Below are positions 1 to 64,000 of a DNA stretch of 64,000 nucleotides, piece by piece. The stretch is taken from IMG/VR virus record IMGVR_UViG_3300026289_000086; one strand, 5' to 3'. This DNA is from a virus. Its lineage: Duplodnaviria; Heunggongvirae; Uroviricota; Caudoviricetes. Position 1 is the stretch's first letter, and the number at the start of each line of letters is the position of its first letter. The notes under the pieces were generated by a model. That model was not told where the DNA came from. It searched no databases and saw only the letters and a list, made by a program, of their open reading frames with translations. The translations under genes were made by a program, and so were the position numbers.

Positions 1-5
1 TGGAC

Positions 6-677
6 ATGCGCTCCTGGGATCGCTGCGCCGACCAAGGGCTTGATATCGACTCCTATGCGGGACAGCCGTGCTGGATCGGCCTCGATCTGGCCAGCAAGAC
101 CGACATCGCTGCCCTGCTGCTGGTCTTCGCCCACCAGGAAATCGACGGCGGCTTTGCAGTGTTCGGTCGCTACTACCTGCCCGAGGACACGGTTCACGCC
201 ACCGGCAACAGCCAGTACCCCGGCTGGATGGGCAGCGGGCGGCTGACGGTGACGCCGGGCAACGTGATTGATTTCTCCTGGATCGAGGCCGACCTGGTGG
301 ACTTCGCCTCGCGCTTCGCCATCCAGGCGGTCGCCTTCGACCCGTTCCAGGCGACGCAGTTGTCGACCCGGATGCTGGCTGAGGGCCTACCGATGATCGA
401 AGTCAGACCGACAGTGCTCAACTTCTCGGAACCGATGAAGACGCTCGAGGCGCTGGTCCTGCAAGGAAAACTGATCCACGACGGGGATCCGGTGCTGGGG
501 TGGATGGTGAGCAACGTCGTGGCGCACCTGGACGCCAAGGACAACATCTACCCGCGCAAGGAACGTCCAGAGAACAAGATCGACGGCATCGTCGCACTGA
601 TCATGGCACTGTCGCGGGCGATCACGCCCGGCACCCAGGTGGTGCTCGGTGCAGACTACGAGCTGGTGATGCTCTGA
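6..677 (+). CDS. Phage terminase large subunit, C-terminal (nuclease) portion; gene truncated by window start
   Basis: The ORF runs off the 5' edge of the window. Its C-terminal sequence ('NKIDGIVALIMALSRAI') is typical of the TerL nuclease domain, and it sits immediately upstream of the portal gene. Confidence 0.75.
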   Translation: MRSWDRCADQGLDIDSYAGQPCWIGLDLASKTDIAALLLVFAHQEIDGGFAVFGRYYLPEDTVHATGNSQYPGWMGSGRLTVTPGNVIDFSWIEADLVDFASRFAIQAVAFDPFQATQLSTRMLAEGLPMIEVRPTVLNFSEPMKTLEALVLQGKLIHDGDPVLGWMVSNVVAHLDAKDNIYPRKERPENKIDGIVALIMALSRAITPGTQVVLGADYELVML

Positions 678-1957
678 TGGGGATGTTCAGCTTCCTCTCG
701 CGCTGGATGGCCTCGAGTGACGACCGTTCGCCCGGTGGTGACTTCTGGTTCGAGCCGGTCACGATGCGGAGCTCGAGCGGCATGCGGGTATCGGCGGACA
801 ACGCCATGCGCGTGGCGGCGGTGTACGCCAGCGTGCGCATCCTGGCCGAGACAATGGCGTCCCTGCCGTTCGTGCTCTACCGGCAGCGCGCCGATGGCGG
901 CAAAGACCGGGTGACGGATCACTGGCTGTACCGCGTGCTGGCCAAGCGTCCGAATCGTTACCAGAACCCGTATGAGTGGCGCGAGATGCTGCAGGGTCAT
1001 CTGGCACTCCGGGGCAACGCCTACAACCGGATCGTCGCCAACCGCCGCGGCGAGATCGTCGAGCTAATGCCGATCCACCCGGACCGGATCAGGATGGAAC
1101 TGATGCCGTCCGGTGACTACCGCTATCGGGTGACCGATCGGCTCGGCGTAGAGGCCATACTGCCGCGGGGCGAGATCTGGCATCTGCGTGGTCTGTCGTC
1201 GGACGGTTTGATGGGCATGAGCCCGATCGAGCTGGCGCGCGAGAGTCTGGGCATGGCGCTGGCGGCGCAGGACTACGGTGCGCGCTTCTTCGCCAACGAC
1301 GCGAAGCCGACCGGCGGCTGGATCGAGTTTCCGGGGTCGTTCAAGGACAGCGAGGCCAAGAAGGTGTTTCGCGAGTCCTACCAGGCGGCGCAGTCCGGCG
1401 CGAACCGCGGCAAGGTACTCGTGCTGGAAAACGGCATGAAGTTCCACGAGGTGGGCGTGACCAACCGGGACGCGCAGTTTCTCGAACTCCGGAAATTCCA
1501 GATCACCGACATCGCGCGGCTGTTTCGGGTGCCACCGCACATGATCGCTGATCTCGATCGCGCGACCTTCTCGAACATCGAGCAGCAGAGCCTGGAATTC
1601 GTCATGCACACGATGACGCCGTGGGCCGAGCGCTGGGAAGCGAGCATCGAATCCGAGTTGCTGCTCGACGGCGACGATCTCGAGGTCGAGTTTGATTTTG
1701 CGAACCTGATGCGCGGCGACGCCGCCAGCCGGTCGTCGTACTACCAGAGCGGGATCCAAAACGGCTGGCTGACACGCAACGAGGCACGCATCGCCGAGAA
1801 CCTGAATCCACTCGACGGGTTGGACGAGCCGTTGCGGCCACTGAACATGGTCGAGGAAGGGTCAGCCGAGGATCTGGAAGGCGATGCCGGGCAGGACCAG
1901 CGGCCTGCGCAGGATGTGACTGGGCCGCAAGACGATGAAGACGCACAGAGCGAATGA
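677..1957 (+). CDS. Phage portal protein, HK97 family
   Basis: Start ATG 677 overlaps the terminase stop (ATGA), in frame with track ORF 500..1957. Motifs match HK97-family portals ('FSNIEQQSLEFVMHTMTPWAERWE') and the position fits between TerL and the protease. Confidence 0.85.
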   Translation: MGMFSFLSRWMASSDDRSPGGDFWFEPVTMRSSSGMRVSADNAMRVAAVYASVRILAETMASLPFVLYRQRADGGKDRVTDHWLYRVLAKRPNRYQNPYEWREMLQGHLALRGNAYNRIVANRRGEIVELMPIHPDRIRMELMPSGDYRYRVTDRLGVEAILPRGEIWHLRGLSSDGLMGMSPIELARESLGMALAAQDYGARFFANDAKPTGGWIEFPGSFKDSEAKKVFRESYQAAQSGANRGKVLVLENGMKFHEVGVTNRDAQFLELRKFQITDIARLFRVPPHMIADLDRATFSNIEQQSLEFVMHTMTPWAERWEASIESELLLDGDDLEVEFDFANLMRGDAASRSSYYQSGIQNGWLTRNEARIAENLNPLDGLDEPLRPLNMVEEGSAEDLEGDAGQDQRPAQDVTGPQDDEDAQSE

Positions 1958-2912
1958 CGATGGGGATGACACGATGAACCACCACTTGCTGGTTGCTGAA
2001 TTTCTGACCACGCCGTGGGCGCTGATGCCTGAACGGCTGAACGCAGTCGCGGCGGTTCTGGCGCGCTGGTCGCAGGATATTCCGGCGGGTGAGGACGTGC
2101 TCATGGGTATCGCGGCAGATCGTAGCGTGCGCGAAGCACGCCGGCAGGCGGCCACAGCGGTGTCCAGTGGCGGTATTGCGGTCCTGCCGCTGTACGGCGT
2201 CGTCACCCAGCGCGGCAACATGGTCGACGATGTCTCCGGGCCGGGGAGTGTCAGCACGCAGCAGTTTGCCTCGGCTCTGCGCCAGGCGCTCGCGGATGAC
2301 TCGGTCAGCCAGATCCTGATCGATATCGACAGTCCAGGCGGCAGTGTCTATGGCGTGTCCGAACTCGCCGACGAGATCGTCAGTGCCCGGGCACAGAAGC
2401 CCGTGGTAGCGATCGCCAATAGTCTGGCAGCAAGTGCGGCCTACTGGATTGGCTGCTCGGCGTCGGAGTTCTACGTCACACCATGCGGCGAGGTCGGCTC
2501 GATCGGCGTCTGGCAGGCGCACTTCGATTACTCGCAGGCGTTTGTCACCAAGGGCGTCAAGCCGACGCTGATCTCGGCCGGCAAGTACAAGGTCGAAGGC
2601 AATCCGTATGTGCCGCTCGATGAGGAGGCACAGGGGTTCATGCAGTCGCGCGTGGATGACTACTACGCCACCTTCACCAAGGCGGTGGCGCGCGGGCGCG
2701 GGGTGCCGATCGCGCAGGTGCGCGAGGGCATGGGTCAGGGTCGTGTGCTCGGCGGCGAGGCTGCGCAGGCGCAAGGCATGATCGATGGGGTCGCCACCTT
2801 CGACGATGTCGTCAGGAAGATGCGGCGCGATCCGAGGTCCGTCGCCAGGCCGAAGGTGAGTCGCTTGGCTCAGGCGCAACGGGAACTCGATATCTTGGGT
2901 ACCCGAGCGTGA
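1935..2912 (+). CDS. Prohead (head maturation) protease, S49/SppA-like family
   Basis: The 'IDSPGGSVYG' motif is characteristic of S49 peptidases and the gene lies in the canonical portal-protease-capsid order. Alternative start ATG 1974 is preceded by a GGGGA ribosome-binding site. Confidence 0.8.
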   Translation: MKTHRANDDGDDTMNHHLLVAEFLTTPWALMPERLNAVAAVLARWSQDIPAGEDVLMGIAADRSVREARRQAATAVSSGGIAVLPLYGVVTQRGNMVDDVSGPGSVSTQQFASALRQALADDSVSQILIDIDSPGGSVYGVSELADEIVSARAQKPVVAIANSLAASAAYWIGCSASEFYVTPCGEVGSIGVWQAHFDYSQAFVTKGVKPTLISAGKYKVEGNPYVPLDEEAQGFMQSRVDDYYATFTKAVARGRGVPIAQVREGMGQGRVLGGEAAQAQGMIDGVATFDDVVRKMRRDPRSVARPKVSRLAQAQRELDILGTRA

Positions 2913-3150
2913 TGGGTGGAATTGCTCGATTCATGGGTTGCTTTGCACGCGTTTCCGGCCGTTCAGGTTTAGAATTCCAATGAGTGCAGCCGGCCAGCAA
3001 GAGACGCTGAAGAAACCTGCCCAAAGCAGTCATTCAAGCAATCTGGGTGTATGCTATCGACCTGCCGTGTGAGCTGCTCGCCAGCGATTCAGCCGGGCGC
3101 TTTCGGGGCGGCAGATAAACGCTATTCGTTAGCCACCGCAGAGCCAAACC

Positions 3151-3633
3151 GTGGACATACTCCTGCGCATAGTCAACAAGTTACCCATGCCAACGAGCGT
3201 GCGTCTTGCTTGGAAGCGGTCGCTGCTCGACCGGTCTTACGCGCGCGACTTGGCGGCTGCAAAGAAGCAAAGCGATCCAAAGAAAATCGAGGAAATCGAG
3301 CAGGAGTGGAGGTTGGACATCGATCTTCATACCGAAGATGAAGACTTCTACCTTTCTCGGCAACTTCGAGCACAGGCTCGCCACCTTCGGCTTCCCATCC
3401 CGCAGATCTACAACAAGGACAACTCCGTGTCTGAGCACTGGCAACAGACACGTCACGCGGGGCATTGGTGCCTTACAACCACAGCAGTCCAAGCCCTTCG
3501 AGAGGCGATCCGTGGTGAAATCAAGGCTCGCCATGAACTGCGCGCGCATTGGGCCGTTTGGCTCTCCGCACTGACAGGTGTCATTGGTGCGATCACCGGC
3601 CTTGTGGCTGTTCTTGCGAGCAAGTCACCGTAG
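3151..3633 (+). CDS. Hypothetical C-tail-anchored membrane protein (moron within head module)
   Basis: Coiled-coil N-terminus and a single C-terminal TM helix ('WAVWLSALTGVIGAITGLVAVLAS'). It lies in a lower-GC stretch inserted between the protease and capsid genes. Confidence 0.4.
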   Translation: MDILLRIVNKLPMPTSVRLAWKRSLLDRSYARDLAAAKKQSDPKKIEEIEQEWRLDIDLHTEDEDFYLSRQLRAQARHLRLPIPQIYNKDNSVSEHWQQTRHAGHWCLTTTAVQALREAIRGEIKARHELRAHWAVWLSALTGVIGAITGLVAVLASKSP

Positions 3634-3654
3634 CGCTCGCGTCGGTATGAAGAA

Positions 3655-3996
3655 ATGACGCAACCACGACTGGAAAACGACGACGTACAGGCGGCCCGCG
3701 GAAGGTGGCTATCAGCGAGCGAAAGCGCGTCTCGGCTTGCCGCCGAGCTATTTCAACCGGGATCGGGGTACGGCGACCCCGAAGCCCGAGCGGCAGATGA
3801 GCAACGACTCCAATCAGCCAGACATGACTCTGAGCGGTTCTTTCAGGAATATCACGACCTCGATAGACGTAACATTGAATTGAAGATGCTTGAATTACAG
3901 CGCTCCCAGCGCCTGGCCACTTGGGCATCATTTACTGTCGCGGCGGTGGTGGGCCTGGCAACAGTTGTCGGTACTCTGGTAGAGCTGTTCAAGTAG
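3655..3996 (+). CDS. Hypothetical C-tail-anchored membrane protein (moron)
   Basis: Same architecture as the preceding ORF, with a C-terminal TM 'FTVAAVVGLATVVGTLVELF', in the lower-GC stretch. Confidence 0.35.
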   Translation: MTQPRLENDDVQAARGRWLSASESASRLAAELFQPGSGYGDPEARAADEQRLQSARHDSERFFQEYHDLDRRNIELKMLELQRSQRLATWASFTVAAVVGLATVVGTLVELFK

Positions 3997-4120
3997 GTTG
4001 CCTCTTGTCAGTATCCGACTTCACTGTGTCTCCAAGCCCATCGCCACCCAATCTGGCAGTTAACCTGACCTCGCGCATAACGCCGCGCGAGGCGGATGAA
4101 GTCAATCATCGGGCTTCATA

Positions 4121-4678
4121 TTGGCAATGACCAATGCATTTCACCGTTTCTGGGATTCACTTGTGGGGTACGTGCGCGGCCGTCCACCCCGAGCCCCCGA
4201 CATTCGTCAGCCTCAGCATCCACCGAAAGCCGAAGTTTCTGCGGCAGCGGCAGCGCGGACTGCCGAGCAGGAACTAAAAAGCGCCAGATGGCGGGAGTGG
4301 TGCGCACAGGCTTCCTTACGTCGGCAACAAGAACTACGCGAACGTACGGAACACGAATCACGACGCCTTACACACCTGGCAGCTCAGCGTCAAAGGGAAG
4401 AGATGGAAGCGCGTGCCGCGAGGGAATCGGAAGACGGTGAGCCGTTCTATCGATCCAGGCGTTGGCAGAAACTTCGATACGATGCGTTTCTGCGTTATGG
4501 CCGTGCCTGTGCGTTGTGTAGGAGAAGTCCAGAGATTCACAATGTCATACTGCACGTGGATCATATTAAGCCTCGGTCGAGGTATCCGCAACATCAATGG
4601 GATATCAAAAACTTACAAATTCTTTGCGAAGATTGCAATATGGGCAAGGGCGCTGCAGATGATACAAGGTGGCGGTGA
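4121..4678 (+). CDS. HNH endonuclease
   Basis: C-terminal HNH motif 'CALCRR...HVDHIKPRSRYP...NLQILCEDCNMGKG' (Cys4/His/Asn). Located in the packaging/head module, as is common for phage HNH proteins. Confidence 0.8.
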   Translation: MAMTNAFHRFWDSLVGYVRGRPPRAPDIRQPQHPPKAEVSAAAAARTAEQELKSARWREWCAQASLRRQQELRERTEHESRRLTHLAAQRQREEMEARAARESEDGEPFYRSRRWQKLRYDAFLRYGRACALCRRSPEIHNVILHVDHIKPRSRYPQHQWDIKNLQILCEDCNMGKGAADDTRWR

Positions 4679-5001
4679 ACTGAGCAGCGTAAATCCAGTC
4701 AGCTCAGTGGCAATGATTCCCAACCCTCCAATCGAGGGGGACCCTGCGCGATAGCGCTGCACATCTGACCTCGAATGTTGATGCTTTAGAAGCACCACTT
4801 CGACTGGCCGCTTTTCCGGACTCCGTGCGTCGCCTTTGGATCGTCCACTGCCAGTGACTCGCAAAACTTGAAGGGCAGCAACCAAGCTTTCAACGGTCGT
4901 TCCCACAGAACGACCCAAGCGCAACCGATTGAAATCCTCTACCGCGACGCTCCGTTGAACCTCGCCCCTATGTAAAACGACCCGCCGCCCGTCCCCACCC
5001 A

Positions 5002-5026
5002 AACCGCCTCCGGGCGGTTTTTTTGT
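5002..5026 (+). terminator. Rho-independent terminator downstream of the HNH gene
   Basis: GC-rich hairpin 'aaccgcc-tccg-ggcggtt' followed by T7. A second hairpin lies at 5034-5054 ('gaacccgcctcgtgcgggttc'). Confidence 0.6.
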
Positions 5027-5072
5027 GCCCCTCGAACCCGCCTCGTGCGGGTTCTAGCTTTTGGAGAACCAC

Positions 5073-6374
5073 ATGAGCAAGCAACTGCGCCAGCTTCAGG
5101 CTCGCAAGACCACCCTGGTCAAAGAGGCCCGCGGCCTGACCGACCTCGCCGCGTCGGAGAACCGCGACCTGACAGACGACGAAGTCACCGCCTTCGACGC
5201 CCTGCGCGCGCGCATCGACGCCGCCTCGGCCGCCATCGACCGCGAAGCCGCCCTGATCGCCGATGAAGCACGCATCGGTGTCGAACACGTCATCGGCCCG
5301 ATCGTCACCGACAACCGCGAAGCCGATCCCCGGCGCGGCTTCGGCTCCGTCGGCGAATTCATGCAGGCCGTCTATCAGGCCGACAAACCCGGCCAGTCGA
5401 TCGACGCCCGCCTGCTGCTTGGCGGTATCGGCGCCGCCGCACCGAGCAACTACGGCAACGAGGCCGTCGGCCAGGATGGCGGTTTTCTGGTGCCGCCGCA
5501 GTTCTCGCAGGAGATCTTCAGGCTCTCGCTCGGCGAGGATTCCCTCCTGCCGCTCACCGACAACGTCGAGATCAGCGGCAACAGCATGGCATTTCCGAAG
5601 GACGAAACCACCCCCTGGGGGACCAACGGCATCCGGGCGTACTGGCAGGGAGAGGCATCCTCGGGAACGCCCACCAAGCCGGTGCTGGGGCTGGCGACCC
5701 TGCGCCTGAAGAAACTGATGGCGCTGGTCCCGACCACCGACGAGTTGCTCGACGACGCCAACGCGCTGACCAGCTACCTGCCGGAGAAGGTCGCGGTGTC
5801 GATTCGCTGGAAAGCCAACGAGTCGATCCTCTTCGGCGCCGGCAACGGCATCCCGCTCGGCTGCATGAACGGCGGCGCCATCGTCACGGTGGCCAAGGAA
5901 TCCGGTCAGGCCACGCAAACCCTGCTGACGCAGAACCTCGCCAAGATGATCGCCCGCCTGCCGCCGGGGTCGTTCACCAACGCTGTGTGGATCGTGAACA
6001 ACGACGTCCTGCCGGCACTGTTCACCCTGACGCTTGGCAACTACCCGATCTACCTGCCGGTCGGCCAGTCGGTCGGCGGCATCCAGCTCTCGCCCTACGG
6101 CACGCTGCTCGGTCGCCCGGTGTTCGTCTCACAGCACGCCAACACCTTCTCGTCGCAGGGCGACGTGCTGCTGGTCGATCTCTCGTACTACCAGACCATC
6201 ACCAAGGCTGGCGGCATGCAGACTGCGACCTCGATGCATCTCTACTTCGACGCCGACCTGACCGCCTTTCGCACCACCTTCCGCATGGACGGCCAATCCA
6301 AGATCCAGAACCCGATCGCCCCGGCCAAGGGAGCCAACGCCCTCTCACCCTACATCCAGCTCGCCGCGCGATAG
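5073..6374 (+). CDS. Major capsid protein, HK97 family
   Basis: ATG 5073 is preceded by GGAGA. The N-terminal coiled-coil delta-domain ('MSKQLRQLQARKTTLVKEARGL...') followed by an HK97-fold region is typical, and the size and position fit. Confidence 0.85.
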   Translation: MSKQLRQLQARKTTLVKEARGLTDLAASENRDLTDDEVTAFDALRARIDAASAAIDREAALIADEARIGVEHVIGPIVTDNREADPRRGFGSVGEFMQAVYQADKPGQSIDARLLLGGIGAAAPSNYGNEAVGQDGGFLVPPQFSQEIFRLSLGEDSLLPLTDNVEISGNSMAFPKDETTPWGTNGIRAYWQGEASSGTPTKPVLGLATLRLKKLMALVPTTDELLDDANALTSYLPEKVAVSIRWKANESILFGAGNGIPLGCMNGGAIVTVAKESGQATQTLLTQNLAKMIARLPPGSFTNAVWIVNNDVLPALFTLTLGNYPIYLPVGQSVGGIQLSPYGTLLGRPVFVSQHANTFSSQGDVLLVDLSYYQTITKAGGMQTATSMHLYFDADLTAFRTTFRMDGQSKIQNPIAPAKGANALSPYIQLAAR

Positions 6375-6410
6375 GCGCGGGCAGGAGCCATTTTTCCACA
6401 GGAGACATCC

Positions 6411-6857
6411 ATGTACCCCAACCTCAAAGGCAGCGAAACGCTGTCGATTCTCGCCACCATCGACCCGGCCAGCCAGGCGGCCGGTACCGTCACCACCGCC
6501 TGGGTCTCGGCCGCCAACTTCCATGCGTTTCTGGCGCTGGTCGAGACTGGCGTTCTCGGCGCTGCGGCGACCCTGGACGCCAAGATCCAGCAGGCGCGCG
6601 ACGCCACCGGTACCGGCGCCAAGGACGTCGGCGGCAAGGCGATCCGGCAGATCGTCAAGGGCAGCGGCGACAACAAGCAGGTGCTGATCAACCTGAGGCC
6701 CGAGAACCTCGACAGCAACAACGGCTTCGCCTTCCTGCGTCTGTCGCTGACCGTCGAGGTCGCCGCCAGCATCGTCGCCGGCAAGCTCATCGGTGTGCAT
6801 CCGCGCTACGCCACGGCAGAGGTCTTCAACCAGGCGGCGGTGATCCAGGCGATCTGA
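6411..6857 (+). CDS. Hypothetical phage head-associated protein
   Basis: Sits between the capsid and connector genes with coding-type codon usage. No recognisable motif. Confidence 0.45.
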   Translation: MYPNLKGSETLSILATIDPASQAAGTVTTAWVSAANFHAFLALVETGVLGAAATLDAKIQQARDATGTGAKDVGGKAIRQIVKGSGDNKQVLINLRPENLDSNNGFAFLRLSLTVEVAASIVAGKLIGVHPRYATAEVFNQAAVIQAI

Positions 6858-6861
6858 TCCC

Positions 6862-7485
6862 ATGCCGCTGCAACTCATCACCCCAGCCGCAGAGGAACCG
6901 GTGTCGCTCGCCGAGGCGAAGCTGCACCTGCGGGTGGAGTCTGCCGACGACGATGCGCTGATTGGTTCGCTGATCTCTGCGGCCCGCCAGGCGGCAGAGA
7001 CACTCACCGGTCGTCAACTCGTCACCGCGCGCTGGAAACTGGTGCTCGACAGTTTCCCCGGTCCGAGCCTGACGGGCGTTCCCGCGGGACTGCCGTTCTC
7101 GCTGCCGGGGCACGCGATCCTGCTGCCGAAATGCCCCGTCCAGTCGGTGCTCGCCATAAGGTATCTCGACATGTCCGGCACCACACAAACCATGCCGCGA
7201 GCCGACTACACCGCCGATACGGCTTGCGAGCCGGCGCGCGTGACGCCGGTGTTCGGCAGTGCCTGGCCCGTTTCCCTGCCGCAGATCGGTGCTGTACAGC
7301 TTGTCTTCGGTGCGGGCTACGGCGATGCCGCCAGCGTCCCCGCGGGGATCAAGAGCTGGATCAAGCTGCGCGTGGGCAGTCTCTATGCGCACCGCGAGGA
7401 AGTCGCCCTGCTGACGAGCGGCAAGATCGAATCCTTGTCGTTCATCGACGGCCTGCTCGACCCGTACCGGGTGGTGCTGGTATGA
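6862..7485 (+). CDS. Head-tail connector protein (phage gp6-like)
   Basis: The N-terminus 'LSLAEAKLHLRVESADDDALIGSLISAARQAAETLTGRQL' matches the conserved gp6-like head-tail connector signature. Confidence 0.7.
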   Translation: MPLQLITPAAEEPVSLAEAKLHLRVESADDDALIGSLISAARQAAETLTGRQLVTARWKLVLDSFPGPSLTGVPAGLPFSLPGHAILLPKCPVQSVLAIRYLDMSGTTQTMPRADYTADTACEPARVTPVFGSAWPVSLPQIGAVQLVFGAGYGDAASVPAGIKSWIKLRVGSLYAHREEVALLTSGKIESLSFIDGLLDPYRVVLV

Positions 7486-7841
7486 CCGCGACCTTCAATC
7501 CCGGCCAGGCCAAGCAGCGCATCCGGCTGCAGGCGAAGAATGTCACCCGCAATGCCATCGGTGAGGAAGTCGTCAGCTGGACCGACGTGGTTACCGACAC
7601 CGCCGACCACGCGCTCTGGGCCGAGGCCTGGCCGCTCAAGGGACGCGAGTTCTTCGCGGCCCAGCAAACCCGCTACGCCGCCGACGTGCGTTTTCGGATC
7701 AGGTGGCGGGCGGATGTGGTGCGCGAGCAGCGTGTCCTGTGGCACGACGAGCCCTACGACATCGTGATGCTGACGGACGTCGGTGCCGGCCGCCACACGC
7801 TGGAAATCCTCGCCATCAACGGCATCCGGAACGGACTCTGA
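7482..7841 (+). CDS. Head closure / head-tail adaptor protein (SPP1 gp16-like)
   Basis: ATG 7482 overlaps the previous stop, in frame with track ORF 7131..7841. The ~120-aa size and position are typical of the head-tail joining family. Confidence 0.6.
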   Translation: MTATFNPGQAKQRIRLQAKNVTRNAIGEEVVSWTDVVTDTADHALWAEAWPLKGREFFAAQQTRYAADVRFRIRWRADVVREQRVLWHDEPYDIVMLTDVGAGRHTLEILAINGIRNGL

Positions 7842-7843
7842 CC

Positions 7844-8326
7844 ATGAGCAGTGACATCACCGTCCAATTGCAGGGCGTCGAGGAACTCAAGCGCATCCTC
7901 GCGCGCGTGCCCGACAAGCTCAGACGCAAGGGACTGTTAAAGGCGCTGCGCGTGTCGGCGCGGCTGGTACGCGACGATGCCCGCCTGGCAGCGCCGGTAC
8001 GGCAGAAGCCGAAACTCAACCGCCGACCGGGCACCGTCAAACGGGCGATCAGCATCCGCACTTCGAAGTTCGCGCGGCGGGCCGGCGACGTGGGTGTGTT
8101 TGTCAGTGTCCGCCCCTTGCGCGGCGCCCGACAGAAACGGCTCGGCGCAGCCGGTGCCAACAATCCGAACGACCCCTACTACTGGCGGTTTCTGGAGTTC
8201 GGCACACGCAAGCTGACCGCGCGCCCGTTTCTGCGCCCCGCCAGCCGCAAGCTGCCACAGGTCGCCGAAGCCTTCATCGTCTCGGCAACCGCCGAGATCA
8301 ACCGGCTCAACACGGGGAGTGAATGA
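7844..8326 (+). CDS. Phage protein, HK97 gp10 family
   Basis: ATG 7844 is in frame with track ORF 7703..8326. The motif 'FLEFGTRKLTARPFLRPA' is typical of gp10-family proteins. Confidence 0.65.
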   Translation: MSSDITVQLQGVEELKRILARVPDKLRRKGLLKALRVSARLVRDDARLAAPVRQKPKLNRRPGTVKRAISIRTSKFARRAGDVGVFVSVRPLRGARQKRLGAAGANNPNDPYYWRFLEFGTRKLTARPFLRPASRKLPQVAEAFIVSATAEINRLNTGSE

Positions 8327-8688
8327 TGTCCGCCGAAACCGAACTCCATGCCGCCCTGTCAGCCAGCACCGCGCTGGCCACCCTGGTCGATACCCGGATC
8401 ACTCCGGACGCCATTCCCGAGGGCAATCCCCTGCCGGCGGTCGTCTACCAGCGGGCCGGCACCACGCCGGTCAGCACCATTCATGACGGCCAGCCGATCG
8501 CCGAAGAAGTCCGTTTTCAGGTCAGCGCCTGGGCGCCCACGCGCACCGCGGCCGACGCCGTGGCCGACGAAATCGCCACCGCACTGGCCGTCGTTGGCGT
8601 CAGCGTCGCCGATCGTTCGAGCGGCATCGACCCGGAGACTGATCTCAAGTCGGCCACCGTCGAGGTCGACTGGTGGCACGTGTTCTGA
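8323..8688 (+). CDS. Tail completion protein (DUF3168-like)
   Basis: ATGA overlap with the previous gene. The ~120-aa size and sequence pattern resemble DUF3168 proteins found between head-closure and major tail genes. Confidence 0.55.
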   Translation: MMSAETELHAALSASTALATLVDTRITPDAIPEGNPLPAVVYQRAGTTPVSTIHDGQPIAEEVRFQVSAWAPTRTAADAVADEIATALAVVGVSVADRSSGIDPETDLKSATVEVDWWHVF

Positions 8689-8710
8689 GCTTTCCCCTCT
8701 TCATCACCCG

Positions 8711-8735
8711 CCCGCCGATTGGCGGGTTTTTCTTT
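8711..8735 (+). terminator. Rho-independent terminator (attenuator) before the major tail gene
   Basis: Hairpin 'cccgcc-gatt-ggcggg' followed by a T-run. Confidence 0.5.
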
Positions 8736-8751
8736 CTCGGAGGCAAATGCC

Positions 8752-9393
8752 ATGTCCAATCCCCGCAAGTGGTCGAACGTCGCCGTCGCGCTGCAGTCGG
8801 CGCTGGGCGCCGCAATCACGATTACCGCCGTCACCAAGGCAGCGGAAGGTGTCGTCTCCGCGACCAATACCCTCGCCAATGGCGAATTCGTGCTGCTCGC
8901 GGTCGAGGGCATGTGGCAACTCAATGACCGGGTCGCCCGGGTCAAGGCGGTCTCCGGGGCCGGCTTCACCCTCGAAGGCATCGATACCACGCTGTTCGAC
9001 ACTTTCACCAGCGGCAGCGCGCAGAAGATCACCTTTGGCGTCAGCGTCACCACGGCGACCGAAGTCAGTCCGTCCGGTGGCGAGTTCGATTTCATTCCGA
9101 CGACGACCATCCACGCCGCCCAGCAAACGCAGATCCCGGGCACCCCGACGGCCGGGGTGTACACCTTCACCAACGTCTGGGACATCAGCGACGCCGGTCT
9201 GCTGGCGATCAAGGCGGCCTCGGACACGCAGACCAAGCGTGCCGTCAAATTCACTTTCGGCGCTGGTGGTCCGATCATGTGCTTCAACGGCTACCCCGCC
9301 GGCCAGCTCCTGCCGGGTGGCCAGGCGCAGGCGCTGGTCACCACGCCGACGGTCATCACCCTGTCCGGTACGCCGAGCTACTACGCGTCATGA
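8752..9393 (+). CDS. Major tail protein
   Basis: ATG 8752 is preceded by GGAGG. The ~213-aa Thr/Ala-rich protein sits immediately upstream of the chaperone and tape-measure genes. Confidence 0.6.
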   Translation: MSNPRKWSNVAVALQSALGAAITITAVTKAAEGVVSATNTLANGEFVLLAVEGMWQLNDRVARVKAVSGAGFTLEGIDTTLFDTFTSGSAQKITFGVSVTTATEVSPSGGEFDFIPTTTIHAAQQTQIPGTPTAGVYTFTNVWDISDAGLLAIKAASDTQTKRAVKFTFGAGGPIMCFNGYPAGQLLPGGQAQALVTTPTVITLSGTPSYYAS

Positions 9394-9728
9394 GCGCCCT
9401 CTCCGCAAAGATTCGCAAGGCGCGCGAGCTGCGCGTTGAAATTGGGGGCTTCGTGTTCACGGTCCTGCGCCCGACCCCTCTCGAACGCGAGGAGAAGATC
9501 CGGGGCGAGTCCGCCGCGCGCGGCATCCTCTCGCTGGTGGTTGGTTGGGAGAACGTCACCGAGGGCGACCTGATCCCCGGCGGCGACCCGCATCCGCTGC
9601 CCTTCGACACGGAGGCCTGCGCCGAATGGCTGTCGGATCGCCCGGACCTCTTCGCCGGCATCGCCGACGCGGTCGTCAAGGGTTTTGAGGCGCACGTCCT
9701 GAAGATCGAGGACGCGCTAAAAAACTGA
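9390..9728 (+). CDS. Tail assembly chaperone (gpG-like)
   Basis: ATGA overlap with the major tail gene. It ends with the slippery heptamer A_AAA_AAC just before its stop codon. Confidence 0.6.
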   Translation: MSALSAKIRKARELRVEIGGFVFTVLRPTPLEREEKIRGESAARGILSLVVGWENVTEGDLIPGGDPHPLPFDTEACAEWLSDRPDLFAGIADAVVKGFEAHVLKIEDALKN

Positions 9729-9952
9729 GCGCCTGGTTGAGCGCGCGCGATCTTCCTGCGCAACTTCAGCCAGGCAATCAAATGGCCCCGCTGCCCATCG
9801 CCACCGCCGTCCAGGCCTGGAACCTGATGGGCGGTATCGACTGGTCGGCGCTACCGATCGTCGTTGATCTCCTCGGCGTCTCCGACCCCGAAGCCCTCAT
9901 CACCCAGCTGGTTGCCATTCGCGACCACCAGAACGACCAAGGGAGCGACTGA
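9725..9952 (+). CDS. gpT-like extension, expressed by −1 frameshift from the chaperone gene
   Basis: Track ORF 9737..9952 is in the −1 frame relative to 9390..9728. Slipping at AAAAAAC (9719-9725) gives the continuous reading '...EDALKK-LSAWLSARDLPAQ...'. Confidence 0.55.
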   Translation: MSAWLSARDLPAQLQPGNQMAPLPIATAVQAWNLMGGIDWSALPIVVDLLGVSDPEALITQLVAIRDHQNDQGSD

Positions 9953-9955
9953 ACC

Positions 9956-12082
9956 ATGGCCCTCGCCACGCTAACCATCGACATCATCGCCAAACTGGCG
10001 AACATCGAGCGCGACCTCGGCAGGGTTTCCGGTCTGGCCGAGAGGAGCGCCAAGCGCATGGAGAGCGCTTTTGCCGGGGCCTCGTCGGTCATCGCCAACG
10101 CCTTCGCCGGTCTCGCCGGCGCGTTCTCCGTCGGCGCCATGGCAGCGATGGTCACGTCGTCGATCGACGCCGCCGATGGTCTGTCGAAACTCTCGCAGCG
10201 TACGGGTGAAACGGTCGAGAATCTCGCCCGCCTGCAGTACGCCGGCAGCCTGACGGCTGTCAGCAATGAAACGCTGGCCACCAGTCTCAAGAAGCTCTCG
10301 AAGAACATGGGCGAAGCCGCTGGCGGCAGCGGCGAGGTGGCCGATGCATTCAGGGCCATCGGGGTTTCGGTAGTGGATTCGGCCGGCCACTTGCGCAGCT
10401 CGGGCGACGTGCTCAACGACGTTGCCGACCGCTTTGCCGGCTACGAAGACTCGGCCGCCAAGGCGGCCTTGGCCCAAGCCATCTTCGGGCGGAGCGGCGC
10501 CGATCTGATTCCGCTGCTCAACGCCGGATCGCAAGGCCTGAGAGAGATGGGCGACGAGGCCTCGCGGCTGGGCGTCGTCATCTCGACGGAAACCGCGCAG
10601 GCCGCGGAGCGCTTCAACGACCAGATGACGCGGGTCAATGCCGCGCTCGGATCGATCGCCAAGCAGACCGCTGCCGAGTTGCTGCCGGTACTCAACGAGC
10701 TGGCCGATTCGCTGGTGGAGATCGCCAGGGAAGGCACCGGCGCCAGTCGTTCATTCAGCCCGCTGTCGGACGCCTTCCGCGCGATCATCGTCGTAGGCGG
10801 GAATGTGGCCTATGTGTTCAAGTCGATCGGCACGGAGATCGGCGGCATGGCGGCGCAACTGGTCGCCCTGGCCAGGCTCGATTTCAAGGGCTTTGCGAAC
10901 ACCGGTGAAGCGATGCGCGAGGACGCCGAGAAGAGTCGCAAGGCGATCGACGCGTGGTCGGCGCGTGTCCTGTCGGCCGGCAAGTCCGCGGGACAGACTT
11001 TCAGCGACTACAGCAACGAAGGCCGGGGGCGCGGGTTGGCAGAGCCCGCCAAGACCGCTGCGCCCAACTTCAACGTTCCCAAGGTCAAGTCCTCCGGTGG
11101 CGGGCGCGCTGCCAAGGCGATCGACGACGGCCAGCGCCTGGTCGATCAGTTGCGCGACCGCATTCGGGCGACGCAGGAACTCACCGAGGTCGAGAAGCTC
11201 GAGGCGGCGATTGCCGACGGCAAATACAGGACGGCCTCCGCGGCGAACCTGGAGATTGCCCGCGGCTACGCCGAAACACTGGACGCGATAAAGGCCGCCA
11301 GGACCGCCGCCGAGGAAGAGGCCGACATGCAGCGCCAGCGTCTGGCGGTCTTCGCCGAAGGGCAGCGCGTCTTCGAGTCGGTGCGCACGCCGGTCGAAGC
11401 GCTCGACGCCGAAGTCACGCACTTGGTCGCACTCCTCGACGCCGGCGCGATCAGCATGGACACCTTCGGCCGTGCTGCGTCCAGAGCCGGCGAAGGCTTT
11501 ATCCAGATGGGCGAGAAGGCGAAGGAAACCAGCGACGTGATGGACGAGTTCGCCAAATCAGCCGCCACGAACATCCAGTCGGCGTTTGCCGATTTCCTCT
11601 TCGACCCGTTCAAGGACGGCATGAGCAGCATGCTCAAGCGCTTCGGCGAGACGATCCAGCGGATGATCGCCGAGGCGGTCGCCGCCGATCTCGGCAAGCG
11701 GTTGTTCGGCGATCTCGCCAAGGGCGGCGTCGGTGACGGGCTGCTGGGCAGCGCGTTCAAGGTGCTCGGCGGCCTGCTGCCGAATGCCGATGGCGGCGTC
11801 TACCGCTCGCCGAGCCTCTCACGGTTCTCGGGCCAGATCGTCAGCAGCCCGCGCCTCTTCGCGTTCGCCGCCGGTGCGGGCGTGATGGGCGAAGCCGGGC
11901 CGGAAGCGATCCTGCCGCTTGCCCGCGGTTCGGACGGCAAGCTCGGGGTGCGCGGCGGGAACTCGATCAGCGTCACCGTCAATATCCAAGGTGTAGCCAA
12001 CGCCGCCGAGTTGCGCCGGGCGGGCGGTCAGGTCGGTCGCGAGGTGCTCGCTGCGATCAGCCGCGCGCAGCGCTTTGCATAG
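9956..12082 (+). CDS. Tail tape measure protein
   Basis: 708-aa Ala/Gly-rich helical protein immediately after the G/GT pair, with a typical TMP composition. Confidence 0.85.
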   Translation: MALATLTIDIIAKLANIERDLGRVSGLAERSAKRMESAFAGASSVIANAFAGLAGAFSVGAMAAMVTSSIDAADGLSKLSQRTGETVENLARLQYAGSLTAVSNETLATSLKKLSKNMGEAAGGSGEVADAFRAIGVSVVDSAGHLRSSGDVLNDVADRFAGYEDSAAKAALAQAIFGRSGADLIPLLNAGSQGLREMGDEASRLGVVISTETAQAAERFNDQMTRVNAALGSIAKQTAAELLPVLNELADSLVEIAREGTGASRSFSPLSDAFRAIIVVGGNVAYVFKSIGTEIGGMAAQLVALARLDFKGFANTGEAMREDAEKSRKAIDAWSARVLSAGKSAGQTFSDYSNEGRGRGLAEPAKTAAPNFNVPKVKSSGGGRAAKAIDDGQRLVDQLRDRIRATQELTEVEKLEAAIADGKYRTASAANLEIARGYAETLDAIKAARTAAEEEADMQRQRLAVFAEGQRVFESVRTPVEALDAEVTHLVALLDAGAISMDTFGRAASRAGEGFIQMGEKAKETSDVMDEFAKSAATNIQSAFADFLFDPFKDGMSSMLKRFGETIQRMIAEAVAADLGKRLFGDLAKGGVGDGLLGSAFKVLGGLLPNADGGVYRSPSLSRFSGQIVSSPRLFAFAAGAGVMGEAGPEAILPLARGSDGKLGVRGGNSISVTVNIQGVANAAELRRAGGQVGREVLAAISRAQRFA

Positions 12083-12090
12083 GGGCCGAC

Positions 12091-12726
12091 ATGCCGGAAT
12101 TTCTCTCCGAGCGGCTACCGGTCGATGTGCGCATGGGTGCGAGCTACGCCGACGAGTACGCCGTCGAAATCACCACCACCGCCGGTGGCGCCGAGTACCG
12201 GCGACTGATCCACGGTTTTCCGGCGCGGCGCTTCACGATCAACTACACGCTGCTGCGCGATGACCTGGCCGCGCGGGTGCTGGCGCTCTATCACCGTGCC
12301 TATGGCAAGTTCGCCGGTTTCCGGGTGCGCTGCGCTGACGATTTCTCGACCAACAATCACACCGGGGCGCCGACGGCCACCGACTGGGTGCTACCGAAGA
12401 TTTCCAGCGGGGTGTACCAGTTGATCAAGGGCTACGGCAGCGGTGCGACGCCGCTCGGTATCGGCCTGCCGTACCGGAATCTGTACAAGCCGGTTTCCGG
12501 CACGGTACTCGTCTCGAAGAACGACGTCCCGCTCAGTTCGGGCGTGTCGGTCGATTACACCACCGGGCGCGTGACCATCACCCCGGCGCCAACCTCCGAA
12601 GTGATCAAGGCCGGCTGCGAATTCGACCTGCCGTGTCGCTTCAATTCCTCGATCGAGATTACTGCCTTGAGTAAGTCCATGCGCGACTGCGGGTCGATCG
12701 ACATCATCGAGCTACTGCAGCCATGA
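12091..12726 (+). CDS. Distal tail protein (DUF2460 / TIGR02217 family; RcGTA g12-like)
   Basis: The N-terminus 'FLSERLPVDVRMGASYADEYAVEITTTAGGAEYRRLIHGFPARRFTINY' matches the conserved phage DUF2460 family that follows tape-measure genes. Confidence 0.7.
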   Translation: MPEFLSERLPVDVRMGASYADEYAVEITTTAGGAEYRRLIHGFPARRFTINYTLLRDDLAARVLALYHRAYGKFAGFRVRCADDFSTNNHTGAPTATDWVLPKISSGVYQLIKGYGSGATPLGIGLPYRNLYKPVSGTVLVSKNDVPLSSGVSVDYTTGRVTITPAPTSEVIKAGCEFDLPCRFNSSIEITALSKSMRDCGSIDIIELLQP

Positions 12727-13571
12727 AATCCGTCGTTGCTGATTACCGCTACCGCATCCTGTGCCTGCGCATCGTGCCGGTCACCGGGTCGCCGATCTAT
12801 CTGACCGACCACCCTCGGGATCTGGTGATGAGCGGGCACACCTACCTGTCGACGGCCGGCTACCAGTTCACCGGCCAGTCGGCGACCGCCGGATTCTCAC
12901 CGGCCTCGGTCGACATCGAAGGCATTGCCGGGGCCTCCGGGCTGTCGCGCGCCGCCCTCGGCAGCGGCCTGTTCGACGGGGCGCGCTGCTACGTCTTCGC
13001 GACCTCGTGGGCGGCGCCGGTCGAGGACCAGGAACCCGTCGTCGCCGGCATCTTCGGCAAGGCGACCCTGCTCGACCACCGCTTCCAGATCGGCGGCGTG
13101 TCGTTGATCGACGCGCTGAACCAGAGCGTCGGGCAGACCTATGGCGCGCAGTGCCCGAAGGTGTTCTGTGGGACCGAATACGCCGGCTGCGGCGTCTCGC
13201 TGGCCGCCAACACCGTTATCGGCACACTGACCAACGTGACCAGTGCGGCGGTGTTCAGTTCGGCCGCACGAACGGAAGCGGACGACACCTTCGGCGCGGG
13301 CACGATCCAATTCACCAGTGGGCCGAATGCCGGGCTAAAGGCGCTGGAGATCAAGAGTTTCGCGGGTGGGGTGATCACCACCTTCGAGCCGTTCTATTAC
13401 CTGCCGGTGGCCGGCAACGCCTACAGCATGGTGCGCGGCTGCCGCAAGCGGCTGTCCGATTGCCAGAACCGCTGGGACGGCTCCGGCACGTTCTCCAACG
13501 TGGCGAACTTTGGCGGCTTTCCGTGGATTCCCACCGGCAGCACCTACGCGCAGGTCGGACAGGGCGGTTGA
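12723..13571 (+). CDS. Phage conserved protein (DUF2163 / BR0599 family; RcGTA g13-like)
   Basis: Overlapping start. Size and position match the DUF2460-DUF2163-NlpC/P60-hub order. Confidence 0.65.
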   Translation: MKSVVADYRYRILCLRIVPVTGSPIYLTDHPRDLVMSGHTYLSTAGYQFTGQSATAGFSPASVDIEGIAGASGLSRAALGSGLFDGARCYVFATSWAAPVEDQEPVVAGIFGKATLLDHRFQIGGVSLIDALNQSVGQTYGAQCPKVFCGTEYAGCGVSLAANTVIGTLTNVTSAAVFSSAARTEADDTFGAGTIQFTSGPNAGLKALEIKSFAGGVITTFEPFYYLPVAGNAYSMVRGCRKRLSDCQNRWDGSGTFSNVANFGGFPWIPTGSTYAQVGQGG

Positions 13572-13987
13572 TGACGGCCGACGATATCCTTGCTGCCGCT
13601 CGGCAGTGCCTCGGCACGCCGTTTCGCCACCAGGGGCGGATGCTCGGCTTCGGCCTCGACTGTGCCGGGGTGGCGATCCACGTCGCACGCCAGATCGGCG
13701 TCGGGCATCTCGACGTGTCCGGTTACGGGCGTACGCCGGTCGATGGGCAACTCGAACGCTCGCTCGATAGCCAGCCCTGTCTGGAGAGCATCGCCATGGT
13801 CGACGACCGGCGACCGGGTGATGTGCTGCTGATGCGCTTTGCAGGCGACCCGCAGCACCTCGCGATCACCGCCGGCGACACCCTGATCCACGCCTATGAG
13901 TCGGTGGGCAGATGCTGCGAGCACCGGCTGTCCAGCATGTGGGCGGAGCGAATCGTGCGCGTCTATCGCTTCCGGGGAATCGAATGA
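13571..13987 (+). CDS. NlpC/P60 family cell-wall peptidase (phage tail-associated)
   Basis: ATG 13571 is in frame with track ORF 12761..13987. The sequence 'LGTPFRHQGRMLGFGLDCAGVAIHV' contains the NlpC/P60 catalytic Cys, and a His lies downstream. Confidence 0.75.
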   Translation: MTADDILAAARQCLGTPFRHQGRMLGFGLDCAGVAIHVARQIGVGHLDVSGYGRTPVDGQLERSLDSQPCLESIAMVDDRRPGDVLLMRFAGDPQHLAITAGDTLIHAYESVGRCCEHRLSSMWAERIVRVYRFRGIE

Positions 13988-16900
13988 GCAGTGGCGGGCA
14001 GGTGGTCGGCGGGCTCGTCGGCGCGGTGGCGGGGTTCTTCCTCGGCGGCGGCACCCCCAGCGGCGCGCTGTACGGGGCGCAGATCGGGATGACGCTCGGC
14101 GGCTACCTCGATCCGCCCAAAGGGCCGACGGTCAATGGCCCGCGGCTCAATGACCTGTCGGTCCAGACCAGCACCTACGGTGCGGTCATCCCGCGCGTCT
14201 ACGGCACGGTGACGGTCAACGGCAACGTCTTCTGGCTGGAGAACAACCGGCTGAAGGAAACGGTCACCCGGAAGAAGTCCGGCGGCAAGGGCGGTGGCGG
14301 CAAGACGACCACGCGCACCTACACCTACTCGGCGACCTTTGCCGTCGGCCTGTGCCAGGGGCCGATTGTCGGCGTGCGCCGGATCTGGATCGGTCCGGAT
14401 CTGATCTACGACGCGGGCTCGTCAGATCCAGGAACGATCGCGGCCAGCAACGCGGCGGCCAGCGGTTTCCAGATCTACCTCGGCACCGACAACCAGGCTG
14501 CGGATGCGCGCATGCAGGCGACGCTCGATGTCGCCAATACGCCGGCCTGGCGCGGGCTCGCTTACCTCGTCTTCTACGACCTGGCGCTGGAGCGCTACGC
14601 GAATAGTCTGGCCGGCGCGCAAGTTCGTGTGGAGGTGGTCGAGCAGGGCGCGGTCGGCGGGCCTGCCGACGTAAGTTTCTTTTCTTTGCCGAGCCTGACG
14701 TCCCACTCGGGGCCCTTGTGGGATGGGGTGGATTGGTACGGCGTGATCTTGCTGAACACCTCAACGGCGCGGATGGTGACCTCGCCGGACATGGCGTCAT
14801 GGACTCAAATCGCCACCATGCCCGCTCGGTCATGGTCGCGGATTCTCTATCACCAGGGGGGGTACATCGCCAGCGCGCCGACGACGCCCGGGTTCTCGGG
14901 CGCAGGCGTCGCCACCTCAAGCGACAAGGTCAATTGGGTGGTTCGCTGGAGTGGGTCATTCGGCCGCTGGACTTTGAAATGGATCGTTCCTGGCAACGGC
15001 GGCGTTTTATTCATCGAGGGTCAACAAGGCACGGATGGCAACAGCGCGGCTGGAACGCGTTCAGTCCTTCTGGATGCCAATTTCGTGCTCGTCAACTACG
15101 GCTGGATTGTTCCGAACTTCGATTGTGGCCATTCGCAACCGTGCCATAACGGCACGGTATTCATCGTCGGAGGGAATGTGGGGGCCGTGCCACGGCTCTT
15201 CCTATCCACCACCGGCGTGGGCACCTGGTCGGAACAAGCCGTACCGGTTGGCGTTTCCCACATTTACGGGATCTGTGCCTTCGGATCATCGTTGCTGATG
15301 GCGGCATTCGACCAGAGCACGCGTACGGGAAAAGTGGCCGTGTCGACCGATTCGGGCGGCAGCTGGAGTGCCTGGGTAAATCTGCCGCCTTGTCTCGGGG
15401 TTGGCGGATGGCGAAATCCGAACTGGAACGGCGCTGAATTCTTCCTCTGCGAACACGGTACCTCGCAGTGGGCGACGAGCCCGGACGGCGTGAACTGGGA
15501 GGCGCACACGACAACTGCCGGCCTGCCGGCCCACCGGCCGGATTCGTTCCAGAAAGGGTGGAACGGGTCGGCCTGGGGGTCCTTCAGCAATGAAGTCGGT
15601 GGGGCGTTTCTGTTCACCTCGGCGACAAGCGGCATCACGCCGAGCGATACGTCGCTGAGTGCAATCGTCGCCGCCGAGTGCCTGCAATCCGGCCTGCTCA
15701 CCAGCGGCGACATCGACGTGACTGCGCTAGCTCAGTCGGTGCGCGGTTACCGCGTCGGCAGCATCGGGGCGATCCGGGCGGCGCTTGAACCGCTGCAGGC
15801 GGCCTGGCCGTTCGATGTCGTGCCGCACGGCTACAAAATTCGGTTTGTGGTGCGCGGAGGGGCGTCCGTCGTTACCATTCCTGCGGCGGACCTCGACGCG
15901 CGGGGCGAAGGAGACGCGCCGGGAGTGCAGATCACGACCAGCCGGGAGATGGATTCGCAGCTTCCGCGCCGGGTGACGGTGCAGCATCTCGATTACGACC
16001 GTGAGCACAACGCCGGCACGCAGTACGCCGAGCGTCTCAATACGGCGGCGATCAACGCGCTGGTGCTTGATCTCCCGATCGTGCTGACGGCGACGGAAGC
16101 GGCGGGCAAGGCGGAGGTGCTGCTCTACCTCTACTGGCTGGAGCGTTACGACGTGTCAGTGACGCTGCCGCCGACGTACAACCAGTTGGAGGCGGGCGAC
16201 GTAGTGACGCTGGTCACACCCGAGGGCAACGTCAGCCTGCGCCTGACGGCGATCCATTACACCAGCGACGGACGGATTGCGTGCCAGGCGAAATACGCCA
16301 GCGCGGCGATCTATACGCCGACTGCGGTCGGGGCTTCGCCGGTGGTCAGCGGGACGACGACAGTCACACCAGTAGGTGCGTCGGTGTATGTGCTGATGGA
16401 CGTGCCGACTGTCAGTAGCGCGCAGTCGGGGCCGTCATTCCTGGTGGCGATGACCGGTGCGCTGGCGGGATGGCGAGGCGGGGTGCTGATGCAGTCGACC
16501 GACGCCGGCTCGACTTGGGCAAGTCTGCAGGACTTCGGGCCACCGGGGGCATCCCTGGGAACCTGCACCAACAGCATCGGCGCGGTGGAGCAACGGGTGA
16601 TCGACAACGCCAACGTGCTCGATGTGACGCTGACGCAAGGCGAACTATTCAGCATGACGCAACTGGCGATGCTCGGTGGGGCGAATCACTTTGCGTACGG
16701 GGCAGACGGGCGCTGGGAGATCATCGCGGCGCAAGATTGCACGCTGGTGAGCGGCACGAGCTACGTGCTGCAGAACCTATTGCGCGGACGATTCGGCAGC
16801 GAGTGGGCGATGGGGCTGCATGCGGTCGGCGATGCGCTGATCCTGCTCGACCCCACCGACGTGGCGGCCATCGCGATGAGTGCAGGCACGATCGGCTTGT

Positions 16901-17325
16901 CGTACCTCTACCGCGGCGTGACCGTTGATCGTGACATCAGCACCGACGCCAACCGGGCCTTCGCGTATCAGGGGGTCAATCTCAAGCCACTATCGCCGAT
17001 CGCACTGACCGGAGACCGGGACCCTTCGAGCAATGATTGGGCGCTGACCTGGATTCGGCGCACGCGCGATGGGGGCGAGTGGCGGGACTACGTCGACGCG
17101 TCGCTTGGCGAGGCCACCGAGGCGTACGCCATCGACGTCTACGCCGACGGCAGCTACGCGGCGGTGAAGCGGACGATCACGGCGAGCACGCCTTTCTGTG
17201 TGTATGCCAGTTCCGATCAGGTCGCCGACTTCGGCACCAACCAGGCGACGCTGTATCTCAAGCTCTCTCAGATCTCGGCCACCGTTGGCCGGGGATATCC
17301 GCTCACCGCTTCCCTCACGAGGTAG
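13984..17325 (+). CDS. Tail hub / host-specificity protein (RcGTA g15-like, gpJ-analogue)
   Basis: ATG 13984 (ATGA overlap) is in frame with track ORF 13912..17325. This ~1110-aa protein sits at the expected position after NlpC/P60. Confidence 0.7.
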   Translation: MSSGGQVVGGLVGAVAGFFLGGGTPSGALYGAQIGMTLGGYLDPPKGPTVNGPRLNDLSVQTSTYGAVIPRVYGTVTVNGNVFWLENNRLKETVTRKKSGGKGGGGKTTTRTYTYSATFAVGLCQGPIVGVRRIWIGPDLIYDAGSSDPGTIAASNAAASGFQIYLGTDNQAADARMQATLDVANTPAWRGLAYLVFYDLALERYANSLAGAQVRVEVVEQGAVGGPADVSFFSLPSLTSHSGPLWDGVDWYGVILLNTSTARMVTSPDMASWTQIATMPARSWSRILYHQGGYIASAPTTPGFSGAGVATSSDKVNWVVRWSGSFGRWTLKWIVPGNGGVLFIEGQQGTDGNSAAGTRSVLLDANFVLVNYGWIVPNFDCGHSQPCHNGTVFIVGGNVGAVPRLFLSTTGVGTWSEQAVPVGVSHIYGICAFGSSLLMAAFDQSTRTGKVAVSTDSGGSWSAWVNLPPCLGVGGWRNPNWNGAEFFLCEHGTSQWATSPDGVNWEAHTTTAGLPAHRPDSFQKGWNGSAWGSFSNEVGGAFLFTSATSGITPSDTSLSAIVAAECLQSGLLTSGDIDVTALAQSVRGYRVGSIGAIRAALEPLQAAWPFDVVPHGYKIRFVVRGGASVVTIPAADLDARGEGDAPGVQITTSREMDSQLPRRVTVQHLDYDREHNAGTQYAERLNTAAINALVLDLPIVLTATEAAGKAEVLLYLYWLERYDVSVTLPPTYNQLEAGDVVTLVTPEGNVSLRLTAIHYTSDGRIACQAKYASAAIYTPTAVGASPVVSGTTTVTPVGASVYVLMDVPTVSSAQSGPSFLVAMTGALAGWRGGVLMQSTDAGSTWASLQDFGPPGASLGTCTNSIGAVEQRVIDNANVLDVTLTQGELFSMTQLAMLGGANHFAYGADGRWEIIAAQDCTLVSGTSYVLQNLLRGRFGSEWAMGLHAVGDALILLDPTDVAAIAMSAGTIGLSYLYRGVTVDRDISTDANRAFAYQGVNLKPLSPIALTGDRDPSSNDWALTWIRRTRDGGEWRDYVDASLGEATEAYAIDVYADGSYAAVKRTITASTPFCVYASSDQVADFGTNQATLYLKLSQISATVGRGYPLTASLTR

Positions 17326-17328
17326 ACC

Positions 17329-17997
17329 ATGGCCAGCAGCACCACGAATCTCGACCTGATCGCGCAATCGCAGGCGTCCAAAGAAGTGACGGCAAATGCG
17401 CTGTTCGACGCCGTCAGCCCGGCGACCTTGTTCGGCCGGCGCGCCAGTCTGTGCTCGGGGCTCAACTGGTTCTACTACGGCGGCGTGATGCTGGTCGACG
17501 GCGTGCTCACGGCGATTGCCAACAATGCGGCGGCGTTGGTGCTGAGTGCGTCGACCACGAATTACATCGAGGCGACGCGCGCGGGCGTGGTGTCGAAGAA
17601 TACCGTGGGCTTCACCGGCGGATCGATTCCGCTCTACACCGCCGTCACCGGGGCGTCATCGGTGACGAGTTACACGGATCAGCGGGCATGGGTGGCGCCG
17701 GCTTTCTTGCCGAGTAATGGCAGCATTGCCGTCACCACGGCGGATGTCGATCTGACTGCGCCGGCCAATGCGGACAAGGCGCGATGCTCCTACCTGACGA
17801 CGACGGGCGTACTGACCGCCAATCGGAACGTCATCGTGCCGAACAGTTGGCAGGCCGTCGTGTTCTGCAACAACAGCGGGGCGTTCACCACGACGTTCAA
17901 GACGGTGGCGGGAAGCGGCGTCGTGGTGGCGCAGGGCAAGCGGGCCATGCTGGTTGCCGATGGGTCCAACGTCGTTCGCATTACTCCGGACACATGA
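17329..17997 (+). CDS. Tail fibre-like protein (DUF2793-like)
   Basis: 222-aa Thr/Ala/Val-rich protein following the hub gene, as in GTA-like tail modules. Confidence 0.55.
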   Translation: MASSTTNLDLIAQSQASKEVTANALFDAVSPATLFGRRASLCSGLNWFYYGGVMLVDGVLTAIANNAAALVLSASTTNYIEATRAGVVSKNTVGFTGGSIPLYTAVTGASSVTSYTDQRAWVAPAFLPSNGSIAVTTADVDLTAPANADKARCSYLTTTGVLTANRNVIVPNSWQAVVFCNNSGAFTTTFKTVAGSGVVVAQGKRAMLVADGSNVVRITPDT

Positions 17998-18052
17998 CAA
18001 GCCACCGCGGCAGAACTCGCTGCCTCGAACACAATCCCGTTTCAACCACCTG

Positions 18053-18088
18053 ACCGCCCGAGGCAGATGCCTTCGGCGGTCTTTTTGC
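18053..18088 (+). terminator. Rho-independent terminator after the tail fibre gene
   Basis: Hairpin 'gaccgcccgagg-cagatgc-cttcggcggtc' followed by TTTTT. Confidence 0.6.
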
Positions 18089-18100
18089 ATTGGAGAGTTC

Positions 18101-18472
18101 GTGCCAGAACCAACAAATAGTGGCGTCGCCGGGGCCGCGGCGTTCAAGGCCGCCGGAGGTGCCGCGGCGGGCGGGGCATTGCTCTCGGCCATCGTCGTGA
18201 TGCTGATGACGCCGCCGCGATCGACGCGCGAGTGGGCGGTGGGTTTGATCAGCACCGTCGTCACCGGGATCAGCGGCGGGGCGATCGCCGTCCAGTACTT
18301 TCGGTTGCAGGAGTGGGTGGATTCGCTGACTGGGGTCGTGGCGCTCGGCGGTTTGATCTTCGGCTGCGGTCTGCCGGGCTGGGCGATTGTGCGCTGGGTC
18401 TTCAACTTTATCGAGCGCAACCGGGATGCAGGGATCGATGAGGTGGCCAAGGAAGTGAAGGAGGTACTGTAA
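18101..18472 (+). CDS. Putative holin-like small membrane protein
   Basis: GTG 18101 with a GGAGAG ribosome-binding site. About 123 aa with 2-3 TM helices, located after the tail genes. The 5' part of track ORF 17954..18472 overlaps the fibre gene and is unlikely to be translated. Confidence 0.4.
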   Translation: MPEPTNSGVAGAAAFKAAGGAAAGGALLSAIVVMLMTPPRSTREWAVGLISTVVTGISGGAIAVQYFRLQEWVDSLTGVVALGGLIFGCGLPGWAIVRWVFNFIERNRDAGIDEVAKEVKEVL

Positions 18473-18800
18473 TGAATGCGGGATGCTGGAGGCCGCACGC
18501 GGCATCAGCGAACTCCGCAGTCTGCTCGATGCGTTCAACGAGGCGCGGCCGAATGAAGAATTCGACCCTACCCCACACTACCGCCGCCTTCTTTCTCCTG
18601 ATCGCGCTGCTGAATACCCGATCACTTCGCAGCAACTGGGCACGGGCTCCCCGCTGAGGTCCTACTGGCGGAGTCAGCGACGACTTCTCTGGAATCTCAC
18701 GACCTCGCCAACCATCGCCCCTTGCTTCGTTGCTTTCGGTGAGGTACAAAGCTCGCTCTGGCAGCCGCGCTCGATCAGATATGCGTGCGAGGATGATCAC

Positions 18801-37717: not shown

Positions 37718-38179
37718 TTGAGCCAATACTACGGCGCAGTTTCAACATTCTCGCAGCCCAACGCTTTCATCCGTTCGCTTGCGCGCGTGAAGCGTCGCAT
37801 CGCCAGTATGCAATATACTGTGCATTCATACAGCCCGCTGCCGATCCACGACGCTTTCTCTTCAGTCTTACCCCCCATGATTTTCAAGGTCTATCTGATG
37901 CGCATCGGTGGTCGGCGTCGCCCGTGGCGCGATATCCTGAACAGCGTTGCCTACGTTGGGGACCTGCGCACGGTGACCGAAAAACGTGGCGACGCCATCT
38001 ACACCCAAGCACTGCTCGTCAGCGCCGAGGCATTGGCGCACTCCCAGTTGCCAGCCCTCTACGAACCGGTATTGGTGACAATCGCGCCGATGGCGATCCA
38101 ACTCCGTGGCTTCGAGCGTATGAAGGAGCCCGAGGGGTTCTACAGCGTGGTCCAGGAATGGCATTGCGTCACGCCGTAG
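37718..38179 (+). CDS. Hypothetical protein (weak call, TTG start)
   Basis: Only an ORF of coding-like composition between IS110 copy B and the 4-gene operon. Confidence 0.2.
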   Translation: MSQYYGAVSTFSQPNAFIRSLARVKRRIASMQYTVHSYSPLPIHDAFSSVLPPMIFKVYLMRIGGRRRPWRDILNSVAYVGDLRTVTEKRGDAIYTQALLVSAEALAHSQLPALYEPVLVTIAPMAIQLRGFERMKEPEGFYSVVQEWHCVTP

Positions 38180-38686
38180 TCCTCCGACCACCAGAGGCGC
38201 GCGCAAGGTGAGCGCAGCAATCGCGCCCAGTCACCAAAATCGGTGGAGTAAGTATCAGCAGTAACCTCTCGTGCTGAATCGTGCCGGCCCCCGGCCAGGA
38301 AGAGACGTAGCGGCGGCGAAAAATCGCCCGGCGCGAACGTCGGCTAACTGATCCGGAACCCGCCGCCCGGCTCTGTTCGCTGTCGGTCCAGTTCTCGGCC
38401 TGAGCTGACCTTGGGCCTGTGGTCAGACTAGAGCAGCAATGCGCTGGTTACCTGCCGCTCAGCCACAAGCAGCACCGATCGGCAGCATCTCTATCCGGCG
38501 AATACCTACTCCAGCCCCAAGCGGACGTATTCGCAGCTTTGATGGGCGTACGGCGCCTTCCGACGCGTCATCATCTTTCGGTACGGGGTCAAGATCTCCC
38601 AGTGCCAACCTCATGGCTACCTAGTATGATCGCGCAGATGGCATACTGCCTGAAAATCATAGGTCGTTACATGGGAGGGGCAGCCT

Positions 38687-39688
38687 TTGCGCATCAACCA
38701 CGCCGCGCAAATCTGCGCGCTTTCGTCGTCAGAACTTGAAGACTTCGTCAACGACTGGCTCGCCCAGCGTTGCAAGGACTACTACGGCCACGAGCTATGG
38801 CGTGGCACGGGTGACATGGGCCGCGATGTGACAGGGTACGTCACCGACCGCAGTATGGAAGGTCCATGGGACAACTTCCAGTGCAAGCAGCTCAGCTCTA
38901 AGCTCTCCGAGGCGTCAGCCTTCATCGAGCTAGGCAAGATATTCAAGCATTCGGCCGACGGCGCGTTCTCACTTCCACGCGCCTACACCTATGTCGCGCC
39001 GCTCGGCGTTGTTCGGAATGTGCGGCACTTCGTCGCACATCCCGAGCAGTTTAGGCAGGCCTTCCTGGACCGATGGGACAGTGTCATCGCTGGGGATCTC
39101 GTAGAGAATCAGGTCGTGAAGTTGACCTCCGAGATCGAGGCCAAAATTCGAGCGTTTGAATTCACGCGGGTGAACTGGCTAGACGCCAATCGCCTCGTCA
39201 ACGATCCCGCATGCAAAGCGGCTCTGGTGGCATGGTTTGGCGCCGACCCGGGACTCTGGCCTAGGGGCGTCGTGCCAGACGAAATTCAGGCCAGCGAGTC
39301 CTCCTACATCGGCCAGCTCCTCAAGATCTACGGGGAAAAGGGGCCGGGGACCTATCCGGACGCGGCTGCGGCGCTCGCATCTCCAGAGTTCGGCCCTCAC
39401 CTGCGTGCCCAGCGCACCCGTTTCTTCGATTCAGTGGCCTTTGATCGCTATTACCGCGATTCAACGCCCAAAGAGTACCTAAATTATTTCAAGGATGAGA
39501 TCTACCATGGTGTTCTCGACGTACACAATGGGGAGTACGCGGGCCGCTTCACACGGCTCAGTCAGGTAATGCAACACGCGGCTATCCTTCAGGCGTCCGG
39601 AGTACTAGGCAAACACGCAGGCCCACAGGTCAAGCAAGGCACCTGCCACCAGTTTGCAAACGAAGGGCTGCTGCCGTGGGATCGCTAG
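38687..39688 (+). CDS. Mrr-like restriction-endonuclease-fold protein (candidate effector), gene 1 of a 4-gene operon
   Basis: TTG start with a GGGAGGGG ribosome-binding site. The N-terminal block 'GDMGRDVTGYV...WDNFQCKQL' matches the PD-QxK (Mrr_cat-like) pattern also seen in ZorD ('IQCKSS'). Confidence 0.5.
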   Translation: MRINHAAQICALSSSELEDFVNDWLAQRCKDYYGHELWRGTGDMGRDVTGYVTDRSMEGPWDNFQCKQLSSKLSEASAFIELGKIFKHSADGAFSLPRAYTYVAPLGVVRNVRHFVAHPEQFRQAFLDRWDSVIAGDLVENQVVKLTSEIEAKIRAFEFTRVNWLDANRLVNDPACKAALVAWFGADPGLWPRGVVPDEIQASESSYIGQLLKIYGEKGPGTYPDAAAALASPEFGPHLRAQRTRFFDSVAFDRYYRDSTPKEYLNYFKDEIYHGVLDVHNGEYAGRFTRLSQVMQHAAILQASGVLGKHAGPQVKQGTCHQFANEGLLPWDR

Positions 39689-40191
39689 AGCGCAATGCAT
39701 GGGGCTCGCACCCGTTCAACAGCACACTAGAGACCGGAATCCGTGCGCTGGTGCTGCTGGAGGCCTTCTATCCGCGGCGCTGTGATCTGCTGGAGATGAC
39801 TTGGCTCGACCATCTAATCGTCCACACCGGCGACCTCGACGGCCAAGATGTGCCGGAAAGCTTGCATCCGGATTTACCCAACCGCGCCGGGGAGTTGCTC
39901 GTGCGCCGCCAACTGGTCGAGAAAAGCTTGCGCCTGATGCAGCAAGTGCATCTCGTCGACGTGTTCGAAACTGAGGAGGGTATTACGTTCGGTGCCAGCG
40001 AAGACGCGCCGAGCTACCTGGATCTCCTGCAGGCGCCGTATTCCCTTGCCCTCAAGGAACGCGCCAAGTGGATGGCCAACCGCTTCGCGGGCATGCAAAC
40101 CGCCGAGATGCGAGCGCTGATCGAGAGCCGCATCGGACGCTGGACCGCTGACTTCCGGGTAGAAGAGCTGCCAACGGGGCTTCAAAAATGA
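39676..40191 (+). CDS. Helical hypothetical protein (candidate 'middle component'), gene 2
   Basis: 171 aa, overlaps gene 1 by 13 nt and gene 3 by 4 nt. No catalytic motifs. Confidence 0.45.
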   Translation: MGSLERNAWGSHPFNSTLETGIRALVLLEAFYPRRCDLLEMTWLDHLIVHTGDLDGQDVPESLHPDLPNRAGELLVRRQLVEKSLRLMQQVHLVDVFETEEGITFGASEDAPSYLDLLQAPYSLALKERAKWMANRFAGMQTAEMRALIESRIGRWTADFRVEELPTGLQK

Positions 40192-42053
40192 ACGGCATCC
40201 GTCTGCGTCATCTGGTCTTCACCGGCCCGAACGTCGAGCTCGCCGAGCTTGAGTTCGGCGATGGCTTGAACATTGTTTTCGGTGCCTCCAACACCGGGAA
40301 GTCATTTGCGTCGAAGGCCATTCTCTTCGCGCTGGGCGCTTCCGGGAAGCTGCCGGAGACTCAGGAGATCAAGGCTTACGACGGTATCTGGCTCGGCATC
40401 ACGTTGGCCGACCAGGGCGAGTTTACGCTTTATCGGGCGACGCGCGGCGGCCACCTCAAGCTCTTCCCAGGCCTGATCAAGGGCGCGCAAAATTCCAAAG
40501 GGGAAGTACTACGCCAAGCGCACACCTACAAGCGCACCGACACCGTCTCGCATCGACTGCTTGAGGCTATTGGCCTGGCCAACAAGTGGGTGGTGCGCGA
40601 CGGCAACGGCAAGAAAGACTCGCTGTCCATCCGTCTGCTGTCGAAGTACTTTGTGGTGGGGGAAACGGACATCATGTCCGAGACCAGTCCGGTCTATCTA
40701 TCGGGCAGTCCGACAGAGCGCACGTTCGAGCAGAACCTCTTCAAGCTCCTCCTCACAGGCAGCGACGATTCGGCAGCCGTGACAGTCCCGAACGAGACGG
40801 AGCGCAAGGCCGCCAAGGCGGCGAAAATCGAGCTGGTCGACGAGTTGCTGGCGCAACTCGACGCTGAACTCGGCGGGGAGCCAACGGATAAGAAGGAAAC
40901 TGACGAGCAGCTTGAGCGACTCGATCAGAGTGCCGACGGCTTGCACGCTCGGTTGCAGAACACGCAAAACGAGCTGGATGGCCTCGTGGTCGCGCGACGT
41001 GCAAACCTTGATCGTAGCCGCGAACTGCAAGAGCGCGCCGGTGAGCTAGAGCTAACGCTGCAGCGCTTTGCCAAGCTGAAGGCGGTCTACAGCTCCGACC
41101 TGGATCGTCTACACTCCATTGAGGAAGGCGGCTACGTGCTGGTGGCCATGGTCGGACGTGACTGCCCGGTCTGTGGCGCTCCGCCCGACGCCCAGAAACA
41201 CAATCACGCCGCGGATGAGATTTCTATGGCGCACACGGCCGCTACCGCCGAGGCCTCCAAGATTGAGCGCGAGCAACGAGAACTCGCGCCCGTGATCGCC
41301 TCGCTTGAGGCCGAGGCCGTCGGTCTGAGTAAGACCATCGACAAGCTAATGACCGATACCGAGAGGCTAGACGGCGCTATTCAGGGCCTCCGCCCCCAGG
41401 AAGCATCTCTACGGGAGAGCTACGAGACCTACAACTCGAAGCGCGCCGAGATCCTCAAGGTGCTCGACCTCCATCACCGGCGCGCGAAGCTGGCATCGCG
41501 GCGCGCCGAGATCGGCGCCGTTCCGACGAAGCGCGAGGGTGAGCCGGCACGGGTAGGCCTGGACTCAACGACTGCATTTGACTTCGGCGAGACGGTGAAG
41601 GCAGTGTTGAAAGCCTGGAAATTCCCCGACGCTGACAAGGTCCAGTTCGATGGGAAGGCCAACGACATTACTGTCGGAGGCAAATCCCGTGCTGCCAATG
41701 GCAAGGGGGTCCGGGCAGTGCTCCACGCGGCTTTCAACGTCGCGGTGATTGTCCACTGCATCGACAACAACCGGCCGCATGCTGGCTTTCTAGTGCTCGA
41801 CACCCCGCTGCTCACCTACCGCGAGCCGCTGAAGTCGAAGTACGGTGAGTTGTCGCAGGACGAGGCCGAGCTCAAAGCTACCTCGCTCGCGGAACACTTC
41901 TACAAGTACCTCTCGAGCCTCGCGGAGCGCGTGCAAGTCATCGTCATCGAGAACTCGGATCCGCCCTCAGCCATTGACGGGTTGGCCCGCATCGAGACCT
42001 TCACTGGTGAGCAGGGCAATGGGCGGGCTGGGTTGCTCGCCAGGCTCGCATGA
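40188..42053 (+). CDS. Rad50/SMC-like ABC ATPase with coiled-coil insert and CPVC zinc-hook, gene 3
   Basis: Walker A 'FGASNTGKSFASKAILFALG' at the N-terminus. A long coiled coil contains a central 'RDCPVCGAPPD'. C-terminal Walker B/D-loop 'GFLVLDTPLLTYREP'. Confidence 0.7.
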   Translation: MNGIRLRHLVFTGPNVELAELEFGDGLNIVFGASNTGKSFASKAILFALGASGKLPETQEIKAYDGIWLGITLADQGEFTLYRATRGGHLKLFPGLIKGAQNSKGEVLRQAHTYKRTDTVSHRLLEAIGLANKWVVRDGNGKKDSLSIRLLSKYFVVGETDIMSETSPVYLSGSPTERTFEQNLFKLLLTGSDDSAAVTVPNETERKAAKAAKIELVDELLAQLDAELGGEPTDKKETDEQLERLDQSADGLHARLQNTQNELDGLVVARRANLDRSRELQERAGELELTLQRFAKLKAVYSSDLDRLHSIEEGGYVLVAMVGRDCPVCGAPPDAQKHNHAADEISMAHTAATAEASKIEREQRELAPVIASLEAEAVGLSKTIDKLMTDTERLDGAIQGLRPQEASLRESYETYNSKRAEILKVLDLHHRRAKLASRRAEIGAVPTKREGEPARVGLDSTTAFDFGETVKAVLKAWKFPDADKVQFDGKANDITVGGKSRAANGKGVRAVLHAAFNVAVIVHCIDNNRPHAGFLVLDTPLLTYREPLKSKYGELSQDEAELKATSLAEHFYKYLSSLAERVQVIVIENSDPPSAIDGLARIETFTGEQGNGRAGLLARLA

Positions 42054-42985
42054 GCGAGCACGCGCACTCGGTCCAGGTCACCGCTGGGAATTCGCAGCTT
42101 GCCGACCTGAAGAGGTCCTGGGTCACCGCAGTGTTCAGTGTCGAGGATGGCATTGGCCCCATGGAATCGCTGCATCAGGCCGGAGACTCGATCATTGCCG
42201 TAGCGACAATGACGGATCAAGGGATCAAAGTCATCGGCAGTGGCGTGATGATCGGCCCCGGACTGATGCTGACAGCAAGCCATGTCCTCGATGAGTTTCC
42301 GCAGGAGGGCACGGGCCCCGTCTGCTTGACATTCCTTCCGGGGGCAACTCGCGCGTGGCTGCCATGCGGAAGGACGACGTTGACTGGTGCCAGCTCATTT
42401 GCTCCCAACCGTCGCAAAGTGTCCGACCTGACATTGATGAGCTGCAGTCTTAACTCCGAGGCCCACGAAGAATTTCCTATTGTTCTGGCGCCAATTCAAC
42501 TGGCACTGCCATTGATCGGCGAACGGCTGTGGGCCTTCGGGTACCGCCATGGCGACATTCTGGACGGCGCAGCCTTGCTTACGCCACTGGTCACCTCCGG
42601 CGTCGTGACCGGCTGCTATCCGCAGGGCCGTGGTGAGCGCATGCCATCCACCTGCATCGAAGTTGAAATGGATACCATGGGCGGCATGAGCGGCGGACCC
42701 GTCGTTAACGATGATGGCTGGCTTGTGGGCATCGTTTCGTCGTCGTTCGAAGGCGGACCAACCTACGTCACGCTCGTCTGGGATGCAATTCGCATCTCGG
42801 TCGGAGAGGCTCCGAAGAACCTATGGCCAGGCGGCGCGGCGGATCTCATGATCGGACGAGACTTGGGCCTTGTAAAGCTCAAGGGCGCCGTAACGCGGGA
42901 CGCAGAAGGCAACGTGACGCTCACCATGTCGGATCCGGAGATGGAGCAACTGGCGACGTTCAGTGATCCGATACACATTACCTGA
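42050..42985 (+). CDS. Trypsin-like serine protease (chymotrypsin fold), gene 4
   Basis: Candidate catalytic His 'LMLTASHVL' and the Ser motif 'MGGMSGGPVVND' (GDSGGP-like). ATGA overlap with gene 3. Confidence 0.7.
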   Translation: MSEHAHSVQVTAGNSQLADLKRSWVTAVFSVEDGIGPMESLHQAGDSIIAVATMTDQGIKVIGSGVMIGPGLMLTASHVLDEFPQEGTGPVCLTFLPGATRAWLPCGRTTLTGASSFAPNRRKVSDLTLMSCSLNSEAHEEFPIVLAPIQLALPLIGERLWAFGYRHGDILDGAALLTPLVTSGVVTGCYPQGRGERMPSTCIEVEMDTMGGMSGGPVVNDDGWLVGIVSSSFEGGPTYVTLVWDAIRISVGEAPKNLWPGGAADLMIGRDLGLVKLKGAVTRDAEGNVTLTMSDPEMEQLATFSDPIHIT

Positions 42986-43203
42986 CGCAACTAGCGCAGA
43001 GGTGAATCATCTACGGCGCCCCTACTTCGAGTTGTACCCCGTACTTCGAGCCGAAAGTGTAAGTGTGAGTTCGCCGACTACGTAAGCTGACGTATCGCTT
43101 GCAAACGTCATTAGGCAGCACTGGGTCGGAACCGGGAATTGACCTCCCCGATATCGAGATGGCAATGAAAGGCAAAGCAAACTACCGAAGGTAGAATACT
43201 GCC

Positions 43204-43345
43204 ATGACCCGCGCTGATTTGATCGCCGCCATCGCCTCCCGCTTCCCAACGCTGACGGCGAAAGACGCCGACGTCGCAGTCAAGGAAATCCTTGATGCCA
43301 TCGGACGCTCCCTGGCGCAAGGTGATCGTGTCGAAATCCGTGGGC
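43204..43345 (+). pseudogene. Truncated IHF-beta/HU-family DNA-binding protein gene (N-terminal ~47 codons only)
   Basis: 'MTRADLIAAIASRFPTLTAKDADVAVKEILDAIGRSLAQGDRVEIRG' aligns with the IhfB/HU N-terminus up to 'IEIRG' and then loses similarity. zorD ends 113 bp downstream on the other strand. Confidence 0.55.
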
Positions 43346-43457
43346 AACAAACGCTTCCGGATCACCTGGCCTGCGTCGCCATTCAGCGCGTGCGCGCAAT
43401 GGCGATGACGATGTCTTGCGATGATCCGCCCAATCGTGCGCGACGCGACCTGATTGC

Positions 43458-46400
43458 TCATCCGCCATCCCACCCTGAAAACAGGAATGAGGCAAGTTCG
43501 CCACGGCGAATCGGTTGTTCGTTGAGGCGTTCTGCTAAGTCTTCTGAATCGAGTAATTCGACATGGTTGATTCGCCCCTGCTCACGCGCAGTGCGGTTGA
43601 ACCGACAATTGGTCACTGCGACAAGGGAAAAGCGAACCTCTGGATGGCGCGCTGCATATGCGGCCGATCCCGCGACCACATCTTTTACCGCCTCCCATCC
43701 TAGTTCCCGGCCGTCGATCGACGAACTCTTGCACTGGATAAGAACTCCGGCCTTTCCGTTGATCGCCACCACATCGACCCCGCCGTCCCCAACGCGAGGG
43801 GTGCGCCTAGTGTTCCGGTATCCCAGCTTGCTCCAAAGGATTGCGCAGAAGGCCTCGAATGCATCTGGGTCGAGTTCGCCGAGTTCGTCGGCCCTGATGA
43901 GATCCGGGCCGAACGCGTTACCGCCGCCAGGGGCCTCCAAGTCGCCGAAGTCTGACGGACGCAGGTCCCCGGTCCCGTTGAGCATATCCGTGGAGAGGCC
44001 GCGCTTCCATTCGAGCAGGGCGTCCAGTTTCTGGTCAAATGTAGTGAAATCCTCGGCCAACACGACAGGGTAATAGACGAACACGTCCTTCGTCTGGCCG
44101 ATTCGGTAAGCGCGGTCGGTGGCCTGGTCTTCCTTGGCCGGATTCCATGTCCGCGTGAAGTGGACGACATGGTTCGCCGCTTGGATGTTAACCCCGAAGC
44201 CGACAGCCAGCGGGGAAAGGATGATCGTTCCAAACCCCGGGGCCTCTTGGAACTTCGTGATGCGTTTCTGGCGGTTGTTCGAGTTACCTGCGGCCGCAGA
44301 GGTGTCCCCGTTTATCACATCGGGAAGAAAGCCCAGGCGTTCGTGGATGACTCGTTGCAGCGTTCGCTGCAAATCGCGGAACTCGCAGAAGATGATGGCT
44401 TTTTCTCCAGCAGCCCGGATGTGCCCGAGCTTGTTGAGCAGCCATGCCATTTTCGGAGAGTGCCGAATGATTTCCGTTACGGGCTCGGAGCCACCGGAGA
44501 CGCTGCCCGGCGGGCGGGGGTCCGAGCAGAGGCGACGCAGGTATTGAAGCAGCCCGAGATGGCTCTGGAGGCCAGAAGGTGCCCCTCCATCGGATCCCTT
44601 GCGAAACAACCCAACGGCTTCAGCGTAGTGCGCCCGCTGCCGATCCGACAGTGGCAGACTTCGGCATTCGAGAACCTCGATCTTCTTCGGCAGGTCCTTG
44701 GCCACATCCGCCTTGACCCTACGCAGTTTTTGCGGCTCGATGAGTTCGCGCAGTTCTGCGACCCTGTCCTTTTCCTCTTCACTCTCCGCCTCGATCGGCT
44801 TGCGATAGCGTTCCCCAAAGTCCTTTAGGGCGCCGAGCAGTCCCGGCTGAACGAAGTCGAACAAACACCAGATGTCGGTGAGCGTGTTCTCAACCGGTGT
44901 TCCCGTGCAGGCGATCTTGAACCGGGCATTTTGCTTTTTCGCCGCACGCGTCACCAGCGCATTCGGGTTCTTGATCTTCTGCGCCTCGTCGCAAACCATC
45001 ATTGACCAGCGTTGCCAAGCCAGCGAAAACTCTAGGTCGCGCAGCGTTTCGTACGTCGTCAGAACGATCTTCGCGTCGCCGAGCCAGTCGCGCCGGAGCA
45101 GCCTCGTCACGCCGGCCCCAGCGAGTTCCTCGTTGAGCGAACTTCTTGGCAGGCGTTTTTGCGCAAGGTCGGAACCGTAGAGCGTCAGGATCGGTAACGC
45201 TTTGGGCTCGAAGAACTTTCCGATTTCCTCTTTCCAGTTCTCCAGCAGGGAGACCGGGGCCACGACGAGAAACGGGTCGATTTTCTCATTCGCCTCAATG
45301 GCTGCGGCCATGAACGCGAGCAGTTGAATAGTCTTGCCAAGCCCCATGTCGTCGGCGAGCAGAGCGCCCCTACAGTCGCCAGGGGATTTTCCCCACAGGT
45401 GTTGGAGCCACGCCACACCGGTTTTTTGATGTTCCTTGAGCTCGATCTCGCGTTTGAGGCTCGACGGTAGGACGGGGGCCAGCCCCTCCGGCATGGCCAG
45501 CCAGCCCCGGCACTCCTCGTAATCGAGCGTGTCGACATTCGGCTTGACCACCAAACCTTTGCGTTCGATCGGAACGCGTCCACCGACTCCAGGCTTGCTT
45601 GGCTCGAATGTACCCGATGACACAGCGGCGCTGGCCGATCCGAGTGCTTCAAGAGCCTCCTGCGCCCACGCAACATTTAGTGGTTTTGGGCAACCTGGGA
45701 ACTGAAACGACTTGAGGTTTTCCTCCTTAGCCTTAGCCAACGCCTCGCGGAACGCTCCGAGCGTCTCCTCAGACAGCGCGACGGCAACCGTGCCCCCGCC
45801 GCCCTCGGGCGTGTAGCACAGACCAACGTCGACGTTGTCCGGGAACCAGCCGGACTCCTCGCTTTTTCTGGCGATGAACGGAGAGTAGTAGGGTTTCTCG
45901 ACCCCAAAACCCTCAACCCGTTCCGAGTATCGAGTGATGTCGAATATCTCGGACGCCTTGAAACCCGTCGCCCCCCCCAGTTCGTCGTGGGCAGCCCACA
46001 GCAGGGCCGCTTGGTCTGGGGTGTCCCCGAGTATTTCCAAATCGGCGCCTTCCCAGTGGCAGCACTGGGAGCCCCTTGCGATCCTCTCGTCGAGCTTGGT
46101 GAGGAACTTCTCCAATGCGTCGGCGCCTTCGAACACCACTTCCTCGGCGGTAACGTGGCCGGCGCTGGTTTCTTCGACCAAAATTCCCGTCTCGAATGGC
46201 CGTCCGGAGTCGTCGCGCCTCACGATTGCCGTGAAACGGGCGAAGGAGATGCCGGCCTCTTCCCTGGCGTCCTCGAATTGCTGCGGATCGATGACCTTGG
46301 CGGCATCGGGGCCCAGCGCGGCGAACGGATTGCGCGCGAAGGCTTCGGCGCGCTCACCACAGACCCTTCGACCCGGCATTCTCTTGATTTCCCGCAGGAC

Positions 46401-47189
46401 AGTTCGGGCCTCTGGAGAGATGACGATGTGAGCAAGCCCCTCGCCGTCGGGAATCTCATAGCGTTCCCCGACCGATCCTAGCCGGTCGAAAATTTCCAGC
46501 CAGCGCGGCGGTTCCCCATCAAATCCCGGAATGACCTCGATGGTTCCGCTTGCGCCTTTGCGCATCCGGATGTGGATTTTCTCCGGTGTCAGGACGACGG
46601 TCTTTTTGAGGAAATCCGAAAGGTCGGAGCCAGCCGAAACCGCCCGCGTCCTTATTGCGGCCCAAGCCCTGCGGTTGGAGTCTGCGTTCCTCCCTTCTTT
46701 GGGCCGCGCATGAAATTTAGCGACGGCCTGCAAGGTCTCCCACGTCTCAGGCGGCAGCAGAGCCTCTGAGGATCCCGTTCGAAGCAATGCGTCCTCTATG
46801 GCGGGATCCGAGCGCAGCGGAAGATCGTCGGGACCGACCCATCCAGCAATCGCCACCGAGAATTCCTCGTCTGTCAGCGAACCCCTGCTGGACAACGCTG
46901 GGCGCCAGCGTTGGACCGGGGGCAGCCCAAGAATCGGCATGCCTTCGGCATGGGCCGGCGACGACATGAGGCGATAAAGGCTATCCCACTCGATCCGTGC
47001 GCTGTCTCCGTCTCGCTCGACGTACCCCTCGTCCTCAAGTTGGGCGACCAGTGCCGCGAACTCAGTCAGAGGGCCAGCCAATGCTCCGGGAAACAGAACT
47101 CCCTCGGACGTGAATTCGGTGGTCGGGCGCTTGGACGCGACGGCATCGTCCACCTTCTTCTTGCCCGAGCCAAACACAGACCATCCCAT
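43458..47189 (-). CDS. zorD: ZorD: SNF2-family helicase with C-terminal Mrr-like nuclease domain (Zorya type I)
   Basis: Motif I 'LLADDMGLGKTIQ', motif II 'MMVCDEAQKIKN', 'TGTPVEN' and a helicase-C region. The C-terminus 'VDVVAINGKAGVLIQCKSS' gives D...QxK. Its position as the 4th gene after zorABC fits. Confidence 0.8.
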   Translation of the reverse strand: MGWSVFGSGKKKVDDAVASKRPTTEFTSEGVLFPGALAGPLTEFAALVAQLEDEGYVERDGDSARIEWDSLYRLMSSPAHAEGMPILGLPPVQRWRPALSSRGSLTDEEFSVAIAGWVGPDDLPLRSDPAIEDALLRTGSSEALLPPETWETLQAVAKFHARPKEGRNADSNRRAWAAIRTRAVSAGSDLSDFLKKTVVLTPEKIHIRMRKGASGTIEVIPGFDGEPPRWLEIFDRLGSVGERYEIPDGEGLAHIVISPEARTVLREIKRMPGRRVCGERAEAFARNPFAALGPDAAKVIDPQQFEDAREEAGISFARFTAIVRRDDSGRPFETGILVEETSAGHVTAEEVVFEGADALEKFLTKLDERIARGSQCCHWEGADLEILGDTPDQAALLWAAHDELGGATGFKASEIFDITRYSERVEGFGVEKPYYSPFIARKSEESGWFPDNVDVGLCYTPEGGGGTVAVALSEETLGAFREALAKAKEENLKSFQFPGCPKPLNVAWAQEALEALGSASAAVSSGTFEPSKPGVGGRVPIERKGLVVKPNVDTLDYEECRGWLAMPEGLAPVLPSSLKREIELKEHQKTGVAWLQHLWGKSPGDCRGALLADDMGLGKTIQLLAFMAAAIEANEKIDPFLVVAPVSLLENWKEEIGKFFEPKALPILTLYGSDLAQKRLPRSSLNEELAGAGVTRLLRRDWLGDAKIVLTTYETLRDLEFSLAWQRWSMMVCDEAQKIKNPNALVTRAAKKQNARFKIACTGTPVENTLTDIWCLFDFVQPGLLGALKDFGERYRKPIEAESEEEKDRVAELRELIEPQKLRRVKADVAKDLPKKIEVLECRSLPLSDRQRAHYAEAVGLFRKGSDGGAPSGLQSHLGLLQYLRRLCSDPRPPGSVSGGSEPVTEIIRHSPKMAWLLNKLGHIRAAGEKAIIFCEFRDLQRTLQRVIHERLGFLPDVINGDTSAAAGNSNNRQKRITKFQEAPGFGTIILSPLAVGFGVNIQAANHVVHFTRTWNPAKEDQATDRAYRIGQTKDVFVYYPVVLAEDFTTFDQKLDALLEWKRGLSTDMLNGTGDLRPSDFGDLEAPGGGNAFGPDLIRADELGELDPDAFEAFCAILWSKLGYRNTRRTPRVGDGGVDVVAINGKAGVLIQCKSSSIDGRELGWEAVKDVVAGSAAYAARHPEVRFSLVAVTNCRFNRTAREQGRINHVELLDSEDLAERLNEQPIRRGELASFLFSGWDGG

Positions 47190-47192
47190 TGC

Positions 47193-48926
47193 TCATTCCC
47201 TCCACCAGCCTTTGCCGGCTTTGTAGTTGAATCCCCACCGGCGTAGTGCGTATGCGACCGCTCCGATGCTTTCGTCAGTCCGGACCCACAGCGCCCCGCC
47301 CTTCGGGCGCAAGTCCTCGATAGAAACTCTCCAACTAGCGGCAAATTTCGCAAGGCCTGCCATGCTTACTGAGGCGGACAAGTCGTCCGCGCCGGTCTGC
47401 TCGGCGACGACGCGCTTGGCCGCAGGCTTCGTCCTAGGCTTGAATGATTGGCCGAGTCTGCGGGCGGACTCCTCGGGGCGATGACCGATAAGCGGGCAGA
47501 TGACGTAGTCAAACTTCTGTTCCCAGGTCAGCCCAGCGCTCTCGCTGTCCCTGTGAATCAGTCGGTCGATGTGGTTCCGGTTTTTCAGTCCGTGGATCGA
47601 AATGCTCGAGCGTTCTTTGCTGGAGCGGAGCTTCTGTGACAGGGTTGAGGGGATCGACTCCCATCGGAACAGGTAGAACGCGTTGCCCTTGGCCCCGAAC
47701 TCGACGGCCAGATACTCGCCGACTCTCATGATGAACGCGTTGTTATCCGCTGTAGTCTGGTCTAGGTCGAGCAGCAGGCCTTGCGCCCTTTGGCGGAAGT
47801 CATCGAACTCCTCGCCGCGGCGGGACTGGGTGTCGGCCCCAAGAGCGAACCACATGTCGCCGACGAAGGGCTCGAAGCGCAGCCAGTAATCGAGCCTGCG
47901 TGTATCGCCGATCCCATCCGCGCTCAGCAGTTCGAAGAAGTCGCGGATCAGGCGACGCTTGAGCCATCCGTTGATCATTTCCCGCGCCCCGTCGTCGGGG
48001 CGGCCCCTAGAGTCAACGACTGCAGAGTCCCATGCCGCTCGGCGCAGCCACGGATTCCCAATGATCGAGACTGCTGCGTCGCGTAACGCCATTTGTTCAG
48101 TTGTCGCCAAACAACGCGAATAGCGCGACGTCAGGAGGGCCACGCACTTAATCCGCAAGGCCTTCGGGATGAATACGTCGCCCTTACCTGTGGCAATCGG
48201 CAAAAGCTTGTCGAGCACCGACTTGAAATCCTCCTCGCCTAGTTTCGAGGCAGACCTCATACGCGAATAAACCGCTTCTTGCCTGACCCACGAGTCGGTT
48301 GGAATAGCCAGCGATTCGACGGCGGAGTTCAGAGACGAGGTATCGCCTTGCAGCAGGGCTGGGCCGTATTTTTCGCACGGATCCGAGCCAAGCAGGTTCG
48401 AGTGTTCGGCAAGCGGCGTCATCCATCCTGGCTTGCGACCTGCCGCTTTCTCCAGCGAGTGGCGCTTCCGTTCGAGCCACGCGCCCACGGCTCTGAAGCC
48501 CTCGACGGCAACCACGTCGGTCGATTCGGCGTGCAGGGGGAATGTCCAGTAGCCCCGTAGCAACGCCTGGAGGCATTTGGTCTGCCGTCGAGTGTCCCCC
48601 GCAGCATCGGCGGCAGCGAGTAGTTTTCCCCGAAGCCTGTCGTCCGAAATCAGGATACGTCCGCGGTCGTCCAGACTGCCAGCCCCGAGGCAAACATACT
48701 TGAGCTCACGAAAGCTAGCGGCTATTCCCGTACGGCGGAATGCGGCAACGGCGGCGGACATCGCTCTCGGGTCGGACGGCGGGGCCGGTGCGTCGAACAC
48801 GGCCCGCACTTGGCTGATCATGCGCTTGGTAGCAGCGTCATCGGTCCATGCATCATGATGCGCCGCCGGGATCGGGATGAAAGTCGCCCGCAGCCGCGAG
48901 CGCAGGACTGCGATCGATTCGATCAT
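47193..48926 (-). CDS. zorC: ZorC (Zorya type I)
   Basis: A ~577-aa protein between zorB and zorD. The likely start is the ATGA overlap with the zorB stop (48926) rather than track start 48989. Size and context are as in E. coli type I Zorya. Confidence 0.65.
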   Translation of the reverse strand: MIESIAVLRSRLRATFIPIPAAHHDAWTDDAATKRMISQVRAVFDAPAPPSDPRAMSAAVAAFRRTGIAASFRELKYVCLGAGSLDDRGRILISDDRLRGKLLAAADAAGDTRRQTKCLQALLRGYWTFPLHAESTDVVAVEGFRAVGAWLERKRHSLEKAAGRKPGWMTPLAEHSNLLGSDPCEKYGPALLQGDTSSLNSAVESLAIPTDSWVRQEAVYSRMRSASKLGEEDFKSVLDKLLPIATGKGDVFIPKALRIKCVALLTSRYSRCLATTEQMALRDAAVSIIGNPWLRRAAWDSAVVDSRGRPDDGAREMINGWLKRRLIRDFFELLSADGIGDTRRLDYWLRFEPFVGDMWFALGADTQSRRGEEFDDFRQRAQGLLLDLDQTTADNNAFIMRVGEYLAVEFGAKGNAFYLFRWESIPSTLSQKLRSSKERSSISIHGLKNRNHIDRLIHRDSESAGLTWEQKFDYVICPLIGHRPEESARRLGQSFKPRTKPAAKRVVAEQTGADDLSASVSMAGLAKFAASWRVSIEDLRPKGGALWVRTDESIGAVAYALRRWGFNYKAGKGWWRE

Positions 48927-49657
48927 CTGCTGGGGACCGGGCATTTGGAGTCCTCGTCCCAAGGAATGTCGGGTGGTGGCGTGTCGCATTTGCTTTGGCC
49001 GGCGGGGCAGAGTTCCTTGAACTCGAGCCGGAGCTCGACTCGGCGGCTTTCCTCAGGGATTTTCTTGATCGAGTTGAAGGACGACCCGCCGACGAGGAAC
49101 AGCGTGCGGATCATCTTCCGGTCGTCGACGCTGGGGGCATCGGCGGCGCTCGCATCCAGAAGCACGCAAAGCATTCGTTGAGACCGCTCCAAACTAAGGT
49201 TCAGGTTGTAGAGGTAGGAGCCCTCTTGGCTCGCGAAGCCCTCGACGACAACTCGCTTGAGCCACTTCTGGCAGCTTTCGTGGCGGGCGACTTCGAGAAC
49301 CTTCGGAACGAACCTGCGCAGGAACACCCTGCGTTCGGATGTGAGGTCATTGCCGTCTTTTTTGAACTCGGCAAGGGAGCCGAACTCGATCGCGTGTCCG
49401 CGCACCATCACTCCCTTGAACTCGGGCCTCTGGGTAATTCTCTCGATGTCGGTGATGCACGCCCGGATCGTTTCGTCTCGATCCTTCTTCTCCTGCTCGA
49501 TTTCACGAAGCCCTTGTGTGACAGCCATCAGAGCGACGGCCATGGCAACGAGGAAAAGCACCATAAGCGCCGTCATCAGGTCGGAGAACGATATCCAGAA
49601 CGGCTTCTCGGCCTCGTCCTTGGAGGAGGTGCGCCGCGGTGTCTTGATGCCGAGCAT
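48923..49657 (-). CDS. zorB: ZorB: MotB/TolR-like protein with OmpA-like peptidoglycan-binding domain
   Basis: N-terminal TM with a conserved Asp ('ISFSDLMTALMVLFLVAM') and a C-terminal OmpA-like region. Overlaps the zorA stop. Confidence 0.75.
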   Translation of the reverse strand: MLGIKTPRRTSSKDEAEKPFWISFSDLMTALMVLFLVAMAVALMAVTQGLREIEQEKKDRDETIRACITDIERITQRPEFKGVMVRGHAIEFGSLAEFKKDGNDLTSERRVFLRRFVPKVLEVARHESCQKWLKRVVVEGFASQEGSYLYNLNLSLERSQRMLCVLLDASAADAPSVDDRKMIRTLFLVGGSSFNSIKKIPEESRRVELRLEFKELCPAGQSKCDTPPPDIPWDEDSKCPVPSR

Positions 49658-49663
49658 GGGGTC

Positions 49664-51667
49664 TTACCTCTTCGCTGGCAAGTCGTCGAGGGTGTCTCCA
49701 AGGTCCTTAATGGCTCCAGAGAGCAGGCCCACCGCGTCGCCGAGCTCCTTCTGGAATTGGCGGTTGCCCTCGCGCAGGGTGCGCGTGACGTTTTCGGCAA
49801 ACGACTCGTGAGCCTTGCCGAGGACGTCGCTGACGGCTTCGAGGTATTCCCCGGACTGCTTTTCCGCAGCGGCGAGTTGCATGGCTGCCTCTTTAAGGGT
49901 TTTAACAATCTCGGAAGTCATTGAGGCCTCCTTGCGGGCGTTCTCCACGATCGACTTCATTTCCGAGACCATCGTGGCGAACGAGTCGCGCGTTCTCCCG
50001 TAGTCGGCGACGATGTCGCAGGCCGCGTTGGTGGCCGACGCGAGTGTGCCGGAAGACTCGCGGATCAATTCCACGGCGGCCGAGGACGAACGCATCGTCT
50101 CGGAGACACCCGATCCTGCCTTAGCAAAATCGGAGGCCGCGACGTAAAGTGTTTCGGCCCCTTGGTTGAGTCTGTTGATCGCCTCGGTCGTGGCCGATGA
50201 CAGGCGCGCGATCGTGTCCTGCAAGGACTTGGTCGTTTCGACCGACTGGGCGAGAAGGGCCTCGGTTTGTTGGGAAAGTGATCCGATCGCCCTGCCGGTG
50301 CTCTCTTCGAAATTCAGCTGGCGGCGTCCTTGGGAGACGGAAGCCTCCTCGGCTTGCCTGCGTAGTTCGCTGACGGCGGCCGCAACCTGCACGCCCATCG
50401 TTGAGAGGGCCTCCTGCATTTTCTTTCCCGTCTCCGACTGGGACTCTGAGGTCATCGAGCGCAGTTGCTCGACGAATTCACCCATCTGCTTGTTCATGAT
50501 CTGCTGGCGGGCCTCCATCGAGGTGATGGCGTGATTGAGGCGGTCGGTCATCGAGTCGACGGCATTCTTGCCGGCAGAATCCATTCCCTCGGCGAGCCGT
50601 GAGAACTGGGAGGCTGTGTCGCGCATGGCGTCGCTAGTCTGGCGCAGAAGGTCGCTCATTCCCTGCATCTGGCCACCAAACATTTCACGCATTTGCGCCG
50701 AGAAGCTTGATAGCACGTCCGTGAGCATTTTGTTGAGGGCGTCGCCTTGGCTGGCACTGACCCCCTTTACCGCTTCGGCAATCACGGTGATGGGCTCTCC
50801 GAGGTGATCACCGATGGCCTTGCCGACATCGACGGAAATTTGCCTCGTGGCGCGGGCGTTCTCTTCGACCTGTCGAGCAGTTATCTCCGACAGAATTTCG
50901 CGCAGGTCCGCCACGAGGGCATCCTTAATCTGCAAGGCTTGCGTCGCCTGCGTTTCGGAGGCAACCACTAGACGCTCGAGGTATTCCTCACCGGCTCCCC
51001 CATCGAACATGCTGTCGATCAGGTGGCAAAGTTCCTCGACCTGCCGATACCGGGCAGTCACAAGGGACTTCTCAATCCATGTAAAGAGCATCGCCAGGGC
51101 GATTGCGGTAGCAGAGACGAAGAACGCGTGTCCAACAGCTTTGACCAGATTGCTCAACTCCGTTTGTGCCAGTTCTGGGTTAATCGATACGTTAAAGTCG
51201 ATCAGACCAAGGATCAGGCCGGAAAACGTTCCGATAATGCCGAGGCCGGTCAGAATTCCGGGGACGTGCTTGTAGAACTCCGTTTTGAGGGGCGAGTCGA
51301 CCACGGAGTGCTCGGAGAAGAAAATTTCGGACAGCGCGGTCGCCCGCCAGCGTTTGACTCGCATGAGCCCGTTGCCATCGTCGGCGCGTTGTGGGTGCAG
51401 GGTCTCGGTGTATTCGCTCCAAAGATGCGCCAAGCGGGGTTCAATCATTGCCTCTCTTGCGATTTCATCCAAATCGACCGCCATCCCGGCGGCCTTCGTC
51501 TTGGTTTGCGAGATGGCTTTGATGACTTTCGCGAGCGCTCCGCCAAGGCGCAGTGCCGGAAGCATGAAGCGGAACACGAATCCGAATGAGACAATGGCGA
51601 TAATCGCGCCGACGGTCCAAACGTGCCAATTCTGCGAAAAAACGACCAAAATCTCGTTCGTTGCCAT
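49664..51667 (-). CDS. zorA: ZorA: MotA/ExbB-like proton-channel protein with long coiled-coil tail
   Basis: N-terminal TM, then 'GILTGLGIIGTFSGLILGL' and 'FFVSATAIALAMLF' (a MotA/ExbB-type TM core), followed by ~450 aa of coiled coil. Confidence 0.8.
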   Translation of the reverse strand: MATNEILVVFSQNWHVWTVGAIIAIVSFGFVFRFMLPALRLGGALAKVIKAISQTKTKAAGMAVDLDEIAREAMIEPRLAHLWSEYTETLHPQRADDGNGLMRVKRWRATALSEIFFSEHSVVDSPLKTEFYKHVPGILTGLGIIGTFSGLILGLIDFNVSINPELAQTELSNLVKAVGHAFFVSATAIALAMLFTWIEKSLVTARYRQVEELCHLIDSMFDGGAGEEYLERLVVASETQATQALQIKDALVADLREILSEITARQVEENARATRQISVDVGKAIGDHLGEPITVIAEAVKGVSASQGDALNKMLTDVLSSFSAQMREMFGGQMQGMSDLLRQTSDAMRDTASQFSRLAEGMDSAGKNAVDSMTDRLNHAITSMEARQQIMNKQMGEFVEQLRSMTSESQSETGKKMQEALSTMGVQVAAAVSELRRQAEEASVSQGRRQLNFEESTGRAIGSLSQQTEALLAQSVETTKSLQDTIARLSSATTEAINRLNQGAETLYVAASDFAKAGSGVSETMRSSSAAVELIRESSGTLASATNAACDIVADYGRTRDSFATMVSEMKSIVENARKEASMTSEIVKTLKEAAMQLAAAEKQSGEYLEAVSDVLGKAHESFAENVTRTLREGNRQFQKELGDAVGLLSGAIKDLGDTLDDLPAKR

Positions 51668-51692
51668 ATTCGTATTATTCTTTCATTGTTCT

Positions 51693-51739
<47 letters not shown>

Positions 51740-52004
51740 ACCGGCTATCTCCCGAACCGCAGGCTAGCCGATTTTTTCCTCCGCCCTGACCGACTCGCTA
51801 CGTACCTACGCCTAAAACTTTCCAAGTTTGGCGCTTGCCGAAGGCTGCGAGCCTATGATAATAGCAACTTCACCCGAAAATATTTCTTGTAAATACAAGC
51901 CGAATTCGGGGGGTTACCCAAGCACCGTAGTTGCGCACGCGAGACCGGCGTGTTCAATCACTTCGTTGGGTGCACTGACGTGCCGAACTGCTTGATGCCG
52001 ACCC

Positions 52005-52817
52005 TCAGATTGGGTAGGACCGGAGGCGAGAGACCTCCGGCCATCCGGGACCGCTCGTCCCGAGACGACGCACGACCTTGCCAATAAAAAGTTCCACCTC
52101 GGCAGCACTCGGCACGATGAAAGGGCCAACGAGACGGCCGTCTGTCACCTCCGTCGTCCGTCCTCGCGAAAGCCGATAAACGAACGCCGCCAGGTCGGAG
52201 TTATTGCGCTTGTGGTTGCCAGGCTGTGTCTCACTCGTGACGAATTCATGCACGAGCATGACCGCGCGGGAGTAACCCTTTCGCTTTGCCTCAGACACCG
52301 CCCCAGCGCAGGCGGTAAGTAGTTGGTAGCGCAGTTCGCCTAGCCGTGGCTCGCCTTTGACGCGCGGACCGAACAAGGAAAGAACCAGTTGTTCAACACG
52401 GGCGACCCCGTTCGACCGCGGGTTCCCAAGGCGGCGTTCGAGTGCATCGGCCAGCGTTTTCGAGACCTCGTCTCCGTACGGCTCGTCCGCCTTGGCCTCG
52501 ACAGCAAGCAGATAGGGACCGATTGCGTCGATCACATAGACCACAAGGTCGCTATTCCTCGGCTCACCGGGGAATCTGTCGAAACGTAGCTTGGCTTCTG
52601 GCTCAGCTTCCCAAGATAGAACCGCGCCAAAGCTACTGTGGGCTGCCAAGGAACTCGCGACTTCAGGCGGCAAAGCCGTTCCTCCTCCCTCCAGCCAAGC
52701 GCGGGCGACTTCTTTGGCACTCCTCCCATCGACCCAGTGGTAGTGGGCCTTCGGTGGAGCATACGTCTCCCAATCAGAGAGAGACGCGATGACGTGACCA
52801 GCTTTTGCGATTGGCAT
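52005..52817 (-). CDS. PD-(D/E)xK nuclease-fold hypothetical protein
   Basis: The sequence 'SDLVVYVIDAIGPYLLAVEAKADE' gives a D...E-x-K core on a β-strand pattern. 270-aa stand-alone gene next to Zorya. Confidence 0.45.
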   Translation of the reverse strand: MPIAKAGHVIASLSDWETYAPPKAHYHWVDGRSAKEVARAWLEGGGTALPPEVASSLAAHSSFGAVLSWEAEPEAKLRFDRFPGEPRNSDLVVYVIDAIGPYLLAVEAKADEPYGDEVSKTLADALERRLGNPRSNGVARVEQLVLSLFGPRVKGEPRLGELRYQLLTACAGAVSEAKRKGYSRAVMLVHEFVTSETQPGNHKRNNSDLAAFVYRLSRGRTTEVTDGRLVGPFIVPSAAEVELFIGKVVRRLGTSGPGWPEVSRLRSYPI

Positions 52818-53204
52818 GGAGATTGAGGGCGGTGTGTAATCGGATTTATCTGGCGCCCAGAAGTGGCCGGACTGAGGCGCCGAGGGCGATGTTGATCACG
52901 ATTGTAGCCCACGTCTCGGAAGCCCAAAGCTCCTTTTCAGGCAGCTTCGAATCGTTCCGGTATCAGCCAGCACGACCACCGATCCCGAACTGCAACCTCT
53001 GCCCGGCCCATTCCACCGGAAATGCCCGCGCGACTGCCTTGATCATGGTGTTGTCGATGGTCGCCATCGGCGCCGGATTTCCGTACGTGCCATCGGGTAG
53101 AACGATCACCTTGCGCCCGCCTCGCTTCTTGAAGGTCATGGGGATATCGACGGAGACGACTTCTGCCGAGGTGACTTCTGCCCTGGTGGCCATCACGCTG
53201 CCTT

Positions 53205-54316
53205 CTTGCTTTCATGCCTATCCGGTTGCCACAGGTTTGCGATGATTTGCGGAAACGGGATTCTTGCTCACGCCATCGTATAGATCGCGGTAAGTCGGGG
53301 CTTCAACCCGTGCGGCGATTTCCAGCACGCTATCAAATGCCACCATTGGCCAGAACCGACGGTTGAAGCGAAAAACGAATTCGTTGAGATAGGCCTGCAA
53401 ATGCTTTGGACTGACTCCGTGGTGGCTACCCAACAACCAGGCATCCAGGTTCCCGAACACGATGTGGATTATCGGCAGGTGAGCTTCGGTTTTCGCTTGG
53501 TCGCCTTGTATAGCCAGCGGGTCGTGGCGATATCCCAGTTTGGTAAGGTTGTCGTAGCCGGTCCACCCATCTGTACGGACAGCGGACCCTGGAGATACGG
53601 CCGAGATAACGAAAGACTCCAACTCCTTTCGGCTTCGTCCCGGCGCGACTTCGAGACGAAGGCGGCCAGCAATAAAACCTCGACCGTGCCCACCTTTGTG
53701 TTTGGTCTTCGCTTGCCCGGTAGGCATGTTCGGGTCAGGCCCGGGAGCCTTCGCACGCGGCCGGACCTCGACCGCGCCCACAACCAACGTTTTGTGATGG
53801 CACCCCCGACCTTCGCCTTGCGTGGCGCCACCGACCCACGTCTCGTCCAGTTCGACCGGCCATTCGCCACCGATTCCGTCACGCTCCGGACGAACCATCG
53901 CCGCTCGCAATTTATGCAGCATCTGGAAAGCGGTCTCGTAACGTCCGAGCCCAAGCTGTCGTTGAAATTGCAAAGCGCTCATTCCGGGAGTCTGGGTTGT
54001 CACAAGGTAGGCCGCCCAGAACCAGACGTGAAGAGGCTGTCGCGAGCCCTGCATGACGGTCCCGGCCGTGAGGCTGGTCTGGCGGCCGCAGCGCGAGCAT
54101 TCAAGAACACGAGGACGAGACAGAAGCCGCCACGGTTCTCCGCAATGACTACAGGCCGGGCATTTGAAGCCTTCAGGCCAGCGGATACGTTCCATGTGGC
54201 GGGCACAGGCCACCTCATCGGGAAAATACTTCTGGAATTCCAGAAGAGTCTTCGGATAGTCGGACATGCGTCAGATTGTGTCACCGGGCTCAACCTGTGG
54301 CAACCGGATAGGCATG
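53205..54316 (-). mobile_element. IS1595-family (ISXO2-like) insertion sequence with target-site duplication
   Basis: Terminal inverted repeats 'catgcctatccggttgccacaggtt' (53213-53237) and 'aacctgtggcaaccggataggcatg' (54292-54316). Flanking direct repeat 'cttgctttca' at 53205-53214 and 54317-54326 (exact IS/TSD boundary ±2). Confidence 0.75.
53218..54267 (-). CDS. IS1595-family transposase (ISXO2-like)
   Basis: N-terminal zinc ribbon 'CPACSHCGEPWRL...CSRCGRQ' and conserved 'LHVWFWAAYLVT', with a DDE core. 349 aa. Confidence 0.8.
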   Translation of the reverse strand: MSDYPKTLLEFQKYFPDEVACARHMERIRWPEGFKCPACSHCGEPWRLLSRPRVLECSRCGRQTSLTAGTVMQGSRQPLHVWFWAAYLVTTQTPGMSALQFQRQLGLGRYETAFQMLHKLRAAMVRPERDGIGGEWPVELDETWVGGATQGEGRGCHHKTLVVGAVEVRPRAKAPGPDPNMPTGQAKTKHKGGHGRGFIAGRLRLEVAPGRSRKELESFVISAVSPGSAVRTDGWTGYDNLTKLGYRHDPLAIQGDQAKTEAHLPIIHIVFGNLDAWLLGSHHGVSPKHLQAYLNEFVFRFNRRFWPMVAFDSVLEIAARVEAPTYRDLYDGVSKNPVSANHRKPVATG

Positions 54317-54337
54317 CTTGCTTTCAGGGATGACGGA

Positions 54338-54715
54338 TTAGATCAGTTCTTTCATGCCCGCGGTCTTCATGTCGATGCGCAGACCTGTGGGACTGACGGT
54401 GACACGTTCCACCAGTAATTGAATGATCCTGGCCTGCTCGGCGGGGAAGAGTTCGTCCCACACCGGCTCGATGGATTGCAGGGTCAGAATGGTTTCCTGC
54501 GCATCAGCCGTGGGATCAAGGGCCACCACTTCGCGGATGGCCTGTGACATCACCTCGGGGGCTTGCAGTACTTTGCGTACCTGGGCAATTACCGCGGCTT
54601 CCACTTCTCCCGCGGGAACCCGAGAGATCGAGCAGGCGTCCTTGCCGATCCTCAGCGAGGCGGTATTCACATGGCAGGAATCCCGCCGGTCCCTCCGGAA
54701 CATCACCGTCGCCAC
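54338..54715 (-). pseudogene. C-terminal fragment of a large serine recombinase
   Basis: The sequence 'VWDELFPAEQARIIQLLVERVTVSPTGLRIDMKTAG' is the typical C-terminal tail of large serine recombinases. The catalytic N-terminal domain is not present upstream. Confidence 0.45.
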
Positions 54716-54796
54716 AACCGCGGGCAGACGGCAGGCGTTTATCGACGAGGCTGGAATGACAGCGGTACGACACTCGCTGGGTGTCCGGATGGTTCC

Positions 54797-55150
54797 TCAA
54801 CAGGTCACGTGCAGGACAGCATTGATGTCGTCGGCTTTCAGCCGCTCCAGCTTGCCGCACACTTCCCGAGTCGGCAGGACGACCACCTCGATGCCCTTCT
54901 CCTCGGCGGCGGCATAGACAGCGGGCATGATGGGCAACGCGCCGTACATCCCCGTTCTGATGTACAGCCGTTTCCCGTGCCAAGGGATGGCTTCGTCGGC
55001 GGAAAGGGGCGTATGTCCATAAGCGGCGCGGTAGGTCTTCGAGGGTCCCTTCGCTCGCTTTCGGATGCGGCCCTGTTCGATGATGAGATCGTAGTCGTAA
55101 CGCGCGCCCTCAACCTCGATCTCGCCAAAACTCAGCATATTCATCTTCAT
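54797..55150 (-). CDS. Mth938-like domain protein (DUF498)
   Basis: From M at 55150: 'MLSFGEIEVEGARYDYDLIIEQGRIRKRAKG...GIEVVVLPTREVCGKLERL' matches the Mth938-like family pattern. The upstream part of the track ORF is unlikely to be translated. Confidence 0.5.
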   Translation of the reverse strand: MKMNMLSFGEIEVEGARYDYDLIIEQGRIRKRAKGPSKTYRAAYGHTPLSADEAIPWHGKRLYIRTGMYGALPIMPAVYAAAEEKGIEVVVLPTREVCGKLERLKADDINAVLHVTC

Positions 55151-55529
55151 CGCTGGCTCCTTGGGAGGAAGATAGGTCCAGTATAGGAAACCAAGCCAAG
55201 GAGCGAACGTTAACCGCGCTGTCTGTTGGGCAACCACGGAACAAGTCCGTCCCTGTCCACAGAATGCGCTGGCAACCCTGTGGGTAAGCGGTGGACAAAC
55301 GGTGGAAAGCCGCCTGCGACCGGCATCCTCCAAGGGAAACTCTCCGATGCCCAAGAATTAGGCGTTGCAAGCAGCAAATAGGGCAGCGCGCGGGCTCGCT
55401 CGGGAGGTGCGGGCAATGTCCTTCCCCAGTGCTCGAAGCCTTGCGGGAGCACGGTGCAGGTGGTGCGCCGCCAGTCGGGGCCTTCTGCGGGCCGCTCATC
55501 GCAGCAGAAGGCCTTGACGCTCCTCGGAA

Positions 55530-55784
55530 TTACAGTCCCTGACTCAGCTTGCCAATGATCATCTTCGCTGACTTCTTCTGATCCACTGCGCCTTCCTCCG
55601 TCGGGTTCTGCGAGTTCGATACCGCCTGACCCCGCGACGAACCCTGACGCAAGTCCCTCAAGCCGATCATCGCCAGCACTCTGAGCCGTTCCGCCCGCGC
55701 TCGTGTCGCGACTGTACCAAGATCGGCAAGCAACTCCGGGTAGGTGCCCGTCGGAATCTTCACCACAATGCGCAGCGACGACAT
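55530..55784 (-). CDS. ParR-like small DNA-binding partition adaptor (putative)
   Basis: Small basic protein immediately downstream of, and overlapping, the ParM-like gene. Possible RHH N-terminus 'MSSLRIVVKIPTGTYPELLADL'. Confidence 0.35.
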   Translation of the reverse strand: MSSLRIVVKIPTGTYPELLADLGTVATRARAERLRVLAMIGLRDLRQGSSRGQAVSNSQNPTEEGAVDQKKSAKMIIGKLSQGL

Positions 55785-55785
55785 C

Positions 55786-56760
55786 TCAAGCGCCCATCCG
55801 CCAGAACCCGCGTACGTTCGCAAAAACCGGCGCCTCCGGCGTCGACACCTTTAGCTGCGGGAACGCGTCCTTGATCGCCTCCTCAAAGAACCCCGCGCCG
55901 CCGCCCACCAGCAGCACCAGGTCAGCACTTGCGTTCTCCTTCCGTAGGGATTCCCGCAAGCGGGTGGTGACGATGGGCCCGACCTTGTCGGCAGCCTTCT
56001 TCAGGTAGGGCGCGACTTCGACCCGCTCGCCGAGAAGACGGACCTGTGGGTGTCCCTTGCGGAGCGTGTGCTCCAGACGTTCTCTGCCGACATTGCCCCC
56101 GAAATCCTGCGCGATCAGGCGAACGGCTTCATCCAGGATCACTGAAGATGCCTCCAGGCTCGTGCCACACGACTGGCGCCGCAGTTCGCCGTTACTGATC
56201 AGGACCCAGTCGACCGAGAAGAAGCCGGGGTCGACCACCAGCACCCGGCTATCTTCGATTTCCGAGGCATCCGGCAATCCCCAGACGTAGTCGACGAAGC
56301 CTCCCACAGGCTGCGGGACAACCTTGACCTCGCCCACGGTGATCTTTCGCCTCGGCGTGATTTGGTGCTCTCCCCGCATCTGCCCGGCCAAGCGCTCGCG
56401 CAACTCGGGGTTGAGATATTGAGTGACCGGTAGCCCGGTAACAAGCCGGTCGATCTGGTCCAATTCGGCAAGCAGAAGCCCGGCATGGAAGAGGGCGCGA
56501 TAAGAGTCCGTCGACGGGTAGTCCTCGTGCAACTCGCGACTCCATAGCTCGGCACGATCCGGCGATAGACCGGCGACAAACGGTGCCCCGTTCACGAGCA
56601 CGCGCAAAAAATCTTCCTCGCCGTTGCTGGCAATCTTTTCTCCGAGCCGGTCGGCCGGTGCAGCGCCTGCCGGTCGCAGCACAACCCGGGGTTCGCCACC
56701 GGGGTCTCCGCAGGCCAACTTGAGGTTGGAATAGCCGATATCGATTCCGAGAACTGTCAT
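55786..56760 (-). CDS. parM: ParM/StbA-family actin-like segregation ATPase
   Basis: N-terminal phosphate-1 motif 'MTVLGIDIGYSNLKLA', internal 'VLVVDPGFFSVDW' and 'LLVGGGAGFF' (an actin-fold ATPase), 324 aa. Confidence 0.7.
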   Translation of the reverse strand: MTVLGIDIGYSNLKLACGDPGGEPRVVLRPAGAAPADRLGEKIASNGEEDFLRVLVNGAPFVAGLSPDRAELWSRELHEDYPSTDSYRALFHAGLLLAELDQIDRLVTGLPVTQYLNPELRERLAGQMRGEHQITPRRKITVGEVKVVPQPVGGFVDYVWGLPDASEIEDSRVLVVDPGFFSVDWVLISNGELRRQSCGTSLEASSVILDEAVRLIAQDFGGNVGRERLEHTLRKGHPQVRLLGERVEVAPYLKKAADKVGPIVTTRLRESLRKENASADLVLLVGGGAGFFEEAIKDAFPQLKVSTPEAPVFANVRGFWRMGA

Positions 56761-57267
56761 GTCCGGTTTTCTCCTGGGTCACGTCATTGCCCACGTCGCC
56801 CGGGAGTGGGCAGCGAAGCCTGGCAGACGCACTGCAGGAAACCTGCAGGCACACAAGAGGAGCGTTCAACGTTCCTTCGCGCGTTCAGTGCGCCGCCAGT
56901 GCACCTGATGCTATGAAAACGGCCGGCCCAGCAGCATTCGAAAATCGACCAGGAAAGGCGCATTTCGCCGAGGCAGGGAAGAGTTCTTCAGCGGTCAGTC
57001 GCCTGCCTACACCGCAGCTTCTCCCGCTTGACGGGCGCGTTCACGGCCAGGTTGTGAAGATTTGGTCACACCCCTGAAGAAATAGGAACGTCCCGGTAGA
57101 AAAGCCGCCGGCGCGTTACGAAACTGCCCCCGCGCCGCCTTTGAACCCTCCGCGGCACTTGGACGACCATGGATTCCATGCCGAACCGGGGTGCGGACCG
57201 ATCTTCCCGACCCCACGGCGGGGCGCCTGCCCCTTTCATCGAAGATCATGCTGTGGGGAGAAACATC

Positions 57268-58551
57268 ATGTCGGAACAGCTCACAAAGATTGCTCAAAAC
57301 GTTCGCAACGCGCTGGGTTGCGCGGCTACTGGTGTCGGTTCGCTGGCTGTCCGCTGCGGCAGCGCCATCCGTCGTCACGCCGTTGGCCTCACCACGCTCG
57401 GTGTGCTCACCGTCGGCGGTTACGCCCTCTACACGAATCCCCCGGTGCAGAGCATTGGTCGTGGGGAAGTCGGCATCCGCCTCAATCAGCTCACCGGCGA
57501 TTCGGTCGAAGTGCACGAAGGCGCCGCGGTCGTCATTCCCCATCTGCACGAGCTGCGCCGCTTCTCGCTGCGCGACCAGGTCTATCGCCCGATCGATGGA
57601 CTCGAAGCCAACGGCCCTGCGCCTTTTCAGTCGGTCGAGGGGCTCTCGCTCGGTATCGACATCTCGGTGCGCTACGCGCTTGACCCGAAACAGATTGCGG
57701 CCGTGGCCCGGAACCTGCCCGAGGACATCAGTGGTGAGATCGTCGAACCGGTGGTCCAGGGTGTGCTCTACAAGACCCTGTCCCGCTACACCGTACGCGA
57801 GATTTTCTCGAGCAAACGCCAGGACATCCAGGAGTCCATCGAGGGTGAACTGAAACCCCGCCTGGCGGCTGACGGGATTGTTCTGGAGTCGGTGACCCTG
57901 GGCAAGGTGGACCTGCCGCGCGACTACCGGTCGGGCATGGAAACCCTGCTCGCCGAAGAACTCGCCAGCGAAAAAATGCGCTACACGCTGGAGCTCAAGG
58001 ACAAGCAGGTCAAGCAAAGCGAACTGGAAGCCCTGGCCCAGAAGGTGCGCCGGGAAACCGCCGCCGAGGCTGCCGGCCAGGAGCAGATCATCGCCGCCAG
58101 GGCTCAGGCCGAAGCGATGAAACACGTCCTGCCCTTCAAACAGAAACAGATCGAGCAACGCGGGCTCGAAGCCGAGGCCGAGAAGGTGACCCGGATCAAG
58201 CGCGCCGAAGCCACCGCCCAGTCGCGTCGCATCGAGGCGGCCGGCGAAGCCGATTCGCGCCGGCAGCTGGCCGACGCCGAAGCGTATCGGCAGGAGCGCA
58301 TGGGAAAAGTCGCCAGCGATCAGCTGGCGCGTGACGGCGCGCTGATCGACAAGCATCCGCTCCTGATCCAGAAGACGATGGCCGACAAGCTCTCCGACAA
58401 GATTTCGGTGATCATCGCGCCGCCGCCCCGCGACGGCGGCTTCATCGGTGCCGCCTTGCTCGGTAGCGGCCGAGTGACGCCTGCGCCATCAGGACGCTAT
58501 GAGGCGCCGGACGGTCGAGCCGCAGAAGACAGTTCCGAGGGAGGGCAATGA
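57268..58551 (+). CDS. SPFH/band-7 (flotillin-like) membrane protein
   Basis: ATG 57268 is in frame with track ORF 57169..58551. TM 'LTTLGVLTVGGYALY', then an SPFH domain, then a long EA-rich coiled coil 'LEAEAEKVTRIKRAEATAQSRRIEAAGEADSRRQLADAEAYRQ'. Confidence 0.7.
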   Translation: MSEQLTKIAQNVRNALGCAATGVGSLAVRCGSAIRRHAVGLTTLGVLTVGGYALYTNPPVQSIGRGEVGIRLNQLTGDSVEVHEGAAVVIPHLHELRRFSLRDQVYRPIDGLEANGPAPFQSVEGLSLGIDISVRYALDPKQIAAVARNLPEDISGEIVEPVVQGVLYKTLSRYTVREIFSSKRQDIQESIEGELKPRLAADGIVLESVTLGKVDLPRDYRSGMETLLAEELASEKMRYTLELKDKQVKQSELEALAQKVRRETAAEAAGQEQIIAARAQAEAMKHVLPFKQKQIEQRGLEAEAEKVTRIKRAEATAQSRRIEAAGEADSRRQLADAEAYRQERMGKVASDQLARDGALIDKHPLLIQKTMADKLSDKISVIIAPPPRDGGFIGAALLGSGRVTPAPSGRYEAPDGRAAEDSSEGGQ

Positions 58552-59987
58552 CCATGCTGGCCACCGCACTCACCATCATCGCCATCGTCACCCAGGATCA
58601 GGCCGGCCTGCGTGCCGCCCCGAGGGAAAGCGCCGCCCAGCATGCCGTCTTGTGGCAGGGTGACAGCCTGGAAATCCGTGGCACCAAGGGCGACTACCTG
58701 CAGGTCTACGACCATCGCCGGGAACGTGCCGGCTACGTCCGCGCGAGCCAGGTTCGGCCGCAGTCGCTGAAACCGGAAAACGCTCCCGAACTGCTTGCCG
58801 TGGTTCGTTTTCTGCGCGACACCCCCGGCGCGGAAGCCCTGGGCATCAGCTATGCCGCTGCCTATCTCAAGGCAGCGCCGGCGGAAGCCATCGATGGCGA
58901 AGTGTTCGATGCGCTCGGCACCTTCGCCGAACGTCTCGCCCGAAGCGCCAGCTCGCGCCGGGCAAAGAGACCCGACAGCGCCGTTGGCGAACATCTCGAA
59001 GTCGCCGCCGCTTACGGCGTGACCATGGTCAGCGTCGAGCGCGACGATCAAGTCCAGCTCTGCTACGACGGCGACGCCTTCCGCCGTGTCCTCGCGTTGC
59101 CGGCGAGCGATCTGCAGAAAGCCCTGGCGGCGCTGGCGCTCACTCGTCACGATTGCGTTTCACCGAGGCTGACGCCGGTCGAGCGGTTCGCTCTCGACAA
59201 CTGGCGGGCCGAAGTGCTGGACCGGATCGACACGTCCCAGCTCCCGGAGGTCCTCAAGAACCGCCTGCACCTGCGCAAGGCCGGGGTGTGGGCAAGTCTC
59301 GCCTGGCAACGGGCGAGACGGTCCGAACTCGGCACCGCGGCCGTTGCCGAGGCAGGTAACCGCGCGGTGGACGAACTGGCGGCGATCAACCAACACGAGT
59401 TGGCGGAAAGCGATGCCGCGACCTACAGCGACGCCGCGATTCGTGTGGGCGCTTCGCGCTGGGCCGCCGAGCCCGGGCTCCCGCTCGAGCCGATCAAGGC
59501 GCCGGTCGGTCTCGGGATCGTCACCACTCCCGGTGAACCAGGCGAGACCTGCGTTCATCTGGTCGATGCGCGACACGACGTGAAGAACCCGCTTCTCAGG
59601 CGCTGTACCTACGGTATCGTCTGGTCGGCATCGGCCGTCACTCACCCCGAGGGGGGCGCCCTGACCCTGGCTGTGCAGCCGCTGGACACCTGGCGCGAGA
59701 TGTGGGTCTTTCGCCAGGAACCAACGGGTTGGATTCTCGATGTCGTACCGCCGGCGACCGACACCCCCGACCTTGGCTACGTCGAATTCGCCGGATGGGT
59801 GCCGGGCCGCACGAAGATGCTCGCCGCCCGTGAGGCGAAGGTGGACGGCCGCTACAAGATCAGCTTCGAGTTGCTGAACCTGTCCAGCCTGGAGGTCGAA
59901 CGCTGGGCCGACAAGCCTTCGTCGCTGTCTGTCTTCTACCGGGGGCAGTCTCCGGCGTGGAAGGCGGGGACAGTGAGCATTCGCTGA
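58548..59987 (+). CDS. Hypothetical secreted protein with N-terminal SH3-like region, translationally coupled to the SPFH gene
   Basis: ATGA overlap. N-terminal hydrophobic segment, then 'VLWQGDSLEIRGTKGDYLQVYDHRRERAGYVRASQV' (SH3b-like). Confidence 0.4.
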   Translation: MTMLATALTIIAIVTQDQAGLRAAPRESAAQHAVLWQGDSLEIRGTKGDYLQVYDHRRERAGYVRASQVRPQSLKPENAPELLAVVRFLRDTPGAEALGISYAAAYLKAAPAEAIDGEVFDALGTFAERLARSASSRRAKRPDSAVGEHLEVAAAYGVTMVSVERDDQVQLCYDGDAFRRVLALPASDLQKALAALALTRHDCVSPRLTPVERFALDNWRAEVLDRIDTSQLPEVLKNRLHLRKAGVWASLAWQRARRSELGTAAVAEAGNRAVDELAAINQHELAESDAATYSDAAIRVGASRWAAEPGLPLEPIKAPVGLGIVTTPGEPGETCVHLVDARHDVKNPLLRRCTYGIVWSASAVTHPEGGALTLAVQPLDTWREMWVFRQEPTGWILDVVPPATDTPDLGYVEFAGWVPGRTKMLAAREAKVDGRYKISFELLNLSSLEVERWADKPSSLSVFYRGQSPAWKAGTVSIR

Positions 59988-60248
59988 CGTTTCCTGGAGG
60001 CGACTCGCATCGGAGCTGCGGGGAGTCTTCCTCGACATACTTCTCCAGGCGATGGATCGCGAACGAACGGGTCGCGGTCCATCGCCTGCTGCCCGTCGGC
60101 AGGCTTGAGTCGTGTTCGTCAAGCCAAACGGCGTTCGTTCTGTCGAGGGGCGATGACCCTTCCCTTGCCGGAAGCGGGAGGAGACACGCCGCCGATCGGC
60201 GAAAGGGCGCGGCTTGCGGATAACCTCGGGCCGGAAGGCGCGGGGCGT

Positions 60249-60746
60249 CTATTCCGGCTGGTCAAGAATCATGGCGCGTTGATACAGATCGACGGCCAAG
60301 GCGGCAAGGTGTTCCGGTGTCGCGCGATCACCCTGGGCTTCGAGGGCGGCCTTCAGGATACCTTCGAGTACGACGGGGTCGAGTGTCGGTGTTTGGAGTC
60401 CTTCAGCATCGCCGGGGCTGCCAGAGGCCGTGGTGTCGGCCGCGAGGACTTGGGCAATAACGCGTCGGCCGCGTCCTGTCGCGAGCCAGTCAAGGGTGAC
60501 GCCCCCAGCGGTGGCAATGGCCAGAGACTTGTCCAGCGATGGCATTCGCCCATCGCTGATGTACGCCCGGAGGACGGATTCCGCGAGGCCACATCGCTTG
60601 GCAAAAGATGCTACCGACCCCGGTCTGATGAGCACCTTCAAACGGGCTGCAAGCGCGCCCGATTCGACGGCAGGGATTGACGGTCGGTCGTTGCCCTGTT
60701 CAGACGCCGTTCCATCCGGCGGTGGCTCCCCATCGGTTTGGGTCAT
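60249..60746 (-). CDS. XRE-family helix-turn-helix transcriptional regulator
   Basis: HTH segment 'SVASFAKRCGLAESVLRAYISDGRMPSLDKSLAIATAGGVTLDWLATG'. The likely start is an internal Met (MTQTDGE), not the track's 60854. Confidence 0.55.
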   Translation of the reverse strand: MTQTDGEPPPDGTASEQGNDRPSIPAVESGALAARLKVLIRPGSVASFAKRCGLAESVLRAYISDGRMPSLDKSLAIATAGGVTLDWLATGRGRRVIAQVLAADTTASGSPGDAEGLQTPTLDPVVLEGILKAALEAQGDRATPEHLAALAVDLYQRAMILDQPE

Positions 60747-60997
60747 GTCGCTCCTTTCCAAACCAGCGCTTTTGAGGCCGGGAAGGCAGAGGACCGGCCC
60801 GGGTACAGTCGAGGCGAGGGCCGCCGCTTGTTCGTGTCCTGCATTTCTTTTCACGAATTATGCACTCGCAAGCGCCCCGATCATCGCCGTCCGGAATGAT
60901 CGGTCAAGGCCGGTGGTGGATTCTTGGCTCTATATTAGCGCTGCAGTAGTATCCGGCAGAAGCACGCGATCGTCTTCCTGGAACCCGTTGGGGGACC

Positions 60998-62839
60998 TTA
61001 CTGCGCCCCTCCAACCCGCATCCGCTGTAATGTCAGCACGAAACTCACGCCATCTTCCACGTTGCGAACGGTGATTGTCCCGCCCATCTTGGCCATGTAC
61101 GTCTTGGCGACGAAGAGACCTTGGCCGCGGTTACCGTTGGCGCCGGCTTCCGCATGCTCGGAAACGCCGTACTCGAAGATCTTGTCCAGGAAATCCTCAG
61201 CAATCGGCTGGCCGACATTGTGAATGATCACCGTCGCCGTGGTCTCCGTGCTCTCCAGGGTGAGTGTGATCGGCGTGCCCGGTTGACGGTACCGATCCGC
61301 GTTCTTGAGGATGTGCGAAAAGACGTCTTCAAGGGGAAACTCATCGGCGCGTACCCCCACCGGTTGGTACGCCGCGGCGCAACGCACGTCGACAAAGCCG
61401 GAGTTGTCAGCGACGTTACGCAGGAACTTGGCGATGTCGATCGCCTGAACCTGTAACGCCGAGGACTGAAAAGCTTCGCTGGGGCTGGCGTTGCCGTAGA
61501 GCACACGCACCGCCTGCTGCATGCGGTTGATGTAGCGGTAGCTGGGGTCGCCGGCGTGGCGATGCAGCACCAGGAGCGATTGTAGTGGTGACATGATTTC
61601 GTGACCGACGGCGTGCCATAGATCCCGTTCCTGCTCGGCGCGTATCCTTTCTCGCTCGGCGTCTTCCTTCACTCGACGCAGCAGATCGTTGAGGCAGTTG
61701 GCGAGGATGCCCAACTCGTCGCTGCCCCGCAGATCCGCCAGATCGAAGCGCTGCAGACCGCCCGTGGTTTTCACGCTTCTGGAGAGTGCGCTGGAACGCC
61801 GGGTGAGGCGGGTAATGCGGCGGATGATGCCGGCTTCGATGACCAGCCACGCCAGCGCAATGGCCAACAGCATGGCACCGACGAACCAGGACACGCGGGT
61901 GGCAACGGCGCTCAGGATCTGGTTCACACTGCGTGCGTCCCCGTGGAGCACAATTCGATAACTGCCCATCGGCGTCGCCACCTCGTCGGCGAGTTCAACC
62001 GGGGCGTCGTAGCTTTCAACCGGCAGCCTGCGAACCAGACGGGCGAGCAGCGGCGACGCTTCTTCGATGACCTCGACCTGGCCGCGCAGTTGCACCCGAT
62101 CAGTCGGCTCTGCGTGGCCGACGTTCCAAATCGTCAGGGTTTCGCCTGGCCGGAGAAGAGCCGTCAGGTCGTTGAGGGAAAAGGGCGGGACGGCACCGTC
62201 CTCGTTGCTGTCGAAAATCGCCGCACCGTCGCCGGGTGGCAGTATTTCCACGCGGACCTGAAACTGGTCGAGGTCTGGTGGCGGCCACTGGGGCTTTTCC
62301 GGCTGGAAGAGCGCATCGCGCAGCACGTCAATCGGCAGGCGTAGCGAGAAAAACGATTTCTTCTCGCAGTCCTCGTCGCTCTCCTTGGCGGCGTCAAGGC
62401 ACCGACCGCTCTGCCATACCCAGCCGCGGAATTCTTTCACCGGCATCTCGCCGGTGTAGTCCCGGTCGTCCAGTTCCACGTAACCCGTGAAACGACCTCG
62501 CATCCCCGACGCGCGCCGACGCTCGTCACGGCTCGGGACTTCGAAGGGCGCGACCCAGCGGTACGTCTCTCCACGCAGGCTGACCACCACCCGCAAGCGG
62601 TGGGCCCCATCGAGGAACTCGTTGCCGATGCGGTGAGGCACCAACGTCGGGCTGACGAAAGTGCCCGCCGCATAGATGAAGCCGCCGGCCCAGGGGTTGT
62701 TGGCAATCGCCACGCAGAGACTGCCGTAATTTTTGTACTGGACCAGGCAGCCGGCCATTTCTACGGCATGGCGAACCTTGCCCTGATCGTCGAAATCGAT
62801 GGCCGAGAAGGGCAGCATCACCGGGCGCAGCGGTGTCAC
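60998..62839 (-). CDS. Sensor histidine kinase
   Basis: H-box 'WHAVGHEIMSPLQSL' and a HATPase_c G-box 'GQGLFVAKTYMAKMGGTITVRN'. Large N-terminal periplasmic/sensor region. Confidence 0.8.
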   Translation of the reverse strand: MTPLRPVMLPFSAIDFDDQGKVRHAVEMAGCLVQYKNYGSLCVAIANNPWAGGFIYAAGTFVSPTLVPHRIGNEFLDGAHRLRVVVSLRGETYRWVAPFEVPSRDERRRASGMRGRFTGYVELDDRDYTGEMPVKEFRGWVWQSGRCLDAAKESDEDCEKKSFFSLRLPIDVLRDALFQPEKPQWPPPDLDQFQVRVEILPPGDGAAIFDSNEDGAVPPFSLNDLTALLRPGETLTIWNVGHAEPTDRVQLRGQVEVIEEASPLLARLVRRLPVESYDAPVELADEVATPMGSYRIVLHGDARSVNQILSAVATRVSWFVGAMLLAIALAWLVIEAGIIRRITRLTRRSSALSRSVKTTGGLQRFDLADLRGSDELGILANCLNDLLRRVKEDAERERIRAEQERDLWHAVGHEIMSPLQSLLVLHRHAGDPSYRYINRMQQAVRVLYGNASPSEAFQSSALQVQAIDIAKFLRNVADNSGFVDVRCAAAYQPVGVRADEFPLEDVFSHILKNADRYRQPGTPITLTLESTETTATVIIHNVGQPIAEDFLDKIFEYGVSEHAEAGANGNRGQGLFVAKTYMAKMGGTITVRNVEDGVSFVLTLQRMRVGGAQ

Positions 62840-62845
62840 GGGACC

Positions 62846-63076
62846 CTAGCCGCGCGGCGGGTTGAGAAGAGCCAACTGGCCAGCCGGGTGGCGCAGGCGG
62901 GCGACGATCTGTTCCTTGGTCTTCGCCAGGCTCGCCTGATAATTGTCGTAACTGCGCTGCTTTTCCTCCTGCAAGACCGCGACCGCCATGGCCACCACGG
63001 CCAGGGCCAGCAGCAGGAAGGAACTGCGAAAGACGATGCGCAGCCGAAACGACGCCAACCAGGCCAGCGGTTTCAT
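62846..63076 (-). CDS. Small membrane protein upstream of the kinase (possibly the displaced N-terminal TM segment of the kinase)
   Basis: 76 aa with TM 'FLLLALAVVAMAVAVL'. It ends 4 nt before the kinase's GTG start in a different frame. Confidence 0.3.
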   Translation of the reverse strand: MKPLAWLASFRLRIVFRSSFLLLALAVVAMAVAVLQEEKQRSYDNYQASLAKTKEQIVARLRHPAGQLALLNPPRG

Positions 63077-63151
63077 TCCGCCAATCTCACTGAAGAGGCG
63101 TAGCGACTCGCCGGAGCGCCGCGGAAGCCGCCGCTGCTGTCCATCGCCGCC

Positions 63152-63874
63152 TTACCGATCGCTTGAGCCGGTGGAGATCGGGTCAGACCATCGGAAGCCG
63201 CGCATGGGGATATTCTCGATGCGGTCAAAGTCCTCGTCCAGTTCGCGGAAAGCCTCGCGGATGCTGCTGATGTGTTTACGGATATTGTCCCGACTCCGGC
63301 CGCTCTTGACCACCCGGGACAGTTCTTCGTAAGAGACTACCTCGCCCCGTTTCTCGTAGAGCGCAGCGAGGATGCGCTGGGCGGTCAGTGGCAGGTTGAT
63401 TCGTTGTCCCCGCCACAGGGGCGTGCTCTGCCGCAAGGGATCCATGGAGAGTTCGTCGCTGGCAGCCAAAGGCGGCTTGACGCTTTCACGCTGTCGGACG
63501 GCGCGCAGGATTTCCAGGAAGGTATCGATAAACTCGGCTTCCTCGAAGGTGGCCTTCTGCAAGTAATCCCAGGCATCCAGCGCCTTCATGATGCCGCGGT
63601 AAATGGTGGCGGGCATCGCCGAAACCACCAGCACGGGTGTGCCGCTGGTGCGCTTGTTGATGGCGTTGATGATCGCAACACCCGCGTGACGCTCCCGCCC
63701 CAGTTCGATATCCAGCACCACCAGGTCGTACTGCACGCCAGCCAGGGCGGCTTCCGCATCGTCGCGGGTGAACCACTGCTCCACGGTGATGCCCGGGTGC
63801 GCGGAAAGAATCCATTCCTTGAGTTGATTGCTGGTGGGAATGTCGTCTTCGATGACGGCCACTTTGAACATGGT
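63152..63874 (-). CDS. Response regulator (receiver + OmpR/PhoB-type winged-helix)
   Basis: Receiver 'MFKVAVIEDD...YDLVVLDIEL...VLVVSAM' and C-terminal 'LTAQRILAALYEKRGEVVSYEELSRVV'. Start at ATG 63874. Confidence 0.8.
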   Translation of the reverse strand, partial: TMFKVAVIEDDIPTSNQLKEWILSAHPGITVEQWFTRDDAEAALAGVQYDLVVLDIELGRERHAGVAIINAINKRTSGTPVLVVSAMPATIYRGIMKALDAWDYLQKATFEEAEFIDTFLEILRAVRQRESVKPPLAASDELSMDPLRQSTPLWRGQRINLPLTAQRILAALYEKRGEVVSYEELSRVVKSGRSRDNIRKHISSIREAFRELDEDFDRIENIPMRGFRWSDPISTGSSDR

Positions 63875-64000
63875 GTTAACGGTGTCGCTTTTCCGCCGAA
63901 ATCTGGCGTCCACGGCCTGACGTGGTGGAAAGGCCGGTCCGTTTTGTTTTGGTTTTTGACTTTCAGCCAAGCATGAATATGCTGGTTTTCCGGTTTGCCG

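Follow-up and report, generated by a model that had tools for sequence, protein, structure and literature searches.

The closest described relatives of the locus analysed here are the Lamassu systems of the ABC-three-component (ABC-3C) type. In short type II Lamassu, LmuA joins an effector domain at its N-terminus to a C-terminal ABC-3C domain (CTD) for docking and oligomerisation. LmuB, an SMC/Rad50-like ABC ATPase, has its Walker A near the N-terminus and its Walker B, of the pattern hhhhD[Q/S/T/E], near the C-terminus, together with a coiled coil that may or may not carry a CxxC zinc hook (described in 10.1101/2025.04.02.646746). Cryo-EM and biochemical studies have been presented for the Lamassu of Salmonella and V. 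cholerae (10.1101/2025.03.14.643221; 10.1101/2025.06.23.660979; 10.1101/2025.04.02.646746); these systems, Salmonella enterica LmuACB and V. cholerae DdmABC, combine a Cap4 N-terminal domain and CTD7 with the middle component MC3. Other variants, Lamassu-Mrr and Lamassu-PDDEXK, have an REase-type LmuA effector instead of Cap4, and the Lamassu-Mrr system of E. coli SE15 defends by abortive infection (Millman et al., 2022). In the 'Hydrolase-Protease' Lamassu, LmuA bears a trypsin-like protease as its N-terminal fusion partner, and an MBL-fold pro-nuclease encoded upstream invariably accompanies it (Tuck et al., 2025; PMC12799240).

Within a 64,000-nucleotide stretch of viral DNA (the window), a first-pass annotation made from the letters alone had singled out a translationally coupled operon at 38687-42985, encoding an Mrr-like nuclease, a small helical 'middle component', a zinc-hook ABC ATPase resembling Rad50 and a trypsin-like protease. 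It took the ABC-3C and Lamassu systems as leads, while holding that the architecture matched no experimentally characterised named system. The four co-directional overlapping genes and the quoted motifs are indeed present there, all on the plus strand: lmuA (gene 1; 38687-39688; 333 aa, TTG start), lmuC (gene 2; 39676-40191; 171 aa), lmuB (gene 3; 40188-42053; 621 aa) and a protease gene (gene 4; 42050-42985; 311 aa), with successive overlaps of 13, 4 and 4 nt. A Shine-Dalgarno-like GGGAGGGG (38674-38681, plus strand), read directly from the sequence, lies 6 nt 5' of the lmuA TTG. A scan for promoters and terminators returned no signal exceeding the shuffled expectation; gene 4 is probably co-transcribed with lmuB.

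On sequence grounds, the segment 38687-42053 with genes 1-3 encodes a canonical Lamassu of the short type II, in the subfamily with a nuclease-CTD6 LmuA and an MC2 LmuC. We make this assignment because PADLOC models match all three proteins over their full length and Pfam recognises the ABC-3C domains CTD6 and MC2, the PADLOC profiles being LmuA PDLC03852 (4e-79), LmuC PDLC03871 (3.9e-54) and LmuB PDLC03863 (3.4e-168, spanning residues 2-617). LmuA comprises an N-terminal PD-(D/E)xK nuclease domain of the Mrr/Cap4-like kind followed by CTD6 (residues 204-331 by Pfam); in its motif 'GDMGRDV...NFQCKQ' the residues D43, D47, Q65 and K67 are invariant in sets of 30 and of 38 homologues. The Mrr-like nuclease first proposed was a correct reading. 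LmuC, encoded between lmuA and lmuB, is the ABC-3C middle component 2 (MC2; Pfam PF20288, 1.3e-41). LmuB has the Walker A GASNTGKS (32-39), a CPVC zinc hook (326-329) and a deviant Walker B FLVLDTP (534-540), all three invariant across 31 homologues, with a coiled coil at about residues 200-450; the region between the motifs matches Rad50/SMC coiled coils, and FLVLD-T (534-539) fits the short-Lamassu Walker B pattern. The HMM search that had been recommended bore out the ABC-3C/Lamassu lead, and the view that the architecture matches no named system falls away, as genes 1-3 fit existing models from end to end. The NCBI names of their homologues already read 'ABC-three component system protein'.

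LmuA, LmuB, LmuC and the co-conservation of the operon all conform to short type II Lamassu and ABC-3C systems, and the window copy agrees with the REase-CTD6 + MC2 members in its gene order, in the 13-nt overlap of lmuA with lmuC, in having a zinc hook and in its deviant Walker B. Nothing material differs, except that the window copy has the extra protease gene downstream. With Lamassu-Mrr and Lamassu-PDDEXK it has the type of LmuA effector in common. The CTD6 and MC2 of the window set it apart from DdmABC and LmuACB, to which sequence similarity is barely detectable, and V. cholerae DdmC lacks the zinc hook that the window LmuB has. LmuB gives a weak match to PDB chain 9hqu_A (E = 6e-4; 1.6e-5 with a profile), which was deposited as a 'DUF3732 domain-containing protein' and is also found in 9hqx, the Salmonella Lamassu LmuACB complex. 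With Rad50/SbcC, LmuB shares the ABC heads, the coiled coil and the CxxC zinc hook; however, the matches fall far under the NCBIfam cut-offs, there is no Mre11/SbcD partner, and at 621 aa LmuB is much shorter.

Taking the solved Cap4-CTD7/MC3 Lamassu as a model, we infer that genes 1-3 act in anti-phage or anti-plasmid defence through an LmuA1B2C1 complex. In such a complex the zinc-hook LmuB dimer and LmuC would keep a single LmuA monomer inactive by way of its CTD; sensing of invader DNA ends or replication intermediates by LmuB and LmuC, with ATP binding and hydrolysis, would release LmuA. The freed LmuA may then oligomerise through the CTD, so that the PD-(D/E)xK domains of the oligomer, with K67 in the active site, would cut DNA indiscriminately and abort the infection. 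To our knowledge, all mechanistic work on Lamassu has so far been on the Cap4-CTD7/MC3 subfamily; for the CTD6/MC2 subfamily, sequence searches of the PDB with LmuA and LmuC found no solved structure of either.

The comparison of related loci separates gene 4 from the other three. Among 80 species-level Lamassu loci, the order lmuA-lmuC-lmuB is kept in every one of the 78 that reach upstream, and the 13-nt overlap between the first two genes, found again in many homologous loci, is ancestral. None of the 80 has a protease homologue within 8 kb, and the 73 loci with downstream sequence show no recurrent fourth gene. For instance, B. multivorans (LmuA 87% identical) and plasmid pBB2 of C. necator (LmuB 83% identical) have the three Lamassu genes only, their homology to the window ending at the lmuB stop codon; pBB2 does encode a protease homologue, but 157 kb away. 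Only the members of a shallow clade, at least 88% identical, have the protease gene following this Lamassu. The CTD6/MC2 subfamily as such is widespread in Proteobacteria.

These patterns bear directly on the proposal of the first-pass annotation that the four genes make up a distinct defence system of four components that had no name before. The genes overlap and point the same way, they lie in a defence island beside a Zorya system, and the block is common to two metagenomic contigs described below. Against this, genes 1-3 match Lamassu/ABC-3C models over their full length, while gene 4 is not co-conserved, which is the very observation that had been named beforehand as speaking against the proposal, and its coupling to lmuB is secondary. 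We therefore regard a four-component system as very improbable. Since genes 1-3 are a known Lamassu and gene 4 is a recent, separate arrival, there is no new four-part immune system here, and a false lead is removed: the apparent unnamed four-gene system is a routine CTD6/MC2 Lamassu.

The product of gene 4 is, as far as its sequence and modelled fold tell, a stand-alone predicted cytoplasmic serine protease of the trypsin/chymotrypsin fold. It matches Pfam Trypsin_2 (2e-15), and the serine motif and candidate histidine noticed at first reading belong to a triad, His78, Asp126 and Ser214, the last within GGMSGGPVV (211-219), that is invariant in 41 family members. Foldseek searches with its AlphaFold2 model (pLDDT 90) returned V8 protease, DegS and Esp at 12-21% identity, with DegP also among the matches. 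Gene 4 has family-specific N-terminal (residues 1-47) and C-terminal (245-311) extensions, and the family comes in a short form of about 310 aa, to which gene 4 belongs, and a long form of about 480 aa, whose extra C-terminal domain also occurs fused to PIN_12 nucleases. Pfam finds no ABC-3C CTD in gene 4 or its long-form relatives, which sets them apart from trypsin-type ABC-3C effectors. Like the Hydrolase-Protease Lamassu, the window has a trypsin-like protease in a Lamassu locus; however, this is a free 311-aa protein encoded 3' of lmuB, and LmuA has a PD-(D/E)xK effector of its own. A counterpart of the MBL pro-nuclease and protease pair was likewise rejected, as Pfam detects no Lactamase_B/MBL domain in genes 1-4 and there is no protease-LmuA fusion.

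The structural neighbours raise the question of whether gene 4 has nothing to do with the operon and is a housekeeping or periplasmic quality-control protease of the HtrA/DegP type that happens to lie next to it. Besides the appearance of DegS and DegP in Foldseek, NCBIfam DegP/HtrA/DegS models give weak matches around the catalytic serine; yet these reach just 12-19 bits, well below cut-offs of 350-470, and while the fold and catalytic triad are common to HtrA, DegS and V8 proteases, identity is only 12-21% (17-21% to HtrA-type structures). Further, Pfam detects no PDZ domain, and the translation, read by eye, has no hydrophobic stretch in the first 40 residues, so that no signal peptide is apparent. 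The family is also patchy, occurring in variable defence-island and mobile-element contexts without synteny. Hence, an HtrA-type identity is hardly credible, and the combination of a housekeeping SbcC with a periplasmic HtrA, which had been put forward as the outcome that would undo the first interpretation, was not what we found.

The history of gene 4 can be read from a 4.7-kb block (38393-43095, plus strand, delimited by blastn and alignments) holding the Lamassu and the protease, which is about 92-95% identical in nucleotide sequence to two wastewater-metagenome contigs, L089 and L102. In L089 the flanks differ on both sides of the block, while in L102 the block is common over a similar span. 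In both contigs, lmuB and the protease gene are set apart by some 88 nt of homologous spacer that is missing in the window. Alignment and the spacer sequences place the deletion junction at 42047-42053 (plus strand), where the spacer dropped out between a pair of almost identical 9-mers, CCCGCCTGA and CCCGCATGA. This loss created the 4-nt ATGA in which the lmuB stop and the protease start overlap, a feature specific to the window lineage; as the spacer is present in both sister lineages, the overlap is the result of a recent deletion. Thus, of the translational coupling originally proposed, the overlaps themselves are real, but that between genes 3 and 4 is a secondary product of the 88-bp deletion. 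In solo copies of the protease (79% identity), homology starts exactly at the gene 4 ATG. Taken together, gene 4 is mobile in its own right; a recent ancestor of the window lineage acquired it behind lmuB, and it is not an ancestral or obligatory component of Lamassu.

The neighbourhoods of the protease family at large point the same way. Around some 40 protease loci, 217 neighbours fell into 204 clusters, essentially singletons, and the family therefore has no fixed partner; the idea of a conserved partner gene was rejected on this account. PADLOC and Pfam matches near these loci are scattered, including GajA, AriA, LmuB, RES, AbiLi, TraG, resolvase and HTH. We also considered whether the protease stems from phages or counters defence, and rejected this, with 0 matches in 50,697 phage genomes and only 2 close ones in IMG/VR contigs.

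Our preferred reading, which we hold to be probable though some way from secure, is that genes 1-3 are a canonical Lamassu and gene 4 a separately mobile late add-on, which most probably works apart from Lamassu or is not needed by it. Several observations run counter to it. The block of four genes travels as one, with other flanks on either side in L089, and the protease reading frame and triad are intact in all three lineages (window, L089 and L102). Selection on the genes can be read in two ways. In comparison with L089, dN/dS of gene 4 is 1.12 (30 non-synonymous and 9 synonymous changes; Fisher p = 1e-5 against genes 1-3); against L102 it is 0.50, and across the protease family it is 0.07-0.12. 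Genes 1-3 give 0.17-0.30, with about 0.18 in the window clade. A value near 1 in the window clade sits well with a late add-on, but it could also have diversifying selection as its cause. In a type I Lamassu cassette, by contrast, purifying selection acts on the protease (dN/dS 0.22) as it does on the adjoining genes, and its dS and dN/dS match those of lmuA and lmuB.

That cassette belongs to a further set of placements which count against the late-add-on reading and make an optional accessory role possible. In at least three independent cases besides the window clade, the protease lies co-directionally downstream of a Lamassu-type module: behind a type I Cap4 Lamassu in L115/L160, behind an MC2-type Lamassu with an intervening AbiH on plasmid 2 of N. 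hamburgensis, and behind an LmuB-like SMC with HNH in A. deltaense. Hence gene 4 might be a genuine optional Lamassu accessory from a family repeatedly recruited behind lmuB. It would then either be let loose as an additional effector once the system is activated or have a regulatory part, cleaving LmuA, LmuC or a phage-encoded inhibitor. We consider this unlikely on balance, although a real contender: the co-directional placements amount to at least four independent events (window clade, L115/L160, L156, L158) across different Lamassu subfamilies, or about 4 of some 32 independent protease loci with a usable upstream flank. Gabija systems near the protease (L093, L095, L159) are instead all encoded on the other strand, in convergent or divergent orientation; none precedes the protease in its own direction. 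The retention of the block as a unit and the rates in the type I cassette fit an accessory as well, as does the protease domain, whose greatest similarity, though weak, is to defence-associated protease domains in PADLOC, the RT-protease and the LmuA protease (PDLC03855). There is also a precedent in the nuclease-activating proteases of Lamassu, Hachiman and Avs systems (PMC12799240).

Weighing against an accessory are the 0 of 80 Lamassu loci with a protease and the preponderance of protease loci without a Lamassu, together with the restriction of every linkage to a shallow clade. Moreover, gene 4 lacks the ABC-3C CTD for docking on LmuB or LmuC, has a dN/dS of about 1 in the window clade, and owes its overlap with lmuB to a recent deletion. 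Clustering in defence islands could also produce such coincidences. If Lamassu is taken to make up about 3% of defence systems, a rough binomial estimate would put p at about 0.02.

For the protease family as a whole, it is conceivable, but in our estimate improbable, that it represents an uncharacterised conflict module captured time and again behind unrelated Lamassu subtypes (MC2 type II, Cap4 type I and the LmuB-like SMC with HNH) as an optional add-on that works with them. If so, gene 4 would represent either a novel type of accessory to Lamassu or a single-gene defence protease not described before. Being without a conserved partner, yet located behind Lamassu-type modules more than once, this stand-alone family is a candidate for an association study.

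The Zorya system next to the block, already recognised at first reading, is a complete type I system encoded as one operon at 43458-51667 on the minus strand, with PADLOC matches to ZorA (1.7e-241), ZorB (6.7e-88), ZorC (2.8e-180) and ZorD (E = 0); it is a neighbouring system, separate from the findings on genes 1-4. The setting that the two adjoining systems share is an IS-rich defence island of an activated-sludge bacterium.

The four co-directional genes on the plus strand (window 38687-42985) are laid out as the first-pass annotation had described. Gene 1 (lmuA; 38687-39688, 333 aa) has a TTG start preceded by GGGAGGGG and is followed by gene 2 (lmuC; 39676-40191, 171 aa), gene 3 (lmuB; 40188-42053, 621 aa) and gene 4, coding for a trypsin-fold protease (42050-42985, 311 aa), with overlaps of 13, 4 and 4 nt in the window sequence. 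All motifs that had been quoted were recovered, each at invariant positions in the homologue alignments: D43, D47, Q65 and K67 in gene 1; Walker A residues 32-39, C326, C329 and D538 in gene 3; H78, D126 and S214 in gene 4.

Family scans matched the first three genes over their full length to LmuA (3.8e-79), LmuC (3.9e-54) and LmuB (3.4e-168) in PADLOC, and Pfam recovered the ABC-three-component (ABC-3C) C-terminal domain CTD6 in gene 1 (5.6e-26) and the middle component MC2 in gene 2 (1.3e-41). Homologues likewise carry the NCBI names 'ABC-three component system protein' and 'ABC-three component system middle component 2'. A scan of one genome per species with an LmuB alignment yielded 80 loci with 34-82% LmuB identity; the order lmuA-lmuC-lmuB was retained in 78 of the 78 whose contig extends upstream, and the 13-nt lmuA/lmuC overlap often recurs. 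LmuB displays a single CxxC zinc hook, and its Walker B, FLVLD-T, is deviant in the way described for 'short' Lamassu (Haudiquet et al., 10.1101/2025.04.02.646746). Taken together, the family scans, conserved gene order and LmuB motifs identify genes 1-3 as an ordinary type II Lamassu; the core is an already known system.

The experimentally dissected V. cholerae DdmABC and Salmonella LmuACB are members of the Cap4-CTD7/MC3 subfamily, whereas the Lamassu of the window is of the CTD6/MC2 type, and its relationship to the solved chains is almost undetectable by sequence. Sequence searches found no solved structure for a CTD6/MC2 LmuA or LmuC, an absence that is part of the most useful residue of this analysis. 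In the solved systems (10.1101/2025.03.14.643221, 10.1101/2025.06.23.660979, 10.1101/2025.04.02.646746), a folded LmuB dimer together with LmuC sequesters a single LmuA via its CTD; sensing of DNA ends, with ATP, frees LmuA, which tetramerises by the CTD and cuts DNA non-specifically, thereby aborting the infection. By analogy, the LmuB dimer and LmuC of the window would hold LmuA by its CTD until DNA ends are sensed, whereupon LmuA would be freed with ATP, form a tetramer via the CTD and cleave DNA non-specifically in an abortive response. K67 of LmuA would then be the counterpart of the active-site lysine K68 of SalEnt.

Gene 4 codes for a trypsin-fold serine protease: it matches Trypsin_2 in Pfam (2e-15), and its AlphaFold2 model (pLDDT 90) retrieves V8 protease, DegS and Esp in Foldseek searches at 12-21% identity. 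Pfam detected neither a PDZ domain nor an ABC-3C CTD, and inspection of the translation by eye revealed no hydrophobic N-terminal stretch that might be a signal peptide; hence, the product is probably cytoplasmic.

The first-pass annotation proposed the four genes as a candidate uncharacterised defence system, a reading that did not survive comparison across Lamassu loci and that we now consider very improbable. No homologue of gene 4 lies within 8 kb of Lamassu in any of the 80 surveyed loci, and across 73 loci no gene recurs in the slot 3' of lmuB. Two further relatives, in B. multivorans (LmuA 87% identical) and on C. necator pBB2 (LmuB 83% identical), consist of just the three genes, and in nucleotides they are homologous to the window up to the lmuB stop codon exactly. 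On pBB2 of C. necator N-1, the three-gene MC2 Lamassu (332-335 kb) and a protease homologue (175360-176604, next to a pair of IS21-like transposase genes and an N6-methylase gene) lie 157 kb apart: they share a plasmid while being unlinked. Seen from the Lamassu side, gene 4 is thus not part of the system.

Only two relatives, L089 and L102 from wastewater metagenomes, have the protease behind this Lamassu; they are 92-95% identical to the window in nucleotides over 38393-43095, and the flanks of the L089 block are different on both sides. Both relatives have an 88-nt spacer between lmuB and the protease gene, which in the window, as aligned against them, has been deleted between two near-identical 9-mers, creating the ATGA overlap and altering only the penultimate residue of LmuB. 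Hence, of the translational coupling earlier proposed, the 4-nt overlap of genes 3 and 4 stands, but it is recent and secondary. A solo protease copy with 79% identity shows homology from the ATG to about 12 nt past the stop codon; judged from such sequence comparisons, gene 4 is its own mobile unit. Between the window and L089, dN/dS is 0.19, 0.18 and 0.17 for genes 1-3 and 1.12 for gene 4 (30 non-synonymous and 9 synonymous changes; Fisher p = 1e-5); against L102, it is 0.20-0.30 and 0.50, respectively. Across the protease family the ratio is 0.07-0.12. The gene 4 substitutions are scattered, a few of them at otherwise invariant positions. Gene 4 was appended recently and encodes a protease that is mobile separately from Lamassu; as the most likely reading, we favour a passenger co-resident with Lamassu or an independent gene.

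That the protease might instead be an optional accessory of Lamassu is a less likely reading, to which we give perhaps one chance in a few; it has to be set against its absence from the surveyed loci. Beyond the window clade, a co-directional protease lies 3' of a Lamassu-type module at least three more times, independently. The first is a type I Cap4 cassette shared at ~90% identity by L115:510-5107 and Azoarcus sp. DD4 (L160:3861-8446; CP022958), with a Cap4 LmuA (400 aa), LmuB (574 aa) and a co-directional long-form protease; purifying selection acts on each of the three (dN/dS 0.17-0.33), the protease (0.22) resembling its neighbours. The second, on plasmid 2 of N. hamburgensis X14 (NC_007960 101024-106866), has an MC2-type Lamassu, AbiH and a long-form protease, co-directional and in this order. 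The third, on A. deltaense pEL101-243, runs from an N6-methylase through an LmuB-like 'SMC', an HNH protein and a long-form protease to a RES-domain protein. In Paralcaligenes, a Sir2-type Lamassu lies near the protease on the opposite strand. Overall, the protease is downstream of a Lamassu-type module in roughly 4 of ~32 informative loci, which may exceed the expectation from defence-island clustering alone; this recurrent juxtaposition is likewise part of the most useful residue.

The protease family comes in two sizes, short (~310 aa) and long (~480 aa). Searching 1.8 billion representative proteins with a profile recovered 59 clusters at E <=1e-30, essentially all stand-alone proteins. 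Phage genomes (50,697) gave no matches to the family. The 217 neighbours from ~40 non-redundant protease loci fall into 204 clusters, so that the protease has no fixed partner; both defence genes and genes of mobile elements are among them, including Gabija, AriA/OLD-like ATPases, RES, AbiLi, type I restriction-modification, McrBC, integrases, resolvases and TraG/TrwB. The long forms (e.g., P0036 and P0069) have a ~170-aa C-terminal domain without a Pfam match, which gene 4 lacks and which is also fused to N-terminal PIN_12 (PF16289) domains in ~370-aa proteins (P0432, P0451, P0468 and P0506). This uncharacterised domain is thus common to proteins whose effector part can be exchanged (protease or PIN), as is typical of the architecture of conflict systems. 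A DUF5677 protein is encoded directly 5' of the long-form protease in X. arboricola (L159:6072-6782) and Luteimonas kalidii (L162:6056-6994), in the latter with a gap of only 7 nt, and may be a lineage-specific partner in these two Xanthomonadales genomes.

The window has matches at 100% identity in metagenome contigs and a MAG from phosphorus-removal (EBPR) sludge. The neighbouring Zorya noted earlier is indeed a complete type I system (43458-51667, minus strand), and the locus lies amid IS110, IS21 and IS1595 elements. Two inverted ~2.1-kb copies (30081-32198 and 35267-37385; 93-97% identical), each with an IS110-family transposase, bracket an IS21 istA/istB element (32340-34625). The otherwise identical sludge contigs L001 and L002 have no IS110 or IS21 genes upstream of lmuA within the covered sequence, while a third, L003, carries both; thus, the region 5' of lmuA is strain-variable. 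A plus-strand fragment with an HU/IHF-like N-terminus (MTRADLIAAIASRFPTLTAKDADVAVKEILDAIGRSLAQGDRVEIRG; 43205-43345) breaks off just short of the zorD 3' end and is probably the remnant of a gene disrupted during island assembly. Overlapping it on the opposite strand, a 116-aa ORF in public gene calls (43111-43461, minus strand), which overlaps the zorD stop by 4 nt, has an arginine- and glycine-rich translation of non-coding appearance and is probably a spurious call. Further upstream (24848-27836, plus strand), a subtilase (Peptidase_S8)-like gene precedes a radical-SAM/SPASM gene weakly resembling prokaryotic viperins (PADLOC, 4.5e-15), with a small DUF1843-like gene between or beside them in L001 and L002; this group may serve peptide modification or defence as a cluster. 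Directly upstream of zorA is a DUF6946 protein gene (52005-52817, minus strand), followed by an IS1595-family transposase (53218-54267, minus strand); some strain variants (L003 and L005) carry a truncated copy of the DUF6946 gene.

What the first reader, a model, noticed from the sequence alone, without database searches (positions are those of the whole stretch)
43458..51667. Complete type I Zorya (zorA-zorB-zorC-zorD) on the minus strand
The gene order and domain content match the published Zorya type I. ZorA is MotA/ExbB-like with a ~450-aa coiled-coil tail. ZorB is MotB-like with a conserved TM Asp and an OmpA-like domain. ZorC is ~577 aa. ZorD is an SNF2 helicase (GxGKT, DEAQ) with a C-terminal Mrr-like D...QCK nuclease. 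The genes abut or overlap (4-bp ATGA between zorB/zorC, 3-bp gap between zorC/zorD), which implies a single operon.
Basis: partly seen in the sequence, partly recalled or inferred. Interest (0 to 1): 0.6.

Follow-up and report, generated by a model that had tools for sequence, protein, structure and literature searches.

The report
Complete type I Zorya defence operon
This is an intact, ordinary four-gene type I Zorya anti-phage system (zorABCD) in a Candidatus Accumulibacter genome, and its only unusual feature is a length-variable (GACA)n repeat just upstream of zorA.

Summary
Four tightly packed minus-strand genes at 43458-51667 match the PADLOC type I Zorya models over their full length: ZorA1 E=1.7e-241, ZorB1 6.7e-88, ZorC1 2.8e-180, ZorD1 E=0. 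They also match the solved E. coli EcZorI structures 8QYD, 8R68 and 8QY7. Every residue shown by mutagenesis to matter in EcZorI that I checked is present. All stated junctions and motifs are real.

ZorD carries an extra C-terminal Mrr-type nuclease domain that the solved E. coli ZorD lacks. This architecture was already published, and 15 of 16 related loci with a ZorD have it. Near-identical proteins in NCBI are already named 'anti-phage ZorAB system protein ZorA [Accumulibacter]'. The locus sits in an island rich in insertion sequences, convergent with a Lamassu system.

A (GACA)8 microsatellite lies 26 bp upstream of the zorA ATG and is the only such repeat in the window. It occurs as 8, 7 or 5 copies in otherwise nearly or fully identical public contigs, so it may tune Zorya expression. 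That is unproven.

Verdict: a new member of a known kind, of low interest.

The parts
49664..51667 (-). zorA, 667 aa. MotA/ExbB-like core with three TM helices (residues 14-41, 135-162, 174-199), followed by a 445-aa helical cytoplasmic tail (about residues 223-667).
   Evidence: PADLOC ZorA1 PDLC00598, E=1.7e-241, residues 8-666 against profile positions 7-662 of 663. PDB 8QYD_A, E=1.1e-90, over the full length in two stretches. NCBIfam antiphage_ZorA_3 at 453.6 bits against a cut-off of 250. Hydropathy.
48923..49657 (-). zorB, 244 aa. MotB-like, with one TM helix (19-51) carrying Asp26, and a periplasmic peptidoglycan-binding domain with Y150, N151, L154 and R158.
   Evidence: PADLOC ZorB1 PDLC00611, E=6.7e-88. 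PDB 8QYD_F, E=8.1e-48, with alignment. Pfam MotB_plug at 25.9 bits against a cut-off of 24.
47193..48926 (-). zorC, 577 aa from the ATG in the ATGA overlap. An alternative start at 48944 gives 583 aa. EH-signature DNA-binding protein with E409, H458, W468, R344 and W348.
   Evidence: PADLOC ZorC1 PDLC00625, E=2.8e-180. Pfam EH_Signature at 112.2 bits. PDB 8R68_A, E=1.6e-24. Invariant residues in 15 orthologues.
43458..47189 (-). zorD, 1243 aa. ZorD-specific N-terminal domain, Snf2 ATPase and a C-terminal Mrr-type nuclease.
   Evidence: PADLOC ZorD1 PDLC00632 at 1448.5 bits. PDB 8QY7_A, E=3.7e-242, over residues 28-1082. Pfam domains.
44067..45443 (-). Snf2/helicase core of ZorD (about residues 583-1041). 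Walker A GLGKT at 616-620, DEAQ at 734-737, and E655, which corresponds to EcZorD E651.
   Evidence: Pfam SNF2-rel_dom 587-891 at 210.7 bits and Helicase_C 918-1031. Motifs.
43527..43877 (-). Mrr_cat (PD-(D/E)xK) nuclease domain of ZorD (residues 1105-1221), with E1112, D1139 and Q1152-C-K1154. This domain is absent from the solved EcZorD.
   Evidence: Pfam Mrr_cat at 59.1 bits against a cut-off of 21. D1139 and QCK are invariant in 15 orthologues. The domain is present in 15 of 16 related loci that have a ZorD.
51693..51734 (-). Tetranucleotide microsatellite, (GACC)2(GACA)8 on the coding strand. It ends 26 bp upstream of the zorA ATG and is length-polymorphic (8, 7 or 5 GACA units) in public contigs.
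   Evidence: TRF reports period 4 and 10.5 copies, and no other tract in the window exceeds 3.4 copies. L047 is identical over 12.7 kb apart from one unit.
51668..52004 (-). The 337-bp region 5' of zorA. It has an AT-rich stretch at about 51860-51900 that includes an extended-minus-10-like TGCTATTAT. There is no Shine-Dalgarno sequence before the ATG. The last 25 nt or so are conserved with the 82%-identical orthologue L001.
   Evidence: Sequence. The consensus promoter scan found no convincing site on this strand upstream of zorA. Comparison with L001. The promoter position is inferred, not shown.
43182..43194 (-). Weak terminator-like hairpin plus T-run, 264 nt downstream of the zorD stop codon. 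It is a possible end of the operon.
   Evidence: The number of such hits in the region equals the chance expectation (10 found against 9.5 expected), so this is only a candidate.
52005..52817 (-). DUF6946 gene on the same strand, upstream of zorA. It stays next to zorABCD in a second Accumulibacter context but not in more distant relatives. There is no evidence that it belongs to the system.
   Evidence: Pfam DUF6946 at 95.9 bits. The block shared with L050 spans window 43438-53024. No match next to Zorya in L001-L039.

Best explanation
This is a functional type I Zorya anti-phage operon, zorA-zorB-zorC-zorD, in a Candidatus Accumulibacter chromosome island.

The mechanism is inferred by homology to E. 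coli EcZorI (Hu et al., PMC11946911). It was not tested here.
- ZorA and ZorB form a ZorA5B2 inner-membrane motor driven by protons.
- ZorB anchors the motor to peptidoglycan through its dimeric periplasmic domain. ZorB Asp26 and ZorA T147/S185 form the ion path.
- The five ZorA tails form a helical bundle of about 445 aa reaching roughly 60 nm into the cytoplasm. That length is scaled from 507 aa and about 70 nm in E. coli.
- When phage invasion perturbs the envelope, the motor is activated and the signal travels down the tail.
- The tail recruits ZorC, which binds dsDNA through its EH motif, and ZorD, a Snf2 ATPase/nuclease. Together they destroy the incoming phage DNA locally, without killing the cell.

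In this clade ZorD also carries a C-terminal Mrr-type PD-(D/E)xK domain with an intact D...QxK motif. I infer that this domain performs or adds to the DNA cleavage, and that the Snf2 motor supplies translocation.

The four genes are most likely transcribed as one unit from the 337-bp region upstream of zorA. They appear to be translationally coupled, given the ATGA overlap and the 3-bp and 6-bp gaps.
For: - Full-length, very strong matches of all four proteins to PADLOC type I Zorya models and to the solved EcZorI proteins.
- ZorA passes the curated NCBIfam ZorA subfamily cut-off.
- Pfam EH_Signature, SNF2-rel_dom, Helicase_C and Mrr_cat are all above their cut-offs.
- Residues shown by mutagenesis to be essential in EcZorI are conserved here:
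  - ZorB: D26, Y150, N151, L154, R158.
  - ZorA: P126, P136, I144, T147, S185, P164, E165, E85, E88, R108, H91, E228, Y229, L251, L255, L259, I262.
  - ZorC: D341, R344, W348, E409, plus H458 and W468, which are invariant in 15 orthologues.
  - ZorD: K619, D734-E735-A-Q, E655.
- The Mrr D1139 and QCK1152-1154 motif is invariant in 15 orthologues.
- TM topology is as expected: three TM helices in ZorA, one in ZorB, none in ZorC or ZorD.
- All ORFs are intact. The 12-17 kb around them is 99.5-100% identical in nine independent public assemblies.
- NCBI already names near-identical proteins as ZorA, EH-signature protein and SNF2-related protein of Accumulibacter.
- A defence-island setting: Lamassu lies immediately convergent, and several IS elements are nearby.
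Against: - No functional data exist for this locus or for any Accumulibacter Zorya. No paper was found.
- The narrow NCBIfam equivalog models built around EcZorI are the best hits but fall below their strict cut-offs: ZorA1 388 against 750, ZorB1 217 against 400, ZorC 149 against 490, ZorD 1045 against 1500. This is a diverged clade, so details may differ.
- The ZorA tail is 62 residues shorter than in E. coli, and every engineered tail truncation abolished defence in E. coli. However, PADLOC model PDLC00598 is 663 positions long and is matched end to end, so this length is natural for the clade.
- One of the two ZorB disulfides of EcZorB does not align cleanly. The beta1-beta2 loop Cys is absent here, and there is a Cys129 instead.
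- The promoter and the operon structure are inferred only. The consensus scans for promoters and terminators are at chance level.
- The role of the Mrr domain relative to the Snf2-domain nuclease activity reported for EcZorD is unknown.
Confidence: 0.93

Rival explanations
1. This is a Zorya operon whose expression is stochastically tuned or switched by slipped-strand changes in the (GACA)n tract 26 bp upstream of zorA. That would make it a phase-variable or 'volume-control' defence system. This refines the main explanation and does not replace it.
For: - The tract is the only microsatellite in 64 kb.
- It lies in the 5' region of the operon, directly next to the 25 nt or so before the ATG that are conserved with orthologue L001.
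- It occurs as 8, 7 and 5 units in public contigs.
- Contig L047 is identical to the window over 12.7 kb apart from the loss of one unit. The tract therefore changes much faster than point substitutions accumulate.
- Intergenic and 5'-UTR repeats are known to control expression in other bacteria, for example hmw1A in H. influenzae (PMC12721329).
Against: - No expression data exist.
- Only three alleles were seen, and assembled contigs give only consensus alleles.
- Predicted mRNA folding and start-site accessibility do not change between 0 and 12 units.
- The tract does not change the spacing between any recognisable -35 and -10 elements. GACA registers fall at 15 or 19 nt from an AATAAT, whatever the copy number.
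- The repeat is absent from all 20 related zorA loci examined, so it is a recent lineage-specific feature and could be neutral.
- No paper links Zorya with phase variation.
Confidence: 0.3
2. The SNF2 protein is DpdE, and the locus belongs to a Dpd (7-deazaguanine DNA modification) or other SNF2-based system such as DISARM or BREX. On this reading it is not Zorya.
For: ZorD also hits PADLOC DpdE model PDLC02854 at E=9.6e-245. It hits DrmD and BrxH models weakly.
Against: - The ZorD1 model scores far higher (1448 against 813 bits) and covers the ZorD-specific N-terminal domain.
- The NCBIfam DpdE hit is negligible (29.6 bits against a cut-off of 500).
- The three genes immediately upstream are ZorA, ZorB and ZorC.
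- None of the 20 neighbouring ORFs scanned with PADLOC matched any other Dpd, DISARM or BREX component.
Confidence: 0.01
3. The ZorAB-like pair is an ordinary MotAB, ExbBD or TolQR stator or energiser that merely happens to lie next to a helicase.
For: There is distant homology to MotA/MotB. Pfam MotB_plug scores 25.9 bits, and public records name ZorB 'flagellar motor protein MotB'.
Against: - ZorA has no Pfam MotA_ExbB hit at E<=1e-3.
- ZorA carries a 445-aa tail that is homologous along its length to the EcZorA tail.
- No flagellar, Ton or Tol genes are nearby.
- ZorC and ZorD follow in a tight operon.
Confidence: 0.01
4. The operon is a decaying, non-functional remnant in an island riddled with insertion sequences.
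For: - The surroundings hold IS1595, IS110, IS21 and Tn5-like transposases, a truncated SRAP gene and a truncated HU/IHF-like gene.
- One public contig (L046) has zorD split into 503-aa and 760-aa ORFs.
Against: - All four ORFs in the window are full length against their profiles, and every checked catalytic or structural residue is intact.
- The L046 split is a G7-versus-G8 homopolymer difference in an otherwise identical 14.7-kb contig. That is typical of a pyrosequencing error.
- In the 97.8%-identical strain (L050), ZorA, ZorB and ZorC differ by 1, 0 and 2 residues, which fits purifying selection.
Confidence: 0.05

Closest known systems
[quoted passage not shown]
   Same: - The same four genes in the same order.
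- All four proteins align along their length: E=1.1e-90, 8.1e-48, 1.6e-24 and 3.7e-242.
- The mutationally essential residues are conserved: ZorB D26 and the PG-binding residues, the ZorA ion filter, Ca site and tail leucine rings, the ZorC E/H motif, and ZorD DEAQ and E655.
   Different: - The ZorA tail is 62 residues shorter (667 against 729 aa).
- ZorD has an extra C-terminal Mrr_cat nuclease domain of about 160 aa (1243 against 1080 aa).
- One ZorB disulfide is probably rearranged.
- Scores fall below the NCBIfam equivalog cut-offs built on the enterobacterial clade.
- The host is a 64% GC betaproteobacterium.
- A (GACA)n repeat lies in the 5' region.
Type I Zorya as first defined by Doron et al. 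[quoted passage not shown] The PADLOC ZorD1 description is 'SWI2/SNF2 helicase, Mrr-like nuclease'.
   Same: The domain architecture is exactly as described, including the Mrr-like domain on ZorD.
   Different: Nothing substantive. This is a further instance in a different genus.
Rhodocyclaceae MAG BF4_14 locus (L001, JAVEWG010000019.1), the nearest species-level relative found
   Same: zorABCD is colinear. Protein identities are 82% (ZorA), 83% (ZorB), 78% (ZorC), 81% (ZorD core) and 88% (Mrr domain). The zorB/zorC ATGA overlap and the last 25 nt or so before the zorA ATG are conserved.
   Different: It has no GACA repeat upstream of zorA, and its flanking genes are different.
Shewanella sp. 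ANA-3 type I ZorAB (PDB 8VVN; Mariano et al., Nat Commun 2025, PMC11890865)
   Same: The same family and the same 5:2 ZorAB architecture. ZorA matches over residues 79-655 (E=1.9e-17) and ZorB at E=1.3e-8.
   Different: It is much more distant than EcZorI and belongs to a different type I sub-clade.
Expression control by intergenic or 5'-UTR simple sequence repeats, e.g. H. influenzae hmw1A (ATCTTTC)n (PMC12721329). From my own knowledge, also the N. meningitidis nadA TAAA tract and the M. catarrhalis uspA2 AGAT tract.
   Same: A short tandem repeat lies just upstream of the first gene of the unit, and its copy number varies between otherwise identical genomes.
   Different: - No effect on expression has been shown here.
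- No hairpin involving the repeat is predicted.
- The host is an environmental organism not known for phase variation.
- The controlled unit would be a Zorya system, for which no such control has been reported.

Membership tests
Zorya type I | ZorA: a MotA/ExbB-like membrane core of three TM helices, followed by a long C-terminal helical tail. | tested here: met
   PADLOC ZorA1 E=1.7e-241, end to end. 8QYD_A E=1.1e-90, covering both core and tail. NCBIfam antiphage_ZorA_3 at 453.6 bits against a cut-off of 250. Three hydrophobic segments and a 445-aa tail.
Zorya type I | ZorB: MotB-like, with a single TM helix carrying the conserved Asp, and a peptidoglycan-binding domain. | tested here: met
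   PADLOC ZorB1 E=6.7e-88. 8QYD_F E=8.1e-48, with D26, Y150, N151, L154 and R158 aligned to EcZorB D26, Y151, N152, L155 and R159. The Pfam OmpA hit alone is below its cut-off (22.4 against 27.2 bits).
Zorya type I | ZorC: a protein with an EH-signature domain and conserved Glu and His. | tested here: met
   Pfam EH_Signature at 112.2 bits against a cut-off of 27.5. PADLOC ZorC1 E=2.8e-180. E409 aligns to EcZorC E400. E409, H458 and W468 are invariant in 15 orthologues.
Zorya type I | ZorD: a large Snf2-family ATPase with Walker A and a DEAQ box, often with a C-terminal Mrr-like nuclease. | tested here: met
   PADLOC ZorD1 at 1448.5 bits. 8QY7_A E=3.7e-242. GLGKT at 616, DEAQ at 734 and QCK at 1152. 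Pfam SNF2-rel_dom, Helicase_C and Mrr_cat.
Zorya type I | Colinear zorA-zorB-zorC-zorD on one strand, forming a compact unit. | tested here: met
   The ORF map and the junction sequences: a 6-bp gap, an ATGA overlap and a 3-bp gap. The same order is found in 15 related loci.
Zorya type I | ZorA5B2 stoichiometry and proton-driven rotation. | not testable with these tools
   This is inferred only, from conservation of the residues at the EcZorAB interfaces. It needs cryo-EM or at least a multimer prediction, which was not run.
Zorya type I | Protection against phage that depends on all four genes. | not testable with these tools
   This is experimental. No publication on an Accumulibacter Zorya was found.
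NCBIfam EcZorI-like equivalog clade (NF041794 ZorA1, NF041788 ZorB1, NF041789 ZorC, NF041790 ZorD) | A score above the curated equivalog cut-off. | tested here: not met
   These models are the best or near-best hits, but the scores are 388 against 750, 217 against 400, 149 against 490 and 1045 against 1500 bits. The system therefore belongs to type I Zorya in the broad sense (PADLOC), but not to the narrow enterobacterial equivalog group.
Zorya type II / type III | ZorE (HNH) for type II, or ZorF/ZorG for type III, following zorAB. | tested here: not met
   ZorC and ZorD follow zorAB. ZorA2, ZorB2 and ZorB3 models score only 22-65 bits.
Dpd system (DpdE) | DpdE is accompanied by dpdA, dpdB, dpdC and the other dpd genes. 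| tested here: not met
   The only Dpd hit is the cross-hit of ZorD to a DpdE model, weaker than the ZorD1 hit. There are no Dpd hits among 20 neighbouring ORFs. NCBIfam DpdE scores 29.6 bits against a cut-off of 500.
SSR-mediated phase-variable locus | A hypermutable repeat whose length changes alter expression of the adjacent gene. | tested here: inconclusive
   Length polymorphism is shown: 8, 7 and 5 units, and L047 differs from the window by the repeat only. An effect on expression was not testable. In-silico mRNA folding shows no dependence on copy number.

The most novel reading that the evidence does not exclude
The (GACA)n tract next to the zorA start may be a contingency element. Slipped-strand gain or loss of units would change Zorya expression between cells of one Accumulibacter population. 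This would be bet-hedging between the cost of defence or autoimmunity and protection from phage. It would be the first phase-variable or expression-tunable Zorya, and it would be in an environmental, non-pathogenic bacterium.
Probability: 0.25. Interest if true: 0.55.

Novelty: new member of a known kind. Interest (0 to 1): 0.2.

Why it matters
As a Zorya instance it adds little. The type I architecture with an Mrr-bearing ZorD is published, standard HMMs detect it, and NCBI already names near-identical proteins.

It is mildly useful in three ways:
- It documents the defence repertoire of Candidatus Accumulibacter, the key organism of phosphorus-removing wastewater plants. Phage predation there is thought to shape population dynamics. 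Zorya sits beside Lamassu in an island rich in insertion sequences, and the island differs between strains.
- It is a natural ZorD that carries both the Snf2 domain and an intact Mrr nuclease. In this protein the two candidate nuclease activities could be separated genetically.
- The length-variable GACA repeat gives a concrete, cheap test of whether Zorya expression can be switched stochastically.

Tried and rejected
- A fifth operon gene. Public gene calls place a 116-aa ORF overlapping the zorD stop by ATGA (window 43111-43461). I rejected it for three reasons. It has no family hit. It is absent downstream of zorD in all relatives. The opposite strand encodes the first 46 residues of an HU/IHF-type Bac_DNA_binding domain. 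The ORF is therefore most likely the antisense of a truncated gene.
- DUF6946 as a Zorya component. It travels with zorABCD in two Accumulibacter contexts but is absent next to Zorya in 39 other loci. Linkage is unproven.
- Plasmid origin. A ParM-like ALP_N gene at 55786-56760 suggested it, but megablast of the operon against PLSDB gave no match.
- An RNA switch formed by the repeat. Folding with 0-12 units gave identical structures and identical start-site accessibility.
- A promoter with spacing set by the repeat. The GACA registers lie 15 or 19 nt from an AATAAT box whatever the copy number, so spacing within the promoter cannot vary. The consensus scan found no site upstream of zorA on that strand.
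- The repeat in relatives. None of 20 related zorA upstream regions has any SSR, apart from an unrelated G14 in L015.
- The metagenome pattern scan returned only two contigs, both with 5 units. It did not give the allele spectrum I had hoped for.
- The literature search found no paper on Zorya with phase variation or on Zorya in Accumulibacter.
- Structure prediction was not run. Sequence homology to solved structures already answered the questions, and alignments built from fetched loci are not accepted by that tool.

Full report
**Observation**

- zorA, 49664-51667, 667 aa
- zorB, 48923-49657, 244 aa
- zorC, 47193-48926, 577 aa (the longest ORF runs from 48989)
- zorD, 43458-47189, 1243 aa

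I read the junctions directly:
- zorA stop, then 6 bp, then the zorB ATG.
- zorB and zorC share ATGA.
- zorC's TGA, then 'gca', then the zorD ATG.

The zorC start has one ambiguity. An in-frame ATG at 48944 is preceded by GAGGA, and public gene calls use it, giving 583 aa. The ATGA overlap is conserved in L001, L006 and L017.

**Identity**

- PADLOC-DB gives full-length top hits to type I Zorya models for all four proteins:

| Protein | PADLOC model | E-value / score |
|---|---|---|
| ZorA | ZorA1 PDLC00598 | 1.7e-241 (residues 8-666 on 7-662/663) |
| ZorB | ZorB1 PDLC00611 | 6.7e-88 |
| ZorC | ZorC1 PDLC00625 | 2.8e-180 |
| ZorD | ZorD1 PDLC00632 | E=0, 1448.5 bits |

- Pfam adds the following, all above their gathering scores: EH_Signature on ZorC (112 bits), SNF2-rel_dom, Helicase_C and Mrr_cat on ZorD, and MotB_plug on ZorB. 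OmpA on ZorB is just below its gathering score.
- NCBIfam places ZorA above the curated cut-off of the antiphage_ZorA_3 subfamily.
- The strict equivalog models built around the enterobacterial system are best hits but below their cut-offs. This is therefore a diverged clade of type I, not the E. coli-like equivalog group.
- Against the PDB, all four proteins find the solved EcZorI components:

| Protein | PDB chain | E-value |
|---|---|---|
| ZorA | 8QYD_A | 1.1e-90 (core and tail) |
| ZorB | 8QYD_F | 8.1e-48 |
| ZorC | 8R68_A | 1.6e-24 |
| ZorD | 8QY7_A | 3.7e-242 (residues 28-1082) |

**Functional residues**

I took the mutational map of EcZorI from Hu et al. (PMC11946911) and read the equivalents off the alignments.
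- **ZorB:** D26 is the essential proton-carrying Asp. Y150, N151, L154 and R158 are the peptidoglycan-binding residues.
- **ZorA:**
  - P126, P136 and I144.
  - T147 and S185, the ion filter.
  - P164 and E165, the periplasmic latch.
  - E85 and E88, the Ca site.
  - R108, H91, E228 and Y229, the contacts between the tail base and the rest of the protein.
  - L251, L255, L259 and I262, the hydrophobic rings of the tail.
- **ZorC:** D341, R344, W348 and E409. An alignment with 14 orthologues extracted from related loci shows E409, H458 and W468 invariant.
- **ZorD:** K619, D734-E735-A-Q and E655.
- **Hydropathy:** three TM segments in ZorA, one in ZorB and none in ZorC or ZorD. The ZorA tail of 445 residues has only two prolines.

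Nothing suggests decay.

**Differences from the solved system**

- The ZorA tail is 62 residues shorter than in E. coli. The best PADLOC model is 663 positions long and is matched end to end, so this length is normal for the clade.
- ZorD has an extra C-terminal Mrr_cat domain (residues 1105-1221; E1112, D1139, Q1152-C-K1154). EcZorD (1080 aa) lacks it.
- This Mrr architecture is the one originally described for ZorD (cited in PMC11890865) and is written into the PADLOC model description.
- Among related loci fetched with ZorA, 15 of the 16 that contain a ZorD relative also contain the Mrr domain. D1139 and QCK are invariant.
- One of the two EcZorB disulfides does not align cleanly. I did not pursue this.

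**Mechanism (inferred by homology, not tested)**

- A ZorA5B2 proton-driven motor is anchored to peptidoglycan and senses envelope perturbation during phage entry.
- The signal passes down the pentameric ZorA tail, about 60 nm long here by scaling.
- The tail recruits ZorC, which binds DNA, and ZorD, an ATP-dependent nuclease. They degrade the invading DNA locally.
- In this clade the Mrr PD-(D/E)xK domain probably performs or adds to the cleavage.

**Source and context**

- The exact ZorA sequence occurs on at least 23 public contigs, among them EBPR-sludge metagenomes (UW2007, CAP726) and a GenBank MAG.
- Near-identical proteins are named by NCBI 'anti-phage ZorAB system protein ZorA [Candidatus Accumulibacter delftensis / Accumulibacter sp.]', 'EH signature domain-containing protein' and 'SNF2-related protein'.
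- The nearest species-level relative is a Rhodocyclaceae MAG at 78-88% protein identity.
- The operon lies in a stretch of lower GC (about 18-58 kb) that carries:
  - Tn5-like, IS21, IS110 and IS1595 transposases.
  - A truncated SRAP gene.
  - A subtilase plus radical-SAM/SPASM gene pair.
  - A ParM-like gene.
  - A Lamassu operon immediately convergent with zorD: LmuA with CTD6, LmuC/MC2 and LmuB, plus an overlapping trypsin-like peptidase gene.
- Between zorD and Lamassu lies the first half of an HU/IHF-type gene on the plus strand. This explains away the 116-aa 'gene' that public annotations call after zorD.
- In a second Accumulibacter strain (L050, 97.8% identical), homology to the window runs only from 43438 to 53024. 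That block is DUF6946 plus zorABCD. A different convergent neighbour replaces Lamassu.
- None of the window's neighbours accompanies Zorya in the 39 more distant loci.
- No match was found in the plasmid collection.

**The one unusual feature**

- Twenty-six bp upstream of the zorA ATG lies (GACC)2(GACA)8, at 51693-51734. It is the only microsatellite in the window.
- In public contigs it has 8 units (seven contigs), 7 units (L041, L047) or 5 units (L049, L050).
- L047 is identical to the window over 12.7 kb except for this one unit. The tract therefore mutates much faster than the surrounding sequence.
- The tract abuts the 25 nt or so before the ATG that are conserved with the 82%-identical orthologue L001. 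L001 and all other relatives lack the repeat.
- Whether it affects expression is open.
  - Predicted mRNA structure and start-site accessibility do not depend on copy number.
  - No promoter with repeat-dependent spacing is recognisable (and by inspection).
- Intergenic and 5'-UTR repeats do control expression elsewhere, for example hmw1A (PMC12721329).
- I found no report of a phase-variable Zorya.
- I rate tuning or phase variation at about 0.25-0.3.

**Rivals**

- A Dpd, DISARM or BREX reading rests only on cross-hits of the Snf2 domain. The stronger ZorD match, the ZorABC neighbours and the absence of partner genes exclude it.
- An ordinary MotAB or ExbBD reading is excluded by the tail and the gene context.
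- A decayed remnant is unlikely, given intact ORFs and residues. The single split zorD in a public contig is a G7-versus-G8 homopolymer difference, typical of a sequencing error.

**Verdict**

This is a new member of a known kind, already recognisable with standard tools. Interest is low (0.2). The polymorphic GACA tract is the only lead worth a small experiment.

Noticed in passing
window 51693-51734 (minus-strand GACA units), 26 bp upstream of the zorA ATG: (GACC)2(GACA)8 is the only microsatellite in the 64-kb window. Public contigs carry 8, 7 or 5 units. One contig is identical over 12.7 kb apart from one unit. The repeat is absent from all related zorA loci. It may tune expression.
   Followed up: partly
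window 38687-42985 (+): A complete Lamassu (ABC-3C) system lies convergent with zorD. It comprises LmuA with a CTD6 effector domain (38687-39688), LmuC/MC2 (39676-40191) and LmuB (40188-42053). A trypsin-like peptidase gene (42050-42985) overlaps lmuB by 4 bp and may be an extra effector.
   Followed up: partly
window 43204-43344 (+), overlapping the 116-aa ORF 43111-43461 (-): A truncated HU/IHF-type gene (Bac_DNA_binding profile positions 1-46 of 90) lies directly 3' of zorD. The 116-aa ORF that public annotations call after zorD, with an ATGA overlap, is probably its antisense and spurious. The fragment marks a junction between the Zorya and Lamassu cassettes.
   Followed up: yes
window 43438 and 53024; locus L050 200-9775: Homology with a second Accumulibacter strain (97.8% identical) ends 20 bp after the zorD stop and about 200 bp beyond the DUF6946 gene. 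DUF6946 plus zorABCD therefore behaves as one block. That strain has an SMC/Rad50-like ATPase gene as its convergent neighbour in place of Lamassu. Its ZorD differs by 40 residues, visibly concentrated in the C-terminal part, while ZorA, ZorB and ZorC differ by 1, 0 and 2. This suggests a recombination tract.
   Followed up: partly
window 52005-52817 (-): A DUF6946 protein (270 aa) of unknown function lies on the same strand, 337 bp upstream of zorA. It has no PADLOC or NCBIfam hit.
   Followed up: partly
window about 45964-45971 (zorD codons for ELGGAT): A G8 homopolymer lies inside zorD. Public contig L046 has G7 there, which splits zorD into 503-aa and 760-aa ORFs. This is most likely a pyrosequencing error, but a G8 tract is also a potential slippage site.
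   Followed up: partly
window 32197-35268: An IS21-family element (istA 32340-33878, istB 33891-34625) is flanked by arrays of a 23-bp repeat (32197-32274 and 35213-35268). An IS110-family transposase lies next to it (35658-36935, minus strand).
   Followed up: no
window 24848-27836 (+), GC 0.49-0.52: A gene pair of a subtilase (Peptidase_S8, 481 aa) and a radical SAM/SPASM protein (399 aa) sits in the lowest-GC part of the island. The radical SAM protein has weak viperin-like PADLOC hits (E about 1e-15) that probably reflect only the shared radical-SAM fold. The pair could be a peptide-maturation or a defence-related pair.
   Followed up: no
window 53218-54267 (-), 55786-56760 (-), 28116-29549 (+), 23222-23677 (+): Other mobile-element features of the island are an IS1595 transposase, a ParM-like actin (ALP_N), a Tn5-like transposase and a truncated SRAP gene (profile positions 1-129 of 214).
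   Followed up: no
window 55965-61029 compared with locus L040 3765-5703: The 281-kb UW2007 scaffold is 100% identical to the window on both sides, but it carries 1.9 kb where the window has about 5 kb. This is a structural variant between Accumulibacter assemblies.
   Followed up: no
loci L011, L015, L022, L027 (zorA-zorB-zorC-like, no ZorD match) and L025-L037 (zorAB only): Several Rhodocyclaceae and Comamonadaceae loci have ZorA and ZorB relatives followed by a ZorC-like gene (matching residues of about 35-480 only) but no detectable ZorD, or by neither gene. These are probably other Zorya subtypes or variants and were not examined.
   Followed up: no
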